This document shows, piece after piece, positions 1-64,000 of a stretch of DNA of 64,000 nucleotides. Made by a program: the position numbers and the translations under genes. The stretch is from a virus, in the IMG/VR virus record IMGVR_UViG_3300008050_000036, positions 9,606 through 73,605 of that record; one strand, 5' to 3'. Positions within the stretch are counted from its first letter, which is position 1; every line of letters begins with the position of its first letter. The notes under the pieces are model-generated. The model was given only the letters and a program-made list of their open reading frames with translations. It had not been told where the DNA came from and made no database searches.

Positions 1-3000
1 CTTCGATTTAAGAAACCTTTAGCAAGGCGCAAAGCAAGGTTATTTTCGCGCAATCCTACTACCCTTTCTTGTAATATACGGGTGACTCCCTCATCATTAC
101 CTTTGCCGCCCATCTGTTTTACCTTTTCCAAATCCTTTACTTTGCCTCTAATTATTTCATTTTCAGCCACTTTATCTCCTTCAACAATGACTTCATTAGC
201 CATTTCAAGCATAGCACTTACACTAATAGATTGTGCGCCACTATTTGACCCAATGCGGCGGTCCCGCCCAATAAAGACATTAGGGGAATAAAGTAATAGC
301 CCTGCATCAGTTAATAGCAACTGGTAGCCATCAATACGTGATAAATCACGCATCATATCCAATACACCCACACCTTGACTCTTTCGGGCTACAAATATAC
401 TACTATGTTGAACGGTTGAATCCAATGAAGGGTGGGCTGATATAAAGGCCGATAAAGCAGCCTGTTTGCTCATGTTTATGGCCGAATAATCATCATAAAC
501 CCCTAAATCTGTCATTTTTTGTTCTTGCGAAGCCGAAAACCCAACAATATCAATACCTGCTAAATTATCGCCTCCATCATTCATTATCATTAAAGCAGCA
601 TCAGTAGTTCTAACTCCAACTGCCATAATATGACCTAATCTTACTCCTTTTCCAAGCCCCATTCCTGATGCCGACAAAGAATCATTGTTCAAATTACGGA
701 ATTGTAATTCATAATCAATGTTTTTACCTTGCCCTGTATTTAGATTATTACCAGCAATACGCCATTGTTTTTTATCACTATCAAGCAAATAAGGGGGATA
801 AGCGGTAGTAGTCAATTCAGCACCATCAGCATAAATAGTAGACAGCCCCCCAGTTCCGGGTGTTTTCTTGTATTTGATAATCCCTGAATTAAAACCATCC
901 GATAACAAATACTGTTGAGGGGTAAGCATAAAAAAGTCCGAGGGGTCATAATGCCCAAGACCCCTATATGATATATTTGGGCTATATGTAGTAATATCAT
1001 CACTACTGGTAGCATCCCATTTATCAGTAAGAGATAAGGCAAAAGAAGCCGCATTATCCACAAATGAAGGTAGCACTACAAGTGAATGGGTTGGGGGATA
1101 TAAGTGTTGAATAGCAGCGTTTGTGCTTGCGCTATTCTTACCAAAACACACTTCCCCTCCAATTACATTAGCACTTGATATTAAATCACCTGTAAATGAT
1201 GATACCGTGAAGGTGTTTTCAGTGCGGGCAGTATAGGTAATTTGACCCGTTTTACCAAGTATTACCAAAGTGCCGCTTGGGGGGTAGGGGGTAGCGTTTT
1301 CAACCGTAATGGTGCTTCCTGTCATATATGTGACTTTGGTTTTAGGTCCAAGAGTAGTCATAGCGGTGGCTGGTTGTGCTTTTACTGCTATTCCTTCGCG
1401 CTCACGGCGATTATATGGATTAACTACGGTAGTGCCGTCAGTAGCATAAACGGTTTCAGTCTGCGATATTACTTCGCCGCCCCCCGGATGGGTTGTTTGT
1501 GAATAACGGGCATCCACCAATGGTGTTATGTGTCCTTCGGTATCTTTGCGGCTGGCATCTGCTTTGAAATGCTGCAACATATTAGCACTTGGTATTAAAT
1601 GCCAAACGGCATCTCGGTTGTTTGCATCAGGCCATTCAATAGTGGGTGCTTCATCATAGGCTGATGTAATGGGTAAAATGTTGCCCTTTGTTTTAGCGGT
1701 GTTTGTTTCAAACATACCATATCGCTTATCACGGGTAAATGCTTGGTCTAATGACCCCGCTTGACTAAGACTACAATATGGCCCCAATAACCAGCCGTCT
1801 TGGTTGAGTATTGACAAATCAACATCTAACAATGTGCTAAAACCATACACTTTCAATGGGCGGGTCATACGCATAATATAATCAGCAGTGCGCCGCACTG
1901 GTTGAGATATTTGGGGTTTTGATGTAGCACCATCACCAACTATACTACGGCGACCTTTGCTTTTTTCTTCGCGCTCAAGCCAAGTCTTACGCAGAATAAA
2001 TACACCACCCCACGGCGGCAAATCACCACACCCCCTTACAGCCCAATGGTCTTTTACCCCCGTTGCTAAGAAGTGTTGGCTACTATCCCCAAGAGCATTA
2101 CCATCAAGGTTCAATTCACTATTACGGTTCAAAGACCACTGAGGCTTCGCTACCTGTTGGTTAGGGTTGTTTTGCCCACCATATGTATTATCAGGATTGG
2201 TTGGAGATATGCTACCTGCACCAAATGACTCAGCATATTTAGTCCATTTAGTATCTTGGACCCAAGAAGGTAATATAGGGAATTGTTGCCCAATTGCGAG
2301 GTCGCTATGTAGCGATACTGCTTTGGTGCTGGTAATCATATAGTCTGTTTGTTTGGCATTATTGCGCTCAGAATTGGTTTCAACAACTAAACCCAAACGT
2401 GGTGTTAAATCTGATTGAATCTGTCGGTGGTCGGTTATTTCACTAAGAGGAATAGGCATTACTCCCCTCTCGGCTTCGGTTTTGTCTTTCATGTTCAAAG
2501 ACTGACCCCATCCGTGGGCGGGGAAGTGTTTTTGGTCGCCTGAATTAACTTTTATATCGACAGGATGGGCATTGATGTGGAGGTTATTTCCTTTGTGGTG
2601 GTAAAACTCGTTTCCTACACTTGCACCAAAAGCATCTGATTGATATATTGCCTCTACTGAATCGGCGGCTTTCACTTTATCACCACTATGATGATTTAAG
2701 CCAATAATAGGGTCCGAGCCTGTATTAGTGCTTTTGGCTTGTAAAAACTTCGCATTACTACCAGTAATTGTAGCAAACTCGGTGCGGTGTGAATCCATTA
2801 CTCCCGCAGTTAATGAAGTGGGTTTAATCATCCCCAAGTCAGCATGGTTAAGGGTGCGCCCCATACCCACTTTTAATTCACCTTTAACCCACGGTTCATT
2901 AGATAAACGGGTAAAGCCTTCATTATCATATCCTTCGTTGGTATGCCCAGTTATTACAACACCAATAGGAACGGTTCGCTCAACACCACTATAAGCAGTA

Positions 3001-6000
3001 GGCCAAGTCCAATCAGCCCCATCACTAACAGTAGGTAGGTTTTGCATCGAATCGTGTTTGCCTCCGTCAAAACGGGCTGACCTTTGTATTTTCTGCTGAG
3101 TAGTAAGTATTTCGGTGGGGTCGCCGGATAACATATTTAAGGCATCACACCCTGTTCTAAAGCCCCATGCTCTTACGGGCAAACGCCTCGACCAATCAAT
3201 AGCAACCATAGCGTTTTCAACGGTTGTGGTTTCATTCCAAATGTAGCCATTGGTAGCGTCTTTATCCATAATTAACCGCGATACAGTCTTTCGGGGATTT
3301 AACCCATCACCTATACCTTCACCACGACTATATCTATTACTTGCCCCATAAAGGGTAAAATGTTGTCGTAATTCTAATGAACCTCTTGGTTCACGCTGAC
3401 CGCTATGACCCATCAATACCGCGCTGGCTGCCCGTTCACCCCAATTAGCACCATGCCCGCCAGCATTTAGAGCATTATATCCGTAATTTTGCATCCATTG
3501 AAAGGCGTATAATCGCTCAATTGGTGTCGCTATACGGGCTACACCATCACTACTATTTCCTTCGGAGGCATTTCTTAGCAATAAGCCACGAACCGCTGGA
3601 TATTGCACCGATTTGGGCATTCCTGCTTCTCTATATCGCATAGTCATAAAATGTTCACGGCTTGTGCCGAATAACGCAGGGTGGCTATATTCAGCCAACC
3701 ATGTGCAAAGGAATGCGTCAGGGGTTGCACCGGAATTAGTATCTGTTGCTTTTATCAAACCGAGGTCATTATGAGCCGTGGTTTGAGTAAAGTCGCCGCT
3801 AATTGTAGGGCTTTCAACAGTAGCAACCGGAACGGCAGACATATTCAACATTTCGGGGTCATGCCCAAACAAAGGTGGCACTGTGCCTAATTCAGTCGCT
3901 ACTCTTGGCCTATGCCAACCAGCAGGAAGCCCTGTATTTGAGTAAAAGTGGGGCTTTGTTCCGCTGGCTACATGATGTGCGTTAATCCAAGAAGGAGAGG
4001 GTCGCCCACCCATCATTAGATATTGATTCAAAAAGAAGCCATTGATAGCGTATTCTTCACTGGCATTATGACGATTTACTACTATGCGGTTAGAAGCCGT
4101 ATTTATTGCGATAGGTCCTGAATGTGCCGTATTAGGATAGGGACCCAATCCTGTGCTTTTACCATGTGTCCCACTGATGAAATGGGCTTGCTCATATGCC
4201 CCCTCTACCAGTGTATGCTCTTGTCCGGGGGCAAATAATAGGTCAAAAGAGGTTTGAGGGTCAGCCCCATATTTTTTACGATGATTAGGCATACCATTAT
4301 TTCCTATTTCACCAAGAGGGAAACCATCTGCTGAATACGAACCAGCGTTGTATGTTTCCCCATTTACTTCTAATGTGTCTAAGTAATATAATGTAGCACT
4401 TGGAGGGTTAGCCACGCCACTATATGCAGATTGAAAGCCCCAATGCTTATTTTCACTTTCGGCCTCAAACATAAGCGAATATGCAGAACCATGAGAACGG
4501 TGCAATTGCCTCCGTAGGGCTATTGGTGTGCCTCTCATGGTGTATGGTGTAATGAAATGATGACCTTGCCTACCAAATCTAATACGATGGTGAGGGTGGG
4601 TTTGTGTGTGGTCGACCCCATTTTGAGTCGCTAATAATACTGAACCACGTTCTGTATGGTCGCTCAAGCGGTGAGCAGCAAATAAGCGGGTTGAACCGCT
4701 TGGCACTGCGCCAGCAGCCGCATTTGTGTTTAACCCAAACTGGCTAACCATAGTGTCGTGTAAGATTCTGACGGGGTGAAAGTGCAGAACCCTGTCGTTT
4801 GTGTCAAACTGTGTAGCCCCTCCTTCGGTGGTATCATAGGTATCGGCATTTGCTTCGATTATTCCGGGCGCATCGGGGCGAGGGTCGCTTAATCCCCCCA
4901 TACCCCATGATAAATTGCGCCATGCTTGCACACGGTCATGGCCGCTTCTTACAATTATATTTCCGGGTATTTCATCTTGAGAAGGTAAAGATATTTCCAT
5001 ATTAGGCTCAATGCCACTTCCGGGTGTTGAAGGCAGGGTTGTTGTAGTGCCAGTTAATGGGTCAATGCGTTCTTTATTTAATGTATAATCCTTAATTACC
5101 GTTCCAAAAGGTGAACCCCCTTCCAAAACTAATTCTTGGCCCTTATCGTCAATTACTGATATATTATCCCAAACCCGTTCTTCATTTGATATTGAAAGAC
5201 CCTTTACTCGCTCAGTATTGACTGTTCTTACGGTTCTATATGGGCGTGACACATAACCTTGAACCCCTTGATTGTAGTTAGAAGGTGAAGTAATGGTTGT
5301 GGCTTCACTTTTTAGACTATTCCACGATATTGCCTTATTATCGGAGGCTGAACCATTACTCACATTAGTAATTAGGTGATGATTACCCGCTATATCATCC
5401 TTCAATGCACTAAAACGAGTATCTAATTTATACCCATTTTCAAGAGCAATTTGCCATTTATTCATTGACCCCTTGAATAACATATCATTATGAAAAATAC
5501 TTGTTGGGTTGATGCTACCACTTATTGTAATTGTAGCGCACTGTCTAAAAGATTCTGTTTGAGTAGGTATTGTTTTTATCAAAGACCCAAGACGCATACT
5601 ACTAAATGTATTGGGGGCATATATCACTGACGAGCCAATTAAAGGGGTAGTAATTGTAGCATATTTATTGCCTTCATTATCAAGTAAAAGGGCCGGATTC
5701 CCTACGGTAGTATCGCTATAATCACTTAACCCCCCGTGACCTCCAAAGGCTTCTTTATCATCTGTTTCTTCAGTGCCACCAGTATATAGCATTAAAGGTA
5801 TATTATCTTTGAAATGGTCTGCTGTATAGTCAATTCCCGTTGGAGATACTGCCCATGTTATAGCATCAAGGAAAATAATTTCACCATCATAAACATTGTA
5901 GTTAAGATTAGCAAGAAATGTAATTGTAGTGGTGGTGACTCCCCCAATTCTTCCCAAAATTACCCCGTCAGTGTTCATTATATTTGTCCCAATAGGTAAA

Positions 6001-7679
6001 GCCGAAGGGTCTTGATTAGTGGTAATTGTGCTTACTGCGGTAGTAAAATTACCATTTATGGTTATTTCAGTATTGGTGCATATCGGCCCCAACATAATTA
6101 AACCCGTTGAATGTATATCACTTATTGAAGTTATTTGGGGATTAGTGGCGATATTTGACCCTTCTGAATTATAAATACTATCGCCCACTTTGTAATGAGA
6201 ATGAAGATTAGTATTTGGTGCTAAAACTTTTATATCACTTAAACCACTTAAAAGTGCTAAATCATTAAGTGTCACCACACAACCACTTTCATATGGTCCC
6301 ATTTCATCCATTTTAGTATTATACTCCGGCTTAGTTATCAACAAATCATCATCATTATTTGCTGAAAGTCCATCCCATTGAAAGGGGTCTGCTTCCACTT
6401 CACCCATAATTGCAGGTCCATTGAATGGCATATCAGGGGGCGGTAATTCCGGCATTACACATGAATTAAGCCCTTCAATAGAAAAACGGCTATAACCATG
6501 TCCTAAAGTATGAGCCACAGGTTGCGCCCCCTTAGAATCATAAGCCAAAGAAGGTAAGCCAAGATTGCCCCCATCCATCGGTTTAGCCGTTAAATACCAC
6601 ACCGGTAATGAAGTGCCTAATCCTTGAACAATTGGACCCCCATTGGCCGTTCCCCAATAGCCCCCTCCTGCGGGGGTGTCATATTCCCAAGAAACAATCA
6701 CAGTATGTTGGGGTTCATTAGTAATAGACCAAGCACTCACCCCTATAATATCACTACTTACACTACCACTGCTATGTTCAACCTTTGTTATATTAAAACG
6801 GATTTGATTAGACATAGAAGGGGTGTTTGAAAAAGAATAATGTTCCCAACCATCATATGTTAATGTAAAGTAAGCACCACCTGTCGATTGAGTAATTATT
6901 CCTTTTTGGGGTAAATCTGAAGGTAAAACATCAACATTCCAATCATTTGTATAAAACCAACCCCCAACAATAACTGAACCCAATGGCAAATCAGACGCAT
7001 TTTGTTCATACATTACAATATCTAAAGTATTATTTACTTCTAATAATTTTCCTATATAATCTCCACTAATGGTGTATATTTTTTCATTATTTTTAATTAA
7101 ACTACCTACACTACTACCCACACTAAATACTTTAGTGGTGGTTTTCAAAAAGGGTCCATTTGCTGTTGTAAAAAGGCCAGTAAAAGGATAATAATTACTA
7201 CTATTTGAAAAGGTATAACTTTTTTTGGGTCCCATATTTTGGTATTTGGCCCGTAAAAAGCGTTCCCTGCCCAAATGATGGCTCGCTTGCCTATTCCTAC
7301 TTGAATTGATAGTAGCAGCAATAAGCCGCGATGCTTCTTCTGTCCCTAAATCATATGTTTTAGTGCTGCCCGCTGCTACCGAAGCCTCATAAGCCCGTTT
7401 TAAGTCAATCACCGTATAGTTAATATCAGTAGCATCATCTTCACCATTTGAATATGTCCTTGCACCATTAGCCAAACGGGTTCTAATCAAATAATTCATC
7501 CCTAATTGATTTGACCCCGCACCCCCTCCCCATTGAGTATCAGTAGGGTCATTGTATTCTGTATCAGGATAGGTGAAATGAAGATTAAAAAAACCACTTT
7601 GGGGTCTTTCATCACTTAAACCAAATGTCTGTAATTTGGCTGGATATTCCTTCTTGTAAAAGGTTTTTATCTCCGTCAT
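1..7679 (-). CDS. Giant tail-tip/baseplate-hub-like protein, partial (>2550 aa, runs off the left edge)
   Basis: Absent from the ORF track because it has no stop in the window. ATG at 7679 (MTEIKTFYKKEYPAKLQ...), same frame still open at position 1 (...VGLRENNLALRLAKGFLNR), frame checked by hand at both ends and spot-checked between. The distal part (DLSRIDGYQLLLTDAG...MANEVIVEGD) looks hub-like. Follows the other tail genes. Confidence 0.8.
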   Translation of the reverse strand, partial: MTEIKTFYKKEYPAKLQTFGLSDERPQSGFFNLHFTYPDTEYNDPTDTQWGGGAGSNQLGMNYLIRTRLANGARTYSNGEDDATDINYTVIDLKRAYEASVAAGSTKTYDLGTEEASRLIAATINSSRNRQASHHLGRERFLRAKYQNMGPKKSYTFSNSSNYYPFTGLFTTANGPFLKTTTKVFSVGSSVGSLIKNNEKIYTISGDYIGKLLEVNNTLDIVMYEQNASDLPLGSVIVGGWFYTNDWNVDVLPSDLPQKGIITQSTGGAYFTLTYDGWEHYSFSNTPSMSNQIRFNITKVEHSSGSVSSDIIGVSAWSITNEPQHTVIVSWEYDTPAGGGYWGTANGGPIVQGLGTSLPVWYLTAKPMDGGNLGLPSLAYDSKGAQPVAHTLGHGYSRFSIEGLNSCVMPELPPPDMPFNGPAIMGEVEADPFQWDGLSANNDDDLLITKPEYNTKMDEMGPYESGCVVTLNDLALLSGLSDIKVLAPNTNLHSHYKVGDSIYNSEGSNIATNPQITSISDIHSTGLIMLGPICTNTEITINGNFTTAVSTITTNQDPSALPIGTNIMNTDGVILGRIGGVTTTTITFLANLNYNVYDGEIIFLDAITWAVSPTGIDYTADHFKDNIPLMLYTGGTEETDDKEAFGGHGGLSDYSDTTVGNPALLLDNEGNKYATITTPLIGSSVIYAPNTFSSMRLGSLIKTIPTQTESFRQCATITISGSINPTSIFHNDMLFKGSMNKWQIALENGYKLDTRFSALKDDIAGNHHLITNVSNGSASDNKAISWNSLKSEATTITSPSNYNQGVQGYVSRPYRTVRTVNTERVKGLSISNEERVWDNISVIDDKGQELVLEGGSPFGTVIKDYTLNKERIDPLTGTTTTLPSTPGSGIEPNMEISLPSQDEIPGNIIVRSGHDRVQAWRNLSWGMGGLSDPRPDAPGIIEANADTYDTTEGGATQFDTNDRVLHFHPVRILHDTMVSQFGLNTNAAAGAVPSGSTRLFAAHRLSDHTERGSVLLATQNGVDHTQTHPHHRIRFGRQGHHFITPYTMRGTPIALRRQLHRSHGSAYSLMFEAESENKHWGFQSAYSGVANPPSATLYYLDTLEVNGETYNAGSYSADGFPLGEIGNNGMPNHRKKYGADPQTSFDLLFAPGQEHTLVEGAYEQAHFISGTHGKSTGLGPYPNTAHSGPIAINTASNRIVVNRHNASEEYAINGFFLNQYLMMGGRPSPSWINAHHVASGTKPHFYSNTGLPAGWHRPRVATELGTVPPLFGHDPEMLNMSAVPVATVESPTISGDFTQTTAHNDLGLIKATDTNSGATPDAFLCTWLAEYSHPALFGTSREHFMTMRYREAGMPKSVQYPAVRGLLLRNASEGNSSDGVARIATPIERLYAFQWMQNYGYNALNAGGHGANWGERAASAVLMGHSGQREPRGSLELRQHFTLYGASNRYSRGEGIGDGLNPRKTVSRLIMDKDATNGYIWNETTTVENAMVAIDWSRRLPVRAWGFRTGCDALNMLSGDPTEILTTQQKIQRSARFDGGKHDSMQNLPTVSDGADWTWPTAYSGVERTVPIGVVITGHTNEGYDNEGFTRLSNEPWVKGELKVGMGRTLNHADLGMIKPTSLTAGVMDSHRTEFATITGSNAKFLQAKSTNTGSDPIIGLNHHSGDKVKAADSVEAIYQSDAFGASVGNEFYHHKGNNLHINAHPVDIKVNSGDQKHFPAHGWGQSLNMKDKTEAERGVMPIPLSEITDHRQIQSDLTPRLGLVVETNSERNNAKQTDYMITSTKAVSLHSDLAIGQQFPILPSWVQDTKWTKYAESFGAGSISPTNPDNTYGGQNNPNQQVAKPQWSLNRNSELNLDGNALGDSSQHFLATGVKDHWAVRGCGDLPPWGGVFILRKTWLEREEKSKGRRSIVGDGATSKPQISQPVRRTADYIMRMTRPLKVYGFSTLLDVDLSILNQDGWLLGPYCSLSQAGSLDQAFTRDKRYGMFETNTAKTKGNILPITSAYDEAPTIEWPDANNRDAVWHLIPSANMLQHFKADASRKDTEGHITPLVDARYSQTTHPGGGEVISQTETVYATDGTTVVNPYNRREREGIAVKAQPATAMTTLGPKTKVTYMTGSTITVENATPYPPSGTLVILGKTGQITYTARTENTFTVSSFTGDLISSANVIGGEVCFGKNSASTNAAIQHLYPPTHSLVVLPSFVDNAASFALSLTDKWDATSSDDITTYSPNISYRGLGHYDPSDFFMLTPQQYLLSDGFNSGIIKYKKTPGTGGLSTIYADGAELTTTAYPPYLLDSDKKQWRIAGNNLNTGQGKNIDYELQFRNLNNDSLSASGMGLGKGVRLGHIMAVGVRTTDAALMIMNDGGDNLAGIDIVGFSASQEQKMTDLGVYDDYSAINMSKQAALSAFISAHPSLDSTVQHSSIFVARKSQGVGVLDMMRDLSRIDGYQLLLTDAGLLLYSPNVFIGRDRRIGSNSGAQSISVSAMLEMANEVIVEGDKVAENEIIRGKVKDLEKVKQMGGKGNDEGVTRILQERVVGLRENNLALRLAKGFLNR

Positions 7680-7680
7680 G

Positions 7681-10600
7681 TTAATCCCACACACTCCTTG
7701 CATTGTAAAGGGTTGTTATGTCAGAAGGTGAAAGCACCTTATCCCACAATGCTACTTCACTAAGCCGCCCGTTAAAATAAATTGGGTCATAAACATTAAC
7801 ACCCCCACCGTGATGCTCTCCGTAAGTGTAGGTGGGGATAGGTGAATGGGTGATTAAACCAACACCGAGAGTAAGCATATTACTATCACGACCATAAAAC
7901 CCTGTCCCAAGAGCCGTTATTTTTTGTAAATTATCATTGTGAGGCACATTTACTAATATATTTTCAACAAAAAGGATTGTGGTTGAATCCATAGAATCAA
8001 TTATGCCTATAAATCCGCCCCCACTGGTTAATACTTCATCACCTACGTTGAATTGAATTGTTGGGTTTGAGGCTACTGCTATTCTGTCTGTTGAAAAAGC
8101 CGAATAAAGGCTTGCTAAGGGATGGTTCACCAATATACCACTATTTGCTTTTATCCCCACACCAATGTTTTGTGGTAAATGAGGGGTGTCCGGCACTGTG
8201 CCTCCGTTGTATATGCCTTGATTAACTAAATCCACATTTAGGATAGGGGTTTGGATGGTGCTTATTAACGCCCCATTAACATAAACCAATGCACCAGCAC
8301 CCCCATGACCTCCTTCGTGGGTGACTACAATATGATTCCAAAGCCCTTTTGCTCTTACAACACTATTGCTTTCATAATTGAAAGATAAACCCCCATTTTG
8401 GGTATCGTGCATAATTACCTTAAAATCAATATCTGTTCCAATTAACACATCTTCTTTACTAACAATTGATATGCCCCACGGTTTCCCGTTTTGGTCTATA
8501 CCATGTAATACGGGGCCGTTGCCGTATATAGTAGTCCACGGCCATGTTGTATCATGGGGGTGCATAAAGAATGAAATAGACCAATCATCGGCTTCCATGT
8601 CATTTTTAATTGGCACTCTTGGTGATACTTGTTGTAGCCCCTCTACTTCTATTTTATGTAAGGCTAAACAAGCATGGTTTGGTTGTCCTGAAAAATAAAC
8701 GGCTCTTGCATCTCCATCAACTATAATGGGGCTACTGGTTTGTGCAATTAGAGCATTATTCCAATTACCAACAGCCATCAATTTAGAGCCATATAATGAT
8801 TCAACGGGTGCTTCACTACCTGTTGTATAGTCTATTTGGTCTAATTCCCCATTATTTAATCGCACATAAAATAAAACATCTTGAGTCATTAAATGGTTCG
8901 ATTCGGGGGCAGTGCCAGTATTGGTTATTGTCTGTTTATGATGAATGCCACGGTATGTATTTTCTTTGACCGTATCTGCATTTTTAATGTTAGTGAAGTC
9001 TAATACTGCGGCAGCGGTCTGCACTTCATGGAGGTTTTGAAAGCCGCTATATCCCGAAGGGCCCTTAGAATAATGGTGGGTGTAAAAATCACCATAATCA
9101 TTGGCTGTTCCATCACTAATGTCAAAGGTCACACCTGTATGCCCTCCACCAAAGAATAGTATTCCGTGATTATCAATTAAAGGCAATATCAATTTTATTG
9201 TAATTTCTTTGTAATTTCCATTCCTATCAAAAAACATATCATTCCATTTTTTAACATCGTTTATGTCAATGGGCCTTGCATTCAATAAAAAGGCACACGC
9301 CCCATTACCTCTCACTTTACATATATTCCCCGCCACATTAGCCCCAATGCCTTCAAAAACCCCTATTATACCATTGACAAGTATTTTACCTTTGTTAGTA
9401 GATGAGATATTTTCACTAACCCTGCTAATTATATCTAATGTTTTTCTTTCAACCACCAAATTAGGGAATACTTCTAAATCGTAATCAGGCCATAATTCAC
9501 CATTCGTTTGCTTGGCCCCTGTAATGGTCTTAAAAGAATACTCTTGCCCTATTCCCTTATATGTGCGTAAATTGCCCATTGCATCTTCAACAGCACCATG
9601 TAATCCCCCTTGAAATGTGGTGATAGGCACAAATGTTTCACCATCCATACCAAGAGGTAGTGGTGCGGCGAATGATGAGGCTTGATATGACCGGCTATTT
9701 GTGGCTAATAGCCCACCATGCCCTATTGCTTGAATTGGGCGATAGGGATATGGGCTATAATTATGAAGCCAAGCCGCAAAATTACGACCAGTAGCACCCG
9801 GAATAGTGCTATGTATTACAATAGATAACCCGCTTTCACCATCACGGCTTTCAACATCACTTCCTATAAATGCCCTAACATAACCCATATGAGAGCCATT
9901 ATCAGTAGATGTTATAGTATATGTCCCTGCATTTTCATCAAACAATACTGGTGGGTCAAAAGCACTACCTCCATTTGTATTCTTAGCCAAAGGATGCCCC
10001 GCTTGATTTATTTGGCGTATTAACTCATTTACCCCTTCTTCTAAGTTAGTGACATTGCCTTTATTGCCAATATCGCCCAATTTTATGCGTTGTGGGCGCA
10101 CCCAATCGAGTGTATCATCGGCTTTCTTGCCTTTTAATGACAAATACCCAGTTCTGCATTCAATTGGAGGATTTAGGGGTATATCATCATCACTATAAAT
10201 ATAATTTCCGGGGTCAAAGGAAAAACCCTCCATGTTTGGGCCATTTAGTATAATAATGGTTGCCCCTGTGCTATCATCGGGGTCAAAACATATCCGAGTA
10301 TTACTACTTCTTCTAAATCCTAATGCAATTTCCATAGAACCAGCATAATTCTGCGCCAACGTGCTTGCTGATGTGCCAACAGGCACTTGAAGTCCAGTTA
10401 TAGAATGACCGACTGGATATAGACCACTACCTTCACCACCGGTATCTGCTAACCAACACCCCATTATTACAGGCAAACCTTCTATTATTTGGCTAATAAG
10501 ACCTGCTTCATTGAGTAAATCATCTTCCCAATCGTGATACCTATTGTAATATAAGCGGTGTGAAGCACCGTTAATCTCCATTTTCCATATATGAAGCCGT

Positions 10601-12876
10601 AGCCCTCTTGTTGATACTACCCCCTCACCAACAGTCACCACAAAACCATTACCGTCAGGTTCAGTAGCAAAGCCAGCAGTAAGAGTCCATATTTGATTAC
10701 CCCCTCCGTATGATGCAATAACCATCCCCCCTTCTTTCACAAAGGGCAATACACTATCCACTTCAATATACGCATTACTACCAGCCAATGTTCCAAAATT
10801 AACGGTGGTGGGCGCACCCACATAAATTGAGGCTCTTGTGAATGATGCGGCGTTTTCACGCGAAAAGCGCACCCATGCTTTACCATTTACCGCATCAAAA
10901 TCATTCACCTTTAAGGCACTTACTTGGTTTTTCATTCCCCAATCAATTGCCCACCGATTCTCATAATTTTGCATTTGGGGGCGATTTGCCGCTGTCATGG
11001 TAGTATCTAAGACTAATTCTAATGATTGATTACTTGGTAATGGGCTACGTTTATTTGTGCTACTTTCTAATCGTTGCTCAATATCAAAAAACATTGAAGG
11101 GAATATAGGTAATTCCACCAAAGCCCGCGTTGAAGCATAATAGGTAGAGGTCTGCCTGTCATTACGCACCGAAGCATTACCTGACCCCACTATTTTATCC
11201 TTCCAAACTGGCAAATTACTATGTTCAACCCTTGTGGGGTTAATATCTATACCACCTTGACCTAAACCACCCATTGTGATGCTAACAGAAGGGCTACCGA
11301 GGTCGCCTATTTCTTTAATGGGGTGTCCTTCGGCTAATGTAAAATCACGCTCAACCCGTTGGTCTGCAATATCTAATAATTGCGACCTACCCCGAATTAG
11401 TATTTCGCTGCCTCCCTCACTTACGCTATTTGGTATAATTTCCTCAACCCGCCCTCTCATAAGCATTAACTCAATAGAACAACGGTGATATTGGTCAGAT
11501 GCTTCCCTTCTTGTCAAAATAGTGGATAAAGTATTACTTCTTTGGCGGTTTTTTGGGTGTATTAGCAACAAATGTCGGTCACTTTCAATCAAATTATCTA
11601 TAATATCATATTGTTCAAGAGCAACTGGTTGCTGACTACCATATGTGCCTGTTGATAACGCCGTTCCTTTGCCTTGAATACCTATTGACATTGTATGATA
11701 AGCATTTTTACTATTGGTTGCTGGTGAACGAGTATTGGGTAAAGCGATTGGTATTCCATAACCATTTGTTTTGTTTTTTATCCCCGCAATTGCACCTTGA
11801 ATTACCGTATGTGGGCAATTTTCAATGTTGATAAACGGCGAATTGGTTATATCTCCCGTGGGGTTATTACGAAGGGTATGACTTTTCATTGGGCGTTGTA
11901 AATCTTTAGTAGGGATGGCTATTACTCCACCGGGGGCATGAATTACCAAAGGGGTATAGGCTGGTGGTGCGCCAAATGAAGCAGTATCGTAGGGTAATTT
12001 TAACCAATCAGCCAAAGTGCGATATGATGGTGTGCCTGTGCTATTATCTGTAAAAATGGTATTTGCGTCAGGAACGGTGCGCTTTACCACCAACCACGCA
12101 TTTTGTGTAGTGTTGTTTATGCCTTCAATGTCATTTTTGCTTTCATTATGACTATTTGAGCCAGCAGACGAAGCAAAAGTGCTACCTTTCCACCCTGCCA
12201 TTACCTCTCCGGTTAAATCTATTGCATTGTAATATACCAGTATTTTTGGTGGGCCTCCGGCAGTAATTAAGGCGGCTGGTGCATCTATTATAGCCAACCT
12301 GCATTCTTTTTCAGGAGTCAAATGACGGATATAATCACCATTTGTAGGTTTAGTAGGGTCAGTAAAGTCAAAAAGTGCGTTTTGGTCTGTGTCAAAACCT
12401 TTCAACAAAAAGGGTAGCACATCTTCAATACCAATCGCAATAATAGTATCTTTTCCTGACGAATCAATAATTGATGAACCATCGTGGTATGAAATACCCC
12501 CTTGTGTGATAATTGATTGGGTTTTGGCCCCCCCAGTAGTAGCACTATATGTGGCTAATTGGCTTTGTGTTTGAACAGTAAGTGCTTCGGCTTGATAAAC
12601 CACTTGGGTAATATCCACTTTGTCATTAAGCCCTACTAAAGAACCAATTGTTGTATCTTCATAACCCGATTCAAACTTATCGGTTAAACCCTGAACGGTC
12701 CGACTAATGTTTTCACTTTTGGGTTCAGGCATTTTTTTCAAGTAAAAATGCCCCTCAACGCGGTTATATGTGGTTAAACCACACAAACCCTGCAAGTCTT
12801 TTACGGGTGGATTTAACGAATTACTAATTGGGTCCGACCCTTCACCTGTTAATGGTTCTGCATCCGATTCACCCAT
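7681..12876 (-). CDS. Large tail-tip protein (1731 aa) with C-terminal LamG/concanavalin-A-like domain
   Basis: C-terminal WNHIVVTH...LVYVNGAL...YFNGRLSEVALWDKVLSPSDITTLYN is a LamG pattern. Located after the tape measure. Confidence 0.8.
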   Translation of the reverse strand: MGESDAEPLTGEGSDPISNSLNPPVKDLQGLCGLTTYNRVEGHFYLKKMPEPKSENISRTVQGLTDKFESGYEDTTIGSLVGLNDKVDITQVVYQAEALTVQTQSQLATYSATTGGAKTQSIITQGGISYHDGSSIIDSSGKDTIIAIGIEDVLPFLLKGFDTDQNALFDFTDPTKPTNGDYIRHLTPEKECRLAIIDAPAALITAGGPPKILVYYNAIDLTGEVMAGWKGSTFASSAGSNSHNESKNDIEGINNTTQNAWLVVKRTVPDANTIFTDNSTGTPSYRTLADWLKLPYDTASFGAPPAYTPLVIHAPGGVIAIPTKDLQRPMKSHTLRNNPTGDITNSPFINIENCPHTVIQGAIAGIKNKTNGYGIPIALPNTRSPATNSKNAYHTMSIGIQGKGTALSTGTYGSQQPVALEQYDIIDNLIESDRHLLLIHPKNRQRSNTLSTILTRREASDQYHRCSIELMLMRGRVEEIIPNSVSEGGSEILIRGRSQLLDIADQRVERDFTLAEGHPIKEIGDLGSPSVSITMGGLGQGGIDINPTRVEHSNLPVWKDKIVGSGNASVRNDRQTSTYYASTRALVELPIFPSMFFDIEQRLESSTNKRSPLPSNQSLELVLDTTMTAANRPQMQNYENRWAIDWGMKNQVSALKVNDFDAVNGKAWVRFSRENAASFTRASIYVGAPTTVNFGTLAGSNAYIEVDSVLPFVKEGGMVIASYGGGNQIWTLTAGFATEPDGNGFVVTVGEGVVSTRGLRLHIWKMEINGASHRLYYNRYHDWEDDLLNEAGLISQIIEGLPVIMGCWLADTGGEGSGLYPVGHSITGLQVPVGTSASTLAQNYAGSMEIALGFRRSSNTRICFDPDDSTGATIIILNGPNMEGFSFDPGNYIYSDDDIPLNPPIECRTGYLSLKGKKADDTLDWVRPQRIKLGDIGNKGNVTNLEEGVNELIRQINQAGHPLAKNTNGGSAFDPPVLFDENAGTYTITSTDNGSHMGYVRAFIGSDVESRDGESGLSIVIHSTIPGATGRNFAAWLHNYSPYPYRPIQAIGHGGLLATNSRSYQASSFAAPLPLGMDGETFVPITTFQGGLHGAVEDAMGNLRTYKGIGQEYSFKTITGAKQTNGELWPDYDLEVFPNLVVERKTLDIISRVSENISSTNKGKILVNGIIGVFEGIGANVAGNICKVRGNGACAFLLNARPIDINDVKKWNDMFFDRNGNYKEITIKLILPLIDNHGILFFGGGHTGVTFDISDGTANDYGDFYTHHYSKGPSGYSGFQNLHEVQTAAAVLDFTNIKNADTVKENTYRGIHHKQTITNTGTAPESNHLMTQDVLFYVRLNNGELDQIDYTTGSEAPVESLYGSKLMAVGNWNNALIAQTSSPIIVDGDARAVYFSGQPNHACLALHKIEVEGLQQVSPRVPIKNDMEADDWSISFFMHPHDTTWPWTTIYGNGPVLHGIDQNGKPWGISIVSKEDVLIGTDIDFKVIMHDTQNGGLSFNYESNSVVRAKGLWNHIVVTHEGGHGGAGALVYVNGALISTIQTPILNVDLVNQGIYNGGTVPDTPHLPQNIGVGIKANSGILVNHPLASLYSAFSTDRIAVASNPTIQFNVGDEVLTSGGGFIGIIDSMDSTTILFVENILVNVPHNDNLQKITALGTGFYGRDSNMLTLGVGLITHSPIPTYTYGEHHGGGVNVYDPIYFNGRLSEVALWDKVLSPSDITTLYNARSVWD

Positions 12877-12878
12877 TT

Positions 12879-15494
12879 TTAGACCCCATATTTATCTTCG
12901 AACCATTGTTTTATATCAGCATCTTGAGTATCACTCATATGAAGTGGATAGGCGAGTATTTCATGCACAATAAAACCCGGTGGTGCTAAGTTAGCAATAT
13001 CATTGGCCCCCCCACTATCTGTCATTTCACATAAAAAGTCAATGCCTCCCCTTTGGGGTGAAATATCATCAAAAATAAGTGAAGTGGTAGGCGACCAATT
13101 ACCTGTCCCACCAATACCATTTACTCCCTGTTCCCCACGCCAATCCCAAGCGAAACGAGAAGCCCCTGCATCTATTCTTAGGGATATAAGAGCAGGTGAA
13201 CCAGCAGTAGGTCTGTAAGTAGAAGGCAAACCTACACCAACCATCCCATCAGCATCAACGTAAGGGAATGTTCCCCCATTATCTATTTGAACATTAAAAT
13301 TATTGTTTATTTCACTTCGCATCAATGTAAGAGGCACACCAGCAGTATATTGAGGGGTGACTACGAAGTAATAAGACCAATCGCCGTCTGTCATATCTGG
13401 ACCACCGCCATACAAATTAGCGAGGTGTTGGATAGCAAAAGCAACAGGGCTTGACCCCGCAACGGCATTTGCTCTTACTGCGCTATCTCCATTAACCCAC
13501 CCTGAACCACCATAGAATTGTTGCCCAACTGGATATGTAGGCACGATTACCCCACCGCCAATAACAGGGCTACCACCCTGCCAAGCCATAGGTCCAGTAG
13601 GAGATACTAATGCTTCACTTGGGCTTACTGCTATAAGCCCACTACGATTGTTTGCTTTACCACAATTTTGAATCCAACGCCAGCCATCACCCCAACCATA
13701 AAAGTGATAATTCATAGTGCCGTCTGCCCTTGCTTTACTGTTCCACCAAAACACATAATCATCATTACTGACAACAGAAGTGCCGTCATAGCGCAATACT
13801 GTTGTTTTGTCGTTAGCATCTAACCATATAGCAAGGTCATTAGCAAGAGGTGGTTCTATTGCTGATGAAGTGCCTGATACTCCTTGCACTTGAGTAAGCA
13901 TTTCATTTGACATACGAGATTTGGTAGCGATAAAATAAGCATCATTACCTTCGCCACTTTTATCATTAAAACGCTGGTTTTGAGTGAATGTAGCCCTTGT
14001 CATTTGTCCTTTTGGTCTTACAACAGCGGTAGTAGCACCGGGGTCAATAACTAAATCAGCATTACCAAGTGTGAACCAAACAGGGGTGTTGTCAGGATGC
14101 TCAAACAAAAATCCCTGTGTATTGGGGTCGTTGTTCCCTGACAATATAGTGTTTTGAATTATAACACTTGGGGGTCGGCCTAATCCTACATCCCCTTTGA
14201 AGTCAATTGCTACAATCCTCACGCGCTCAATAGGGTTCACCATTGGGTCAAGGTCAATGCCCCCTTCAGGTGATGAATCATAATACCCAAAGGGAGAAAC
14301 ACTACCCCCTGTCATTGGGTCAGTGCCGCCCGCATTTACTATGGCGTTGAGATTTGAAACGGGGATGCCGTCAGAATGGTAGTTAGCACCAGTAATTTGT
14401 GATGAAATGTCAAGAACCCCTCCTTCCCACCAAGTCTGCAATTGTAATTCCTCAACTTCTATTGAAAGCATATGAGAAGCCAATAACTCTAACGCAGTAG
14501 GGCGTTCTGTAAGGCCCGCCACTACACTATCAGGAAAATCCCTTATACTAAAATAACCATAATCATAACCTGCTTTTAGAGTAATAGGGCTGGTAATATC
14601 ACCACTTACCTCAATGGTAGTAAAATCATACCCTACGCAAACCATAGGTAAAGGCATCAACCCCTCCCCTTCACTACCCACGCCATCTTTGCCCTGTTGA
14701 GGATGAGCAGGATTACGATTATTAAAAAAATATATTTGTGGTATATCATCTTCATCTTCAAAATCCCATAAACCAACTGCTTCAGGTATTGTAGTAAAAG
14801 GGCGCATCTTTGGTTCAATCACACCCCTACTAATACGCACACTTTCAATAATACCTCTATATTCGCCACCCTCACCACCTATGAAAAGGTCTGCTGATTG
14901 ACTACGTATGATGCGTTTTTCACCTCCAAAATCCATATCTGCTACTAAATCAGTGTTAATGTAAATACGCATCCGTGTTCCTGTAAATTGGGCATTTACA
15001 TATAATAATTCACGGGAGGGTAAATCAAGGTCATGGGGTTTTGATTCGCCCCCACTATAAGACCCCCAATCAGTATTTGTTTGAGGATATGTTATAACAC
15101 TTGACACTCGTTCACTTCCTATTTTGCCTTCGGAGGTTCGGGTATGGAGGTCAAACACCGCTGGCGCAGACGAAAACGGCTCACCTACTTTTAAGGTGAA
15201 AGCATTTGGTTTGTGAACAATTACTCCCCCCCTATCGGGTATTACAAAAGCCTCTATTGTGAACGGCCCAATTATGTTATTCAACCCGTTGCCTTCATTG
15301 GGTATGTGCATAGAACCTACCTTTGGGCTATCGCTCTCATAAACACCCACTTTGTTTGTCACCCCTTGCTTTTCATCATGGGCAGCATTGAATAAATCCA
15401 CCCCACTTTCACGGAATGACCCAGTAGGCACAACCATACCATCTGTATATCCATTTAGCCTAACGGCTTTAGAATGAATCATTCGAATAGGCAT
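12879..15494 (-). CDS. Tail-associated LamG-domain protein (871 aa)
   Basis: FTIEAFVIP...MRIYIN...LFIGGEGGEYRGIIESVRISR (LamG). A second lectin-like domain lies between LAIWLDAND and IKQWFEDKYGV. Confidence 0.75.
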   Translation of the reverse strand: MPIRMIHSKAVRLNGYTDGMVVPTGSFRESGVDLFNAAHDEKQGVTNKVGVYESDSPKVGSMHIPNEGNGLNNIIGPFTIEAFVIPDRGGVIVHKPNAFTLKVGEPFSSAPAVFDLHTRTSEGKIGSERVSSVITYPQTNTDWGSYSGGESKPHDLDLPSRELLYVNAQFTGTRMRIYINTDLVADMDFGGEKRIIRSQSADLFIGGEGGEYRGIIESVRISRGVIEPKMRPFTTIPEAVGLWDFEDEDDIPQIYFFNNRNPAHPQQGKDGVGSEGEGLMPLPMVCVGYDFTTIEVSGDITSPITLKAGYDYGYFSIRDFPDSVVAGLTERPTALELLASHMLSIEVEELQLQTWWEGGVLDISSQITGANYHSDGIPVSNLNAIVNAGGTDPMTGGSVSPFGYYDSSPEGGIDLDPMVNPIERVRIVAIDFKGDVGLGRPPSVIIQNTILSGNNDPNTQGFLFEHPDNTPVWFTLGNADLVIDPGATTAVVRPKGQMTRATFTQNQRFNDKSGEGNDAYFIATKSRMSNEMLTQVQGVSGTSSAIEPPLANDLAIWLDANDKTTVLRYDGTSVVSNDDYVFWWNSKARADGTMNYHFYGWGDGWRWIQNCGKANNRSGLIAVSPSEALVSPTGPMAWQGGSPVIGGGVIVPTYPVGQQFYGGSGWVNGDSAVRANAVAGSSPVAFAIQHLANLYGGGPDMTDGDWSYYFVVTPQYTAGVPLTLMRSEINNNFNVQIDNGGTFPYVDADGMVGVGLPSTYRPTAGSPALISLRIDAGASRFAWDWRGEQGVNGIGGTGNWSPTTSLIFDDISPQRGGIDFLCEMTDSGGANDIANLAPPGFIVHEILAYPLHMSDTQDADIKQWFEDKYGV

Positions 15495-15498
15495 ATCA

Positions 15499-16767
15499 TC
15501 AAATCCCTAATAATTGTTCACAAGCGACAAATCCTAATGTATAAGTCCATACCGAATCACCCGCTTCATAAGATGGTTGAAAGGTTTGAATTACCCCCGG
15601 AATTGCTATGCCTTGCCTAAAGAATGGATTTGGGCGCACTACTTCACCGCCCACTATGTCTATTGGGTCAAATGCAGTAGTATTTTCATCTGCTGGATAA
15701 CTTGTTCCGGGGCCAGATGGTGAAATAAATTGCCGTATTACAGTAGTATCAGCCCCCGTTGCAGTAATTATAGAATCATATGGTATGCGAATACCAACAA
15801 TATACTTCTCTACATTATCAGAACGGTCTATCCTCAAAAACTTGCTTATATCAAAATTAGAAATAGAATCGGGCATCTCAATCAAATCTCCTGTGAAGGA
15901 TTGTGCGCTCAACATACCACCTCCGGGGCTTGCATTCATAGTCATGTTAAGTAAATCTTGTATCTTATCCCCACGACTCATTTTACTACCAGTCACACCA
16001 TTATTCAATGACGATGAAACCCAAAAGGCATTAGCCCAATTTTGAGTAGTGCTAACCCCCAATGCCCCACTTTTAGTAATAGGTGTATTACCATCAGCAC
16101 CTTTAGTAATGTTAGTTATAGTTATTTTTTCAGTAGTTAATGCACCTACTCCTTGATGGTCGCCACTTAATTGTTTTTGTCCTGCACTTTGAGTAATTGT
16201 GAATATGGATGATATAGTGGCCGCTGCACCATTAACATTAACTGAATTAGTAGTAAGAGCAGTATGTATTGCATCTGCAAGGTGTCCTGTGTGATTAACT
16301 ACACCACTAAGGTCAATAGGCACAATAGTATTGGTCGCCGCACCAGTAGCCCATGCAGGGCCAGCACTTGTGCTAAAACGCAGGGTAATATCTTCATCAA
16401 GACCAGCCGCTACTTGACCTGCTGATTTGAAAGTCCACTGCTTACCTTCTAACATTGTCACAATATCTGCAATTGACCCAATATCATCTTGTGCTATCTG
16501 TTGATTAAACCACGAATCGGCATTAGTAGTAGGGCGTGATAAGTCTAATGACCCTATCGCACCAACCGAGCCACTTACTTCTGAATCATCAGTCATTATA
16601 CCATCAACTGTAATACTTAAATTATTGTCGTTGGTATCAAAACCAGCCCTTACGCCAACAATAGGTATAGCCCATATTTTGACTCCCCGTTGGATATTAA
16701 ATGCTATATTAGTAGCATTCAATTCAATTATTCCGCCATCACGCCTAATTAAGTGTATTTTAGGCAT
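15499..16767 (-). CDS. Putative distal tail (Dit-like) protein with insertion
   Basis: Immediately downstream of the tape measure. Beta-rich N- and C-termini flank a Thr/Gly-rich insert. Call is positional. Confidence 0.55.
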   Translation of the reverse strand: MPKIHLIRRDGGIIELNATNIAFNIQRGVKIWAIPIVGVRAGFDTNDNNLSITVDGIMTDDSEVSGSVGAIGSLDLSRPTTNADSWFNQQIAQDDIGSIADIVTMLEGKQWTFKSAGQVAAGLDEDITLRFSTSAGPAWATGAATNTIVPIDLSGVVNHTGHLADAIHTALTTNSVNVNGAAATISSIFTITQSAGQKQLSGDHQGVGALTTEKITITNITKGADGNTPITKSGALGVSTTQNWANAFWVSSSLNNGVTGSKMSRGDKIQDLLNMTMNASPGGGMLSAQSFTGDLIEMPDSISNFDISKFLRIDRSDNVEKYIVGIRIPYDSIITATGADTTVIRQFISPSGPGTSYPADENTTAFDPIDIVGGEVVRPNPFFRQGIAIPGVIQTFQPSYEAGDSVWTYTLGFVACEQLLGI

Positions 16768-16769
16768 GG

Positions 16770-18476
16770 TTAAACACCTCTACTATATCCACTACCTCTT
16801 GAACGGTTGCGGAATGTGCGGCCTACTTCTTCGGATATTAAACGGGCTAATTTGCGATTATCGCCATTACCCCCACTAACATTGATTGTAAGATTGATGT
16901 TATCTCCCCCTTGACCGCCCCCCATGCCTTGTATTGTGACAGGGATGGTGCGGCCATCAGGGAGAGGCACAACGGCTTCTGTCCCGTGTAATGTGGCCGG
17001 ATAGCCGTTCTTAGAACCACTGGCTATACCCCCTCCTGCAAAACTGAACATACTACCTCCAATACTCCCTATTCCATCCAATGTGAACCTACCAACGCCT
17101 TCTAAAATCGTTTCTATCACATCAATAATTGGGGCTAAGAACTTCATTATTTGTTCTTTTGCTTCACCAAAATAACCAACAATCTTCCCAATTGTTCCCT
17201 GCCACATAGTAGTAATACTTTCAAGTAAAGTCTTTACTTTGCCCCAATCTCCTTGTAAAGCAGCAACAACAACCCTAATCATAGTCACAACGGTCCGAAC
17301 TACTGTGATAAAGACTACTATTGCTGCTTTCATAAAGGCGAAAACTGCTTTGGCATAAGGCTTTACATATGGATAAACCCATCTAATGAACTTGATTATT
17401 GTGGATATATATTTAGCAACACACTTAATCCATAATGCCCTTAACTCGGCAGACATACTGATTATTTCGTTAATAAAGTCTAAAAGCCCCGAACTTTCTA
17501 AGAACCCCATGAACTTAGACCACGCAGTAGTCATTGTGTTCATTATGGTATCAAATGTGAGTCCTGTGCCTTCTAAAGCCCCCGTTATTTCATCATAAGC
17601 CCCCGATATTTCACTCCATAATAACTGAACATTTGTTATTATTGTTTGAAGGATTCCTGAACTAATCAACACATCAATTAACTCAAAAATCATATCATAG
17701 ACACTATTATAAACGACAAAAAACATACCAATTGCTTCTTCAAGCCCCGCACCCAATTGATTCAAAACTACCCGAAAATCAATATCAGTATCAGAAAAGG
17801 TGACTTGCGATTTAATGTTCTCCCATAATCCAATTACTCGTTCTTTTTGTTGTGACAAAGTATCAACTAAACCAGTAAAAAGGGTTTGAGCCGCAGGTCC
17901 AAAGGCTTCTTGTAATGTTGCGGCTGCCCCCAAAGCACCCGTTTTCACCGCTTCAAAATCAAAATTACCTATTTTATCCTTTAGAAAATCAACTTTTTCT
18001 TGAACAAAACCAAAAGCCGCCCCCAAAATAGGTAAATCTTCTAACCAAGCACGTAATGAACCCCCTCCCTTATCAAAAGCGGCCACAAGTAGCATAACTA
18101 CACCCATTATCATAAAAAATATACCAATTAAAGGTAAAATAGTAATCAAAATACCATTAAAAAGTGCTTTTGTTATTTTCAAAGTCTTAGTAAAAGGTAA
18201 AAAGACCAAATGTAATGTAGTAGCCGTCTTAGTCATTTTTTTCATATTTTCATTGGCTTTTTCATCTACTTTTTCCTTTTCTTTGAAAAGTTCCTTAACA
18301 CTTTGAGTAGCCATTTTGAACTTTATTTGGGCTTCATACAACGGACCCAAAAACTTCATCATCATTCGGTATCTGTCAGGTAATATAGCAAGCCCACTAT
18401 CCAATTGCGTAAGGGTCTTTACTTGATTGGCGAATTGATAATTCATTCCACCTATAAGTTCACTATCATTACCCAT
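16770..18476 (-). CDS. Tail tape measure protein (568 aa)
   Basis: Long amphipathic helices with W/F periodicity and a hydrophobic segment. C-terminal FAGGGIASG...LHGTEAVVPL motif is typical of tape measure proteins. Follows the chaperone pair. Confidence 0.85.
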   Translation of the reverse strand: MGNDSELIGGMNYQFANQVKTLTQLDSGLAILPDRYRMMMKFLGPLYEAQIKFKMATQSVKELFKEKEKVDEKANENMKKMTKTATTLHLVFLPFTKTLKITKALFNGILITILPLIGIFFMIMGVVMLLVAAFDKGGGSLRAWLEDLPILGAAFGFVQEKVDFLKDKIGNFDFEAVKTGALGAAATLQEAFGPAAQTLFTGLVDTLSQQKERVIGLWENIKSQVTFSDTDIDFRVVLNQLGAGLEEAIGMFFVVYNSVYDMIFELIDVLISSGILQTIITNVQLLWSEISGAYDEITGALEGTGLTFDTIMNTMTTAWSKFMGFLESSGLLDFINEIISMSAELRALWIKCVAKYISTIIKFIRWVYPYVKPYAKAVFAFMKAAIVVFITVVRTVVTMIRVVVAALQGDWGKVKTLLESITTMWQGTIGKIVGYFGEAKEQIMKFLAPIIDVIETILEGVGRFTLDGIGSIGGSMFSFAGGGIASGSKNGYPATLHGTEAVVPLPDGRTIPVTIQGMGGGQGGDNINLTINVSGGNGDNRKLARLISEEVGRTFRNRSRGSGYSRGV

Positions 18477-18813
18477 TATTCTTCAACCCTGTATTCATTC
18501 GCTCGAAAAAGTCAGCATCACTTGTGGTGCGAACCGGCCGGCCCTTCGTTTGGCCGACTGAATGCTCACGCTTTAATTTGTTCATCATTTCCGCCTCTTG
18601 CTCACGATAAGCCACCATTAACAGATAATCCAAAACTACCCTTTCAGGGGGTAAATCATCCCATGAATGAGGGGGGCATTTGAAAAATACCCCAAGAAAA
18701 AAAGTAGTCAAAGCCGACCCTAAAACGGGTATTTTTTGTGCATTTAAGGGAAGGTCGCCTTCGCCATTCCACTTGATGAATACCCGTATATCATCAGCAG
18801 TTATTCCAAAGGG
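18469..18813 (-). CDS. Tail assembly chaperone frameshift extension (gpGT-like, -1 frame)
   Basis: The -1 frame is open from the slippery site (PFGITADDIRVFIKWNGEGDLPLNAQKIPVLGSALTTFFLGVFFKCPPHSW...) through the 18469..18711 ORF. Confidence 0.8.
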   Translation of the reverse strand, partial: PFGITADDIRVFIKWNGEGDLPLNAQKIPVLGSALTTFFLGVFFKCPPHSWDDLPPERVVLDYLLMVAYREQEAEMMNKLKREHSVGQTKGRPVRTTSDADFFERMNTGLKNNG

Positions 18814-19169
18814 CCTGTCATGCCCCCTTCTCCCATCCCTTCTGTGAGGGAGTCAAAAGAGGGTAATAAAGCCTGTATAGCATTACCGACTTCACCTTTA
18901 AGATTAAGTAAATCATTATTACTTAGGGCAGGTTCGGTTTTTATTACACAGCGTTTTAACATGAAACGCCAATAACCACCAAAGTCAATTTGAGGGGTCA
19001 TTTCACCATCATCACCGGTGGTTAAAGATACAAACTTACCCAAAGCCTCTTGGCGGTCAATCCATGATAATTCACGAATCCATACGGTCAAAGACCCAAA
19101 TGGGGTTTCAATTTCATGTTCTTCTGCTGTTTTACCTATGAGTAAATCATTCACTGTTGCTCGTTGCAT
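18801..19169 (-). CDS. Tail assembly chaperone (gpG-like)
   Basis: Small acidic ORF between tail tube and tape measure. Start re-assigned to MQRATV at 19169 (GGTGA RBS upstream). Ends at a slippery site. Confidence 0.75.
   Translation of the reverse strand: MQRATVNDLLIGKTAEEHEIETPFGSLTVWIRELSWIDRQEALGKFVSLTTGDDGEMTPQIDFGGYWRFMLKRCVIKTEPALSNNDLLNLKGEVGNAIQALLPSFDSLTEGMGEGGMTGPLE
18807..18813 (-). other. Programmed -1 ribosomal frameshift slippery site C CCT TTG
   Basis: X XXY YYZ heptamer in register with the chaperone frame, ending one codon before its TAA (GGC CCT TTG GAA TAA). The -1 frame joins the downstream ORF. Confidence 0.8.
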
Positions 19170-19530
19170 TGTTTTCACCTTCATTGACTTCGGCTTCTTC
19201 ACCTGCACCATCGTTAGTGTTCAATCGCTCAATCAATTCAGCCTTTGTGCCTGAAGCGGAGAGTCCAGCCTGACTACATAATACTTGTAATTCGGTCTTA
19301 TTTAACTCACCATAACTTGTTGGCTCAACTACTTCATTAACAGGTGCTTCATCAATTACTGGTTGGGGTGCTGGTGCTGCTGGTGCAGGGGCTACAACTA
19401 CTAATGGGTCAATGACTTTAATTTCTGAAGCAGATAATCCTGCACCTTCAACTATTTCACTACCGTTAATAGTCCAATTCAAAAACTCACGCCTTCCTCC
19501 CACTGTTATATACCCTGTCAGCCTTACCAT
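19147..19530 (-). CDS. SAP-domain protein
   Basis: YGELNKTELQVLCSQAGLSASGTKAELIERL is a SAP motif, preceded by a Pro/Ala linker. GGAGTGA RBS upstream of the ATG at 19530. Confidence 0.8.
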   Translation of the reverse strand: MVRLTGYITVGGRREFLNWTINGSEIVEGAGLSASEIKVIDPLVVVAPAPAAPAPQPVIDEAPVNEVVEPTSYGELNKTELQVLCSQAGLSASGTKAELIERLNTNDGAGEEAEVNEGENNATSNSE

Positions 19531-19573
19531 CTGTATCACTCCTGTTAGTTCTTCTTATTAGTTATTTGCCTCA

Positions 19574-21799
19574 TTACAATACAAAATATGGGTTCGTTTC
19601 TGTTGCCTTTATGTGCCGAACCTCAAACTCAACATTTGCAGTAATTGGTCCTTTATCATCGGGCAACGGGTGGTCTGCTTTAGATACAGTATAATCTTCA
19701 ATGGTAATACTGCCATTTTGACGGGTTGAAGCAGAACCGGGTTTATTCAAAGTCAAGGTAATATCATTAGTATTGATGTGGTGTTTGCGCTGGCGTAATT
19801 CATCAAACCATCTACTATCTTCAACCAGTGCATTAAACTTGAAAGTGTATTCTCTTGCCGCTTCGGTAATTTCAGAAGCATAGTGTGTGGCTGCTTCGGC
19901 GGTTTGGTCAGAAGAAGCGTATGCGCCATCTGTCCCACGGATATACCACCGAGCAGTATTACCGTTTGCTATTGTTAATTCTGCATCAATGGCTCGCAAT
20001 ACTAATGCACCAAAGGCACTGAACGATACATGCTGAAATAGATACGGTTTTTCACCATTAACTGCAATACCCGATACTTTACGGTTAGCAAGACTATCTG
20101 CAGTATTTTCAAACATACGATGGGGTGTGATAAAATTACCTTTTGTGTCAGTGAACATTTTACCCGCCTCATAATCACCGCTTATTTTGACTTCACCTTC
20201 TGTATCTGCTTTTACTTGAAGGCTATTGACCTTACAACCTGAGAATATACGAAGTAATTGTTCGCCACCCGGAGTCACGTCTGTTTGTCTAAATGATTGT
20301 TCAATTGAAAAGGTAGGCAAAGTAGTATAACCAAAGAAGTTATGGATAACTCCATATTTCAATTCATTTGTAGTATCTAAAATATCGGGGCTTCCGCGCA
20401 ACCAACTTGAATTATATTGTAATCTTTCTACCCCACATGAAGCAGTAGTATGGTCGAACAAGAATGCTTCTTCAACATAAATATAATCTTCATCCCCACC
20501 GCTACTTGAACCAACGGCAATAACTCGGCGGATTTCATGTTTTTCCAAAGTGGGTGCGGTCACATCAGCACCCGGAATACTTACTGTATCTTTATCAAAG
20601 ATTTGCACATATTCACCAACAGTGAACTTATCCACCAAGTCTGACCCAATTTTCACCCTAATGTCACCTGCTGAAATGTTAGCCGTGGGTTGTGCAAGAA
20701 GGTAAATCGGAACATTGACGACTTGCGCCCTTGCTACTGCCCCGGTATCAATATCAGCACAAGAAGTAAGAGTAGTTGATGCACCACCACCTGCGCCGTA
20801 ATACCCAAGCAGAACATCATTTCCATCGGCTGAAAGCACCTTGAATAGACCTGCTGCGGGTGCTGATTCATGGCTTACATTAGCATTATTGGTGAGAGTG
20901 ATAGTAGCCGCCGGAACAGTAGCCACAGAAAGCGCACCAACGAATACATCTAAGTTGGTATAGGTGTTTGATAGACCTGTTAATTGGTTTGCACCAACGG
21001 TGGCCGTAATGGTTGTATCTATTCCGGCTGCACCTACTTCTTGTGCTGCATAAGCGGCAGTTGCCGAATCTTTGATATTGAGGGGTAAATCAGTCAATAC
21101 GGTGTCTGTGCCTGTCACATTAGAGAACTCGCCCATGCTTCGTGCCGTATGGCCTCCAAGAGCATATTTCATAAAGCGTAAAGAATGGGCGTTAAGGTCA
21201 TAACTCCCGCCTGAAAGTGTTTCTTTTCCACTGGTTAATACATTTACATCACGACCCATGCCGACAATATGTTGCTTTCGCACATCAATCTCCGGTTCAG
21301 GAAGGCTAAATGAATTGAGCAGACCCAAGAATTGGTCTGTTTTAACACGGTGGTCTGAAGAACCCATAGCCGCTTCAAAGGTAGGAACTCTCAAGTCATT
21401 TATGATAAAATAATCATCAGTATCAGCAGTAGCGGCAGATGTAGCCAAACGGGGTTGTATAGTAATACTGTCAGTATCATTCGCAGTAATATAATATGTT
21501 CGCTTGGTTGAAGTAAAATCATCGGCAGTAAAATTATTACTACCACCACTTGAATATATTTTCAAAGTAGCACCAACTAACATATTATCAGGCACTTCGG
21601 CAGCGGGACCAGCCGCTACCCAATACATACCCGCACCAATGTTCAATACTGAACTGTTGGCGGTAGGTCCATTTACACTATCCCAACCACCAGTAGTGGC
21701 GGTTGCGCCAGTATTACCTGTTCCTTGACCGAATAAGCCCGTTTCTTTTCCAAGCGATACTTCGCTTAAATCACCTTTATATATGTTATTTACAGCCAT
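19574..21799 (-). CDS. Major tail (tube) protein with large insertions (741 aa)
   Basis: Tube-like segments (LRFMKYALG; TLPTFSIEQ...FSGCKVNSLQV; ITEAAREYTFKF) separated by Ala/Thr/Gly-rich inserts. Position fits. Confidence 0.75.
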   Translation of the reverse strand: MAVNNIYKGDLSEVSLGKETGLFGQGTGNTGATATTGGWDSVNGPTANSSVLNIGAGMYWVAAGPAAEVPDNMLVGATLKIYSSGGSNNFTADDFTSTKRTYYITANDTDSITIQPRLATSAATADTDDYFIINDLRVPTFEAAMGSSDHRVKTDQFLGLLNSFSLPEPEIDVRKQHIVGMGRDVNVLTSGKETLSGGSYDLNAHSLRFMKYALGGHTARSMGEFSNVTGTDTVLTDLPLNIKDSATAAYAAQEVGAAGIDTTITATVGANQLTGLSNTYTNLDVFVGALSVATVPAATITLTNNANVSHESAPAAGLFKVLSADGNDVLLGYYGAGGGASTTLTSCADIDTGAVARAQVVNVPIYLLAQPTANISAGDIRVKIGSDLVDKFTVGEYVQIFDKDTVSIPGADVTAPTLEKHEIRRVIAVGSSSGGDEDYIYVEEAFLFDHTTASCGVERLQYNSSWLRGSPDILDTTNELKYGVIHNFFGYTTLPTFSIEQSFRQTDVTPGGEQLLRIFSGCKVNSLQVKADTEGEVKISGDYEAGKMFTDTKGNFITPHRMFENTADSLANRKVSGIAVNGEKPYLFQHVSFSAFGALVLRAIDAELTIANGNTARWYIRGTDGAYASSDQTAEAATHYASEITEAAREYTFKFNALVEDSRWFDELRQRKHHINTNDITLTLNKPGSASTRQNGSITIEDYTVSKADHPLPDDKGPITANVEFEVRHIKATETNPYFVL

Positions 21800-21806
21800 T
21801 TTTTAT

Positions 21807-22241
21807 TCAACTCACTACTGGTAGGGGTTTGGCAAATGTCATCAATTCAACTTGCATTGTGTAGCGGAATAGCCTCTTGCTACGGTCCGACAAGTCGGTT
21901 CGGGTTTTGAAGATTGCCCTGTCAAAGTTAATACTATCCCCTTTTCTAAACAAATGTATGATTCGCCGGACCTCATCGCGGAGGTCAGAAAGACGGCCCC
22001 TTCCTTTGATTGTTCGCACATCAATAGTCAAATTAACATGTTCATTTACAAAGTCCATCAACAACTCCGGTTGAACTTCATTGTGCGAGGTTTCAAACAG
22101 ACGGATAATATCGTGGTCTTGGAGGCGAGTTCTTTTTCCTTCCCCTGTTTCAAGGGTAGCAATATCAAAAATAGATGGTTTGGGTGATATATTCCAATTG
22201 CTATTCAACAAAGAAGTAAAAGCCTCTATTGCATCTGTCAT
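21807..22241 (-). CDS. Putative tail terminator/completion protein
   Basis: 144 aa alpha/beta ORF just upstream of the tail tube (LTIDVRT...LRDEVRRII...FRYTMQVEL). Confidence 0.6.
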   Translation of the reverse strand: MTDAIEAFTSLLNSNWNISPKPSIFDIATLETGEGKRTRLQDHDIIRLFETSHNEVQPELLMDFVNEHVNLTIDVRTIKGRGRLSDLRDEVRRIIHLFRKGDSINFDRAIFKTRTDLSDRSKRLFRYTMQVELMTFAKPLPVVS

Positions 22242-22522
22242 TGATTCATCACCTTAAATAATTTAGCGCGAGATACCTCAACATTTAATGCGAAGGGGCT
22301 ATTGGCTTTATGTGCTTTCATTATATTGGCTATTTCTTCTTCATCTAAAGGCTTTTCATCTTCTAAAGCCATTTGTTGCTCTAAGAGAAATAATCCCTTA
22401 AGGTAATCCGGTTCATGGGCCTGTTGCCGTTCTAATGTTTTTTTGTATTCTTTTGTAGCAACACCCACCTTTTTGAAAAACTTTATCATATCAGGTAGGT
22501 CGGCTTTACTCATAATACTCAC
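22238..22522 (-). CDS. Hypothetical protein
   Basis: ORF coupled to both neighbours by stop/start overlaps. Confidence 0.65.
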   Translation of the reverse strand: MSIMSKADLPDMIKFFKKVGVATKEYKKTLERQQAHEPDYLKGLFLLEQQMALEDEKPLDEEEIANIMKAHKANSPFALNVEVSRAKLFKVMNQ

Positions 22523-22689
22523 CCCTGACGCATGGCATCTAAACCAGCATCCGTGGCTTTATTGTTGGTAGCACAATCCTTACAAAGATATTGGCGATTT
22601 GCATTACTCCATATTGGTCTGCGCTTACCGCATTTATCGCAATTTTGAATCAATCTTCCGCTTTTTACTATTTTTAATTTATCTGTCAT
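22519..22689 (-). CDS. Small Zn-ribbon protein (56 aa; not in ORF track)
   Basis: Hand translation MTDKLKIVKSGRLIQNCDKCGKRRPIWSNANRQYLCKDCATNNKATDAGLDAMRQG, with two CxxC. Fills the gap between neighbours exactly. Confidence 0.7.
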   Translation of the reverse strand: MTDKLKIVKSGRLIQNCDKCGKRRPIWSNANRQYLCKDCATNNKATDAGLDAMRQG

Positions 22690-22690
22690 A

Positions 22691-24298
22691 TCATCCACCC
22701 ATTCCTGTCACAATTATTGATTCTTGAAACGGCACAAGTAATTTCTGCACTTCGGCTTCTAATTTTTGGTGTTTCATAGATAAGTCCACATTTTGTGTTC
22801 CTTCAGGGAATAATACTGAATAATCATCTGACATAATAATATCCATAACTACTAATTTTGTGCAAGCATCAACAATACTGCGTTCAACATATCGCTCTCC
22901 ATAAATATAAGCCATACGTAGTGAATGGTTTTCAAAGAAGGGGTATTCATTGTTAAAGAGAATCATACCGTTTTCTTCTATACTCCACCAAGACTTTTGG
23001 CGTTCTTCGTCATTTATATCACACTTAAAGCGCACTTGTTTAACTACATCACCCACCAATATATTACCATCAAAGTCATTTAACTCATCATTTATGATTG
23101 TGAATGTATTGCCACTACGGGTGCATAGGGCAATACGATTGGTTGTCCCACTTTCGATATATACCAGCGAATGACTCTTAACAAAGGTTGAACCATCTTC
23201 AACAGTAAAAGAAGTAGCGGGCGCACCAGTCACAGTCAATACCGTGGTTTGAACGGAAGTGGTTAGGTTTGTTTTGTATGTAATTGCAGTATTGTGGGTG
23301 GTGGCAATTGTTGAATTGGCCCCTCCTTCGGTGCTACGCATAGAACTAATCTCCACCACTCCATCACCAGCATCACTATTAGCCAAAGCCAAAAACTCAT
23401 GGTTTAGGTTTAGGGCGGCGGTTGAACTGGATGAGGTTTCAGCAGTTAATGAGCCAATTTGTATGGCGGCTTTATTAAAATCCCCATCTTCATTTATCAA
23501 AGCAGCGAGATTATCCGCTGTGGATTTAGCATCAAAATCAGCCCGCCAATTAGTAGAAGCAGCACCTACTGTCAAAGTGGCAACTCCATTAGCACCCGGA
23601 CAAAGTAATATGCTTTGACTTGATAGTAAAGTGTGGTCCATTATTGTTAATCCTACGCGGGCAGAAGCCATTTCACGGTAATAGTCACCTTGCCATGCGC
23701 CCATCTTTAGAATGCGCTGGATAGCACCATGCTTAACAAAAACCGCACCCACGTAATCAGTATAATATCTGCGCCTAAATGGTTTGAATGTTGTAAAGTT
23801 AAGGTATTCTTCGGCTACTAAGCGGGGTCGCCAAGCATGACGGGTCACTTTATCTATGTAGTCTTGGCGATTGCGAATTAGATTCTCAACATGGCTCTTT
23901 TTAATACCCCGTTCATTACTATTGGTAAAGGCCGAAAGATGTTGGATTTGTGCGTTTTTATCACTTTCGTAAGTTCCACTCCCTACGGCCACAACATATA
24001 CCTGCCCCCCACTACCTACTGAACTAATGCCAGTGATTGTATATTGTGTTCCCAAAGCGTTATCATCATCATATACTAAAACAGTATCACCTGCTTCATA
24101 CCCCCAACGGCGATAATTAGCACCTGTGATGGGGAACTTAATGTCTGCCCCATCAATAACACTATCTGCCGCTAAAGCCACAGGGTCAGGTAATGGTAAT
24201 TGTAAATAGTCACTCACTTTAGATACAGTAGTATATACTAAATCATCAGGATATAGTGGTGCTTCCGGCCTATGTCCGGGTGTAAAGGTGCGAGGCAA
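22691..24298 (-). CDS. Head-tail adaptor/connector protein with insertions
   Basis: YTTVSKVSDYL...IRNRQDYIDKVTRHAW...YIYGERYVERSIVDACTKLVVMDI is a gp6/gp15-like adaptor pattern, split by beta-rich inserts. Confidence 0.7.
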   Translation of the reverse strand: MPRTFTPGHRPEAPLYPDDLVYTTVSKVSDYLQLPLPDPVALAADSVIDGADIKFPITGANYRRWGYEAGDTVLVYDDDNALGTQYTITGISSVGSGGQVYVVAVGSGTYESDKNAQIQHLSAFTNSNERGIKKSHVENLIRNRQDYIDKVTRHAWRPRLVAEEYLNFTTFKPFRRRYYTDYVGAVFVKHGAIQRILKMGAWQGDYYREMASARVGLTIMDHTLLSSQSILLCPGANGVATLTVGAASTNWRADFDAKSTADNLAALINEDGDFNKAAIQIGSLTAETSSSSTAALNLNHEFLALANSDAGDGVVEISSMRSTEGGANSTIATTHNTAITYKTNLTTSVQTTVLTVTGAPATSFTVEDGSTFVKSHSLVYIESGTTNRIALCTRSGNTFTIINDELNDFDGNILVGDVVKQVRFKCDINDEERQKSWWSIEENGMILFNNEYPFFENHSLRMAYIYGERYVERSIVDACTKLVVMDIIMSDDYSVLFPEGTQNVDLSMKHQKLEAEVQKLLVPFQESIIVTGMGG

Positions 24299-24299
24299 T

Positions 24300-24641
24300 T
24301 CAATTCCTCCAATTACTATTATGACTACCCAAATTATAGTTCATGCTTTTACTACATACTCCGCATTTAGGAGTCCAACAAAAATGTAATGCACCACAAC
24401 TTAAGCACCGTGTTCCAGCACCTATGTTTTGTATGTTTTTTTTAGTATTTCCTTTTATTTGTATGCGTTTGGTTGTAGCATAACGCATATTTTCTTCAGA
24501 AAAGGGAGATTCATCTTCGTGAACCGATGATTGAGAAGCATTGGCTATTTCGGCCATACGCACCTTACGGCGTTTTTGAATATCGTATGATTCCTCAAAG
24601 TCTAAGGTTTCTATTTCCATTCTGCGAGCCATATTAGCCAC
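24300..24641 (-). CDS. Zn-ribbon protein
   Basis: CLSC...CGVC near the C-terminus. Confidence 0.7.
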   Translation of the reverse strand: MANMARRMEIETLDFEESYDIQKRRKVRMAEIANASQSSVHEDESPFSEENMRYATTKRIQIKGNTKKNIQNIGAGTRCLSCGALHFCWTPKCGVCSKSMNYNLGSHNSNWRN

Positions 24642-24658
24642 CCCCTATGGGCGACTAA

Positions 24659-24991
24659 TTAAGCCCTGCCACCAGTGACCGAGATATTAACAGTCAAAGT
24701 AGATAGGTCAGTAGTAGGGTCTACATCAACAAGAGGTATATTTGCCCCCCCACCGTCAGCGGGGTCTGTTTGCCAATAAACTTTCAAAGCCCCTACTGTT
24801 GAATCATAAGCAACGGTATAGCCGTCTTTTTGCTCAATGTTCACCATATCAATACGAGGGACATAATTAGTGAGGTCAAGAGCCTCACCTGCGGGACCCG
24901 CATATGAATTATCAAAGGTGGCGGTCAAAAATGTAGTTATTCTATTGCCGCTTACTGAATTACGGCGTGTTTGCGATACGGTTAGTGCCAT
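24659..24991 (-). CDS. Putative virion structural (decoration-like) protein
   Basis: Small beta-rich ORF downstream of the MCP, with an AGGAG RBS. Confidence 0.6.
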   Translation of the reverse strand: MALTVSQTRRNSVSGNRITTFLTATFDNSYAGPAGEALDLTNYVPRIDMVNIEQKDGYTVAYDSTVGALKVYWQTDPADGGGANIPLVDVDPTTDLSTLTVNISVTGGRA

Positions 24992-25036
24992 GTTGCTCAA
25001 TTCTCCTGTGTGGGTATGCCTTTATCAATTATTCCC

Positions 25037-25597
25037 CTAATCATAGATGATTATAACAATAATTGAACCTGTATCTACCGCCCAAGCGTTAGTGGTTTGG
25101 AGGTTTATTTGCACTTTACCACAAACAACACCAGTCCAAGCGGCGGGGGTTGTGATTACCCCTCCTGTATGTGAAGGGGCTACCCCTCCTGAACTAACCC
25201 CTGTTGAAACCACTAAATTATTACAAATAGTAGGGGTAGGGACCGATGAATCATTTTGCGCCCCACCTTCGGTTGTTTGAAAGTGGTATGGGGCTGGTGA
25301 TGTAGTGCCAAAATCTAAACCTGTTAATTGGTCGAAAAAAGGAATAGCCGTTCCTAACGAATCTAAAATATCGGCCATTTTTAAGTGAAACTTACCTGTG
25401 GTTGAGCCAGCCCCTACTTTACTATCAGTAGCATCAACTATTATTTTATGGACCTTGCCATTGATATTGAGGTCTGCGGTTGCAGTAGTATTACCGGCTA
25501 AATCACTGTTGGTGAACTCATAAACTATTCGATTAACTCTTGTCCGACTACCATAACGGCCTACGCCGTCATCTATGGAGTCAGCAGTTAGGCTCAT
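25037..25597 (-). CDS. Putative virion structural protein
   Basis: Thr/Gly-rich beta protein in the head module. Confidence 0.6.
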   Translation of the reverse strand: MSLTADSIDDGVGRYGSRTRVNRIVYEFTNSDLAGNTTATADLNINGKVHKIIVDATDSKVGAGSTTGKFHLKMADILDSLGTAIPFFDQLTGLDFGTTSPAPYHFQTTEGGAQNDSSVPTPTICNNLVVSTGVSSGGVAPSHTGGVITTPAAWTGVVCGKVQINLQTTNAWAVDTGSIIVIIIYD

Positions 25598-26040
25598 TCT
25601 TCATCACCAAGAGAAGCGGCTCTTGCGGTCAGAGAAGCCTTAGTATCGGTTCTTTCAACACCCAAGCCCTGTTCTCTAAACCAGCGCATCATTTGGCTAC
25701 GGGTCCAGTTAGGGTCAAAGGGGTTCACTTCTTCAATAGGTGATTCAAATAATTCTTCAACAATAGAAGGTGCGGGTTCTTCTACCTTTACCTCTTTGAC
25801 GGGTTCAGGCTTTACTTCTTCAACTACTGCAAGTAATTCTTTTGTTGAAGGTGTTTTCTTCAATTCAGTGACTTCCCATTGAGGATAGCCGGAGTGTTCA
25901 AAGCGAACTGCCAATTCTTCAGGTATATCATCACGGACCATACCACGACTAAAACCATAGGTTTGCCCATTATGCTTAAACTCAACATAGGGGCGATTAC
26001 CCACATATTTTACTACTGACAAGGGCTTCCACCCCATCAA
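25594..26040 (-). CDS. Protein with C-terminal HeH/SAP-like motif
   Basis: WTRSQMMRWFREQGLGVERTDTKASLTARA follows an acidic Pro/Glu linker. Confidence 0.6.
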   Translation of the reverse strand: MMGWKPLSVVKYVGNRPYVEFKHNGQTYGFSRGMVRDDIPEELAVRFEHSGYPQWEVTELKKTPSTKELLAVVEEVKPEPVKEVKVEEPAPSIVEELFESPIEEVNPFDPNWTRSQMMRWFREQGLGVERTDTKASLTARAASLGDEE

Positions 26041-26417
26041 CGGTATAATATGCTAAGGCGGTGAGTATCACCGGCTGTTCCGGCGGCACTTGTGAAAGTC
26101 ACTGTTGCGCCCGATTGCCCAACTGCGGTAGGAACATCAGCGGCGGTTGTAGTATTGGTGATTCCCAATATGCTAACTACTGCTGTGCCATCAACGCCCG
26201 TAATACCTGTAAGCCCTATATCTGTTAAGTCAAAGGTGGTTGCGGTGGATGCCGCAGTAATAATCAAATCAATAACCAGTAGGTTAAGACCGCCTTCGGC
26301 GGAATTACTACCAATCGGCGATTGTAGCCATGCGGTGCTACTTGGGTCGCTTCCTGCCCACATTCGGTTGTCAATAACAACACTGCTGCTTGCTTCTGTA
26401 ATGTTTATGTTTGCCAT
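26037..26417 (-). CDS. Putative capsid decoration/structural protein
   Basis: Thr/Ala/Ser-rich beta ORF directly after the MCP, with a GGAGATGA RBS. Confidence 0.6.
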   Translation of the reverse strand: MANINITEASSSVVIDNRMWAGSDPSSTAWLQSPIGSNSAEGGLNLLVIDLIITAASTATTFDLTDIGLTGITGVDGTAVVSILGITNTTTAADVPTAVGQSGATVTFTSAAGTAGDTHRLSILYR

Positions 26418-26439
26418 TATTCATCATCTCCATTTAATT

Positions 26440-27597
26440 TCAACTAAGGTCCCGTATCTTCCCGCTTGCTTTGAAAAAGGTGCAAGTCAATTCGCCCATT
26501 GTGTGAAACATTCCCATCTGACCAAGACGGTTAATACCGAAGGGGTCGCCGGTTTCAATACCTGATTCGTGGTAAAGTGTTGGTTTTGCGGTAGTGAACC
26601 ATTGGTAGTCAGTATCTAAGAAGTAAAGACGGCTTGAACCACCGCTTTCTTTGTGAACATCTTTGGAGGGAATGATAGGCACACCGTTGTAGGTTGCTAC
26701 CATGAATCCACCTTGAATGCCCGGAACTCCCTTTACGCCATTGACGCCGGGAACTACACGCTTCATCTCAACAAATCGTTGCTGAGGTTGTAATAATTGC
26801 TGGATTGTTTCTAATGTGTCATATCCAGTTAAGATAACCTTTGGTTGGCCTCCTGCTTCCCATACACTGCGGAACATTCCGTCAAGCATATTAAGAGTAA
26901 GGGGGCGTTCTGCACCGGCTGTTCCTGCATCTACTTGGGCATCATACCATGAGGCTGAACCTGCGCTTCCACAGGTTAAATTATATATATCGTGGTCTGT
27001 TAATGCGCTAACATCACCAAAGGCTGCGGTTTCAACAAAGGATGAAGAAGTCACTCGGTCAAGAGATTCAAAGCCATTACCAGCAGGGGTGTCAATATCT
27101 TCAAGAAGCATCTTGTTCACATGTTCTGTGTGGTGCTTTGCCATTTCCATCTTCATTACTGCTCTTGCATCACCAAGTCCATCATCTTTGTCAGCGAGGA
27201 ACATTGCGGTTTCAGAAAGGTCAAATGTGTGAGCGATTGTCTTTGGCTTGGTGCTTACATGCTCAAAGGTAGGCTTACTGGTTTCAGGTAGGGTTGCGTT
27301 TTCACCAACACCGCCGCCTTTGTTAAAGTCAGGCTTTGCGGTAGTGACTCTCCAACCACTCTTTTCCCACGGTTTCTTAGGTAGGATTGAGAAGGCATTG
27401 AACTCTTGGTTCAACTGCGACCAAACTTTACGACCAAAGATTGCTTGGTATGTGCCGCTGGTGCTGCTCATTAAAGGTGCGTCTGCTTTCAAAAGGTCTG
27501 TCCCACTATAAGACCAAGCACCTTGTCCTGTGCCAGCCCCATAGTAAAGGCGTTCCATATCTTCAATCGTGCGTAAATATCCTGTGCTTCCACTCAT
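26440..27597 (-). CDS. Major capsid protein (HK97 fold)
   Basis: GVGENATLPET...PKTIAHTFDLSE...MEMAKHHTEHVNKMLL...YNGVPIIPSKD...GKIRDL. Lies directly after the protease/scaffold. Start at MSGSTG. Confidence 0.92.
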   Translation of the reverse strand: MSGSTGYLRTIEDMERLYYGAGTGQGAWSYSGTDLLKADAPLMSSTSGTYQAIFGRKVWSQLNQEFNAFSILPKKPWEKSGWRVTTAKPDFNKGGGVGENATLPETSKPTFEHVSTKPKTIAHTFDLSETAMFLADKDDGLGDARAVMKMEMAKHHTEHVNKMLLEDIDTPAGNGFESLDRVTSSSFVETAAFGDVSALTDHDIYNLTCGSAGSASWYDAQVDAGTAGAERPLTLNMLDGMFRSVWEAGGQPKVILTGYDTLETIQQLLQPQQRFVEMKRVVPGVNGVKGVPGIQGGFMVATYNGVPIIPSKDVHKESGGSSRLYFLDTDYQWFTTAKPTLYHESGIETGDPFGINRLGQMGMFHTMGELTCTFFKASGKIRDLS

Positions 27598-27610
27598 TTT
27601 TTTCAACTCC

Positions 27611-28945
27611 TTATTGTGTTCCTCCGAACATGGCTCTTTGGCCTAATTCCTCAAGTGCTTTCCACCCATCAACTCCGTTGCCTAAAGCAGCGTATTCTTC
27701 GTGGGTAGGAACTCTAATGTCGGTTTGTGCGGGAACTGCAACTGCTGACTTTTGAATCTCGGTGTTTTGTGTTTGGAGATTTGCTATTTCTGCTTTCAAA
27801 AGGTCAATTTGTCCTGAATAGTCTTGTGATTTCTGAATATCGAGTGCTTGTTGTGTTTCTGCTTCATAGCGGTCATGCCATTCTTTCTCAACAAGTGCTT
27901 TTACTGCTTCTTCATCACGGATTGCTGAGTATGCACCATATCCACGCTCAAGAGATTGTGGGCTTAGGTCAAGACCTTGCTTGATAACTTGTCTATTACC
28001 ACGGGCAGGGTGTTGATTCATACCGGCAACTTGGGGTTGCTTGATAACATATTTATTGGATTTGGCATTTGGTAGGCTTGGTGCGCTTGCGAGGGTAGCA
28101 TCTTCGCCACTACCTACTAAGTCACCCTGTCCTCTATGCCCATAGCCATGTTCACCATCAACGCCAGCCATATATGCTTTACCAAGACCGAAGTGGTCCC
28201 GAAGTCCGTTTAGATTAACACCTTGTTGGTGTGCAAACTTCTCAAGGGTATCAATGTAGGCAACGGCGGCTTCTTCGCCCTTACTTATTTCTGTTTGTTG
28301 TATTTCTTGTGTTGGTTGCTCAACTGCGGGTTCGTTTGTTTCCATATGCTTGTTAATGCGAGATAGTGCATCTCGGATTTCAGTTAGGGTTTCTGCTTGT
28401 TCATTTGTCATATTATCCACTTCCATTTTTAATAGTGTATATCCTGATTCGGGGTTAATCCCCTTTTTACACAAAGTAATTTCATGCAACTCCATATCGG
28501 TTATTTCGCGGTGTGAGCCGTGTTCTTCCGTAGTCTTATTTACTCGGAACAAGGCTTGGCCTCCGATAGAAAATGCTCGCAATTCACCACTGCGAATCTG
28601 TTTTTGCACTTCACGTGCTTTTTCAATATCATCTCTAATGCGGCATATAACAAAGAGTCCATGTTCATCAACATTTGATTTCCATACCCTGCCGTCTGAA
28701 TCAGTAAAGGAGTCAAGAACCTCACCAACTTGAATACCGCTATGTGCTAATTGCACATTACGATAAGACTTGTTAGCCATAAAACCATTAAAGGCTTTCT
28801 TTAATGCAGATACAGGGATTCTATCTCCCTGCTTATCTACCATATCAACAGAAGCATACCCCGCTACTACAAGGTCTTTATCAGCGACAGACTTCAAAAT
28901 AAAGTCTTGACCGATAGCCGACCATTGAGAGGTTGCGCTCGCCAT
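27611..28945 (-). CDS. Prohead protease (HK97 gp4/XkdF-like) fused to a coiled-coil scaffold
   Basis: VVAGYASVDMVDKQGDRI, AHS (His), LRAFSIGG (Ser), LHEITLC (Glu). Helical Gln/Glu-rich C-terminal half. Start re-assigned to MASATS at 28945. Confidence 0.9.
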   Translation of the reverse strand: MASATSQWSAIGQDFILKSVADKDLVVAGYASVDMVDKQGDRIPVSALKKAFNGFMANKSYRNVQLAHSGIQVGEVLDSFTDSDGRVWKSNVDEHGLFVICRIRDDIEKAREVQKQIRSGELRAFSIGGQALFRVNKTTEEHGSHREITDMELHEITLCKKGINPESGYTLLKMEVDNMTNEQAETLTEIRDALSRINKHMETNEPAVEQPTQEIQQTEISKGEEAAVAYIDTLEKFAHQQGVNLNGLRDHFGLGKAYMAGVDGEHGYGHRGQGDLVGSGEDATLASAPSLPNAKSNKYVIKQPQVAGMNQHPARGNRQVIKQGLDLSPQSLERGYGAYSAIRDEEAVKALVEKEWHDRYEAETQQALDIQKSQDYSGQIDLLKAEIANLQTQNTEIQKSAVAVPAQTDIRVPTHEEYAALGNGVDGWKALEELGQRAMFGGTQ

Positions 28946-28970
28946 TAAACTGCTTGACTTAGTGTTATGG

Positions 28971-28978
28971 TATTTAAG
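28971..28978 (-). promoter_or_regulatory. Putative archaeal TATA box for the protease-capsid operon
   Basis: CTTAAATA lies 26-33 nt upstream of ATG 28945 with no RBS, consistent with a leaderless archaeal transcript. A similar CCTTAAAG lies about 23-30 nt upstream of ATG 47009. Confidence 0.45.
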
Positions 28979-31900
28979 CATTGGGCGGTTGAGGGGGCAA
29001 AGAAGCGGGGATAGGCACTTCTTCTTCTTCTTCAAGAGGAACATTTACATTTGCTTCTTTTTCAGCCTCATGTTTTGTTTTTTGAGGGTATCTAAGAATA
29101 GCGGCCGGTCCTTCTACTTCTAATTCCCCTTCAATTTCTTCCCCTGCATCATCAGTAGTCTGTAATGTAATGTGTAATGGTTGTTTAGGCATATCGCCTT
29201 CTTCTGATTGGTAAGGGTCATAAAATGGGGTGGCTTCTTCATCAACCAATTCAGTAGGACCTCTTGGTGCATTATGAGCATCCATCATACCTGACCAGCC
29301 CCCACCAGTCATAGCCCCTACTGCAATTGCAGAACTAATTGCCTTTTCTTCAATCATTTCATCGTCAAGTGCTTCATTAACAGACCATTTACCACCTTCG
29401 GTTTGTTCTAAACCATATTCGCCTCCAAAGTCATTAACCATACTACTTGTTAATCCCTTAACTTTTGTTTTCAATTCAGATAGGGTCAGGGCCTCATCAT
29501 TATCCATAAGGTGTTGCTTGGCCTCAGTCAATTTTTCTTGAGAAGCACTACCTTCACCACTTGGCTCTAATAATGAGGCTTTAGTGAATAATAGGGTATT
29601 CAACGTGGGTATCGTTGGAGGATAGGGGGTAATCTCCTTAATATCATATTTACAAAGGTGGGCTGCTACTGGACCCCACAATTCGAATTGATGTTCAGCG
29701 TGGCGACCTAATGGGTTATTTGGTTTGATTGATTTAAGAGTTAATGTTGAACCATCCCACTCACTATTTACCACAACTGGTGAAGGGTGTCCTGTGTATT
29801 CTAATATCACACTACCGTTCCTACGGCTTACATGGGGTATAAGCCCCTTTGTAATATCATCACCATTTACAGTATATAATATCCATTTGTGGTGAACTTC
29901 TTTACCTTTCATAAATGTAGAGGTAGCATCTCGCAACCACACATCACCTTTGATACTATCAATACTTTTCTTTAGCCCGTCTTGGTCCGTGAACTTACAA
30001 TTAGCGGGCATAGGGAATGATACCCCTTCATCTGTTTCATACATTGTTCGCAAAAGATTTAACCTATCTTCAAGCATTTCCATGTGTATATCTTCATCCT
30101 TATGCACTAATAGGTCAATAGCCCTAAACTTTTTGCCTTTTAATACCCCATCAAAAGTGCAATTACCTTCTTGTTCTCTAATGCCTTTCTTTACAATATC
30201 CGGTAATTTTATTTTGCGCCCTTCTTTGTTAATACCTTTTACTTCATTACCTTTCTTAGAAATAATAACTCTCTTGCCTTCAGGCTTTTCCTGAATAACC
30301 CAATTACCACTAAAGCCCTTTAAGTCGCCTATATCATGTAAATCATAGATTGTGTGCGCTGGATTGATTACCTTTCGAAAAATACCAGTAGGTTCATAAT
30401 CGTCTGATTTCCATATATCCCCACTAACTATTGGTGCATGGCCTTCATCATTTGTCACAAACAATGCTGGTATATTGTTTTGTTTGGGGGTGGTAGGATA
30501 AGGCAAAATTGTAGGATTTACCATATTTACATGTCCTTCATGGGCGGTTCTTTGTAGAGTATCAAACGATTTATCCTTTATGTCAAAACGCACATTACCA
30601 CCTTTACGGTCATAATTCCAAGCAAGGGTGGTGGGCATTTTATGGCCCCAAGCATCTTTATCGCCGGTTAGATAGACTGGTGGGGTTGTTGCTTTTGAAG
30701 TAGGGTGAACTGGACCAATAGGCACATGTTGTTGATTCAAGCCCCCCGCCAACACGCTTGGGGCTATTGACTTTAATTTCTCATGCCCATTACGCATCAA
30801 CTGGTAATTAGCGGCTTGGGCTAATTGTTGTATATTGCCTCTCGCTACTGTGACTCCCCTTACATCAGAAGGGTGAGCATTAAACAAATCCGGATTATCC
30901 TTAGTCAAAGCAATAGCCATTTCTTGCATTACTTTGCCGAGGTTTTCATCGGTCTTTTCATAATGGTCGTTGTGATAAGCGTGGTATTGTTCATCTCCGG
31001 GGTGGCGTTCTTGGCTCATACCATTACGAGGCATCCCCATATCACTATGGGCAGATACAATACGACCTAATGGTTGAGTAATAAGTGCCTCCGAGGGAAT
31101 AATCATCCGTTTGCCACTACCTTCAACTTCCGAAGGGTGTAAATGATGATGATTAGATACTGACCCCCAAAGACCCCTACGAGCATTAAATGATTTAACG
31201 CGTGGGTGTTCAGACCCTACCTCCCATCCAGTAGCAATTGCAGAACGATGAGGGTGTCCTTTCATTGATTCGTGGTTAGCGGTTTCGGGGAAGTATGATG
31301 AACCGCTACTGTGGTAAGCATCTTCACTATCATTTAATGGGTGGTTTTCATTTTTTAAGAAGTCCAGCATATCGTTGCCTACCCACCCATCAAAAGCATC
31401 GGGGTATGATTGCTTCATTACAGAAATGAGAGAATCGTGCCCACGCCCTACACCTCCCCAATACTGAAAGGGATTCCACCAATGGTGGGTATGAGAAGGC
31501 GCAATACCTCCATTTTCTTCAACAAAGGGCGATTTGAAATGTTTTAGGTCGCTATTCATATCATCTGCCGATACCGGACCATGACGGTCTGATGCCCTTT
31601 GCCACCAACGGGCAATAGGTAAGAATCGCTCAAAGTAATTGCGTTTTGCTCGCCCCCAAGACATACCAGTAGCGGCGGGCATATCGTTAATTATTTTCTT
31701 TGCGGCGGGGCTATTAGGTGATTCGGTTTGACCTAATTTACGCAACATTCCCATAAATGCTTCATTTTGGTCAGGGGATTGCCATTCTGTCCCAAAAAGA
31801 TATGAAAGCATACCTAAGTTATTCCATTCCTTCTTTTTTACATCAATATATTCATCATCCGAAATAAATGAGTGACGGGTTTCTTTGTCATTTTTATACA

Positions 31901-32450
31901 ATTGGTGTTGTGATTCGTGGGGTCGCCCCATTATATCTTCATAGGTTTGTGGTAAAACACCCATCTTTTCTGCTTCTTGCATGGTTTGTAGTATTGTTTT
32001 TCCTTCTTCATCTTCTTCAATTAGATGTAATAAATGGTTAATAAATGCAGGTTCGCCCCATTGTGCGCCATGAAGTAGGGGGCAAGTAGGCAATTCCCAT
32101 GAAAAGGGGTGTCTTTTACCAAAGGGGTTTTCTTTATGTGGCTGCGGCCAATCTTGAGTATAAGAAGTAGAGAACTTGCGCTGATTACTCATATAATCGT
32201 CATATGCTTCAGGTAATTTGATATTTGTTATGAATGAGGGTTTATTGAGGTCATTCATACGATATTGGGGTTTTTGTTGGATGATTGAAGGTAATGCGCT
32301 CATTAGTGCGGCATCTTCTTTGAGTAATGGCTCATCAGGTCCATAAAACTCTTTGACCGCTTTTAAGAACTTATCTGCATCAACTGGTAAATTACCAACT
32401 AATGCTACTGCGGTATCTGTCCTAATGCGAATGAACTCTTGGTTATCCAT
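28974..32450 (-). CDS. Large head-associated protein with ATP-dependent DNA ligase-like nucleotidyltransferase domain
   Basis: WVIQEKPEGKRVII (motif I, KxDG variant), TFDGVL (motif III), FRAIDLL (motif IIIa), LEDRLNLL. Lies between portal and protease. Confidence 0.75.
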   Translation of the reverse strand: MDNQEFIRIRTDTAVALVGNLPVDADKFLKAVKEFYGPDEPLLKEDAALMSALPSIIQQKPQYRMNDLNKPSFITNIKLPEAYDDYMSNQRKFSTSYTQDWPQPHKENPFGKRHPFSWELPTCPLLHGAQWGEPAFINHLLHLIEEDEEGKTILQTMQEAEKMGVLPQTYEDIMGRPHESQHQLYKNDKETRHSFISDDEYIDVKKKEWNNLGMLSYLFGTEWQSPDQNEAFMGMLRKLGQTESPNSPAAKKIINDMPAATGMSWGRAKRNYFERFLPIARWWQRASDRHGPVSADDMNSDLKHFKSPFVEENGGIAPSHTHHWWNPFQYWGGVGRGHDSLISVMKQSYPDAFDGWVGNDMLDFLKNENHPLNDSEDAYHSSGSSYFPETANHESMKGHPHRSAIATGWEVGSEHPRVKSFNARRGLWGSVSNHHHLHPSEVEGSGKRMIIPSEALITQPLGRIVSAHSDMGMPRNGMSQERHPGDEQYHAYHNDHYEKTDENLGKVMQEMAIALTKDNPDLFNAHPSDVRGVTVARGNIQQLAQAANYQLMRNGHEKLKSIAPSVLAGGLNQQHVPIGPVHPTSKATTPPVYLTGDKDAWGHKMPTTLAWNYDRKGGNVRFDIKDKSFDTLQRTAHEGHVNMVNPTILPYPTTPKQNNIPALFVTNDEGHAPIVSGDIWKSDDYEPTGIFRKVINPAHTIYDLHDIGDLKGFSGNWVIQEKPEGKRVIISKKGNEVKGINKEGRKIKLPDIVKKGIREQEGNCTFDGVLKGKKFRAIDLLVHKDEDIHMEMLEDRLNLLRTMYETDEGVSFPMPANCKFTDQDGLKKSIDSIKGDVWLRDATSTFMKGKEVHHKWILYTVNGDDITKGLIPHVSRRNGSVILEYTGHPSPVVVNSEWDGSTLTLKSIKPNNPLGRHAEHQFELWGPVAAHLCKYDIKEITPYPPTIPTLNTLLFTKASLLEPSGEGSASQEKLTEAKQHLMDNDEALTLSELKTKVKGLTSSMVNDFGGEYGLEQTEGGKWSVNEALDDEMIEEKAISSAIAVGAMTGGGWSGMMDAHNAPRGPTELVDEEATPFYDPYQSEEGDMPKQPLHITLQTTDDAGEEIEGELEVEGPAAILRYPQKTKHEAEKEANVNVPLEEEEEVPIPASLPPQPPNA

Positions 32451-32463
32451 TTTTTTAGCCCCC

Positions 32464-33228
32464 TTATTGGAGGCGTTTCGCAACCTTTTCTATTAGGTCG
32501 GCTATTTCATCCACAATGCCCGGATTACCATAACCGCCCGCCTTCTTCAATTGTGTTAATGATTCTTCGATTGGTGCTTTATTCCAATTGCCAAGTGAAC
32601 GGTTGCCCCCATCAATGAGGTGCATATGTAGGCTGCTGCCTTTTTCATCATATCCTGTTTGCGATACAGAAGGGATTTGGGCTTTTTCACTAATGAATGA
32701 CCTTTTGGGTGCTTCGGTTTTATAATCAGGCACTACTTGATTTGTGCTATAATTAACTGCTTGTATCGGAGTGCCGCCGCTATGGTCTTGAAATGTAGGA
32801 ACGGAATTATCAATTGAACCTTCTTGTTCATATTTAGCAAAAATACCTTTGGTTTCAAGGAACTCGGTTGTCTTATCTATACATGCACATTTCCCTTTTT
32901 TTGTTTTAGTGCTATTACAATCAGCACAATCATTAAGCAGACCATCACCAAACATGCCGCCTGAGTAGCAATAAGAACAATTGGGTTGGCCGCATGGTTT
33001 TGCTATTGTGCAATTTTTTCCCTGTGCCTTTTCCATATCCTTCTTGGGCTTGTTATGCTTCTGCTTCTTGGATTTAGGCAACTTAGGTAATTTTTCATCA
33101 CCACGATTTGGTTTGAAGTCAGATGTTTCGGCACAACCGAGGTTCTTTTCAATTGATTTAACAAGTATGAGCAATTCTCCTTCAGGGGTCGCCAGTGGGT
33201 CTTTCCATGTTGGTTGCATATTATTCAC
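32464..33228 (-). CDS. Hypothetical head-module protein with Cys-rich insert
   Basis: CTIAKPCGQPNCSYC...CADC...CAC. Several hydrophobic-x-K motifs. Confidence 0.75.
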   Translation of the reverse strand: MNNMQPTWKDPLATPEGELLILVKSIEKNLGCAETSDFKPNRGDEKLPKLPKSKKQKHNKPKKDMEKAQGKNCTIAKPCGQPNCSYCYSGGMFGDGLLNDCADCNSTKTKKGKCACIDKTTEFLETKGIFAKYEQEGSIDNSVPTFQDHSGGTPIQAVNYSTNQVVPDYKTEAPKRSFISEKAQIPSVSQTGYDEKGSSLHMHLIDGGNRSLGNWNKAPIEESLTQLKKAGGYGNPGIVDEIADLIEKVAKRLQ

Positions 33229-33575
33229 CTATATCGTTGTGCTGATGGTGAAGAAGGGGCAGGTAATTCTGCTTCCATCTTTCGCCATTCTTCTAATTCT
33301 TGTTGGTGGTCGCTTTTAGCAAGCATATCACTATTGAAACCAAATACCTGTTCATCGTTTTGGTCGCGGTGTAGTGGGTCAAATGTTTCATCAGCCAATG
33401 GTGTGACCGCCCTTAACCACCCTGCCTTTTTCATCATTGTTTCAGGGTCATCAACTGCTTTGAGTAATGATGTATTATGTGATTCTAATGTTTCAATGCG
33501 CTTCCGAAGGGTGCGAATCTCCCCTACCATTTCTTTGAGAAGGTCTGCCGTTGCTTGCCCAATATCACCAGTCAT
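33225..33575 (-). CDS. Coiled-coil head-module protein
   Basis: LLKEMVGEIRTLRKRIETLE heptads. Coupled to neighbours. Confidence 0.75.
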   Translation of the reverse strand: MTGDIGQATADLLKEMVGEIRTLRKRIETLESHNTSLLKAVDDPETMMKKAGWLRAVTPLADETFDPLHRDQNDEQVFGFNSDMLAKSDHQQELEEWRKMEAELPAPSSPSAQRYR

Positions 33576-33576
33576 A

Positions 33577-34164
33577 TTACATTCCCCCCATTCCCATTGG
33601 ACCGGGCATAGGCATTCCGCCCGGAGGCATACCCGCTGGTCCGGCTTGCGGCATATTCATCAATGCGCCTAAATCTATTCCGGGAGGCAAACCCCCGCCC
33701 ATTCCGGGTTGGTGATTTACCATCGAAGCGTCTTTATGTGCGATAACTGTTAGTATGTTTCTTGCATCTTCAAGCACACTTCTAAAAGCCATAAGAGATT
33801 CACTGTGAGCCATTACTGCATCACTATCAAGTCCTTCGGTGTATTTGCTTTGCCCAATAGTGCCGATGTGTGCGGTTATGTCTGTCGCAAGGTCAGTCAT
33901 TCTTTGTTCCCAATCGGCCAAAGCCTCTTTATTATTAGGATATACTTTACCACTGGTAAGTGCATCCAAATCTTCAGGCATTGGTTCGCTTGGCATCATG
34001 GGCGGTGGTGGTGCTGGTGAAGAAGTAGGTGGTGATACTGCGGAAGGATTAGGCACTGTTTGACTAACGCCCCCTGCCCCTGCATCTTGTTTTTGTAATA
34101 GAGAAGCCCCAAAGTCTAATACTTTCATGCGGTCAGCAATAGAAGGATTAGCACGATAAGCCAT
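33577..34164 (-). CDS. Pro/Gly/Met-rich hypothetical protein
   Basis: Start MAYRANP at 34164 after a GGAGTGA RBS. Ends PGGMPMPGPMGMGGM. Confidence 0.75.
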   Translation of the reverse strand: MAYRANPSIADRMKVLDFGASLLQKQDAGAGGVSQTVPNPSAVSPPTSSPAPPPPMMPSEPMPEDLDALTSGKVYPNNKEALADWEQRMTDLATDITAHIGTIGQSKYTEGLDSDAVMAHSESLMAFRSVLEDARNILTVIAHKDASMVNHQPGMGGGLPPGIDLGALMNMPQAGPAGMPPGGMPMPGPMGMGGM

Positions 34165-34169
34165 TAAAA

Positions 34170-34553
34170 TCACTCCGTTTGTGGTCGCCAAATGTTAGAT
34201 GAGCGACCCATACGCGATACACCAAGAACTACTGCCCCTTCTGACCCGTCATAATCGCTGGTTGTTTCTTTGTGAATACCTATATTGCCAAGAGGTTGTC
34301 CCTCTCCTTGAATTACATTTTCATCACTTTTTGCGATAGCAGCAGAAGCCTCCATTGATTTAACGAGGTTTAAGTCGCGCTCAAGGATTTCTAATGCGTT
34401 TTTGGCTTCTGTAATATGTTTCGCTACATCATCACTATTGTTATGTGCAATAGCAATTTGCATGGCCTCCATACTCGCCAAAGCCCTACGAGCCATTGGG
34501 TCCATTTTCTTTATCAATCCAAAATCAAGGAAGCCTTCTACCATCTCAACCAT
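34170..34553 (-). CDS. Helical hypothetical head-module protein
   Basis: GGGAG RBS before MVEMVEG. ATTAAATAG TATA-like box further upstream. Confidence 0.7.
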   Translation of the reverse strand: MVEMVEGFLDFGLIKKMDPMARRALASMEAMQIAIAHNNSDDVAKHITEAKNALEILERDLNLVKSMEASAAIAKSDENVIQGEGQPLGNIGIHKETTSDYDGSEGAVVLGVSRMGRSSNIWRPQTE

Positions 34554-34590
34554 ATACTCCCAAAGCGCACTATTTAATGAAGGTTGCCTC

Positions 34591-36405
34591 TTAATCAATG
34601 CCTAAACGATTATCTATGTCCTTAATTTTTCTATCCACATTAGATATTCCCGGTGGGTCTAAATCCCTTGCATCACCTTTACTTTGCCCAAACTTAGTAG
34701 AACCACCCCATGCTTTCTTTTTATGGTCCGGCGACCTACCACTACCCTTTCTATGTAATGCGTTTTGGTTCAACCCTATACTACGTAGTGGTGGTAATTC
34801 CGTTCCCATTGTGGTTCGCAATGAACCCGAAATAGGAACAGAACCATGAATAGGGTCAGTGACATTCCTTTTCATAATATCCATCATTGAAGGTGGCAAT
34901 ACCCATTCGCTTGTTTGAACTGGGGTTGGGCCTCCGCCATGCTGACCTGAAGGCATAGGTGGCCCCTGTCCTCCCTGTTCGGGTGGTGCGGCTGGTGGGG
35001 GTGGTGCTTCTTTGTAATCAAATCTTAAACCAGCCACTTGTTCATCACGGAGGTTAGCCTCATAGCCCGCTTGTTTCATTTGCATCATGTTTCTAATTTG
35101 CATTTCATCCTTACGCATAAGCAAAATCTCATCTTCTTCTTCATGTGGTGTCAAATCAATAGTCCATTCCGTGATTTGTAATGCTTCAAGTAATAGAGGG
35201 AATAATCTAAAATTATACATATTTTGACTGGCGGCTAAAGTGCGGTTTGTCACTACAATTTGCATACCTTCGTTATTCAAACCACCGCCCGATACATCAT
35301 TCATAAACACATTAGAAATACCGTAAAACGATGAAATGCGTTGGCGTATGTCGTCTTTGATGGGGATATACTGCAATTCTTCCAGTGTGTCCATCATACG
35401 GACATATTCAATGCCCCCACGCCCACTTTCTGTTTCAACCCCAATTGTAGGTATGTGTTGAGGGTCACGCTCAAGATGTTCCTGTATGTTTCGTGCCGTT
35501 CTCTCCACCGTTTCAAGATTGGATGATTTGATAACCATTACACCTCTTGGCATTCTGCGCTTTTGATATGCTGCATATACATAATTATCCATAGCAATTA
35601 GAGTATTGACTTGTCGCCATAATGTAGCAACGGGTGAACGGCCATATAATTTAGATGGCGACCATTTACTCAAATGTATTACTTCGCCTTCGGTATAGAC
35701 CTGCCCTTTACCTACACCTGCAAGATTCATATAATGAATAGGCACAACAGGCAAACCTGTTTTTGGGCATTTTTCATCTTTATCACTTGTGCGGAATGAC
35801 CTATCTAATAGACTGGTATATTGTTTTCCTCCCCTTATGCCCCGCTTATCACTAACAATACGCATAAAAATTGGGTCTGCTCTTGTAATTTCTTTTATTC
35901 TGTAAAATTGCGGTTTGCCTGAAGTAGGGTCCACAAAGTATTCTTTGGTGAGAATAATGTAGGCATCATCAACGATATTCAAGTCCATTTCAATTTCACG
36001 CAATACTTCAAGAAAAGATTGACCCATTCGGTTGTCATGCTCAAGCAATACCTTTGCATATTCTAATTGTCCTTTGTCTGCGGGGCGCACTTCACCTTCA
36101 CATTCAATACAATTATCCACTTCTTTTTGGTATTCTGTTTCGCATTCCCTACACTTTACCACAAAATTAGATTTCCAATCCCACCCTTTACGGAATGTTT
36201 CGGTAGCCAAATGGTTAAGAATAGAGCGTAATACTAAGCATTCATAAGCCGCAGCGTATAGTGCAGGTATTGTAATTCCCTGTAATAATGCCGGTTCTTG
36301 CACACCACTGGTGAACAAAGGCATTTCAGGGGTTGGTGTGCTATGGCGTTCCATATCCACCCCAAGAGCAGAAAAGAGCCGTTCAATTCGCTTTTTATCA
36401 ACCAT
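34591..36405 (-). CDS. Portal protein
   Basis: VIHLSKWSPSKLYGRSPVATL, RMPRGVM, RQRISSFYGISNVFMND..GGLNNEGMQ are portal motifs. Follows the terminase. Confidence 0.9.
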   Translation of the reverse strand: MVDKKRIERLFSALGVDMERHSTPTPEMPLFTSGVQEPALLQGITIPALYAAAYECLVLRSILNHLATETFRKGWDWKSNFVVKCRECETEYQKEVDNCIECEGEVRPADKGQLEYAKVLLEHDNRMGQSFLEVLREIEMDLNIVDDAYIILTKEYFVDPTSGKPQFYRIKEITRADPIFMRIVSDKRGIRGGKQYTSLLDRSFRTSDKDEKCPKTGLPVVPIHYMNLAGVGKGQVYTEGEVIHLSKWSPSKLYGRSPVATLWRQVNTLIAMDNYVYAAYQKRRMPRGVMVIKSSNLETVERTARNIQEHLERDPQHIPTIGVETESGRGGIEYVRMMDTLEELQYIPIKDDIRQRISSFYGISNVFMNDVSGGGLNNEGMQIVVTNRTLAASQNMYNFRLFPLLLEALQITEWTIDLTPHEEEDEILLMRKDEMQIRNMMQMKQAGYEANLRDEQVAGLRFDYKEAPPPPAAPPEQGGQGPPMPSGQHGGGPTPVQTSEWVLPPSMMDIMKRNVTDPIHGSVPISGSLRTTMGTELPPLRSIGLNQNALHRKGSGRSPDHKKKAWGGSTKFGQSKGDARDLDPPGISNVDRKIKDIDNRLGID

Positions 36406-37672
36406 TGATTATATCCTCCAACCAAGAATCTAAAGTATCAATAGGCACATTCCATGCTTTGAGTAATGTGGTTTGGTGTTGTAAGTCGGCATGTTGAAAT
36501 GCTAATATGCGACCCGCATTTTCATTTCCTTCAAGAGAAGCAAGAATTAAATGGGCTTCGGTTTTCTTTTTATTCAAAAATGGCAAAGCGAGATTTGCTG
36601 CCTTTATCACGGCTTGGTCGCCCTCAATCACAAATTGCTTGCCCTCCCACATAATACCCTCTACACCCAATTCCCTTTTTAGCACAACGGTATAATCTTC
36701 TGCTCGCTTTGAATTAAAAGGTAAAAATAAACGAGGTGAACCAGTGGGTGACATTTCCACCCTACCTTCAACCTCCCATAAATTACCAATAAAGGAGTCA
36801 TATTCTTTTAAGAAAAGTGGGGGTTTATTTGTGCCATAATATAATGTCCTGTCGTCATTTTTAGTGCCTTTACCTACTACTTTAAGGTCATATAAATAGC
36901 CATAGGCTTTTATCAATGAAGCAACTTCTTGTGTAGTGCCTTTTACCCCATATGAACTAATGGTTTGGGCATTCATGTGACCGTTTTTTGTTAAAACCTC
37001 ATTACATGCCTTAAGGATGGTTCGCTCTCGCCTACTTATCCTATTTTCAGCATTAAGGCGCATATCCCATGTTTTCCAAATCTCATCCACTTCTTCATCA
37101 GTATTGGCTTTCTTTAGAGCCACTATGGTTTGGCGTAATGGTAATTCTAAACGGTCAGGGTATTTAGCCAATAAATTATAATCGTTATCTTGAAGGCGTA
37201 AAGTAATTTCATCATTATCATACCACCATTCATATTGCTTCAAAATAGCCCGTTGTTCAGCACGTAATAATGCTAATACACTTGGTATAATCTCATGTTC
37301 ACCACCTTTTTCTAATAATTCTACTAATTTTTCACCCCTTATACCGAAAGTGTCTTTGAAGTATGTTTTTGATAATTGGGGCGGAATAGGGGGTGCATCG
37401 GCAATAACACCGGGTTGAGTGGGTGTGCTTTGTTGTGCATTACCTTGTAATCCAGTTATGTCAGAACCTTTAGTGGCTTGAGATGGTAAAGGAGTATTGT
37501 CTTGACCCTGCGACTCTTGTTGGTTGTTCATATCTTCCATAGCCTGTGTCAATTCTTTTTCTTTTTGTTGAACCTTCAATGAAGCGGGGTCAGTTCCTCC
37601 GCCCGTTGGTAATAACTTCACCAAAGAATCATTTATTGTTTTTATGTCCGGATTCCATTTTATTTGTTTCAT
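36398..37672 (-). CDS. Protein with winged-HTH-like segment and degenerate LAGLIDADG-like domain
   Basis: FIGNLWEVEGRV..PRLFL...LKRELGVEGI...LALPFLNKKKTEA resembles a single LAGLIDADG domain. ATGA overlap with the terminase gives start 37672. Confidence 0.55.
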   Translation of the reverse strand: MKQIKWNPDIKTINDSLVKLLPTGGGTDPASLKVQQKEKELTQAMEDMNNQQESQGQDNTPLPSQATKGSDITGLQGNAQQSTPTQPGVIADAPPIPPQLSKTYFKDTFGIRGEKLVELLEKGGEHEIIPSVLALLRAEQRAILKQYEWWYDNDEITLRLQDNDYNLLAKYPDRLELPLRQTIVALKKANTDEEVDEIWKTWDMRLNAENRISRRERTILKACNEVLTKNGHMNAQTISSYGVKGTTQEVASLIKAYGYLYDLKVVGKGTKNDDRTLYYGTNKPPLFLKEYDSFIGNLWEVEGRVEMSPTGSPRLFLPFNSKRAEDYTVVLKRELGVEGIMWEGKQFVIEGDQAVIKAANLALPFLNKKKTEAHLILASLEGNENAGRILAFQHADLQHQTTLLKAWNVPIDTLDSWLEDIING

Positions 37673-39099
37673 TCCGAACCACCCCACCCTAATCTTTTAG
37701 TCCATGCTTCGGCATCCAACATAACTATATTATCTCTATACTCTTTTGTTGCTTGAACTGCTAATGCTAATGCAATTACTGTGTCATCGTGCTTGCCGAG
37801 CGACTCCATCTTACCGTTTGGCAACAATGTGAACATTGACAACTCATTTAAGAGGTTATCCATGTGTCGGCGTGTTGCGCCTTCATCTTTGTATGGTAAT
37901 GCCAAATGCCGTTGTTCGAAATGTAATTGTAAAGTGTGCATTACTGCTTCTTTACGCATACGGCTCATAGTGAATGGTTTTATGGGTAAATCACTTATTT
38001 CTTTTAATACTTGATGAAATGCTTGAGCGAAGTTATTTGTTTCTAATTCAATAATAACTGGGTTATAGCGGGCATTCAATTCAATAACTTTGTCAATTTG
38101 AGAACTAAAGTCCATCCCCTTTTCGTGGTGCATCCATACCACCCGTTTATGGCGGTTAGCATCCATAGCAATAACAACCATACAAGTGTAATCGGCTTTT
38201 CTATCAGGGCTAATCGCAGGGTCCCACCCAATATAATAATTAACTTGTTCATCATCATCACCATCCATAAGAGCGTTGAACTCCAAAGCCCTGCTGGTAT
38301 CTTTACAAGACTCTAACATATCTTCAGGGAATAAACTCGATTCACTGGCTATCGGCTTACATAAGTATTCTCTTGTGAAAGCAATAGAAGTCATTTCGCC
38401 CCTACGAGTCTGCAAGGCTTCTAAAGACCAGCGTTCAGGCCAAAGTGGATTGCCACTTTTTTCATCAATGGCGGGATATTCCCCCACCCAATAACCTTTC
38501 AAACTCCTTAATTCTTGGTAAAGGTCAGTATATGAAAAAGGTGTTCCTACAATACATAATTGTGCGGTGTGGTGAAGCACTGGTAAAAGGGCAGTATAGA
38601 ACCAAGTAGCAATATGGGCTAATTGTGTAGCGGCTTCGCTTGAAAGTATATCGTCAAGCACTACAATGTCGGGGTGCGCCCCACGAACCGCTTTACCCAC
38701 AGACATAGCATGAATACTGGATTTATTAGTGAACTTGAACTTCTGTTTATTCCAACCTCTTTTTGGTTTAAGGTGCGCTAAAGCAGGAATAGACATTATC
38801 ATTTCATCCATTTTAGCCATGTGTTCAATAGACTGGTGCTGACTGTGTGAAAAGAAAAGCACTTCTGTTCCGGGGTTATAGGCTAATTTCCATAACAAAT
38901 AACATCTAAAAAAAACGGATTTGCCGTGGTCGCGGCTCGCTATAACGCATACTTTGGTATTGTTTTCTGCCGCATCAAACCATTCTTTATGAAAAGAAGC
39001 CAACTGAAAGGCACAAATATCTTCAAAAAAGTATTGAAAATCACGCCGCCCCATATCCCAATCTACTTTATTGGTGAGGTCTAAAACAGCATCCGACAT
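37669..39099 (-). CDS. terL: Terminase large subunit
   Basis: Walker A ASRDHGKS, Walker B IVVLDDIL, coupling motif VGTP, nuclease IGWDPA and HDDTVIALALA. Confidence 0.95.
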   Translation of the reverse strand: MSDAVLDLTNKVDWDMGRRDFQYFFEDICAFQLASFHKEWFDAAENNTKVCVIASRDHGKSVFFRCYLLWKLAYNPGTEVLFFSHSQHQSIEHMAKMDEMIMSIPALAHLKPKRGWNKQKFKFTNKSSIHAMSVGKAVRGAHPDIVVLDDILSSEAATQLAHIATWFYTALLPVLHHTAQLCIVGTPFSYTDLYQELRSLKGYWVGEYPAIDEKSGNPLWPERWSLEALQTRRGEMTSIAFTREYLCKPIASESSLFPEDMLESCKDTSRALEFNALMDGDDDEQVNYYIGWDPAISPDRKADYTCMVVIAMDANRHKRVVWMHHEKGMDFSSQIDKVIELNARYNPVIIELETNNFAQAFHQVLKEISDLPIKPFTMSRMRKEAVMHTLQLHFEQRHLALPYKDEGATRRHMDNLLNELSMFTLLPNGKMESLGKHDDTVIALALAVQATKEYRDNIVMLDAEAWTKRLGWGGSE

Positions 39100-39105
39100 A
39101 AAACA

Positions 39106-40407
39106 TCAACTCTCTTGCCATCCTTGAGGCAAGAGGCTATAATTAACATTGGGTTCTTCTTCTTGTGTCTTACCCATAAATTGTTTTAGCATACCTTGAG
39201 GTAATAATGATGTGTCGGCTGAGGCTAATTTATCTTGAAACTCAGGGCTAAAATTGCCTCTTGATTCTTCGTCAAACATATGAGAAGGTCGGGCATTCAT
39301 AAACTCCTTTGGTAAATCATCATCATTTTTACTAATTTTGAAGTTATCGTGTATAGCGAATGCGTTTGGATTATCAAATGGATTTGCGAATGGGTTTTGT
39401 GCTACGGACCAACTTTGAGCAAAGGCACTTTTATCCACTTCTGTTTCTTTAACACCCTCCACCCTACCATTCGGCTTTAGATGCGCTACTCGCTTTGCTT
39501 CTTTCCTTTTTCCTCGCCTTTCTTCAGCAGCATTTTTTTCTTCATCAGGAGTTATTGTTTGTTGAATGGGGCATTCTTCCTCTTTTTTTGTTTCTGATGG
39601 TGTTGCTGCTGGTGGTGGTGTTGCTGCCGGTGGTGTTTCTGTTGGTGTTGCCGGTGGTGCTGCTGCTGGTGGTGTTTCTGTTGGTGTTGCCGGTGGTGCT
39701 GGTTCTTGAGGGGGTTTCAGCCTATTCATAACTTTTCTCGCGTCACTTGCATGAAGTGTGGTTTCTATGTTATTATCTTTAGGAGGGTTCAGCCTATTCA
39801 TAACTTTTCTCGCCTCATTTGTGGTTTCTATGTTATTATTTTTTATTTTTGTTTTACGGTCAGGTGGTCGTTGAACGGGTCGTTGGAGAGCGGGGCTACC
39901 GGTGGATGCCTCAACTGTTGGTGTTTCTGCTGCTCCGCGCCGCAGGGCTAATAAACGCTGTAAAGCCGCATGTCGTGTGTCGTCTGATACATTTCGCCCT
40001 CTACCACCCCCAAAACGCCCAGTAATGGCGTTTTTCACTTTTCCGGCTATTCTCCTTAAGGTGTGTGGTGAGCCTTGACCTTCAGTAGTATTCCCAACCG
40101 CCGCCCCAAATCTTCCTAATAATGATGGGCCACGTGGGGTTTGTGGTATTGGTTTATTTTGGTGTAGTGCATTGAAGCGGGGCCACCGGCCACCTTCCTC
40201 TTTGTTTTCAAGATATTGTTGTAAATGAGGGTAGCGAGGGGTGGGTGGGGCTTTAGACAAAGGAACATTTGCTTGTTCTTTTTGTAAATTATCCCACACA
40301 TAATTGAAAATAATATCAGAAGATGGTTCTTTACGCAATTGTGTTTTGCCCACCATTTCACTACGGGCTTTCAATAGCAAGTCGTCATATTTATCCATAA
40401 TTAACAC
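39106..40407 (-). CDS. Low-complexity Pro/Thr/Ala-rich protein with internal duplications
   Basis: Repeated NNIETT..ARKVMNRL and PPATPTETPPA. Many hydrophobic-x-K motifs. Confidence 0.8.
   Translation of the reverse strand: MLIMDKYDDLLLKARSEMVGKTQLRKEPSSDIIFNYVWDNLQKEQANVPLSKAPPTPRYPHLQQYLENKEEGGRWPRFNALHQNKPIPQTPRGPSLLGRFGAAVGNTTEGQGSPHTLRRIAGKVKNAITGRFGGGRGRNVSDDTRHAALQRLLALRRGAAETPTVEASTGSPALQRPVQRPPDRKTKIKNNNIETTNEARKVMNRLNPPKDNNIETTLHASDARKVMNRLKPPQEPAPPATPTETPPAAAPPATPTETPPAATPPPAATPSETKKEEECPIQQTITPDEEKNAAEERRGKRKEAKRVAHLKPNGRVEGVKETEVDKSAFAQSWSVAQNPFANPFDNPNAFAIHDNFKISKNDDDLPKEFMNARPSHMFDEESRGNFSPEFQDKLASADTSLLPQGMLKQFMGKTQEEEPNVNYSLLPQGWQES
39629..39839. repeat. Intragenic duplications (34-bp repeat at 39-bp period; ~60-bp duplication with a 9-bp indel)
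   Basis: ggtggtgtttctgttggtgttgccggtggtgctg at 39629 and 39668. ttcagcctattcataacttttctcgc at 39716 and 39788. gtggtttctatgttattat at 39758 and 39821. Confidence 0.85.
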
Positions 40408-40409
40408 CT

Positions 40410-41354
40410 TTAATTGGTTTCCTCATTAAGTGTCTTTCTAATTAAAATGTGTTCCATACCTTTGTGAATACGGTCATGTGAGTCCATCATATCATCTTCA
40501 CTTCTTGTAATCCTACCAGTAGTAGCCATTTCATTTATTTGATTTCTCCCCTTTCTTCGTTGATTCCATGCCCATGCGTTGCTCAATCCAATTGTGCCAA
40601 GCAGCCCAAGAAGCCCTCCGCCACCTTGTTGTGATTGTTTATGCGCTTGCGCTAATTGAAGTTGTTGTGCTTGTTGTTGTGCTGCCCCTTGTGGTGTTGC
40701 CCCTGCTTGTTGTGGTGTTGCCCCTGCTTGTTGTGGTGCTGCCCCTGCTTGTTGTTGTGCTGCTGGTGGTAAAGGTTGCCCTCCACCGGGGGCAGGGTTC
40801 ATGGTATTCAATAGGTTTTGGTTGCCCTCCTGAATGCGGTTTTTTTGAGCAAGACCCTGAACTGCTGTATTGCCTTGTCGCCCACCCCATAATTCTGCGC
40901 CAATTTGGTTTGCACCCTTGCCCTGTGTGTTGATTCCCTGTTGTTGAGCATATGCTATTTGTGCATCGGGGGTTAATTGTCTAAAACTCTCAGCATCTAT
41001 TGAATCTTTAGTGGTTCGGCCATAATTATTTGGCCCTGCTGGCCCTGCTGGTGGTGCTGGTGGTGCTGGTGGCGGTGGTGGCGGTGGTGATGGTGGTGGA
41101 CCCGCCAACGGCGGTGATGGTGGTGGACCCGCCAACGGCGGTGATGGTGGTGGACCCGCCAACGGCGGTGATGGTGGTGGTGGACCCGCCGAATTAGGAT
41201 TTAAGGTGTCTGGTGAGCCAGTCGCAGCAGCAGAACCCTTTATTGGTTTTAGCCCTAAAGCACCGTGTATGATATTATTTTTTTGAATCCGCATTTGTCT
41301 TGCTCTCGCAAGTGCTATTCTATCAATTCCGAACTCACGGCGTTTATCAATCAT
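40410..41354 (-). CDS. Pro/Gln-rich low-complexity protein
   Basis: (PPPSPPLAG)x3, (QQAGATP)x3, and a short hydrophobic stretch near the C-terminus. Confidence 0.8.
   Translation of the reverse strand: MIDKRREFGIDRIALARARQMRIQKNNIIHGALGLKPIKGSAAATGSPDTLNPNSAGPPPPSPPLAGPPPSPPLAGPPPSPPLAGPPPSPPPPPPPAPPAPPAGPAGPNNYGRTTKDSIDAESFRQLTPDAQIAYAQQQGINTQGKGANQIGAELWGGRQGNTAVQGLAQKNRIQEGNQNLLNTMNPAPGGGQPLPPAAQQQAGAAPQQAGATPQQAGATPQGAAQQQAQQLQLAQAHKQSQQGGGGLLGLLGTIGLSNAWAWNQRRKGRNQINEMATTGRITRSEDDMMDSHDRIHKGMEHILIRKTLNEETN
40693..40755. repeat. 21-bp tandem repeat x3
   Basis: ggtgttgcccctgcttgttgt units encoding QQAGATP. Confidence 0.85.
41086..41190. repeat. 27-bp tandem repeat x3 plus partial
   Basis: ggtgatggtggtggacccgccaacggc units encoding PPPSPPLAG. 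Confidence 0.9.
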
Positions 41355-43171
41355 CTAAAACTCACCTTTACCAATTCCACATATTCTACTGGTATATCCA
41401 TTGACTTAGCCATTTCTCGCCAATCGCCTTTACTATTTAATATGGCTACAACATCAGAAGAAGGGCGGTGTATTTTACCTGCCATGAAAGTAATATCGCT
41501 TGCGTTGTCATATTGCATATTGGTATTGGGCAACATTTTAACTATCTTTTCATTTTGCATAGCCATATCATATTGAACATTCTCTAAAGCCATTTCAATT
41601 TCTTCTTTTGTAAAGAAGTTATACAGGTGTCCTACCCCTGTTCCTACCTTTTCTGCGAGTCTTTCAGCCATGCCTCTCCATCCTTCAGAATAATGTGGCG
41701 CACTACCTGTGCTACCTGACGCAATAGGTTGCACTTGATTAGTATTTAGGTTAAAAGAAGGTTGTTGGGGTATGTTTGGGGGTAAAGGGATATTCACCGG
41801 TGGTGCTGGTCTTTGTCGTGCTACGGGTGGTGCTGGCCCTTGTCGTGCTACGGGTGGTGCTGATGAAGAAGGGGGTGGTGGTCTATTCGGCACTTCCCCT
41901 TGAGGGGGGTTTGCCATTGAGGGGGGTTGATGTTGCACCTGAGTAGTTTTCGGCGGTGCTACACCACCCTCCCAACCAGCCAAAGAAGCCAAACCAACTC
42001 TTAGTGCTTCAATTTGGTGTAGGTTGTTGCCCCCTGCACCAAATCGCTCTCGCCCTATTCTCATAATTTCTTGGGGCGGGGGCATATCTCTTAATCCGTG
42101 ATGTGCGCCAAATTGACCTGCTAATACACTTTTATAATGAGCAGGATTAGACCACGCTCTCCCTCCCCTCTCATCGGGAACTAACGATACACCATAACGG
42201 TCATTATCGGTATGTTCATTGAAATATGCTTTCCAACCATCATCTGCTTGGGTGCGTTGTTGTAAGGCGGCTTCTGCGGCATCAGGTTGAGCAGGTGCAA
42301 CATTAGCCATTTCATTATTGCGAATGTTATAATGAGAATCAATTGGTGTGTGTTGGTGGGGTAAATGGTTGCGGAGAATATCGTGATTAACCCATTTGTC
42401 GCGAATTAGGTCAGGGGTAATTTGTTGCCCCGTTAATGATAATTCCCTCATCATAGAAATAATATGTTTGTAGGCTTCGTGGTTAATATATACGCTATGT
42501 GGTTGCGCCCTATGGCTTTCTATGAAATGTTTTGTTCCACCGCTATGCCCTTGTGCTTTTCTTACTTCACTGAGTCCTTCGCTATATGGTCTTGCCCATG
42601 ATTCCGCCATCATGTTTTCTTTATCACGATTACCTATGCGGATTTGGGGAACTCCGTAAGCATCCATTTGCCAAGCCTTTTTTTTATCCATTGGCCCCCA
42701 AACACCTTCGGCCCATTTTTTATTTAGGATATAATGGCCCAAATCGCTATCAAAAGCATGAGGTAGGGGCATTGGTATATTTTCATCGGTCTTACCTTCA
42801 CTATGGCGTTTGGCTCTATCTTGTTCCCACTTGGCGTTTTGTAAATCAATTGCTTGGTTGATAGTAGGCGCACCTGCGCTAATGCCCCGTTGTAATGCTT
42901 GCATGTAGGCTTCTTCTTGCCCTTGTTGTGGCCCTGCGTGAATTATCATAGCATCTTCTCTCGATATTAAACCTTGATAAATAGCCTCCCAAACGGCATC
43001 TGCTTCAACCCCTCTTAGATTACCTCCACCAATATCTCCACTTGGTATAGGGAATTGTTCTAAGCCATTAGGACCAGCATTGGCCGCTAATTGTTGTAGT
43101 AATGTTTCAAAATCAAAATGCCCCATCCCTTTAATGAGGGTGCATCTATCAATGATAGCCCAAGCATTCAT
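41351..43171 (-). CDS. Hypothetical protein (606 aa), Pro-rich linker, helical C-terminal domain
   Basis: Long ORF with ATGA overlaps. PPVARQxPA duplication. N-terminus MNAWAII...LIKG. Confidence 0.8.
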   Translation of the reverse strand: MNAWAIIDRCTLIKGMGHFDFETLLQQLAANAGPNGLEQFPIPSGDIGGGNLRGVEADAVWEAIYQGLISREDAMIIHAGPQQGQEEAYMQALQRGISAGAPTINQAIDLQNAKWEQDRAKRHSEGKTDENIPMPLPHAFDSDLGHYILNKKWAEGVWGPMDKKKAWQMDAYGVPQIRIGNRDKENMMAESWARPYSEGLSEVRKAQGHSGGTKHFIESHRAQPHSVYINHEAYKHIISMMRELSLTGQQITPDLIRDKWVNHDILRNHLPHQHTPIDSHYNIRNNEMANVAPAQPDAAEAALQQRTQADDGWKAYFNEHTDNDRYGVSLVPDERGGRAWSNPAHYKSVLAGQFGAHHGLRDMPPPQEIMRIGRERFGAGGNNLHQIEALRVGLASLAGWEGGVAPPKTTQVQHQPPSMANPPQGEVPNRPPPPSSSAPPVARQGPAPPVARQRPAPPVNIPLPPNIPQQPSFNLNTNQVQPIASGSTGSAPHYSEGWRGMAERLAEKVGTGVGHLYNFFTKEEIEMALENVQYDMAMQNEKIVKMLPNTNMQYDNASDITFMAGKIHRPSSDVVAILNSKGDWREMAKSMDIPVEYVELVKVSFR

Positions 43172-44913
43172 TTTTTACCCACCAAACCTATTTCTTGGGC
43201 GGCTGCTACATCACCGAAGCGATAAGCAGAAGTTTCTTCTTCACGAATTAAAGATTGGTCGCCGGGCGCAGTAGCAACTTCTTTGTTTGCTTGACCTCCC
43301 CGTTTAGCCGCTGAACCTAATTCGGGAGTGGCTTTCTTCAATCCCTCTACAATTTTGAGCAATTTTTTCAAATCCCGCTTCAAAGCCAATATATCAGACC
43401 TGCTAAAGTTTTTCCAATCTTTAGCAGATATTTGCATATCTGCTCTTTTTTCAAGCATTTTGAGGGGGTCGCCCCCTAATGGGTCGCCTATAAGTGAACC
43501 ACTTTCTTTGTTTTTTCCTTTGAAATGTGACAGTGAAGTGCCTTTACTGGATGATGGTTGAGAAGGCATTTTAGTGCCTTTGCCCCCCAAACCTATTGTT
43601 TGAACTTTCATTGCATCAGTTAATCCCCCTGCTGCCCCACGGTGTCCCGTCATATGGCGTGGTAATGCCCCCGTTTGACGAGCCATTTTCTCATTAGCCA
43701 ATTTGCGTTGATATGCTATTGGGTCACGGAGTCTAAGGGGGATTGCCTTTGACCGCGGGTTGCCCCCCATCATGCGCCGTGGGTGAACTTGCCGTTTTGT
43801 TTCACGCGATACATTTTGTTCAGCCGCACCAGCCCTTCTTGCAGTAATGCCTTTTATGTCACGGCTTCCTCTTTTTTTCTTATCTTTCATCTTACGCTTA
43901 CGCTTGCGCTTGCGCTTGGCTTTAGACTTTTTTTCTTCTTCATCAGATTCTTCATCGGAGTCATACCTCCGACCACGTGTTTTGCGTTTTCCTTTTACAA
44001 TGTCACCAATGAATGGTGGGTCTGCCGAAGCGTTTTTCTGTTGCCAATTATTACTTGATTCCTTACTATTTCCAAAATCATAAATCCCTGCATCTAACTC
44101 ATTGATTCGCCCAGTATCATCATAATTAGGGTCATCTACAAAATCATCAGGTAATTTGCTGGCGGCGGGAACAGCCGCATGTGCTGGTGTAAATGCAAGC
44201 CATTTAAGTTTGTCAAGAGGGGGTGCATCTTTCAATTTTTTATATGGTGCTAAATAATCATTAGCCAAATTAGTAAATTGTTCGGGGGAAGGCGCGCTAC
44301 CCTGTTCTTCTAAAAAACGAGCAATCGTTTCACCATCAACTGCGCCTCCTACTACTGCGTTTTTATTACCATCACCTGCAATAAACCCCTGACCAAACCT
44401 CCGTGGGTTTTTATCATATTCTTCACGTAATCGCTCTATTATATGTTCTTCTAAAGGATTATCCTTAACAATAGACCAAGCATCTTCAAAGGCATCATTA
44501 CTACGCCCAAAAATCATCCCCGGTCCTTCTCTTGAAATAGGTCCTACATTAGCCCCTGTTGAAACACCAATACCCCTTAAATGCCCCATATCTACCCCAA
44601 GACCACTTTCTAATAATTCGCTTTCGCCATTAGTCATTGGTGTATTATCAATAGTCGCCTCAATTTCTTCGGGGTCAAGACTAATGTGTGGTATGCCGCC
44701 TTCTAATTCTTTGAAGGCTCTTTCTTTACGTGCTTTAGGGTCCCGTTGCTCAATACTTTCATTTGAAGCGGCTTCACGGTTATGATGTGATAAACCATCA
44801 GCATCTTCATTGGGGTTCACATCATAGTCACCGACCATTTCACGGGGATGAAAGCCCCCAGTGAACTCTTGGACCCTAAGTGTATCATCAACACCTCTTG
44901 GTGATTTAGGCAT
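43168..44913 (-). CDS. Multi-module protein with internal AFEDAWSIVK tag and Lys/Arg-rich tract
   Basis: RSNDAFEDAWSIVKD (tag at 44464..44493). KKSKAKRKRKRKRKMKDKKKRG basic tract. Confidence 0.8.
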   Translation of the reverse strand: MPKSPRGVDDTLRVQEFTGGFHPREMVGDYDVNPNEDADGLSHHNREAASNESIEQRDPKARKERAFKELEGGIPHISLDPEEIEATIDNTPMTNGESELLESGLGVDMGHLRGIGVSTGANVGPISREGPGMIFGRSNDAFEDAWSIVKDNPLEEHIIERLREEYDKNPRRFGQGFIAGDGNKNAVVGGAVDGETIARFLEEQGSAPSPEQFTNLANDYLAPYKKLKDAPPLDKLKWLAFTPAHAAVPAASKLPDDFVDDPNYDDTGRINELDAGIYDFGNSKESSNNWQQKNASADPPFIGDIVKGKRKTRGRRYDSDEESDEEEKKSKAKRKRKRKRKMKDKKKRGSRDIKGITARRAGAAEQNVSRETKRQVHPRRMMGGNPRSKAIPLRLRDPIAYQRKLANEKMARQTGALPRHMTGHRGAAGGLTDAMKVQTIGLGGKGTKMPSQPSSSKGTSLSHFKGKNKESGSLIGDPLGGDPLKMLEKRADMQISAKDWKNFSRSDILALKRDLKKLLKIVEGLKKATPELGSAAKRGGQANKEVATAPGDQSLIREEETSAYRFGDVAAAQEIGLVGKK

Positions 44914-45331
44914 GACGATAACTCCTTAAATCTTCATAAGCCAGTATTACCTTTTGTGGTAATGTCAAATACCATTCTGCTAATGACGGCATTTTACCAT
45001 ATACTAAACCCAACGGTAAGAATGAAAGCACCAAATTAGAAAGTATTTTTTCAGATTCAAGAACTCCTACTTGTGGAGTCTTTTGTGCTAAATCGTGAAA
45101 AAGCATCCTAACAAGAGCAATACTACCAAAGGCAGATGAGGTCACTTCTTTTTCACACATTATACCAAAAGCCCCTGTTCCTATGGACCATTTACTTACT
45201 ACTGCTTCTAAAGCATCACAAAGATGGTAGGCTTCTTTTATTGAGCCGATTATCTCTTTACCGTGTAAAGCCACTTCATAATCGCTACCTTTGAGCATAA
45301 GCGAAAGAATAGATTGATATTTTTTTGACAT
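44906..45331 (-). CDS. Hypothetical helical protein
   Basis: 141 aa ORF overlapping the next gene start. Confidence 0.65.
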   Translation of the reverse strand: MSKKYQSILSLMLKGSDYEVALHGKEIIGSIKEAYHLCDALEAVVSKWSIGTGAFGIMCEKEVTSSAFGSIALVRMLFHDLAQKTPQVGVLESEKILSNLVLSFLPLGLVYGKMPSLAEWYLTLPQKVILAYEDLRSYRHA

Positions 45332-45361
45332 TTCAATCCCTGCTTTGTAGTAGTCTACGAT

Positions 45362-45739
45362 TCAAAATATAACCCTTACACTATTCCCACAAAGGGGGCA
45401 TTCATAATACGGTTCAACGCCTCCCGTTGCCTTTCTTGCCACTTTTTTCATTGGGTAATTGTGACAATTAGCGCAATCAACCTTGTTTGAATGTGGTCGT
45501 GGCATTTGAGCCATCAAGTGTTCTTGTTCATCTTCACCTTTCAGCACAGACCAGCCTATGCGGGATGCTCGGTCATTTGACTTCTTTTTATCAGAATCAA
45601 ACGCCAATTTATCTTTATGGTGTTCACCTTGCTCAAAATCTCGGTCACGGTTTGCTGTATCGGTTTCATCTTTACAAGTAGGGCAAAGGCCGCTTTCACA
45701 CTCCCTACATTCTTCATTACAATCTTCACATTTAGCCAT
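45362..45739 (-). CDS. Two-module Zn-finger protein with internal tag (SRIGWSVLK)
   Basis: MAKCEDCNEECRECESGLCPTC...SNDRASRIGWSVLKG...CANC...CPLC. Start re-assigned to 45739. Confidence 0.75.
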   Translation of the reverse strand: MAKCEDCNEECRECESGLCPTCKDETDTANRDRDFEQGEHHKDKLAFDSDKKKSNDRASRIGWSVLKGEDEQEHLMAQMPRPHSNKVDCANCHNYPMKKVARKATGGVEPYYECPLCGNSVRVIF

Positions 45740-45741
45740 CT

Positions 45742-45882
45742 TCAATCCCTCTCCGTTGTTCCGCAAGTTCGGCATCTGCGTGTGCCATCTTTTCTTTCAA
45801 CCATGCGTTTATTATCACAGCATTGGTCTTTCACCACAGACCAACCTGTGCGGAATGCTCGGTCATTGGACTTTTCGGTCAT
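45742..45882 (-). CDS. Tagged Cys-rich micro-protein (46 aa; not in ORF track)
   Basis: Hand translation MTEKSNDRAFRTGWSVVKDQCCDNKRMVERKDGTRRCRTCGTTERD. ATGA overlap upstream. Confidence 0.7.
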   Translation of the reverse strand: MTEKSNDRAFRTGWSVVKDQCCDNKRMVERKDGTRRCRTCGTTERD

Positions 45883-46022
45883 AGAATACCCCCCCAACAA
45901 TCGTCACCGCAACATTCAGAACACATCCCACATTCTAAACAAGAAGCATCTTCATCACAATCAGGACATTTTCTCGCTTTTGCTTTCACCACAGCCCAAC
46001 CTATGCGGAATGCTTCACCCAT
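45879..46022 (-). CDS. Tagged Cys-rich micro-protein (47 aa; not in ORF track)
   Basis: Hand translation MGEAFRIGWAVVKAKARKCPDCDEDASCLECGMCSECCGDDCWGGIL. GGGGGTG RBS upstream. Confidence 0.7.
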   Translation of the reverse strand: MGEAFRIGWAVVKAKARKCPDCDEDASCLECGMCSECCGDDCWGGIL

Positions 46023-46024
46023 CT

Positions 46025-46306
46025 TCAAGCACCCCCTTTTGGTATGCAATCAGGATTAGCACAAGCACGATTTCTGCTCGGCCCTTGTGGTAATCCACAT
46101 CTATTACAATTCCATGTCCCTACCTTTCCTTTTCCTGTTTTGGGGTCTGTTCCGTGAGGATGACCTTTCACCACAGCCCAACCTGTGCGGAATGCTTTGC
46201 TAACATCACACTTCGGGCAATAAGATTCAGAAATACCACCGACACCACCCCCTCTATGGGTTTGGGTCATTGGCCCTTTACATTTTCTGCACACCTTTTC
46301 ACCCAT
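46025..46306 (-). CDS. Two-module Zn-ribbon protein with internal tag (AFRTGWAVVK)
   Basis: MGEKVCRKC...CPKCDVSKAFRTGWAVVKG...CNRC...CANPDC. Start re-assigned to 46306. Confidence 0.7.
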   Translation of the reverse strand: MGEKVCRKCKGPMTQTHRGGGVGGISESYCPKCDVSKAFRTGWAVVKGHPHGTDPKTGKGKVGTWNCNRCGLPQGPSRNRACANPDCIPKGGA

Positions 46307-47009
46307 CTTCAAGCACCCCCGCATCAGCCAAAGCCTTACGCATAACTCGCCATTCATCAGGCGATTTCTCGGAGAAATGGGCTTGAATAACCGTAAGAAC
46401 TGATACTTGTTCATTAGAACCTATACTTTCAGCCTTTTCGATGTATTCGGCAATATCTGTTAATGTATCGCGTATTTCGCGGTGCATTTTTACGGCGGTG
46501 TCTAATCCTCTATAATCCAGTATGCCTTCGTCATTTCTTTCTTCTTCAAGCATACTTACATGAGAATTGAATAAAGAATTGAGGCGTTGGAGGTTATTTT
46601 CGGTTTGTATCATAGCCCCTCGCACACTACTCAAAGCGGCTGGCAATACCTCCATTTCCACTTGCCGTTGGATAATGGGTGCTGTGTGCATTTCAATGTG
46701 GTGTTCTACATTACTTGAGGTCATTTCCAAATCAAGTGCCATATCAGCAGCACTAACCAAACCATTCATTACGGCTTCCTCAATGTTAGCCCTTTCAGGG
46801 TGTGTGCATAAAGGGCATTGTGAATTACTATTATTATGATATTCACCGGAATGTCGCCTCATATGACGGTGAGCAGTGCCTTCTGCCCATATTTTATTAG
46901 CATCTAAATCAACTACATCTAAAACACCAGTGCGTATGCGTTCTTCGTAGCCATCCCGTTCAGGGTGCATACAAAAGGGACAATTGCGCCTTGTCTTACG
47001 ACCTACCAT
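46299..47009 (-). CDS. Duplicated CxxC-HP Zn/HTH protein with coiled coil; possible terminase small subunit
   Basis: CPFCMHPER...HMRRH and CPLCTHPER...HIEMH repeats, then a helical oligomerisation-like region. TerS role is inference. Confidence 0.5.
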   Translation of the reverse strand: MVGRKTRRNCPFCMHPERDGYEERIRTGVLDVVDLDANKIWAEGTAHRHMRRHSGEYHNNSNSQCPLCTHPERANIEEAVMNGLVSAADMALDLEMTSSNVEHHIEMHTAPIIQRQVEMEVLPAALSSVRGAMIQTENNLQRLNSLFNSHVSMLEEERNDEGILDYRGLDTAVKMHREIRDTLTDIAEYIEKAESIGSNEQVSVLTVIQAHFSEKSPDEWRVMRKALADAGVLEDG

Positions 47010-47047
47010 TATTTAAGCGCATACCGTTGCACTTTAAGGCTCTTATG

Positions 47048-47245
47048 CTATTTTTTGGTATGAACATTACAAAATTGACCGTTCCCCATCTTACCATTCC
47101 TACACCTTTTACCACTTTTAGTAATCGCTACGCAAACCGTTGGTGTTTCGTCATCAACTACTGGTGGTTGTATTTTAGGGGGTTCAATATACTGAACTGG
47201 TTGATAGGCAGGGTATTGGTAATTGTTAATACCGAAAGGCGGCAA
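47048..47245 (-). CDS. Small protein with C-terminal C3H Zn knuckle
   Basis: CVAITKSGKRCRNGKMGNGQFCNVH. Confidence 0.65.
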   Translation of the reverse strand: MPPFGINNYQYPAYQPVQYIEPPKIQPPVVDDETPTVCVAITKSGKRCRNGKMGNGQFCNVHTKK

Positions 47246-47486
47246 ACTGCCGGACCGCCAGCGTAATAGTGAGTATTAAACCAAAAAACAAAGCCATCAT
47301 TTCACTTGTTCCTAAAGAGGGTCCTTTCCAAAGTAAAACGGTGAAGGTAAAGAGCATAAATGCAAGAATATAAATCATAGTAGCCCCTTCAACAAGCATT
47401 TTATTTGGGCTTAATAAATCAACAGTCGCACTCGACCAACTAATTTCCCCTTGAACGGCAGAATCATTTTTGTTATCATTTTTCAT
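47226..47486 (-). CDS. Small two-TM membrane protein
   Basis: IYILAFMLFTFTVLLW and MMALFFGLILTITLAV. GAGGTGA RBS. Confidence 0.75.
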   Translation of the reverse strand: MKNDNKNDSAVQGEISWSSATVDLLSPNKMLVEGATMIYILAFMLFTFTVLLWKGPSLGTSEMMALFFGLILTITLAVRQFAAFRY

Positions 47487-47495
47487 ATTTTCACC

Positions 47496-48170
47496 TCAAA
47501 GTATGGCTGCCCCTTTAGCGGCCATTCCTACACCTTGCCCTACCGTAGCACCAAAACCACCTTGTTGTTGCACTGCATTACCCATCATGCCCCCTATTAA
47601 ATTACCAAAGAAACCCGGTTGTTGTTGTGGATTCATTAACTGTTGTTGTAAAGCCCCTTGTTGGTGCGCTTGTAAAAACATTTGTTGTTGCTGTTGGTTG
47701 TTGTTTAATGTCTGTTGTGCAGAACTTTGCACTTTTTGTAATGTCAAAGCGAGGTTCTCAGGAGATAGTGTCGCTAAATTAGAAGGTAGGGAATTACCAT
47801 CTAATGTTATTTTACCGTCTGAATCAGTAATAAAACTCACACTCTTAAAGAACTCTTTAATTGAAAGCATCATTACTTCCCCTACTAAATCCATAACCAT
47901 AGCCATATTTTGACTCATCATAAATTGAGCCATTGGGTCATAGAGAGCAAGTAATTGAGCCGTAGCCACGATTGGGTCATTAGCGGCTTGTTGCATCATG
48001 GGGTTTTGTGCTTGTTGCATCATACCAAGACCCCCCATACCACCTTGTTGCATTCCATAGCCGCCACCATAGCCTTGTTGCATTCCATAGCCATTCTGCT
48101 GCGCCGCTAAATTGGGCGCACCAAATTGTTGCGTTTCTTGTGTTTTATTTCCTCCAAAAAGCCAGCCCAT
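47496..48170 (-). CDS. Gln/Gly/Met-rich protein with N-terminal MGWLFGG
   Basis: GYGMQQ repeats, poly-Q stretches, glycine-zipper-like C-terminus. AGGTGA RBS. Confidence 0.8.
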   Translation of the reverse strand: MGWLFGGNKTQETQQFGAPNLAAQQNGYGMQQGYGGGYGMQQGGMGGLGMMQQAQNPMMQQAANDPIVATAQLLALYDPMAQFMMSQNMAMVMDLVGEVMMLSIKEFFKSVSFITDSDGKITLDGNSLPSNLATLSPENLALTLQKVQSSAQQTLNNNQQQQQMFLQAHQQGALQQQLMNPQQQPGFFGNLIGGMMGNAVQQQGGFGATVGQGVGMAAKGAAIL

Positions 48171-48181
48171 ATTATTTTCAC

Positions 48182-49081
48182 CTACTGTTGTGTTGCTGCT
48201 AACATTTGTTGTGTTGCATCAACCGGAACCACGCCTGACATTTTTTGTTGTTGTTGCATCTGTTCCATTTGTAAAGCCCTCAAATCAAAAGTGATTGTCA
48301 CTAAATCAGCCACCCCTGATACGGGGTTCGGGTGTTGCGTGAGGGTCACACCCTTTGAGTATTGTGCGTCTTGTTGCACCATTTTGAAAAATTGTTCATA
48401 TTTCGCTAAAGACTCAGGGGTTGAACGATTGCGTTTTTGACTTTTTATCATTCCGGGTATTTTCAAAAAGCGTGTTCCTTTAGATACGGGGCGGCTAAAT
48501 CCTTCAGAAGCCAATTCCTGTTCTTCTATAACTACGCGTAAAGTGTGGTAAATGTGTAAATGTGCCGGACAAAGTGTGCTATTCATTTCATCCCCAAAAT
48601 CCCCATGTGTGCGGGCGTGTGGTTTTTTGGCGTTCCCTGTTTCTGCATCAAACCAGTATATATCGCTTAAAGATAAGCCAGTGCGTTCATCACTAATATG
48701 AGAGTAAGCATTGTCGCCTTCTAAAAATCGGCGCACATCAACGCCACAACACGCACATTCATGGGCGGCATTGTAGCGATATACTTTGAAAAAGCCCAAA
48801 TTGAGGTTAGGTGGCCGTAAAACCTTTCTTAGAATCTTTATATTCTTTCTTCGGGCTTTAGCAGGGTTTTTGATGTTGGTTTTTAACTTAACTTCAACAG
48901 TGGGTATCATTTCTTCTTCCCCACTTACAATTCCCGTTGAGCCAGCCGAAGCCATTTCTGCCCTTTGTTGAGCCTTTAGCAATTCGTAGGCCACTCCTGT
49001 TTGTGTGGCTAAGACACGTAATTCATCATCGGTAGCACCCCGTAAGGATATGGCCCCGCCGCCCAAAAAATTAGGTATCAT
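48182..49081 (-). CDS. Zn-binding protein (CACC...CPAH) in the GTPase operon
   Basis: HECACCG...TLCPAHLH and a Gln-rich tail. GGGGAGAGG RBS. Confidence 0.75.
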   Translation of the reverse strand: MIPNFLGGGAISLRGATDDELRVLATQTGVAYELLKAQQRAEMASAGSTGIVSGEEEMIPTVEVKLKTNIKNPAKARRKNIKILRKVLRPPNLNLGFFKVYRYNAAHECACCGVDVRRFLEGDNAYSHISDERTGLSLSDIYWFDAETGNAKKPHARTHGDFGDEMNSTLCPAHLHIYHTLRVVIEEQELASEGFSRPVSKGTRFLKIPGMIKSQKRNRSTPESLAKYEQFFKMVQQDAQYSKGVTLTQHPNPVSGVADLVTITFDLRALQMEQMQQQQKMSGVVPVDATQQMLAATQQ

Positions 49082-49132
49082 GTCCTCTCCCCTATAATCC
49101 TGTCAAGGCTAACACTATGAAAAGACTTGCGG

Positions 49133-49858
49133 TTAAATCTTATCTATTGTATCTATTATTGCCCGTTCCACATTCAAACCATATTGGGCTGCAATAGCCT
49201 CAACATTGGTTGGTATGGCTGCCCTTCGTAGTCGCCGTAATTCATTTTGAAAGGGCAAAACCATTTTGTGTTGGCGTTTTAGCCCTAAATCCCACATATG
49301 TTGGGCTTCATTATCCCACCACAAATCCATTTTATTGATTAACAGACATACTACCTTTGGTTTGTATTTTTTGGCCTTACGGCGCATTTTACGACTAAAC
49401 GTGCTTGGGTATTTTTTACCCACTATAATATCCACCAAATACTGAAAACCGGCTACCATTTCAGCCGCCACATAGGGAGATTGTAATATGCGTTCATCAA
49501 TCACATAAAATATAACTTGGCGGTCTTGGTCTATTATATCTTCGGCCCACATGTTCCAGTATTGGGTTTGACCCCCAATATCTGTTGAAGTAATAGGGAT
49601 TCGCTCACCCTTCCACCGTATTTGTTTTTTAGAACCATGAGGCATTTTGAAAGCCCCATGCTTTACTGGGTGGCTGGTTCGCAATTGAAGGGGTATTGGG
49701 TCAATATCACCCGGAACAGTCATATATTGGTCTAAAGTAGTCTTACCTGCAAGACTTGAACCATAAATACCAACTCTATACGGGCGCAATATCCTATAAA
49801 TCAAATTGGCTACTTGGGCCGTTCCCATTAGTATATGACCCGCGAATAACCATGACAT
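49133..49858 (-). CDS. Small Ras-superfamily GTPase, Arf/Sar1-like
   Basis: G1 GSSLAGKTT, G2 RT, G3 DIGGQ followed by YWNMW, VIFYVID strand, G4 NKMD, G5-like IAAQYGLNV. Hydrophobic N-terminal helix. Confidence 0.85.
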   Translation of the reverse strand: MSWLFAGHILMGTAQVANLIYRILRPYRVGIYGSSLAGKTTLDQYMTVPGDIDPIPLQLRTSHPVKHGAFKMPHGSKKQIRWKGERIPITSTDIGGQTQYWNMWAEDIIDQDRQVIFYVIDERILQSPYVAAEMVAGFQYLVDIIVGKKYPSTFSRKMRRKAKKYKPKVVCLLINKMDLWWDNEAQHMWDLGLKRQHKMVLPFQNELRRLRRAAIPTNVEAIAAQYGLNVERAIIDTIDKI

Positions 49859-49864
49859 TCAATT

Positions 49865-50086
49865 TCACTTCCCCCTTAGCCAAGTCCATATACTTGTAGG
49901 GCTTATATCTAACCATAAATCCAATCCTAACTGAATAAAAAATGAAAGGCTAACACCACCCACAAACGCCAATACCACTTTAAGCGACCAAGCCGCCCTC
50001 TCCATGCGTCTATCATACGCATTTTCAGCAAGTATAGCCGACATTGCTTCTGCTTGCCTTTCCTGAGCAGTATTAAACGGCCACAC
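49865..50086 (-). CDS. Small single-TM membrane protein
   Basis: VVLAFVGGVSLSFFIQLGL. AGGTGG RBS. Confidence 0.7.
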   Translation of the reverse strand: MWPFNTAQERQAEAMSAILAENAYDRRMERAAWSLKVVLAFVGGVSLSFFIQLGLDLWLDISPTSIWTWLRGK

Positions 50087-50098
50087 GATAAAGCCACC

Positions 50099-50578
50099 TT
50101 AAACCTGTATAAGAGGGATTTCTTCATTAGGGGCTTCGGGTGAATCATCTTGAAAGGATGGTTGGGTTATAGGTAGGCCGAAAGTCTGCCCGTTGCCTGT
50201 CATTGGTTGTTGTTGATAATACTTCATTTGGCCCATTTGACTTTTGCGGGCGCGGCGTTCTTGGAGGCGTTCTTGGCCTCTTTGCCACTTATCGAAGCGG
50301 GCTTCTTGAGAGAACTCGGCTCGCATAGCCAAAGAATCACGAATACCTCCTACATGAAATAGCACCATAGCCACGCATAAGAAACCAAAAGTCACTAATC
50401 CGTATTGTAATCCCATTTCGGCGGCACTTGCAGAAGGCAAATACCAATTCATATGTGATACCGATACCGCCACACCAGTTAAAAGTGATTGCCAAAGCAG
50501 CATAGCAATTAAGTTAATATCAATTCTGTTTTCATCCATTTTGGGGTAGGTCATTTGTCTTTGTGGTGCTTGCATCAT
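50099..50578 (-). CDS. Two-TM membrane protein with cytoplasmic coiled coil
   Basis: LIAMLLWQSLLTGVAVSV and YGLVTFGFLCVAMVLF, then QEARFDKWQRGQERLQERRAR. GGAGG RBS. Confidence 0.8.
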   Translation of the reverse strand: MMQAPQRQMTYPKMDENRIDINLIAMLLWQSLLTGVAVSVSHMNWYLPSASAAEMGLQYGLVTFGFLCVAMVLFHVGGIRDSLAMRAEFSQEARFDKWQRGQERLQERRARKSQMGQMKYYQQQPMTGNGQTFGLPITQPSFQDDSPEAPNEEIPLIQV

Positions 50579-50580
50579 GT

Positions 50581-50715
50581 TTAATCCTCCGGTTGGTTAT
50601 TAAAATACTCTTTTAGGACATGAGATACAAAAGAAGATTTGCTCTCACGACCCCTTGCGGCTTCTAATTTGGCGAAAATATCATCGGACACAATCACCGA
50701 TACATGGCGGCTCAT
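50581..50715 (-). CDS. Ribbon-helix-helix (CopG/Arc-like) DNA-binding protein (44 aa; not in ORF track)
   Basis: Hand translation MSRHVSVIVSDDIFAKLEAARGRESKSSFVSHVLKEYFNNQPED: alternating beta strand, helix, G-x-x-S turn, helix. Confidence 0.75.
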   Translation of the reverse strand: MSRHVSVIVSDDIFAKLEAARGRESKSSFVSHVLKEYFNNQPED

Positions 50716-50726
50716 GGTAAATTGGG

Positions 50727-50739
50727 AGGGTTGTCAGCC
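50727..50739 (+). promoter_or_regulatory. 13-bp motif AGGGTTGTCAGCC upstream of a plus-strand gene (copy 1)
   Basis: Identical to 54256..54268. Ends 45 nt before ATG 50784, upstream of a TTTATG TATA-like box. Confidence 0.55.
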
Positions 50740-50783
50740 TTATGAGGGTTATGATTATTTATGGTGTTATAGTGCGACTTTAC

Positions 50784-51308
50784 ATGGCGGGTCCTAATCT
50801 CACCGAAGCGGTAATGGCTATGCGCTCGTTTCATGCAGCAAAAAACGCTTCACCCGCTAACCCTAATTTGGTGTCGTCATGGGTTCAGCGTCAAACAAAT
50901 GCTGACATTGCACCTAATTTCTCACACAATGCCGCTATTGCACTACTACACTACTACCAGCACCCACTATATGGTAATTCCAGTAATTTACCATCAACGG
51001 CTCAAGGGTGGCTACCTTTAATGCAACCCGCCGAAAACATACTATCTAATGAAGAATCGTGGATAGATACCCAAATTACGGCTAATATCAATACAATGCT
51101 AACCCGTATTTTCACTACTGATGATATGTGGCTTCACCAATGGGGTGCAATAAACAACTTCCCGCCTGATACTCCTTTGGCTTTCATAATCAATTTTTTA
51201 ATTAACCGCTTGATGAATTGTGAGGGTGCTAATGGGCCAAGTGGTGCAGGGGGAATATCTTTCACCGAACATATATTACCATCAGGTGATGATAACTCCC
51301 TACCTTAA
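50784..51308 (+). CDS. Hypothetical protein (one of two plus-strand genes)
   Basis: Start re-assigned to MAGPNL at 50784. Converges on 51305..52513 with overlapping TTAA stops. Confidence 0.75.
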   Translation: MAGPNLTEAVMAMRSFHAAKNASPANPNLVSSWVQRQTNADIAPNFSHNAAIALLHYYQHPLYGNSSNLPSTAQGWLPLMQPAENILSNEESWIDTQITANINTMLTRIFTTDDMWLHQWGAINNFPPDTPLAFIINFLINRLMNCEGANGPSGAGGISFTEHILPSGDDNSLP

Positions 51309-52513
51309 AATCCTTCATCAACCTTTCGTGGTTGTAATGATTTGGCTCTATTTACGATAGAAACAGATGGATTTATTTGAGGTCCAGTGTAAAAGGCATT
51401 ACCTTGAGGGTCATATCTCAATTGCCCACCCCCCCTTAACTCCATTGTAGCACCTTTCTTTGAACCAATATGAGGGAAAAAGGAACTCATATTACTTTTG
51501 CGTTGCTTTTTCCCTTCAAAACAAGAGGGACAGTTATTTTCTTCACAACTATCATCTTTCACCGAAGGGTCTGATGCAGGACAAGCAAATATGTTAGGCC
51601 CCGCTGCCCCAACACCAGTAGCAGATATTTGGGGGTGTTCTTCAACCATCTCACGGAGATAGCGGGGTATAGTAGGCAAACCTAATGTTCGGTTCATATC
51701 ATCATCCATACTTTGCCCAATCCACGGCAAACTTGCACTAACTTCCATATTTTCGGGTATTGCATCATCCCATCCTCTTGCATCAACCACATTTCTTAAT
51801 GCCCTATGTTCAGCAGTAGGCATCCATGATTGTGTTTTTAGTGGGTGTTCGTTAAGAATGTTGCGGGCTATATCAAAATCCATAGCAATATGTTCTTCCC
51901 CTTGTTTTTCTCCCGCATCACTATGTCTAAAATAAGGCGTTCCGTAATCCCATGTTTTGTGAGGTAATGTAGAGGCCATAGCAGAAGCATACTTTAATTG
52001 TTCTTCATGTCCTTCATTCATCAATAACGCTACGGCGTTGCGCCATAAGGCTTTATTTTTTGAATTATACTTAAAATTAGGAGTGTTGTCATTATAACAT
52101 ATATTACAAGTAGCACCTTTTTTGTCCCTATAACAACCACCCATATTACATAAAGCGTTAGGTAGGCCGTGTGTTGCACCATACATTTTATCCGTAAATC
52201 CATATCCTCCCGTTTTGGCGTTTAATCCTGTCATTATGTTAGCCGACATTCTGTTCTTAGGGCCTGAAGGCCATTTCGGGATTTGGGTTATTTCTTCGAC
52301 AGGCCAATGAACTTGTAAGTCTTTTAGCCAATCATCAATTTCCTCCTTACCTTCATTTGTTTTAGTCCAATTTTTAATTTGGCCCCCTGCCCCTACTTTT
52401 GTTGTGCCTCCTAAAGCCACGGGGTCCCACCAACCCACTTTCCCCGGTTGCCCTAATGGATAATCAAGCCCTTTAACAAGAGCCTTAGCAAGAATCTCTA
52501 CACCCAAAAACAT
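51305..52513 (-). CDS. Gp88-like Cys-rich protein (divergent)
   Basis: HGLPNALC...CNICY...YFRHSDAGE...SWMPTAE...IPENMEVSAS...FACPAS...CEENNCPSCF follows the phage gene-product-88 motif order, recalled from family knowledge. Confidence 0.6.
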   Translation of the reverse strand: MFLGVEILAKALVKGLDYPLGQPGKVGWWDPVALGGTTKVGAGGQIKNWTKTNEGKEEIDDWLKDLQVHWPVEEITQIPKWPSGPKNRMSANIMTGLNAKTGGYGFTDKMYGATHGLPNALCNMGGCYRDKKGATCNICYNDNTPNFKYNSKNKALWRNAVALLMNEGHEEQLKYASAMASTLPHKTWDYGTPYFRHSDAGEKQGEEHIAMDFDIARNILNEHPLKTQSWMPTAEHRALRNVVDARGWDDAIPENMEVSASLPWIGQSMDDDMNRTLGLPTIPRYLREMVEEHPQISATGVGAAGPNIFACPASDPSVKDDSCEENNCPSCFEGKKQRKSNMSSFFPHIGSKKGATMELRGGGQLRYDPQGNAFYTGPQINPSVSIVNRAKSLQPRKVDEGF

Positions 52514-52520
52514 AATTATT

Positions 52521-54155
52521 TCACCTGTTCCTGTTAAAATGCCCTAAAACGGCATCAGCCATTGCCCTTGCTACTAAGGGATTAACGGCATTTCCTATTC
52601 CTCGTTGTGATTGCGCTGCGGTTGTATCGCCTAACTTATAATTCATCGGGAAGTTCCCCAAAGCCAAAACATCTTTTTGACTCAATGGCCCTACTCCTAA
52701 ATGTCCGGGTATATTACTACTGGTTAATGACGACATATGGGTATCTATTGGTTTAGTGCCATGCCATGAATACCCCTTCTTTTCAGAAGTCCACGGCGAG
52801 GGTGTATGCCCGCCACCCCTACCGGGAAATGGTGTGCCATGATGTGTTATATGAGGTTCTGTTAATAATTTTGTGGCAATTTTTGGGTCAATTACTCCAT
52901 TAGCGAGCAAACCTAAAATATAATCAGATTTACTTTCAAAATTATCGTGTTCTTCTTCCTCCATATGGGGCAAAAAGTCTTTTACTGTGTTCCAATTTGA
53001 CCTAAACTTTTGTCCGGGTGCTTCATCAAATGGTCTTTCAATGTCAATAAGTTGGTCTAATCCATAAAATCTATTACGTTGTTGTGCGCTGCCAAAATCA
53101 GCAGCATAAGTAGGCTTGCTTCTTTCTACCATCCGTTTAACCCATGCGGGAGGTTGCTTCCATTTTTGCCGACCTGATGCTAAAATGGGTTCTTTGATAT
53201 TGGGGGTTTGTTCAAAGGCTGATACAAATTGGTTTTTACCTAATTTACGGCGGAGTTCATTCGCAAGGTCAAAGGTATAATTCTGTAATAACATGGTTTG
53301 AGCATGGTCTTTTTCTCCCGGCCTTGCATTACTACTATTGATACATGGTGCTGATTGAGATAAAAATACTGGCCTACCGTCTGCATGGTCTATCATGCGC
53401 CCTGCCAATTCTTTATGTCCTAATTCGCCCTCTCCCTCGCCCAATGTCGCTTCAATTAACTCATGGTCGGGAAAATTGGCTCTAAATCGTTCTGCGGCGA
53501 TTGGGTCATTTTCAACACCAATGCCCGGTTCTAAGCCACTCATCTCTAATCCAACATCAGTGCCACCCCACCCTGAAAATGTAGTATTGCCTACTACATT
53601 ATGGGGGTTTTTTTGTTTTTTGGGGCGGTTCATAAGGTTATGATAAGCAGAATATATTTCAGGGTCTAAATAATCTCGCCCCTTGAGTAAAGTGTCCCAT
53701 GCTATTTCAAACGCATCTTCTGAGGCATAAAAGCCCATTTCACGTGCTTCTTTACCCTCCAATCCGGCAAACTTGCATTTATCCCATTGGTCCAATACTT
53801 GGCGAGCATAAAAATGAAACTCCGTTGGTGGTAATTCAGGCTTACGGCTTGTGACATTATTTTGATAGAACGGGCCGGGTATATCACCTGCAAAATCACG
53901 CAAAGCCGCTTCCAATTCTTCACAACTCATTGCATCATAGCCTTCTATAATTTTTGATTCATAGCCACGGGGTTGAATATCTGATTGCGCCAAGAGATTA
54001 TACCACATTTCCCTTGCTTTACCACAACATGGGTCATTCCCCATGTCTATCTGCTCAAAATCAGGGATAGTATCTTCATCGGGTAATAGAATATCATTAA
54101 CCCGTTCCCGCAAATTACGTGGTTCAATGGCGGAAGCCTCTAAATCACCTACCAT
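52521..54155 (-). CDS. Two-module protein: Cys-containing helical domain, tag linker, C5-cytosine DNA methyltransferase
   Basis: Motif I FSGWGG, II VENDP, IV SAPC, VI FEQTP (ENV variant), VIII AADFGSAQQRNRFY, X IGNAVNP. Preceded by ASEDAFEIAWDTLLKG. Confidence 0.8.
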   Translation of the reverse strand: MVGDLEASAIEPRNLRERVNDILLPDEDTIPDFEQIDMGNDPCCGKAREMWYNLLAQSDIQPRGYESKIIEGYDAMSCEELEAALRDFAGDIPGPFYQNNVTSRKPELPPTEFHFYARQVLDQWDKCKFAGLEGKEAREMGFYASEDAFEIAWDTLLKGRDYLDPEIYSAYHNLMNRPKKQKNPHNVVGNTTFSGWGGTDVGLEMSGLEPGIGVENDPIAAERFRANFPDHELIEATLGEGEGELGHKELAGRMIDHADGRPVFLSQSAPCINSSNARPGEKDHAQTMLLQNYTFDLANELRRKLGKNQFVSAFEQTPNIKEPILASGRQKWKQPPAWVKRMVERSKPTYAADFGSAQQRNRFYGLDQLIDIERPFDEAPGQKFRSNWNTVKDFLPHMEEEEHDNFESKSDYILGLLANGVIDPKIATKLLTEPHITHHGTPFPGRGGGHTPSPWTSEKKGYSWHGTKPIDTHMSSLTSSNIPGHLGVGPLSQKDVLALGNFPMNYKLGDTTAAQSQRGIGNAVNPLVARAMADAVLGHFNRNR

Positions 54156-54255
54156 ATAATCAATCCCTAAAGGTTTGCTTTCAAAAACATTTAGGTTATT
54201 TTAACCAAAAACAATAGTATTGGACCCATAATGTTCAATCCTCAAAGGGTATGTT

Positions 54256-54268
54256 AGGGTTGTCAGCC
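54256..54268 (+). promoter_or_regulatory. 13-bp motif AGGGTTGTCAGCC upstream of the thermosome (copy 2)
   Basis: Identical to 50727..50739. Ends 40-43 nt before ATGs 54308/54311, upstream of TTGATAGG. Confidence 0.55.
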
Positions 54269-54307
54269 ATGCAAGCATTGATAGGCTATGCCGTTTTGCC
54301 CCCATCC

Positions 54308-55879
54308 ATGATGAACGGACCCAATGGACCCATTTTTATTTTGAAGGAAGGAACAGAAAGGAGTCAAGGCAGGAATGCTCAATTGAATAACATAGCAGCG
54401 GCAAGGGCTGTCGCAGATGCAGTAAGAAGCACTTTGGGTCCAAAAGGAATGGATAAAATGCTGGTTGATGAAGGCGGTGATGTGACTATTACTAATGATG
54501 GTGCTACTATCCTTCGTGAAATAGCCATCGACCACCCTGCGGCCAAGATGATTATTGAAGTAGCGCAAACCCAAGAGCAAGAATGCTATGACGGGACAAC
54601 CAGTGCGGTAATCCTTGCGGGTGAATTACTCAAGCGTTCTGAGGAATTGATAGACCAAAATGTTCATCCAACTACAATATGCAAGGGGTATCGTATGGCG
54701 GGCAAATACATACAAAAGTTATTACCCAATTATGAATTACAAGATGTGCCACTAATCAATATCGCCACTACTGCCCTTACTGGTAAATCGGCTGATTCGT
54801 TTAAGGACAATCTCGCAACCATTTGTGTTGAAGTAGTGGAGTTAATTGCAGATAACGGGAATGTTAATCTTGATAATATCAATATAGTGAAAGCGGTAGG
54901 TGGTTCAGGTGAAGATAGTCGCATAATTCATGGTTTGGTTATTGATAAAGACCCCGTTCATTCAGCCATGCCTCTTTTACTACAAGAAACAGAATATCAT
55001 ACAGTAGCCATTATCAATAGTGCGCTCGAAGTTAAACAAACAGAAATGGATGCCAATATCCAAATTACCGACCCAAACCAAATAGAAGCGTTCCTTGCTA
55101 AAGAAGAAGCCTATTTGAAGGGCATTGTGGCTAAAATCATTGAAAGTAAGGCACAAATACTCATCTGTCAGCGTGAAATAGACGATATGGTGAAACATTA
55201 CCTTGCTAAAGCGGGCATCATGGCTCTTGAAAAAGTAAAAACCTCAGACATAGAAAACCTTTCGATTGCTACTGGTGCAGACATTATTAGCAACCTTGAC
55301 GACTTATCCTATGATTCTTTGGGCTTTTGTGCTGAAATGGAGGTTAAGAGGGTTGGTGAACATAATATGACCTTTTTTACTAATCTTCACAAAGATGCCG
55401 TCACATTATTACTTCGGGGTGGCACTGTTCATTATGTTGAAGAAGTAGAACGGGCTTTTGACGATGCGGTAGGTGTTGTATCATTGGCATACAAAGACGG
55501 TGCAGTATTAACTGGTGGGGGTTCAATTCATACTGCTCTTTCACTTAAATTAGATAAATACGCAAAAAATATCACAGGGCGTGAACAAATGGCTATTGAG
55601 GCATTTGCTAAGGCACTTGAAGTAATCCCTCGCACTTTAGCAGAAAACGCTGGTCTTGACCCTGTGGATGAAATGATGCACCTCCGTCAAGCACACAGTC
55701 TTAAAGCGGGCAAACACATGGGTATTGAGATAGAAAATGGCGGCACATGGGATATGCGAATGGCAAATGTGTATGAGCCAAAGCGTGTTATTAGTCAAGC
55801 ATTAAAATCAGCAGTAGAAACGGCCATTATGGTTCTGCGTATTGATGATGTAATATCATCTAAGAAAAAGGGTCAATGA
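54308..55879 (+). CDS. ths: Group II chaperonin (thermosome subunit)
   Basis: [27 protein letters not shown] (GDGTT variant), [36 protein letters not shown]. Confidence 0.95.
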
Positions 55880-56716
55880 TTATTGTTGCCAATATGAACA
55901 TATTGCATGGTGGTCTGAAGCGGCCTTATGAACCCCTTGCTTACCCGGAGGCCCCCTTCTCTTTAATTGAGATGGAGTCATAGAACCCATAACCTCTTTG
56001 TGTGATATTTTCCACCCACAGGGGCAAGTGGCTACATATCCTCGGCTTAAATCATCACGGTCATGCCCAAAAACCCAAGCACCATCTTCTTTACGTAATA
56101 CATCAAACGCTTTATCAATAAGCCGCTTAATTTCACCATCAGGGGTTTGCCTAACATAAGGTTTATCAGACGCACTTTCAATAAGCCCCTCATTCACTAA
56201 TTTATTCCAGTAGTCAATTTTATCCCGTTCAACATTAGTGACATGGGCTGTTCCCCACTCAGAAACATCATCAATAAACTCTTGGAGGCGTTCTCTTGAT
56301 AGCCCTTGACCTCGCTTATCCGCAGCCATCGTAAAATTAGTAATGGCATTGTCATAATTTTCTTCGCCTTCTTGCTCTAATAAAATCGAGCGCATAACAC
56401 CACGGGCATCTCCTTCTTTTGATTCCCAAGCGGTATCATTTTCTGTCGTTGCACCTATCAAATCAGCAAGAATATCAGGATAACGGCCCCAATCAATTGA
56501 GGGTGGTTTATCCATAGACTCATCATCATATAAAGTCCACGTAGGGGCTTTACGCAATAAATTAAACGCTTTTTCAATCGGTTCACATTTACACTTCTTT
56601 TTTTTACAGGTCTTACACGGCCAATCTACTTCAATTGGCTTGGGTTTAGATGGTTTCCCCCAATCATCATCCGTAGGGAAAACCTTAAATATAGAGAGAT
56701 TTGGTTGCCGCATCAA
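55880..56716 (-). CDS. Three-module protein: Cys knuckle, GNAT-like acetyltransferase, Zn finger, separated by AFxxLRK tags
   Basis: IEKAFNLLRK (56549..56569) and IDKAFDVLRK (56090..56110) bracket ITNFTMAADKRGQGLS...IDYWNKL (GNAT motifs A/B). Confidence 0.65.
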   Translation of the reverse strand: MMRQPNLSIFKVFPTDDDWGKPSKPKPIEVDWPCKTCKKKKCKCEPIEKAFNLLRKAPTWTLYDDESMDKPPSIDWGRYPDILADLIGATTENDTAWESKEGDARGVMRSILLEQEGEENYDNAITNFTMAADKRGQGLSRERLQEFIDDVSEWGTAHVTNVERDKIDYWNKLVNEGLIESASDKPYVRQTPDGEIKRLIDKAFDVLRKEDGAWVFGHDRDDLSRGYVATCPCGWKISHKEVMGSMTPSQLKRRGPPGKQGVHKAASDHHAICSYWQQ

Positions 56717-58692
56717 AACCCCTCCACCTCAAAGCGACTATTAGGGAAGTCAATACTTGACCCCAACAAACGCTTCTTCTTCCGTGAATCATCCAATTCG
56801 CTAATTATTTGCCTTACATCACGGCTAATATCAGGGGTATATTGGGGATAGCGTTTTGGTATGGGTGTTCTCTTGGCTGAGGCTAATAAGCGAGCAATTT
56901 CTTCTTGCCCATATAACCCCCGTTCATCATCAATAAAGGGGCTTTCTGAAACATAATCAATAATTCGCCCATCAGCCCCTACATTGCCCCCTTCTTCATA
57001 GAATGGTTGGGGATTACCATATTCGTTAGCGGCCATTTGACGGGCTTCATCCATATCTCCCCCTGCTGCATCTATTATTTCCCAATCAATATCTTCATCC
57101 CTTAACCCATCAAGATATTCTACCATGTCATCTTCATCAACATTTATATCTTTTAAGCCGAAAAGATGCGCCGCAATGCCACCCAACCTTGCTTCATCAG
57201 CAATGCCCCACTCTAATGCTTCTTGAAAAGTAGGGCTTTTCTCCTGCACTAAATCCAAAGAAGAAGTATCACCATATTTAGTATTAAATACTGAATAAGG
57301 GCTTATATCTCCGTCTGTAAAATCACCTAATACTTTCGACCACCAAGCCTCTAAGGGGCTTCTCATTACATTGTCCGGCGCAGACATTAAATGACTATTC
57401 ATAAAATTATTATTACCACCAATTAAATTAAAAGGATGCCTCGTAATGGTATTTTGCAGGGCCGAGCGTTGCCCCCTATCTGAATCTTTTGGCACTTTAG
57501 CCACCATATCATGGGTCGGTATATTGAATACTCTTGCTTCAAGACCTTGACCCAATGGAGTAGGGATAGGGCCAAGAGGTAATTGATATTCCCCCTCATC
57601 TTCATCAAAACCATATTGCTGACCTTCTTTATCAAAAAAATTATTAGTATTTTCGTCTAAATAAAACCCTCCTTCACCAAACTGCTCTAAAGCAGCATTA
57701 AAATCAAATCGGTTAAAGGGCGACATAGTTAATCGCTCTCTAAACTCTTTGTAGGCTGCCTCATCTGCGGTGGCTTTTATTAGACTGGCTTCAACTCCAC
57801 AACCACAAGAACATTCATCCAAAGTATCATCACTACGATGTAGTAATTGCCAATTCTCAGGGAAGGCTTCATTTACAATTACTGCGCTGTTTTCATCATC
57901 AGGGTCAAAAGTATGGATGGGGGTATTGTTTCGTATGTATGCGTCAGGTTTTGGGCTTATCCATTTATCACCTTGCCTAAACCCCGCTAAACCCCTCCAA
58001 TCTCTAACATTGGGTATAAATTGATTAACATAATTATGCAAAACATCAGCGTTATCTTCCTGTCGTTGCGATACCCGTTGGTTTAATTCGTTAGCCGCTT
58101 CCAGTGAAGTCATGCGCCTAAATCCTTCACGATGGCCGGTTTCATCTTTAGGGGGTAGTGCAAGAGAAGGAGGGAGGTGTTTTAAGGGGGGTTTTTTAAC
58201 AGGTAAATATCTTTGGGGGGTGTCCCAACCACCCGACATTTGGCCTGAAGGATTAACATTCCACCAATAATCTGTTAATAATTCTTTGTGGGGCAATGTG
58301 CCTTCGCGTGTTAATTTTAATAATTCACTAATTGGCGTATTTTTTATTGTTTCTAATATATTTGCTCTATCTTTATCATAAGGATTAGGTTGAAAAAAGG
58401 GTTGGGGTTTATTTTCTATTCTATTTTTTTTCGCTTCGTTTAACCGGCCCACCAAATACTCTAATTTGTTTTTTTCAGGTATGTCTTGGTTTTTATCAGC
58501 AGGGTTTCCAAACATTAAGGATTCAACATAAGAGGGTGATACCCACCCCTTTTGAGAAAACTTGGCGCGGGCTTTAGGGTCGGGGATAAAACGGTATATG
58601 CTATCTGTATCTAAATACCAACGTAGCATATCATTTGGCGAAGGTTGAATATCTCTCCTACTTCCTTCGTATTTCTTATCCCTCATATTCAT
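56713..58692 (-). CDS. Two-module protein with C-terminal atypical protein-kinase-like domain
   Basis: After ASLIKA: LGQGLEARVF (Gly loop), VAKVP (Lys), LVQEK, LKDIN...GNVG, RIIDY. Confidence 0.55.
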   Translation of the reverse strand: MNMRDKKYEGSRRDIQPSPNDMLRWYLDTDSIYRFIPDPKARAKFSQKGWVSPSYVESLMFGNPADKNQDIPEKNKLEYLVGRLNEAKKNRIENKPQPFFQPNPYDKDRANILETIKNTPISELLKLTREGTLPHKELLTDYWWNVNPSGQMSGGWDTPQRYLPVKKPPLKHLPPSLALPPKDETGHREGFRRMTSLEAANELNQRVSQRQEDNADVLHNYVNQFIPNVRDWRGLAGFRQGDKWISPKPDAYIRNNTPIHTFDPDDENSAVIVNEAFPENWQLLHRSDDTLDECSCGCGVEASLIKATADEAAYKEFRERLTMSPFNRFDFNAALEQFGEGGFYLDENTNNFFDKEGQQYGFDEDEGEYQLPLGPIPTPLGQGLEARVFNIPTHDMVAKVPKDSDRGQRSALQNTITRHPFNLIGGNNNFMNSHLMSAPDNVMRSPLEAWWSKVLGDFTDGDISPYSVFNTKYGDTSSLDLVQEKSPTFQEALEWGIADEARLGGIAAHLFGLKDINVDEDDMVEYLDGLRDEDIDWEIIDAAGGDMDEARQMAANEYGNPQPFYEEGGNVGADGRIIDYVSESPFIDDERGLYGQEEIARLLASAKRTPIPKRYPQYTPDISRDVRQIISELDDSRKKKRLLGSSIDFPNSRFEVEGF

Positions 58693-59126
58693 TTACCCCC
58701 CTTTGGGTAAATGCCGTATAATGCTAACATTTTCCGTCTTTCATCTTCGTCAATACCCGGAGTCGCAGACCAAGCACCATATTCTTGAAACCTCTCCCAA
58801 TCATTATCCACTTTGGATTGAGCAACCCTCTTTTCCTCATCAGACGCATCATCAGGTAATTTGGTGCGAACAGCATTCCAAATATCATCAGTATGGGGTG
58901 GGTTAAGGGCTTGGTGGGTGGATTCATGTGCTAAGATTTGCATTACCCTGTTCATTCGCTCTTTGTCTGAGGTCATGTTTCTAAATGCAGGTTCAATACG
59001 ATTTGAAAGATTGACGAATGCTTCATCGGTGTTCATATCATATCCACCGGCCATTAGGATATTAGGAAAACCGCCCATAAAACGAAAGTCTTTGACTATG
59101 AGCCACGCTTGTTCAAATGCACTCAT
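58689..59126 (-). CDS. Leader-tagged HExxH zinc-metallopeptidase-like protein
   Basis: MSAFEQAWLIVK leader (ATGA overlap, start 59126). ILAHESTHQA and downstream QEYGA. Confidence 0.75.
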   Translation of the reverse strand: MSAFEQAWLIVKDFRFMGGFPNILMAGGYDMNTDEAFVNLSNRIEPAFRNMTSDKERMNRVMQILAHESTHQALNPPHTDDIWNAVRTKLPDDASDEEKRVAQSKVDNDWERFQEYGAWSATPGIDEDERRKMLALYGIYPKGGK

Positions 59127-59422
59127 TCGGGCCACCCCGTTCCGTTGCACATATCGCATTCACGGCCTCTATAATCTCCATCCCCCCGACATTGAGCGCA
59201 AACTACGATTGTTTGCTTTGTTTCAGCATATTCCTTATCGTGAGGGAATAATTGTTCACACTTACCACACCACCAAGCGGCTACTCTCGGATAGCCAAAA
59301 CCAAACGAAGTCCATTCTTGGGTTCTTTTTGAACCACAATTCGGGCAAATGTCATTATTATTGAACTCGGCTACTGGTTCACCCTCTTTGAGTAATTTGA
59401 AGGCTCTATTAAATGCACTCAT
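59123..59422 (-). CDS. Leader-tagged double Zn-ribbon protein (DnaJ-type CxxCxGxG)
   Basis: MSAFNRAFKLLK leader. CPNC, CGKC, CAQCRGDG, CDMCNGTG. Confidence 0.8.
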   Translation of the reverse strand: MSAFNRAFKLLKEGEPVAEFNNNDICPNCGSKRTQEWTSFGFGYPRVAAWWCGKCEQLFPHDKEYAETKQTIVVCAQCRGDGDYRGRECDMCNGTGWPE

Positions 59423-59568
59423 TTACCAGTCACCCAACCAATGGCCCATACAAAGGGCAAACATACCAACAATATAGGTATTACGACTAATACAATGCCC
59501 AAAAGAGCAAAATCACCCATCATTCCCCACAAACCATTGGTTTTTGTTTGGTGGGTTTTATGGGTCAA
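59419..59568 (-). CDS. Small membrane peptide (untagged)
   Basis: TTGA overlap start. FALLGIVLVVIPILLVCLPFVWAIGW hydrophobic stretch. Confidence 0.55.
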   Translation of the reverse strand: MTHKTHQTKTNGLWGMMGDFALLGIVLVVIPILLVCLPFVWAIGWVTGK

Positions 59569-60023
59569 ACATCTCCCCCCTCTCTTGGGGCATCGTGAAA
59601 CCACGTTAATGCCGTTTCATCCCACGGCCCCCAAGTGTTATGCTCAAGCATTTTTTTATTCATTTCATCAACATTGTAGCGTATTATATCGTCTGAATTA
59701 AACCTCCCAAAGAAAGAATACAAAGCCAATGGTAATCTTGTGTCAGTAGAAGGGTCATAAGCCCATTCCATGTGTTCCCCCTCCACTGGTTCACCTTCAT
59801 GCACTTTACCTTCCAAATCACCCATGTAAGTAGTGAAAGCGTGTCCGTATTGCCTACCTTCAATTGGCCCCTGACCAGTCACTTGAGCATGAGCAAGTGA
59901 ATACCCCGGATTTGAACAAACCCATCTCCCTGCTTCCATATAACAATCCCCGTTTCTATTTTCTTCAGGAATATCCCCTTCTGCTTCCTTGAGCAAATCC
60001 CACGCTCTCTCAAATGCGGTCAT
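59565..60023 (-). CDS. Leader-tagged transglutaminase/papain-like (Cys-His-Asp) protein
   Basis: MTAFERAWDLLK leader. GDCY...YGHAF...AYDPS putative triad. Ends WGPWD. Confidence 0.65.
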   Translation of the reverse strand: MTAFERAWDLLKEAEGDIPEENRNGDCYMEAGRWVCSNPGYSLAHAQVTGQGPIEGRQYGHAFTTYMGDLEGKVHEGEPVEGEHMEWAYDPSTDTRLPLALYSFFGRFNSDDIIRYNVDEMNKKMLEHNTWGPWDETALTWFHDAPREGGDV

Positions 60024-60343
60024 CAAACCATCCCTCCCAAATCAGTATTTAATAATCCTAATCTCTCTAACATAGCATTGATATTTCCAATAATCAACTC
60101 AGGGGTAAAAAAGCCTATATTACCATCCGGGTTTCTAAGGCGTTTTTCTTCCTGTTCTAAATAATAAAGCCAACCCATCAAAGTATTCTCATCTTCCCTA
60201 TCAAGTAGCCTTCCAAAATTATCCATACAATAACGCCTATATCTTCTCAAATCGTCTGCGTCAAAAGTATTTGGCTTAAACCACTTAGCACCATCTTCAA
60301 GCCCTTCCTTGAGCAAATCCCATGCTCGTTCAAATGAGGTCAT
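60023..60343 (-). CDS. Leader-tagged helical hypothetical protein
   Basis: MTSFERAWDLLK leader at an ATGA overlap (start 60343). Confidence 0.75.
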   Translation of the reverse strand: MTSFERAWDLLKEGLEDGAKWFKPNTFDADDLRRYRRYCMDNFGRLLDREDENTLMGWLYYLEQEEKRLRNPDGNIGFFTPELIIGNINAMLERLGLLNTDLGGMV

Positions 60344-61053
60344 GGTCCCGTCACCTGCCTTTTCTGTGGCCCCCAATACTTCTTGCGTTGCCCTCGCTTC
60401 CATTCATTACGCCTATCTCTCATATCCACATAAGCATAAAAATCTTCATCGGCGGCATCTTCACGCATGGCTCGGCTTCGGTATAATTCATCCATGAGTC
60501 GGCTTCGCTGGCTTTCTGAATCATTAAACATTTGGTGTGTTGCTTGCGCTTCTTCTATTTCCTCTTGTGTCAATTGTCTAATCAAATGAGCCGGAATTGG
60601 TTTGTTGGTTCTGCGTTGGTCGAACTCATCATCCCATGCGAAAGAACGACCCAATCTCTTATCAGGAATGGGTATTTCGGGCATGAAATAAGGAGAATCA
60701 GGGTGTTTATCATCAATTTCCAACACTACTGCATCATCCTCACCTTGCATCCAGTCAGCACCCATCGTTATTGCCCCTGCTTTACCACCAACCGTATTCA
60801 TGGTCGGTGTGGCTTGGTCGCCCCAAAAAAACGACCAATCGCCACCATAATATGTTTCAAACTCTTTGTCAGACAAACCCAACAGTTCTTGAAGTTCTTT
60901 TTCTTTGCCATCCCAATTTCCACAAGTTAAGTCAGGTGGGGCATCATACGGCTTCAAGAATCCTTCCTCTTGTATCTGTTTCCACGCATCTTCGGTTGTG
61001 CCGTGATACATAGACATCTTCACTATGTCCCACGCTTTGTCAAATGCGTTCAT
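60340..61053 (-). CDS. Leader-tagged ADP-ribosyltransferase-fold (YHGT, Tpt1/KptA-like) protein
   Basis: MNAFDKAWDIVK then MSMYHGTT..WKQIQEEGFLKP...AVVLEID...KPIPAHLI. Confidence 0.65.
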   Translation of the reverse strand: MNAFDKAWDIVKMSMYHGTTEDAWKQIQEEGFLKPYDAPPDLTCGNWDGKEKELQELLGLSDKEFETYYGGDWSFFWGDQATPTMNTVGGKAGAITMGADWMQGEDDAVVLEIDDKHPDSPYFMPEIPIPDKRLGRSFAWDDEFDQRRTNKPIPAHLIRQLTQEEIEEAQATHQMFNDSESQRSRLMDELYRSRAMREDAADEDFYAYVDMRDRRNEWKRGQRKKYWGPQKRQVTGP

Positions 61054-62402
61054 GGGCGAAACTCTCCTGTCCCGTCACACCAGTCGCATTCATACGAATC
61101 AAGTTCCTTATTGTATTCCTTTTGCCCACCATTTCCCTTACATTTACCACAAACACGGATTGGTCGTGGTGTAATAGCATATTTGTTGTCGTGAGGGGTA
61201 AATGATTCACATTTCGGGCAATCCCAACCATGCACAACTGGATAGTCAAAACCCAATTGAGTTCGCCTTTGAACCATCTTACCGCCACATTTAGGGCAAA
61301 TATCGTTGCCACCGAACTCAATAGTGGGTTCGCCCCCCTTGAGCAACCGCATAGCGACTTCCATTGGTTCGCCTTTGTTCCCCTCTTGCCAATCAGTATC
61401 AACAACGGGATTATACATTATATCATTACGGCGATTAGATTTCATAGGCCCAAAAGGTGTAGGTATTGTATCGGATTCACCAACTTGTCCCATCTCGACT
61501 GGGTGTTGCATATATTGAGTAAATACGGGGTTATCGCTACGAAAATCACGAATAATTGCCTCGACATGCTCATTGTGTTCTTCAATAGGAATATCGTCAT
61601 TCAAGTTAAAATAGTTCATAATAATAACATTTAGTTTTGTCCTATCTTCGGGGGACATATTCGCTGACGCAGTATCATAAGGAGTCATTATTCCATCCTT
61701 GAGCAACCGCATGGTGACTTCCATTGGTTCGCCCGCTATTATCTTATCGTCAGTAATATCATATTGATAATCGGGGTTATCGTAAGGGGTTTGAATGGTT
61801 GTAGGATATGACCCAGTATAATCCTCCCCAGTATAGATTCTATCAAGAACCCGACTACGGGCTTTTGGTATGATAGGTTCCGGTGTATGGCGACCACCTC
61901 TATCTTGCATAGCCGCCCTTGTAGCCATTTCTAAAACATGCGCGGGCATTTCTCTTTGGGCAAAGGACCCCTCTCGGAACTGGCTATCTAAAGCATGGCC
62001 TACTTCATGCGCCATTTCCGGTGCTATATCAGCCGTGAACTTATCTATTGTTCTCTTTGTATCGAAATGTGTATCTCTTGGTTTGCCAAATCCGCCCCAA
62101 TTAGCCATTTCAGCATATCGTTTGAGGCCAACCTTTGTAGGGGCCAAGAAAGCCTTGCTGTCTATATGACTCGGCCATAACTTCTCAGCCTCAGCCTCAG
62201 TCATTAACTTATTGTCAATACCTTGAAAAAGGTCACTATAATAGACAAACCCCGGTAGCGGTCCGGGCTTTACCATATCCTCCCTGTTCGTCATACCGGC
62301 TACCTGCATTGCCTTTTTATCCGGCAGATAGTCATAATCGGCATCATATTCAAACCTCCGAGTTCCTTTAAGTAATCCCCAAGCAGTATCAAATGCGGTC
62401 AA
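61050..62402 (-). CDS. Leader-tagged three-module polyprotein (HExxH peptidase-like, helical domain, double Zn ribbon)
   Basis: TTG start MTAFDTAWGLLK. MAHEVGHALD...REMPA. Two internal GEPMEVxMRLLK linkers. Last module is paralogous to 59123..59422. Confidence 0.85.
   Translation of the reverse strand: MTAFDTAWGLLKGTRRFEYDADYDYLPDKKAMQVAGMTNREDMVKPGPLPGFVYYSDLFQGIDNKLMTEAEAEKLWPSHIDSKAFLAPTKVGLKRYAEMANWGGFGKPRDTHFDTKRTIDKFTADIAPEMAHEVGHALDSQFREGSFAQREMPAHVLEMATRAAMQDRGGRHTPEPIIPKARSRVLDRIYTGEDYTGSYPTTIQTPYDNPDYQYDITDDKIIAGEPMEVTMRLLKDGIMTPYDTASANMSPEDRTKLNVIIMNYFNLNDDIPIEEHNEHVEAIIRDFRSDNPVFTQYMQHPVEMGQVGESDTIPTPFGPMKSNRRNDIMYNPVVDTDWQEGNKGEPMEVAMRLLKGGEPTIEFGGNDICPKCGGKMVQRRTQLGFDYPVVHGWDCPKCESFTPHDNKYAITPRPIRVCGKCKGNGGQKEYNKELDSYECDWCDGTGEFRP
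61337..61733. repeat. 37-bp direct repeat (35/37 identical), 360-bp period, encoding GEPMEVxMRLLK
   Basis: ccttgagcaaccgcat(a/g)g(c/t)gacttccattggttcgcc at 61337..61373 and 61697..61733. Confidence 0.9.
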
Positions 62403-63094
62403 ATTACATCACCCGCCAATTCATAAAACATTTCTAAATCCTTTGGCGTAATGCCCCTCGTATATCCCTTATCAGTTCTCGCAGTAAGCGCAATGCGCCC
62501 CAATAAAGACTCTAAACCTAATTCGTTTGCCATGACCCCTCTATGGTGACCGTCTGTGATATTTATTCTCCATTCAGTATTAGGATAATTAACAACACCT
62601 TTCAACGGCGGTGGTCTATATCCCTGCCTGTAAAAATCTGCATACTTTTGAGCCTGTGCCAATTTACCTGCCCAATTACCCCAACCACCAACCGTTTCTT
62701 CAGTAATGCCTTCTGACCAAGAAGTATCATCACCCTTAATCGGCACATCTTCAAAGCGAGCCAATTCCCACATATCAGGATTTGAGTATGAATCGTTCCA
62801 TACTAAATCATTCTTCGGCGGGCTAATTGCATAATTTTCAACGGGGCGGTCTTGTTCGGCTAACCAATTGCGTGAACGGATATTTTTTCGGTTGCGACCT
62901 TCTTCGGAATAATCACCATCTTCAAACGAAGGATAATCTAATACCTTTTGGGGCTTAGGTAATCGGGATAGCCGAGAGATTGAATTAGGTCGTTCTTGCG
63001 CTTGGATAACGGCTTCTGCATCAATTCTGCGAGGAAAATGGGGTGAAAATGCTTCTCCCTTCAACAAACCCCAAGCAGTATCAAAAGCGGTCAT
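62399..63094 (-). CDS. Leader-tagged ParB/Sulfiredoxin-like protein
   Basis: MTAFDTAWGLLK (start 63094). RPPPL...ITDGHHRGVMANELGL. Confidence 0.75.
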   Translation of the reverse strand: MTAFDTAWGLLKGEAFSPHFPRRIDAEAVIQAQERPNSISRLSRLPKPQKVLDYPSFEDGDYSEEGRNRKNIRSRNWLAEQDRPVENYAISPPKNDLVWNDSYSNPDMWELARFEDVPIKGDDTSWSEGITEETVGGWGNWAGKLAQAQKYADFYRQGYRPPPLKGVVNYPNTEWRINITDGHHRGVMANELGLESLLGRIALTARTDKGYTRGITPKDLEMFYELAGDVI

Positions 63095-63561
63095 GTGTGT
63101 CCTCTCCATCCGTATTCGTGAATTGAATTACCTTCGCTAAACAAATCCTTTGCCTTTACTGCCCTTCTAAGGAGTTTATACCCACCTTCGCCATGTCTGC
63201 CATGTCCGAATCTCATTCCATGTTCTTTCGCATAACCTTTTGATGTTGAAACCCAATCTCCGGGGTTAATTTTATTTCCTTCAATTTCATAAGGAACGGT
63301 TCTATAAACAAGCACCTTTGCATCAGGTTTGTTTCTAACTGACATAATGATTGAATGAGAGTGTCTATCTCGTTCCTGTGATTCTTGGCTACCATCCCCA
63401 TAGTATCGCACCCCTAAATGCGAATACAAATCTTCAGGATATATCCCGGTCATGTCATGCAAGGGCGAATGGTAATCGGGTTCAATCGGGGCTACATGGT
63501 GTCCTCGATAATCGTCAATGTCCTCTTTGACTAAACCCCATGCTCGTTCAAATGCGGTCAT
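63091..63561 (-). CDS. Leader-tagged ADP-ribosyltransferase-like (R-S-E type) domain protein
   Basis: MTAFERAWGLVK leader. VYRTVP...INPGDWVSTSKGYAKEHG...VKAKDLFSEGNSIHEYGW. Confidence 0.6.
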   Translation of the reverse strand: MTAFERAWGLVKEDIDDYRGHHVAPIEPDYHSPLHDMTGIYPEDLYSHLGVRYYGDGSQESQERDRHSHSIIMSVRNKPDAKVLVYRTVPYEIEGNKINPGDWVSTSKGYAKEHGMRFGHGRHGEGGYKLLRRAVKAKDLFSEGNSIHEYGWRGHT

Positions 63562-63896
63562 TCCATCCCTCCTAATAGGTCGCCGAAACCAGTAAAAGAT
63601 TCTTGAGAGTCGGGTGCATTCTTACTTACAAACATTTCAATTTTGTGTGAAACACCTGTATTTTTTAATGCTCGCAACACTTGATTTGGGGTCGCCCCTC
63701 TCAATGAATAATCAAGATGCCAATTATAGCCACCTAAACCTCCACCTGAATCAAATACAATACCCCTTTCTTCTAACTGGGCTTTTAATTGCCAAATAGC
63801 AAAATCTTCATCTTGGTTTATTGGTGTAATATGAACATCATAATACACCCATTCATCAGCCTTAAAAAGCCCCCAAGCAGTATCAAAGGCGGTCAT
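63558..63896 (-). CDS. Leader-tagged hypothetical alpha/beta protein
   Basis: MTAFDTAWGLFK leader. ATGA overlaps on both sides. Confidence 0.8.
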   Translation of the reverse strand: MTAFDTAWGLFKADEWVYYDVHITPINQDEDFAIWQLKAQLEERGIVFDSGGGLGGYNWHLDYSLRGATPNQVLRALKNTGVSHKIEMFVSKNAPDSQESFTGFGDLLGGME

Positions 63897-64000
63897 TCAT
63901 ACATTCTCCTTTCTGCTATTTCCTGAACCGCCTCATTTTCTCTAAATTGAGGATGCGACCTCAGTTGATTCCATGCCCGCATAGGGTCGGTATGTTGAAG
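63893..64000 (-). CDS. 3' end of an upstream gene (partial)
   Basis: Open frame LQHTDPMRAWNQLRSHPQFRENEAVQEIAERRMYE-stop, ending in an ATGA overlap with 63896. Confidence 0.6.
   Translation of the reverse strand, partial: LQHTDPMRAWNQLRSHPQFRENEAVQEIAERRMYE

Follow-up and report, generated by a model that had tools for sequence, protein, structure and literature searches.

A 12-residue tag shared by ART-like and ParB-like genes of a magrovirus-like virus may be a capsid-loading label

Results

Tagged genes of a tailed archaeal virus

The window analysed here, a stretch of 64,000 nucleotides from IMG/VR virus record IMGVR_UViG_3300008050_000036 (positions 9,606 to 73,605), contains a row of genes whose products start with the same short peptide, among them an ART-like and a ParB-like protein. 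Our overall explanation, with a probability of roughly 0.55, is that of a magrovirus-like virus in which this peptide loads its cargo into the capsid and is then clipped off. The initial annotation, which had seen in these genes the domain kinds of polyvalent proteins distributed over separate, individually tagged genes, was partly supported.

The source is best explained as a magrovirus-like tailed virus of archaea, with the window representing about three quarters of the genome; the host domain is archaeal and the habitat is the ocean. Tailed-virus genes present in the window are those for TerL, portal, S78 protease, MCP, tail tube and tape measure. The closest relatives of the MCP (26440-27597) belong to haloarchaeal tailed viruses, with 33% identity to Haloarcula tailed viruses. 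A 1169-aa protein occupies the MuF position. A thermosome subunit is encoded by the virus itself (Cpn60_TCP1 in Pfam, 1e-166), and an excerpt of PMC5434244 describes thermosome-type chaperonins encoded by magroviruses. Term searches of the main text of the magrovirus papers PMC5434244 and PMC11706807 yielded no description of the tag, and neither did the titles listed by a literature search on capsid targeting in archaeal tailed viruses.

The tag is an amphipathic N-terminal peptide of 12 residues with the consensus M-T-A-F-[DE]-x-A-W-x-[LIV]-[LV]-K. A strict DNA pattern (M-T-A-F-[DE]-x-A-W-x-L-x-K) matched four times in the window vs no match in each of 100 shuffles, and looser protein patterns detected nine tagged gene starts within 58689..63896, every one on the minus strand. 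The earlier statement that separate genes carry a common tag is thereby confirmed. The tagged features are as follows.

58689..63896, minus strand: row of at least nine tagged genes, reaching the contig end
63896, 63561, 63094, 62402 (TTG), 61053, 60343, 60023, 59422 and 59126, minus strand: tagged starts detected by protein patterns
63526..63561, minus strand: tag MTAFERAWGLVK of the ART-like gene (pattern match)
63059..63094, minus strand: tag MTAFDTAWGLLK of the ParB-like gene (pattern match)
61335..61730, minus strand: stretch of a 450-aa HExxH protein with two internal tag copies
61695-61730, minus strand: internal tag EPMEVTMRLLKD of the 450-aa HExxH protein
61335-61370, minus strand: internal tag EPMEVAMRLLKG of the same protein, preceding a Zn-ribbon module
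53679..53717, minus strand: internal tag DAFEIAWDTLLKG, at residues 147-159 of the protein 52521-54155 and in front of its C5 DNA methylase domain

The Zn-ribbon module behind EPMEVAMRLLKG is also present as a separate tagged gene (59123-59422). Across the nine tagged starts, almost all tag positions show different synonymous codons but fixed residues. Judged by these sequences, selection on the tag acts at the protein level. Conservation drops sharply past the Lys, and the next residue is most often A or M. The W-x-L-L-K consensus of this clade has W-x-x-I-L-K as its counterpart in other magroviruses. In the structure models of both the ART-like and the ParB-like protein, the N-terminal tag is of low confidence and does not pack on the domain: it is a helix at residues 3-18 with pLDDT <50 over residues 5-21 in the former, and has pLDDT <50 over residues 2-24 in the latter.

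Diversity of tagged cargo in related viruses

The tag was found at 92 IMG/VR loci, many of which carry two to seven matches on one strand. The sampled loci of these related contigs yielded 344 distinct tagged products, which fall into 155 cargo clusters. A Pfam family was found for only 8 of 138 cargo representatives, and most of the tagged cargo can therefore not be called polyvalent-protein domains. The proposal that the cargo is related to segments of polyvalent proteins is supported for the ART-like module.

In two fused close relatives (P0001 and P0002) the tag is internal, has no Met and is located at domain junctions. The front of P0002 is homologous to the window protein 56713-58692 up to the tag junction. 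Sequence comparison supports the view that the tag is portable and is joined to very diverse cargo. The mix-and-match arrangement that had been proposed finds support in the 155 clusters and in the position of the tag at fusion junctions in relatives. Adjacency of the ParB-like and the ART-like gene was kept in none of four loci of ParB-like relatives and is also absent in another locus (L011). A functional pairing of the two genes, considered on the Rosetta-stone principle from fusions of ParB with the C-domain, was dropped because the adjacency is not conserved.

The ART-like gene

63091..63561, minus strand: gene of the 156-aa tagged protein (ORF list), tag plus a Pfam-less domain matching the C-terminal part of PHROG 2579
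63301..63303, minus strand: codon of R87, candidate first catalytic residue (strand 82-90; R in 43/43)
63247..63249, minus strand: codon of S105 (strand 103-105; S or T in 43/43)
63115..63117, minus strand: codon of E149 (strand 149-152; E in 42/43, one gap)

Behind the tag, the 156-aa protein consists of a compact cargo domain of about 135 residues. VYRTVP, PGDWVSTS and EYGW, the motifs on which its first reading was based, were located at residues 85, 100 and 149, with R/[ST]/E kept. Pfam assigned no family to the protein, and a lenient Pfam search (E<=5) with 25 members of its family returned noise only and no ART family. The match to PHROG 2579 ("ParB C-terminal domain") had an E of 2.4e-35 and placed residues 12-155 on profile positions 335-463 of 472. 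Matches to the protein were obtained by tblastn in 180 phage records, mostly of mycobacteriophages, at 35-40% identity. The mycobacteriophage homologs are small stand-alone genes (~129 aa) among non-structural genes, which implies that the ART-like domain is not always linked to the virion.

The domain is contained in 35 longer proteins, 13 of them of at least 1000 aa, in the company of ART-PolyVal, LPD3, PBECR3, portal, SLT, S78_2, NUDIX, GNAT and Gln_amidase domains. Given this recurrence, it is on sequence evidence a module of giant polyvalent proteins found in bacterial phages, distinct from ART-PolyVal. Identification with ART-PolyVal (PF18760) was rejected because hhalign against nine ART-PolyVal segments gave a probability of 1.2%; the positions of the two differ within the same proteins, and in a Pfam analysis of 34 of the 35 longer relatives the best ART-PolyVal stretch was located elsewhere than the 156-aa domain in 11.

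The structure of the 156-aa protein was predicted with a pLDDT of 82.3. In the VIA-wide comparison, 33 of the best 50 rows are ART-superfamily proteins by title; further rows, which we take to be members of the superfamily as well, bring the total to about 40 of 50, and the rows outside it offer no competing fold. The best match was KptA (Z 5.2, 72 aligned residues, rmsd 2.8), with a Z lower than what the tool describes as typical of unmatched models. Foldseek on the PDB returned nothing at E<=1e-3; its top rows, Vis, ExoS and KptA, had E values of at least 0.04. The BFVD structural search gave 15 matches at E<=1e-3 (TMq at most 0.78), some of them to proteins whose names refer to LPD, GP88 and DEDDh domains, and phage ADP-ribosyltransferases appeared among its weaker rows.

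The catalytic residues of ARTs sit on three separate strands. In the model, R87, S/T105 and E149 are predicted to form the R/[ST]/E trio on the strands that we read as ART strands 1, 2 and 5. A minimal ADP-ribosyltransferase-type fold with a predicted Arg/Ser-Thr/Glu triad is the most likely reading of the domain. Its initial description as ART-like is supported by the weak, consistent fold signal and the triad, but does not extend to membership of ART-PolyVal.

The ParB-like gene

62399..63094, minus strand: gene of the 231-aa tagged protein, overlapping the upstream gene by 4 bases
62540..62554, minus strand: DGHHR (residues 181-185), ParB/Srx-type phosphate-binding Arg motif

The listed open reading frame is 62399..63109 on the minus strand, and the tagged start at 63094 yields the 231-aa product. 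Its tag is followed by a region of about 100 residues without an assigned fold and by a C-terminal half of the ParB/sulfiredoxin fold (approximately residues 112-214). D181-G-H-H-R185, the motif that had drawn attention to this gene, is invariant in 7/7 relatives, and a more distant tagged relative (P0043) has HGHHR. Comparison by hhalign with P0047, which carries the ParB-like pattern N-G-R-H-R, gave 96.4%.

The model of the 231-aa protein is poor (pLDDT 58.3). Foldseek placed only sulfiredoxin among its top matches, followed by ParB, Noc and related proteins. A second look with VIA retrieved 56 of 720 chains at Z>=5, the best being 6ky4 (Z 8.5, 84 of 89 residues aligned, rmsd 3.4, model range 112-214); among the best 35 of the 56, all named entries are sulfiredoxin or of the ParB type and two rows are uncharacterised proteins. 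These matches agree with the ParB/Srx assignment made at the outset, and the C-terminal half is predicted, from a model with pLDDT 58.3, to adopt the ParB/sulfiredoxin fold with its four-strand two-helix core. The protein is most likely an NTP-binding or nicking enzyme.

Curated profiles gave no Pfam match at E<=1, ParB_N included, and no PHROG match. The best hit of the PDB sequence profile search was FapR with an E of only 0.63, and tblastn against phages produced no match. ESM Atlas offered leads to clusters with Parb-CE and ParB_N at 0.94. A profile search of 1.84 billion representatives recovered two full-length relatives, one 166-aa partial relative and no polyvalent relatives; long matches to the profile were rejected as spurious Ig/WD40 repeat proteins. 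The proposal that the cargo domains recur as segments of polyvalent proteins consequently applies to the 156-aa domain with its 35 longer relatives, not to the ParB-like protein, for which no long relative was found. None of 29 pattern matches was confirmed as a ParB-like locus in the viral_contigs scan, and the metagenome_contigs scan detected four loci with ParB-like relatives. The 231-aa protein was also compared with ParB-bearing relatives of the ART-like family; hhalign values of 2.2% (P0024) and 0.6% (P0021) showed no relation to either. Both the 156-aa and the 231-aa protein contain one recognisable domain each, fewer than the 2-15 domains by which polyvalent proteins are defined.

A candidate clip site in the protease-scaffold protein

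27611..29044, minus strand: S78 prohead protease and scaffold-like C-terminal part in one fusion protein, with five conserved hydrophobic-hydrophobic-Lys sites
28424-28444, minus strand: GYTLLK|M site at the protease/scaffold junction

Among 49 homologs of the protease-scaffold protein, five sites of the type [hydrophobic][LIV]K are conserved. Y-T-[LI]-L-K-M is kept in 100% of them, precisely at the transition from the protease domain to a linker rich in indels. The end of the tag, W-x-[LIV]-[LV]-K, resembles these five sites, and this likeness favours a label akin to that of phage T4, by which proteins might be loaded into the capsid and then clipped.

Two other places in the head proteins were considered. 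The N-terminus of the MCP carries no tag; it contains the string DLLKAD, which is uninformative because the entire N-terminus is uniformly conserved (78 homologs, 77-91% identical). The scaffold C-terminal tail (D-G-W-[RK]-A-L-E-E-L) has only W and L in common with the tag, and we refrain from calling the tag a copy of it in this genome.

Discussion

According to the mechanism that we propose, the tag would be a helix by which each cargo docks and is loaded during capsid assembly, and which is detached when the head protease clips it off after the Lys. A changeable set of separate effector enzymes would in this way be delivered with the viral DNA, a task for which other phages have one covalent polyvalent protein. 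Both halves of the scheme have counterparts: an excerpt of PMC3012670 describes T4 internal proteins as diverse anti-defence proteins with only the capsid targeting sequence (CTS) in common, and packaging and injection of polyvalent proteins are argued in part of PMC5512222. A wider version, which we put forward tentatively at somewhat under even odds, takes the tag of magrovirus-like viruses as a universal load-and-clip signal. It would package a library of effector families, well over 150 in number, that is combinatorial and shuffles fast and that replaces the covalent polyvalent proteins of bacterial phages. Among the cargo injected with the DNA would be a new ParB/Srx branch and an unrecognised minimal ART clade, represented by the PHROG 2579 C-domain.

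The tag might instead dock to a partner outside the capsid, such as the thermosome, the 1169-aa protein in the MuF position or a host factor, and the enzymes would then form a non-covalent intracellular assembly that is not packaged. We regard this as rather unlikely, although several observations fit it. The tagged row is situated about 20 kb upstream of TerL, outside the head module; in the one near-complete relative, tags occur at ~24-31 kb and 81 kb and the MCP at 54 kb. The virus encodes its own chaperonin, and the tag is also found inside a C5 methylase, an enzyme that need not be packaged. The N-terminus of T4 gp23 directs fusions to GroEL, as stated in a passage of PMC3012670. Against such docking stand the match between the tag end and the five conserved protease-scaffold sites and the fusion of the ART-like module to portal, S78_2 and SLT domains in other phages. 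Far less probable, and largely refuted, is the view that the N-termini are alike because the genes duplicated recently, or recombined at some repeated element of DNA or translation start, and that the peptide has no function. It is favoured by the adjacency of the genes, their overlapping stop and start codons and their similar starts. Such events would not account for fixed residues under varying synonymous codons, for internal tags without a start codon, for 155 unrelated cargo clusters headed by the tag on many contigs, or for conservation that ends sharply after the Lys.

For the 156-aa domain, the ART-like reading competes with an accessory or regulatory role within ParB-type nucleases, its ART likeness then reflecting a common small alpha/beta arrangement. 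This is possible, yet we give it clearly less than an even chance. The name of PHROG 2579 implies a ParB link, the 156-aa protein covers only the end of that long profile, and some relatives have a weak ParB_N match (P0021) or a DGRHR string (P0024) ahead of the domain. The low structural scores (Z at most 5.2, Foldseek E of at least 0.04) and the missing sequence-profile link to ART families in Pfam and hhalign point the same way. Against it stand the preponderance of the ART superfamily among the best 50 VIA rows with no competing fold in the remainder, the phage ADP-ribosyltransferases in BFVD, and the retention of R, S/T and E in 42-43 of 43 sequences on three separate predicted strands; moreover, most fused relatives contain no ParB domain.

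Should the tag serve as a capsid-loading label, it would provide a simple, testable rule for recognising proteins delivered with the DNA by abundant uncultured archaeal viruses of the ocean, as well as a handle for packaging foreign proteins. T4-style targeting peptides would be joined with the effector repertoire of polyvalent proteins, and one effector module could be delivered in two ways, covalently within a giant protein or as the product of its own tagged gene. The minimal ART with its R/[ST]/E triad also offers a structural hypothesis for a widespread phage domain labelled only "ParB C-terminal domain".

The closest parallel to the tag is the T4 CTS (IPI-III, Alt), which is removed by the T4 head protease. 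Both are short N-terminal peptides on proteins that are otherwise unrelated and change fast, ADP-ribosyltransferases being one class among them, and the tag end has the likeness described above to conserved sites of the protease-scaffold protein. The two differ in sequence, in protease family (S78/HK97-type here) and in host domain (archaeal here); the tag described here also occurs internally at domain junctions, and its cargo families are far more numerous (155 clusters in the sampled loci). In T4, the CTS loads internal proteins into the scaffolding core, as described in part of PMC3012670.

With polyvalent proteins (Iyer et al. 2017, PMC5512222) the system shares the recurrent 156-aa domain and domains of the same kinds, namely ParB/Srx, ART, zincin-like HExxH, methylase and GP88. 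It differs from them in having separate tagged genes or small proteins of two to three modules vs 2-15 domains per polypeptide, and the 231-aa protein shows no detectable sequence relation to their DdrB-like ParB. Within the ParB/sulfiredoxin superfamily (sulfiredoxin, ParB/Noc/KorB CTPases, SerK, Osa, DdrB-like ParB), its fold match spans nearly the whole sulfiredoxin chain and its motif is of the D-G-x-H-R type with an invariant Arg. Unlike partition ParB, it has neither an HTH nor a dimerisation domain, and it possesses the additional N-terminal region of ~100 residues. In its model, the 156-aa domain weakly resembles the ART superfamily (R-S-E clade toxins, Tpt1/KptA) in topology, and it has the Arg, Ser-Thr and Glu trio on three predicted strands. 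It is much smaller, reads S-I-H-E with the second Glu/Gln of [QE]-x-E missing, has a conserved N-terminal segment of its own (Y..H.AP...D..Y..YYG) and obtains low structural scores. The PHROG 2579 proteins of mycobacteriophages, for example Icee gp133, are related to it through the C-terminal third of the profile, but are untagged and either stand alone or, to judge from family name and profile length, follow a ParB domain.

Encapsulin cargo-loading peptides address diverse enzymes into an HK97-fold shell and are usually C-terminal and uncleaved. They are comparable to the tag in that a short peptide would serve as the address, whereas the tag is N-terminal and proposed to be cleaved.

Two adjacent tagged genes in a haloviral-like genome

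DGHHR lies at residues 181-185 of the 231-aa ParB-like protein (62399-63094, minus strand), and the 156-aa ART-like (ADP-ribosyltransferase-like) protein (63091-63561, minus strand) has VYRTVP at residue 85, PGDWVSTS at 100 and EYGW at 149, just where the initial annotation had read them. The two genes share a four-base overlap, and the first twelve residues of their products are near-identical (MTAFDTAWGLLK and MTAFERAWGLVK). We refer to this peptide, M-T-A-F-[DE]-x-A-W-x-[LIV]-[LV]-K, as the tag and to the rest of each protein as the cargo.

The window comprises bases 9606-73605 of one linear 73,605-base contig, and the minus strand holds nearly all of its genes. PHROGs and Pfam searches recognised tail tube, tape measure and giant distal ORFs in addition to the first four genes below.

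Head and chaperonin genes of the window
26440-27606: major capsid protein (MCP)
27611-29044, minus strand: S78 prohead protease carrying a long fused C-terminal part (protease-scaffold)
34591-36405: portal
37669-39099: large terminase
54251-55879, plus strand: group II chaperonin, thermosome subunit (Cpn60_TCP1, 1e-166)

Only 9 of 50,697 phage records contained MCP relatives (25-33% identity); apart from one Methanofastidiosa virus, all were haloarchaeal tailed viruses. IMG/VR holds 257 relatives of the MCP, the top 80 of them showing 77-91% identity to it. Because a record rated 91% complete, whose MCP is 77% identical to that of the window, comprises 96,627 bases, the contig is probably some three-quarters of a full genome. 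The thermosome gene is the sole long plus-strand gene in its part of the window. One account describes magroviruses of marine group II archaea as haloviral-like tailed viruses with their own thermosome-type chaperonins (PMC5434244). Two giant ORFs at 3-12876 (minus strand), one of more than 2567 aa running off the window edge and one of 1731 aa with Laminin_G_3, probably encode tail fibres or adhesins; a 6-kb LamG-like gene is mentioned for Poseidoniales viruses (PMC11706807). A small ORF between the tail genes (19147-19539, minus strand) contains a SAP domain (7.6e-10).

The 156-aa domain recurs in polyvalent proteins

With 25 family members searched at a cutoff as lenient as E<=5, Pfam still gave no match for the 156-aa protein. 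PHROG 2579 ("ParB C-terminal domain") matched with an E value of 2.4e-35, only profile positions 335-463 of 472 being covered. By tblastn, homologs with 35-40% identity were detected in 180 phage records, of which mycobacteriophages account for 159; the homolog of phage Icee is a stand-alone gene of ~129 aa in a non-structural gene neighbourhood and is annotated as ParB-like. A search limited to longer proteins yielded 35 longer relatives, including 13 of 1101-1939 aa. We mapped the 156-aa domain by BLASTP in each of them and scanned 34 of the 35 (P0003 left out) with Pfam. ART-PolyVal was present in 11, and in all 11 its best stretch was located away from the 156-aa domain, as in P0008 (ART-PolyVal 397-520, 156-aa-type domain 888-1025, LPD3 1099-1204). 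Other longer relatives contain PBECR3, SLT, Phage_portal (P0020), NUDIX plus Peptidase_S78_2 (P0035), GNAT (P0025), Gln_amidase (P0026) or a weak ParB_N (P0021). A structure search of BFVD with the 156-aa model gave 15 matches at E<=1e-3 (TMq up to 0.78), some of them named for a large-polyvalent-protein-associated domain, GP88, DEDDh, acetyltransferase or a type I restriction enzyme. On the basis of the longer multi-domain relatives and the BFVD matches, the 156-aa domain belongs to the modules that recur in polyvalent proteins in the sense of Iyer et al. (PMC5512222). The expectation that cargo domains would turn up as segments of large polyvalent proteins was thus borne out for this gene.

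Alignment with nine ART-PolyVal segments by hhalign gave 1.2%, and an assignment to ART-PolyVal was rejected. Judged by sequence comparison, the 156-aa domain is a module of its own, separate from ART-PolyVal.

A GP88-family protein (PF17338, 8.6e-9) is encoded untagged at 51305-52513 (minus strand), and a related contig encodes a tagged GP88-like protein (L052:1649-2905). In BFVD, a 1172-aa GP88-domain protein also contains the ART-like module.

A probable ART-like fold in the 156-aa protein

The AlphaFold model of the 156-aa protein, built from a 25-sequence alignment, reached a pLDDT of 82.3 and was weak only at residues 5-21, which comprise most of the tag and a linker. Foldseek against the PDB returned nothing at E<=1e-3; its top rows were the ADP-ribosyltransferases Vis, ExoS, KptA and ART2.2. 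A Foldseek-independent search of 48,161 chains gave a best Z score of 5.2 (KptA, 72 residues aligned, rmsd 2.8), below the level stated as typical for unmatched models in this search. About 40 of its 50 rows belong to the ART superfamily, 33 of them by title; the rest (CNFy, MbcT, RES, IcmQ and AvrPphF) we take to be members. The 33 comprise Tpt1, Arr, PARPs, ParT, SdeA, HopU1, Rhs Tre toxins and the Vis, Scabin, Certhrax, iota-like, C3, LT, pertussis and diphtheria toxins. Among 43 family members, polyvalent ones included, R87 and S/T105 are present in all 43 and E149 in 42, with a gap in the remaining one, and the model places these residues on three separate predicted strands. We read the domain as a putative minimal R-S-E-type ART core behind a family-specific N-terminal segment (Y18, H22, A-P, D44, Y46, Y-Y-G). 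We assign the ART fold a probability of about 0.7; enzymatic ADP-ribosyl transfer is a more tentative prediction, with somewhat less than an even chance.

The 231-aa protein is predicted to have a ParB/Srx fold

Close relatives of the 231-aa protein number only 7 (52-100% identity). A profile search of 1.84 billion representatives added P0043 (268 aa), a more distant tagged relative, and the 166-aa protein P0047, the latter supported by hhalign (96.4% over residues 146-206). Long proteins from this search were Ig/WD40 repeat proteins and were discarded as spurious. Pfam, PHROG, phage tblastn and PDB sequence searches gave no match. The model, built from 7 sequences, was poor (pLDDT 58.3), yet it gave an unusually clear structural signal: all four Foldseek matches at E<=1e-3 were sulfiredoxin (Srx), followed by ParB, Noc, PadC, SbnI, SerK and KorB. 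In a second structure search 56 of 720 chains scored Z>=5, with a plant sulfiredoxin on top at Z 8.5, where 84 of 89 residues aligned with model residues 112-214 (rmsd 3.4); among the best 35 of the 56, all named entries were sulfiredoxin or ParB-type and two rows were uncharacterised proteins. Since these structure matches coincide with a DGHHR that is invariant among the 7 close relatives, we accept the predicted ParB/Srx fold with its usual phosphate-binding arginine. The ~110 N-terminal residues have no assigned fold.

The domain kind named in the initial annotation therefore stands, but the searches connected the protein neither with the DdrB-like ParB found in polyvalent proteins nor with a fused form of any kind. 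As the fold fits without a family link, the 231-aa gene neither contradicts nor establishes the proposed kinship with polyvalent-protein families.

The tag marks module boundaries

Between 63896 and 58689 the minus strand holds nine genes in succession, each beginning M-[TSN]-[AS]-F-[DEN]-x-A-[WF]-x-[LI]-[LVF]-K. The tag residues are fixed while synonymous codons vary at almost every position. The strict DNA pattern matched the window 4 times and 100 shuffles 0 times. In this virus the tag core is W-x-[LIV]-[LV]-K, preceded by an F-[DE]-x-A front.

Further tagged proteins of the window
61050-62402, minus strand: tagged 450-aa HExxH protein (HEVGH at residue 132; C-terminal CxxC zinc-ribbon / DnaJ-CxxCxGxG-like module)
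60340-61053, minus strand: tagged 237-aa protein, beginning ...MSMYHGTTEDAW
52521-54155, minus strand: C5 cytosine DNA methylase; ~146 additional N-terminal residues are followed by internal tag DAFEIAWDTLLKG

The HExxH gene starts at a TTG overlapping the upstream stop codon, and its product carries two internal tag copies, E-P-M-E-V-[TA]-M-R-L-L-K. The second precedes the zinc-ribbon module, of which a free-standing version is encoded by a tagged 99-aa gene of its own (59123-59422, minus strand). The methylase tag, D-A-F-E-I-A-W-D-T-L-L-K-G at residues 147-159, has W-x-x-L-L-K spacing; a methylase relative (L019:8717-10039) bears the tag at its N-terminus. P0001 (312 aa) and P0002 (475 aa) are longer proteins closely related to the ART-like one, and in both a Met-less internal tag directly precedes the domain. 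Homology (E 2e-25) links the front part of P0002 to the 659-aa window protein 56713-58692 and extends as far as a shared Q-L-[IL]-[NH]-R-S-[ED]-D, past which the two diverge. By these sequence comparisons, the tag is a peptide-level unit marking module boundaries.

For the 237-aa protein no Pfam or PHROG family was found; together its relatives make up one cluster of 8 tagged proteins, and this protein may represent the "first" ART-like domain alluded to in the initial annotation. A 581-aa protein (43168-44913, minus strand) carries internal tag SNDAFEDAWSIVKD near residue 141, with R-S-N-D before it; its C-terminal half is extremely basic, with K and R runs, and it might be a DNA-associated internal protein. 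Small Cys-rich proteins at 45362-46414 (minus strand) contain the degenerate mid-protein strings AFRTGWAVVKG and ASRIGWSVLKG.

The strict pattern occurred in 92 IMG/VR loci, many with 2-7 matches on one strand at gene-sized spacing, and at least 7 of these contigs were also among those with MCP relatives. A looser peptide pattern yielded 344 distinct tagged products (complete ORFs, median ~160 aa) in these loci, which were picked by the tag itself; after tag removal they formed 155 cargo clusters. Conservation ends at the tag Lys, followed most often by A or M, then P, D or E. Clusters with representatives shorter than 60 aa (13) were dropped, and 138 of the remaining 142 representatives were scanned with Pfam, 4 from the window having been scanned earlier. 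Only 8 of the 138 gave a family at E<=1e-3 (DUF6321, GP88, C5 DNA methylase, DUF5872, zinc ribbons). The neighbours of four ParB-like homologs were other tagged genes, the ART-like gene being adjacent in none of the four, and in locus L011 the gene next to the ART-like homolog was not ParB-like. The suspected mixing and matching is reflected in this unconserved gene order, which argues against a specific partnership of the two genes.

A putative prohead-loading label

Neither model packs the tag, an N-terminal segment of low confidence, against the domain; residues 3-18 of the ART-like model are helical. Judged from the sequence, F4, W8 and L11 would line up with A3, A7 and L10 on a single hydrophobic face. 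Alignment of 49 protease-scaffold homologs revealed five conserved [hydrophobic]-[LIV]-K sites.

Conserved protease-scaffold sites (slash, putative cleavage)
Site 1: D-F-I-L-K/S, near the N-terminus
Site 2: Y-T-[LI]-L-K/M-[DE], 100% kept, at the exact S78 domain end and start of an indel-rich linker
Site 3: Y-V-I-K/Q
Site 4: V-I-K
Site 5: L-K/A-E

Repeated sites in a scaffold are expected of maturation cleavage sites, as established for other tailed phages generally, and we regard these five as putative sites of this kind. The end of the tag has the same pattern. T4 internal proteins are described as diverse anti-defence proteins with only a capsid targeting sequence in common (PMC3012670). 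Given this precedent and the shared site pattern, the best reading is that the tag is a putative label which would load cargo into the prohead and then be clipped after its Lys. That the ART-like module is fused elsewhere to portal, S78_2 and SLT domains also points to loading and clipping, while the ~20 kb between the tagged row and the head genes and the location of mycobacteriophage ART-like homologs among non-structural genes count against it. The C-terminal tail of the protease-scaffold, D-G-W-[RK]-A-L-E-E-L, is conserved; a derivation of the tag as a copy of this tail was not confirmed in the alignment of this virus's homologs.

The T4 capsid targeting sequence (CTS), polyvalent proteins and the ParB/Srx and ART folds are already known. 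Term searches of the magrovirus papers PMC5434244 and PMC11706807 and a literature search listing gave no printed description of the tag. New are the link of an archaeal-virus tag with the polyvalent-protein repertoire, the presence of one module both fused and unfused within a single virus clade and, from the model, the hypothesis of an ART-type C-terminal domain in PHROG 2579.

Internal tags of the various loci fall into two types, one following R-S-x-D and the other following [GS]-E-P-M. R-S-x-D often lies 2-5 residues upstream of internal tags (L013-L089), also where the module common to P0002 and the 659-aa protein ends, and might serve as a hinge or as another site of processing.
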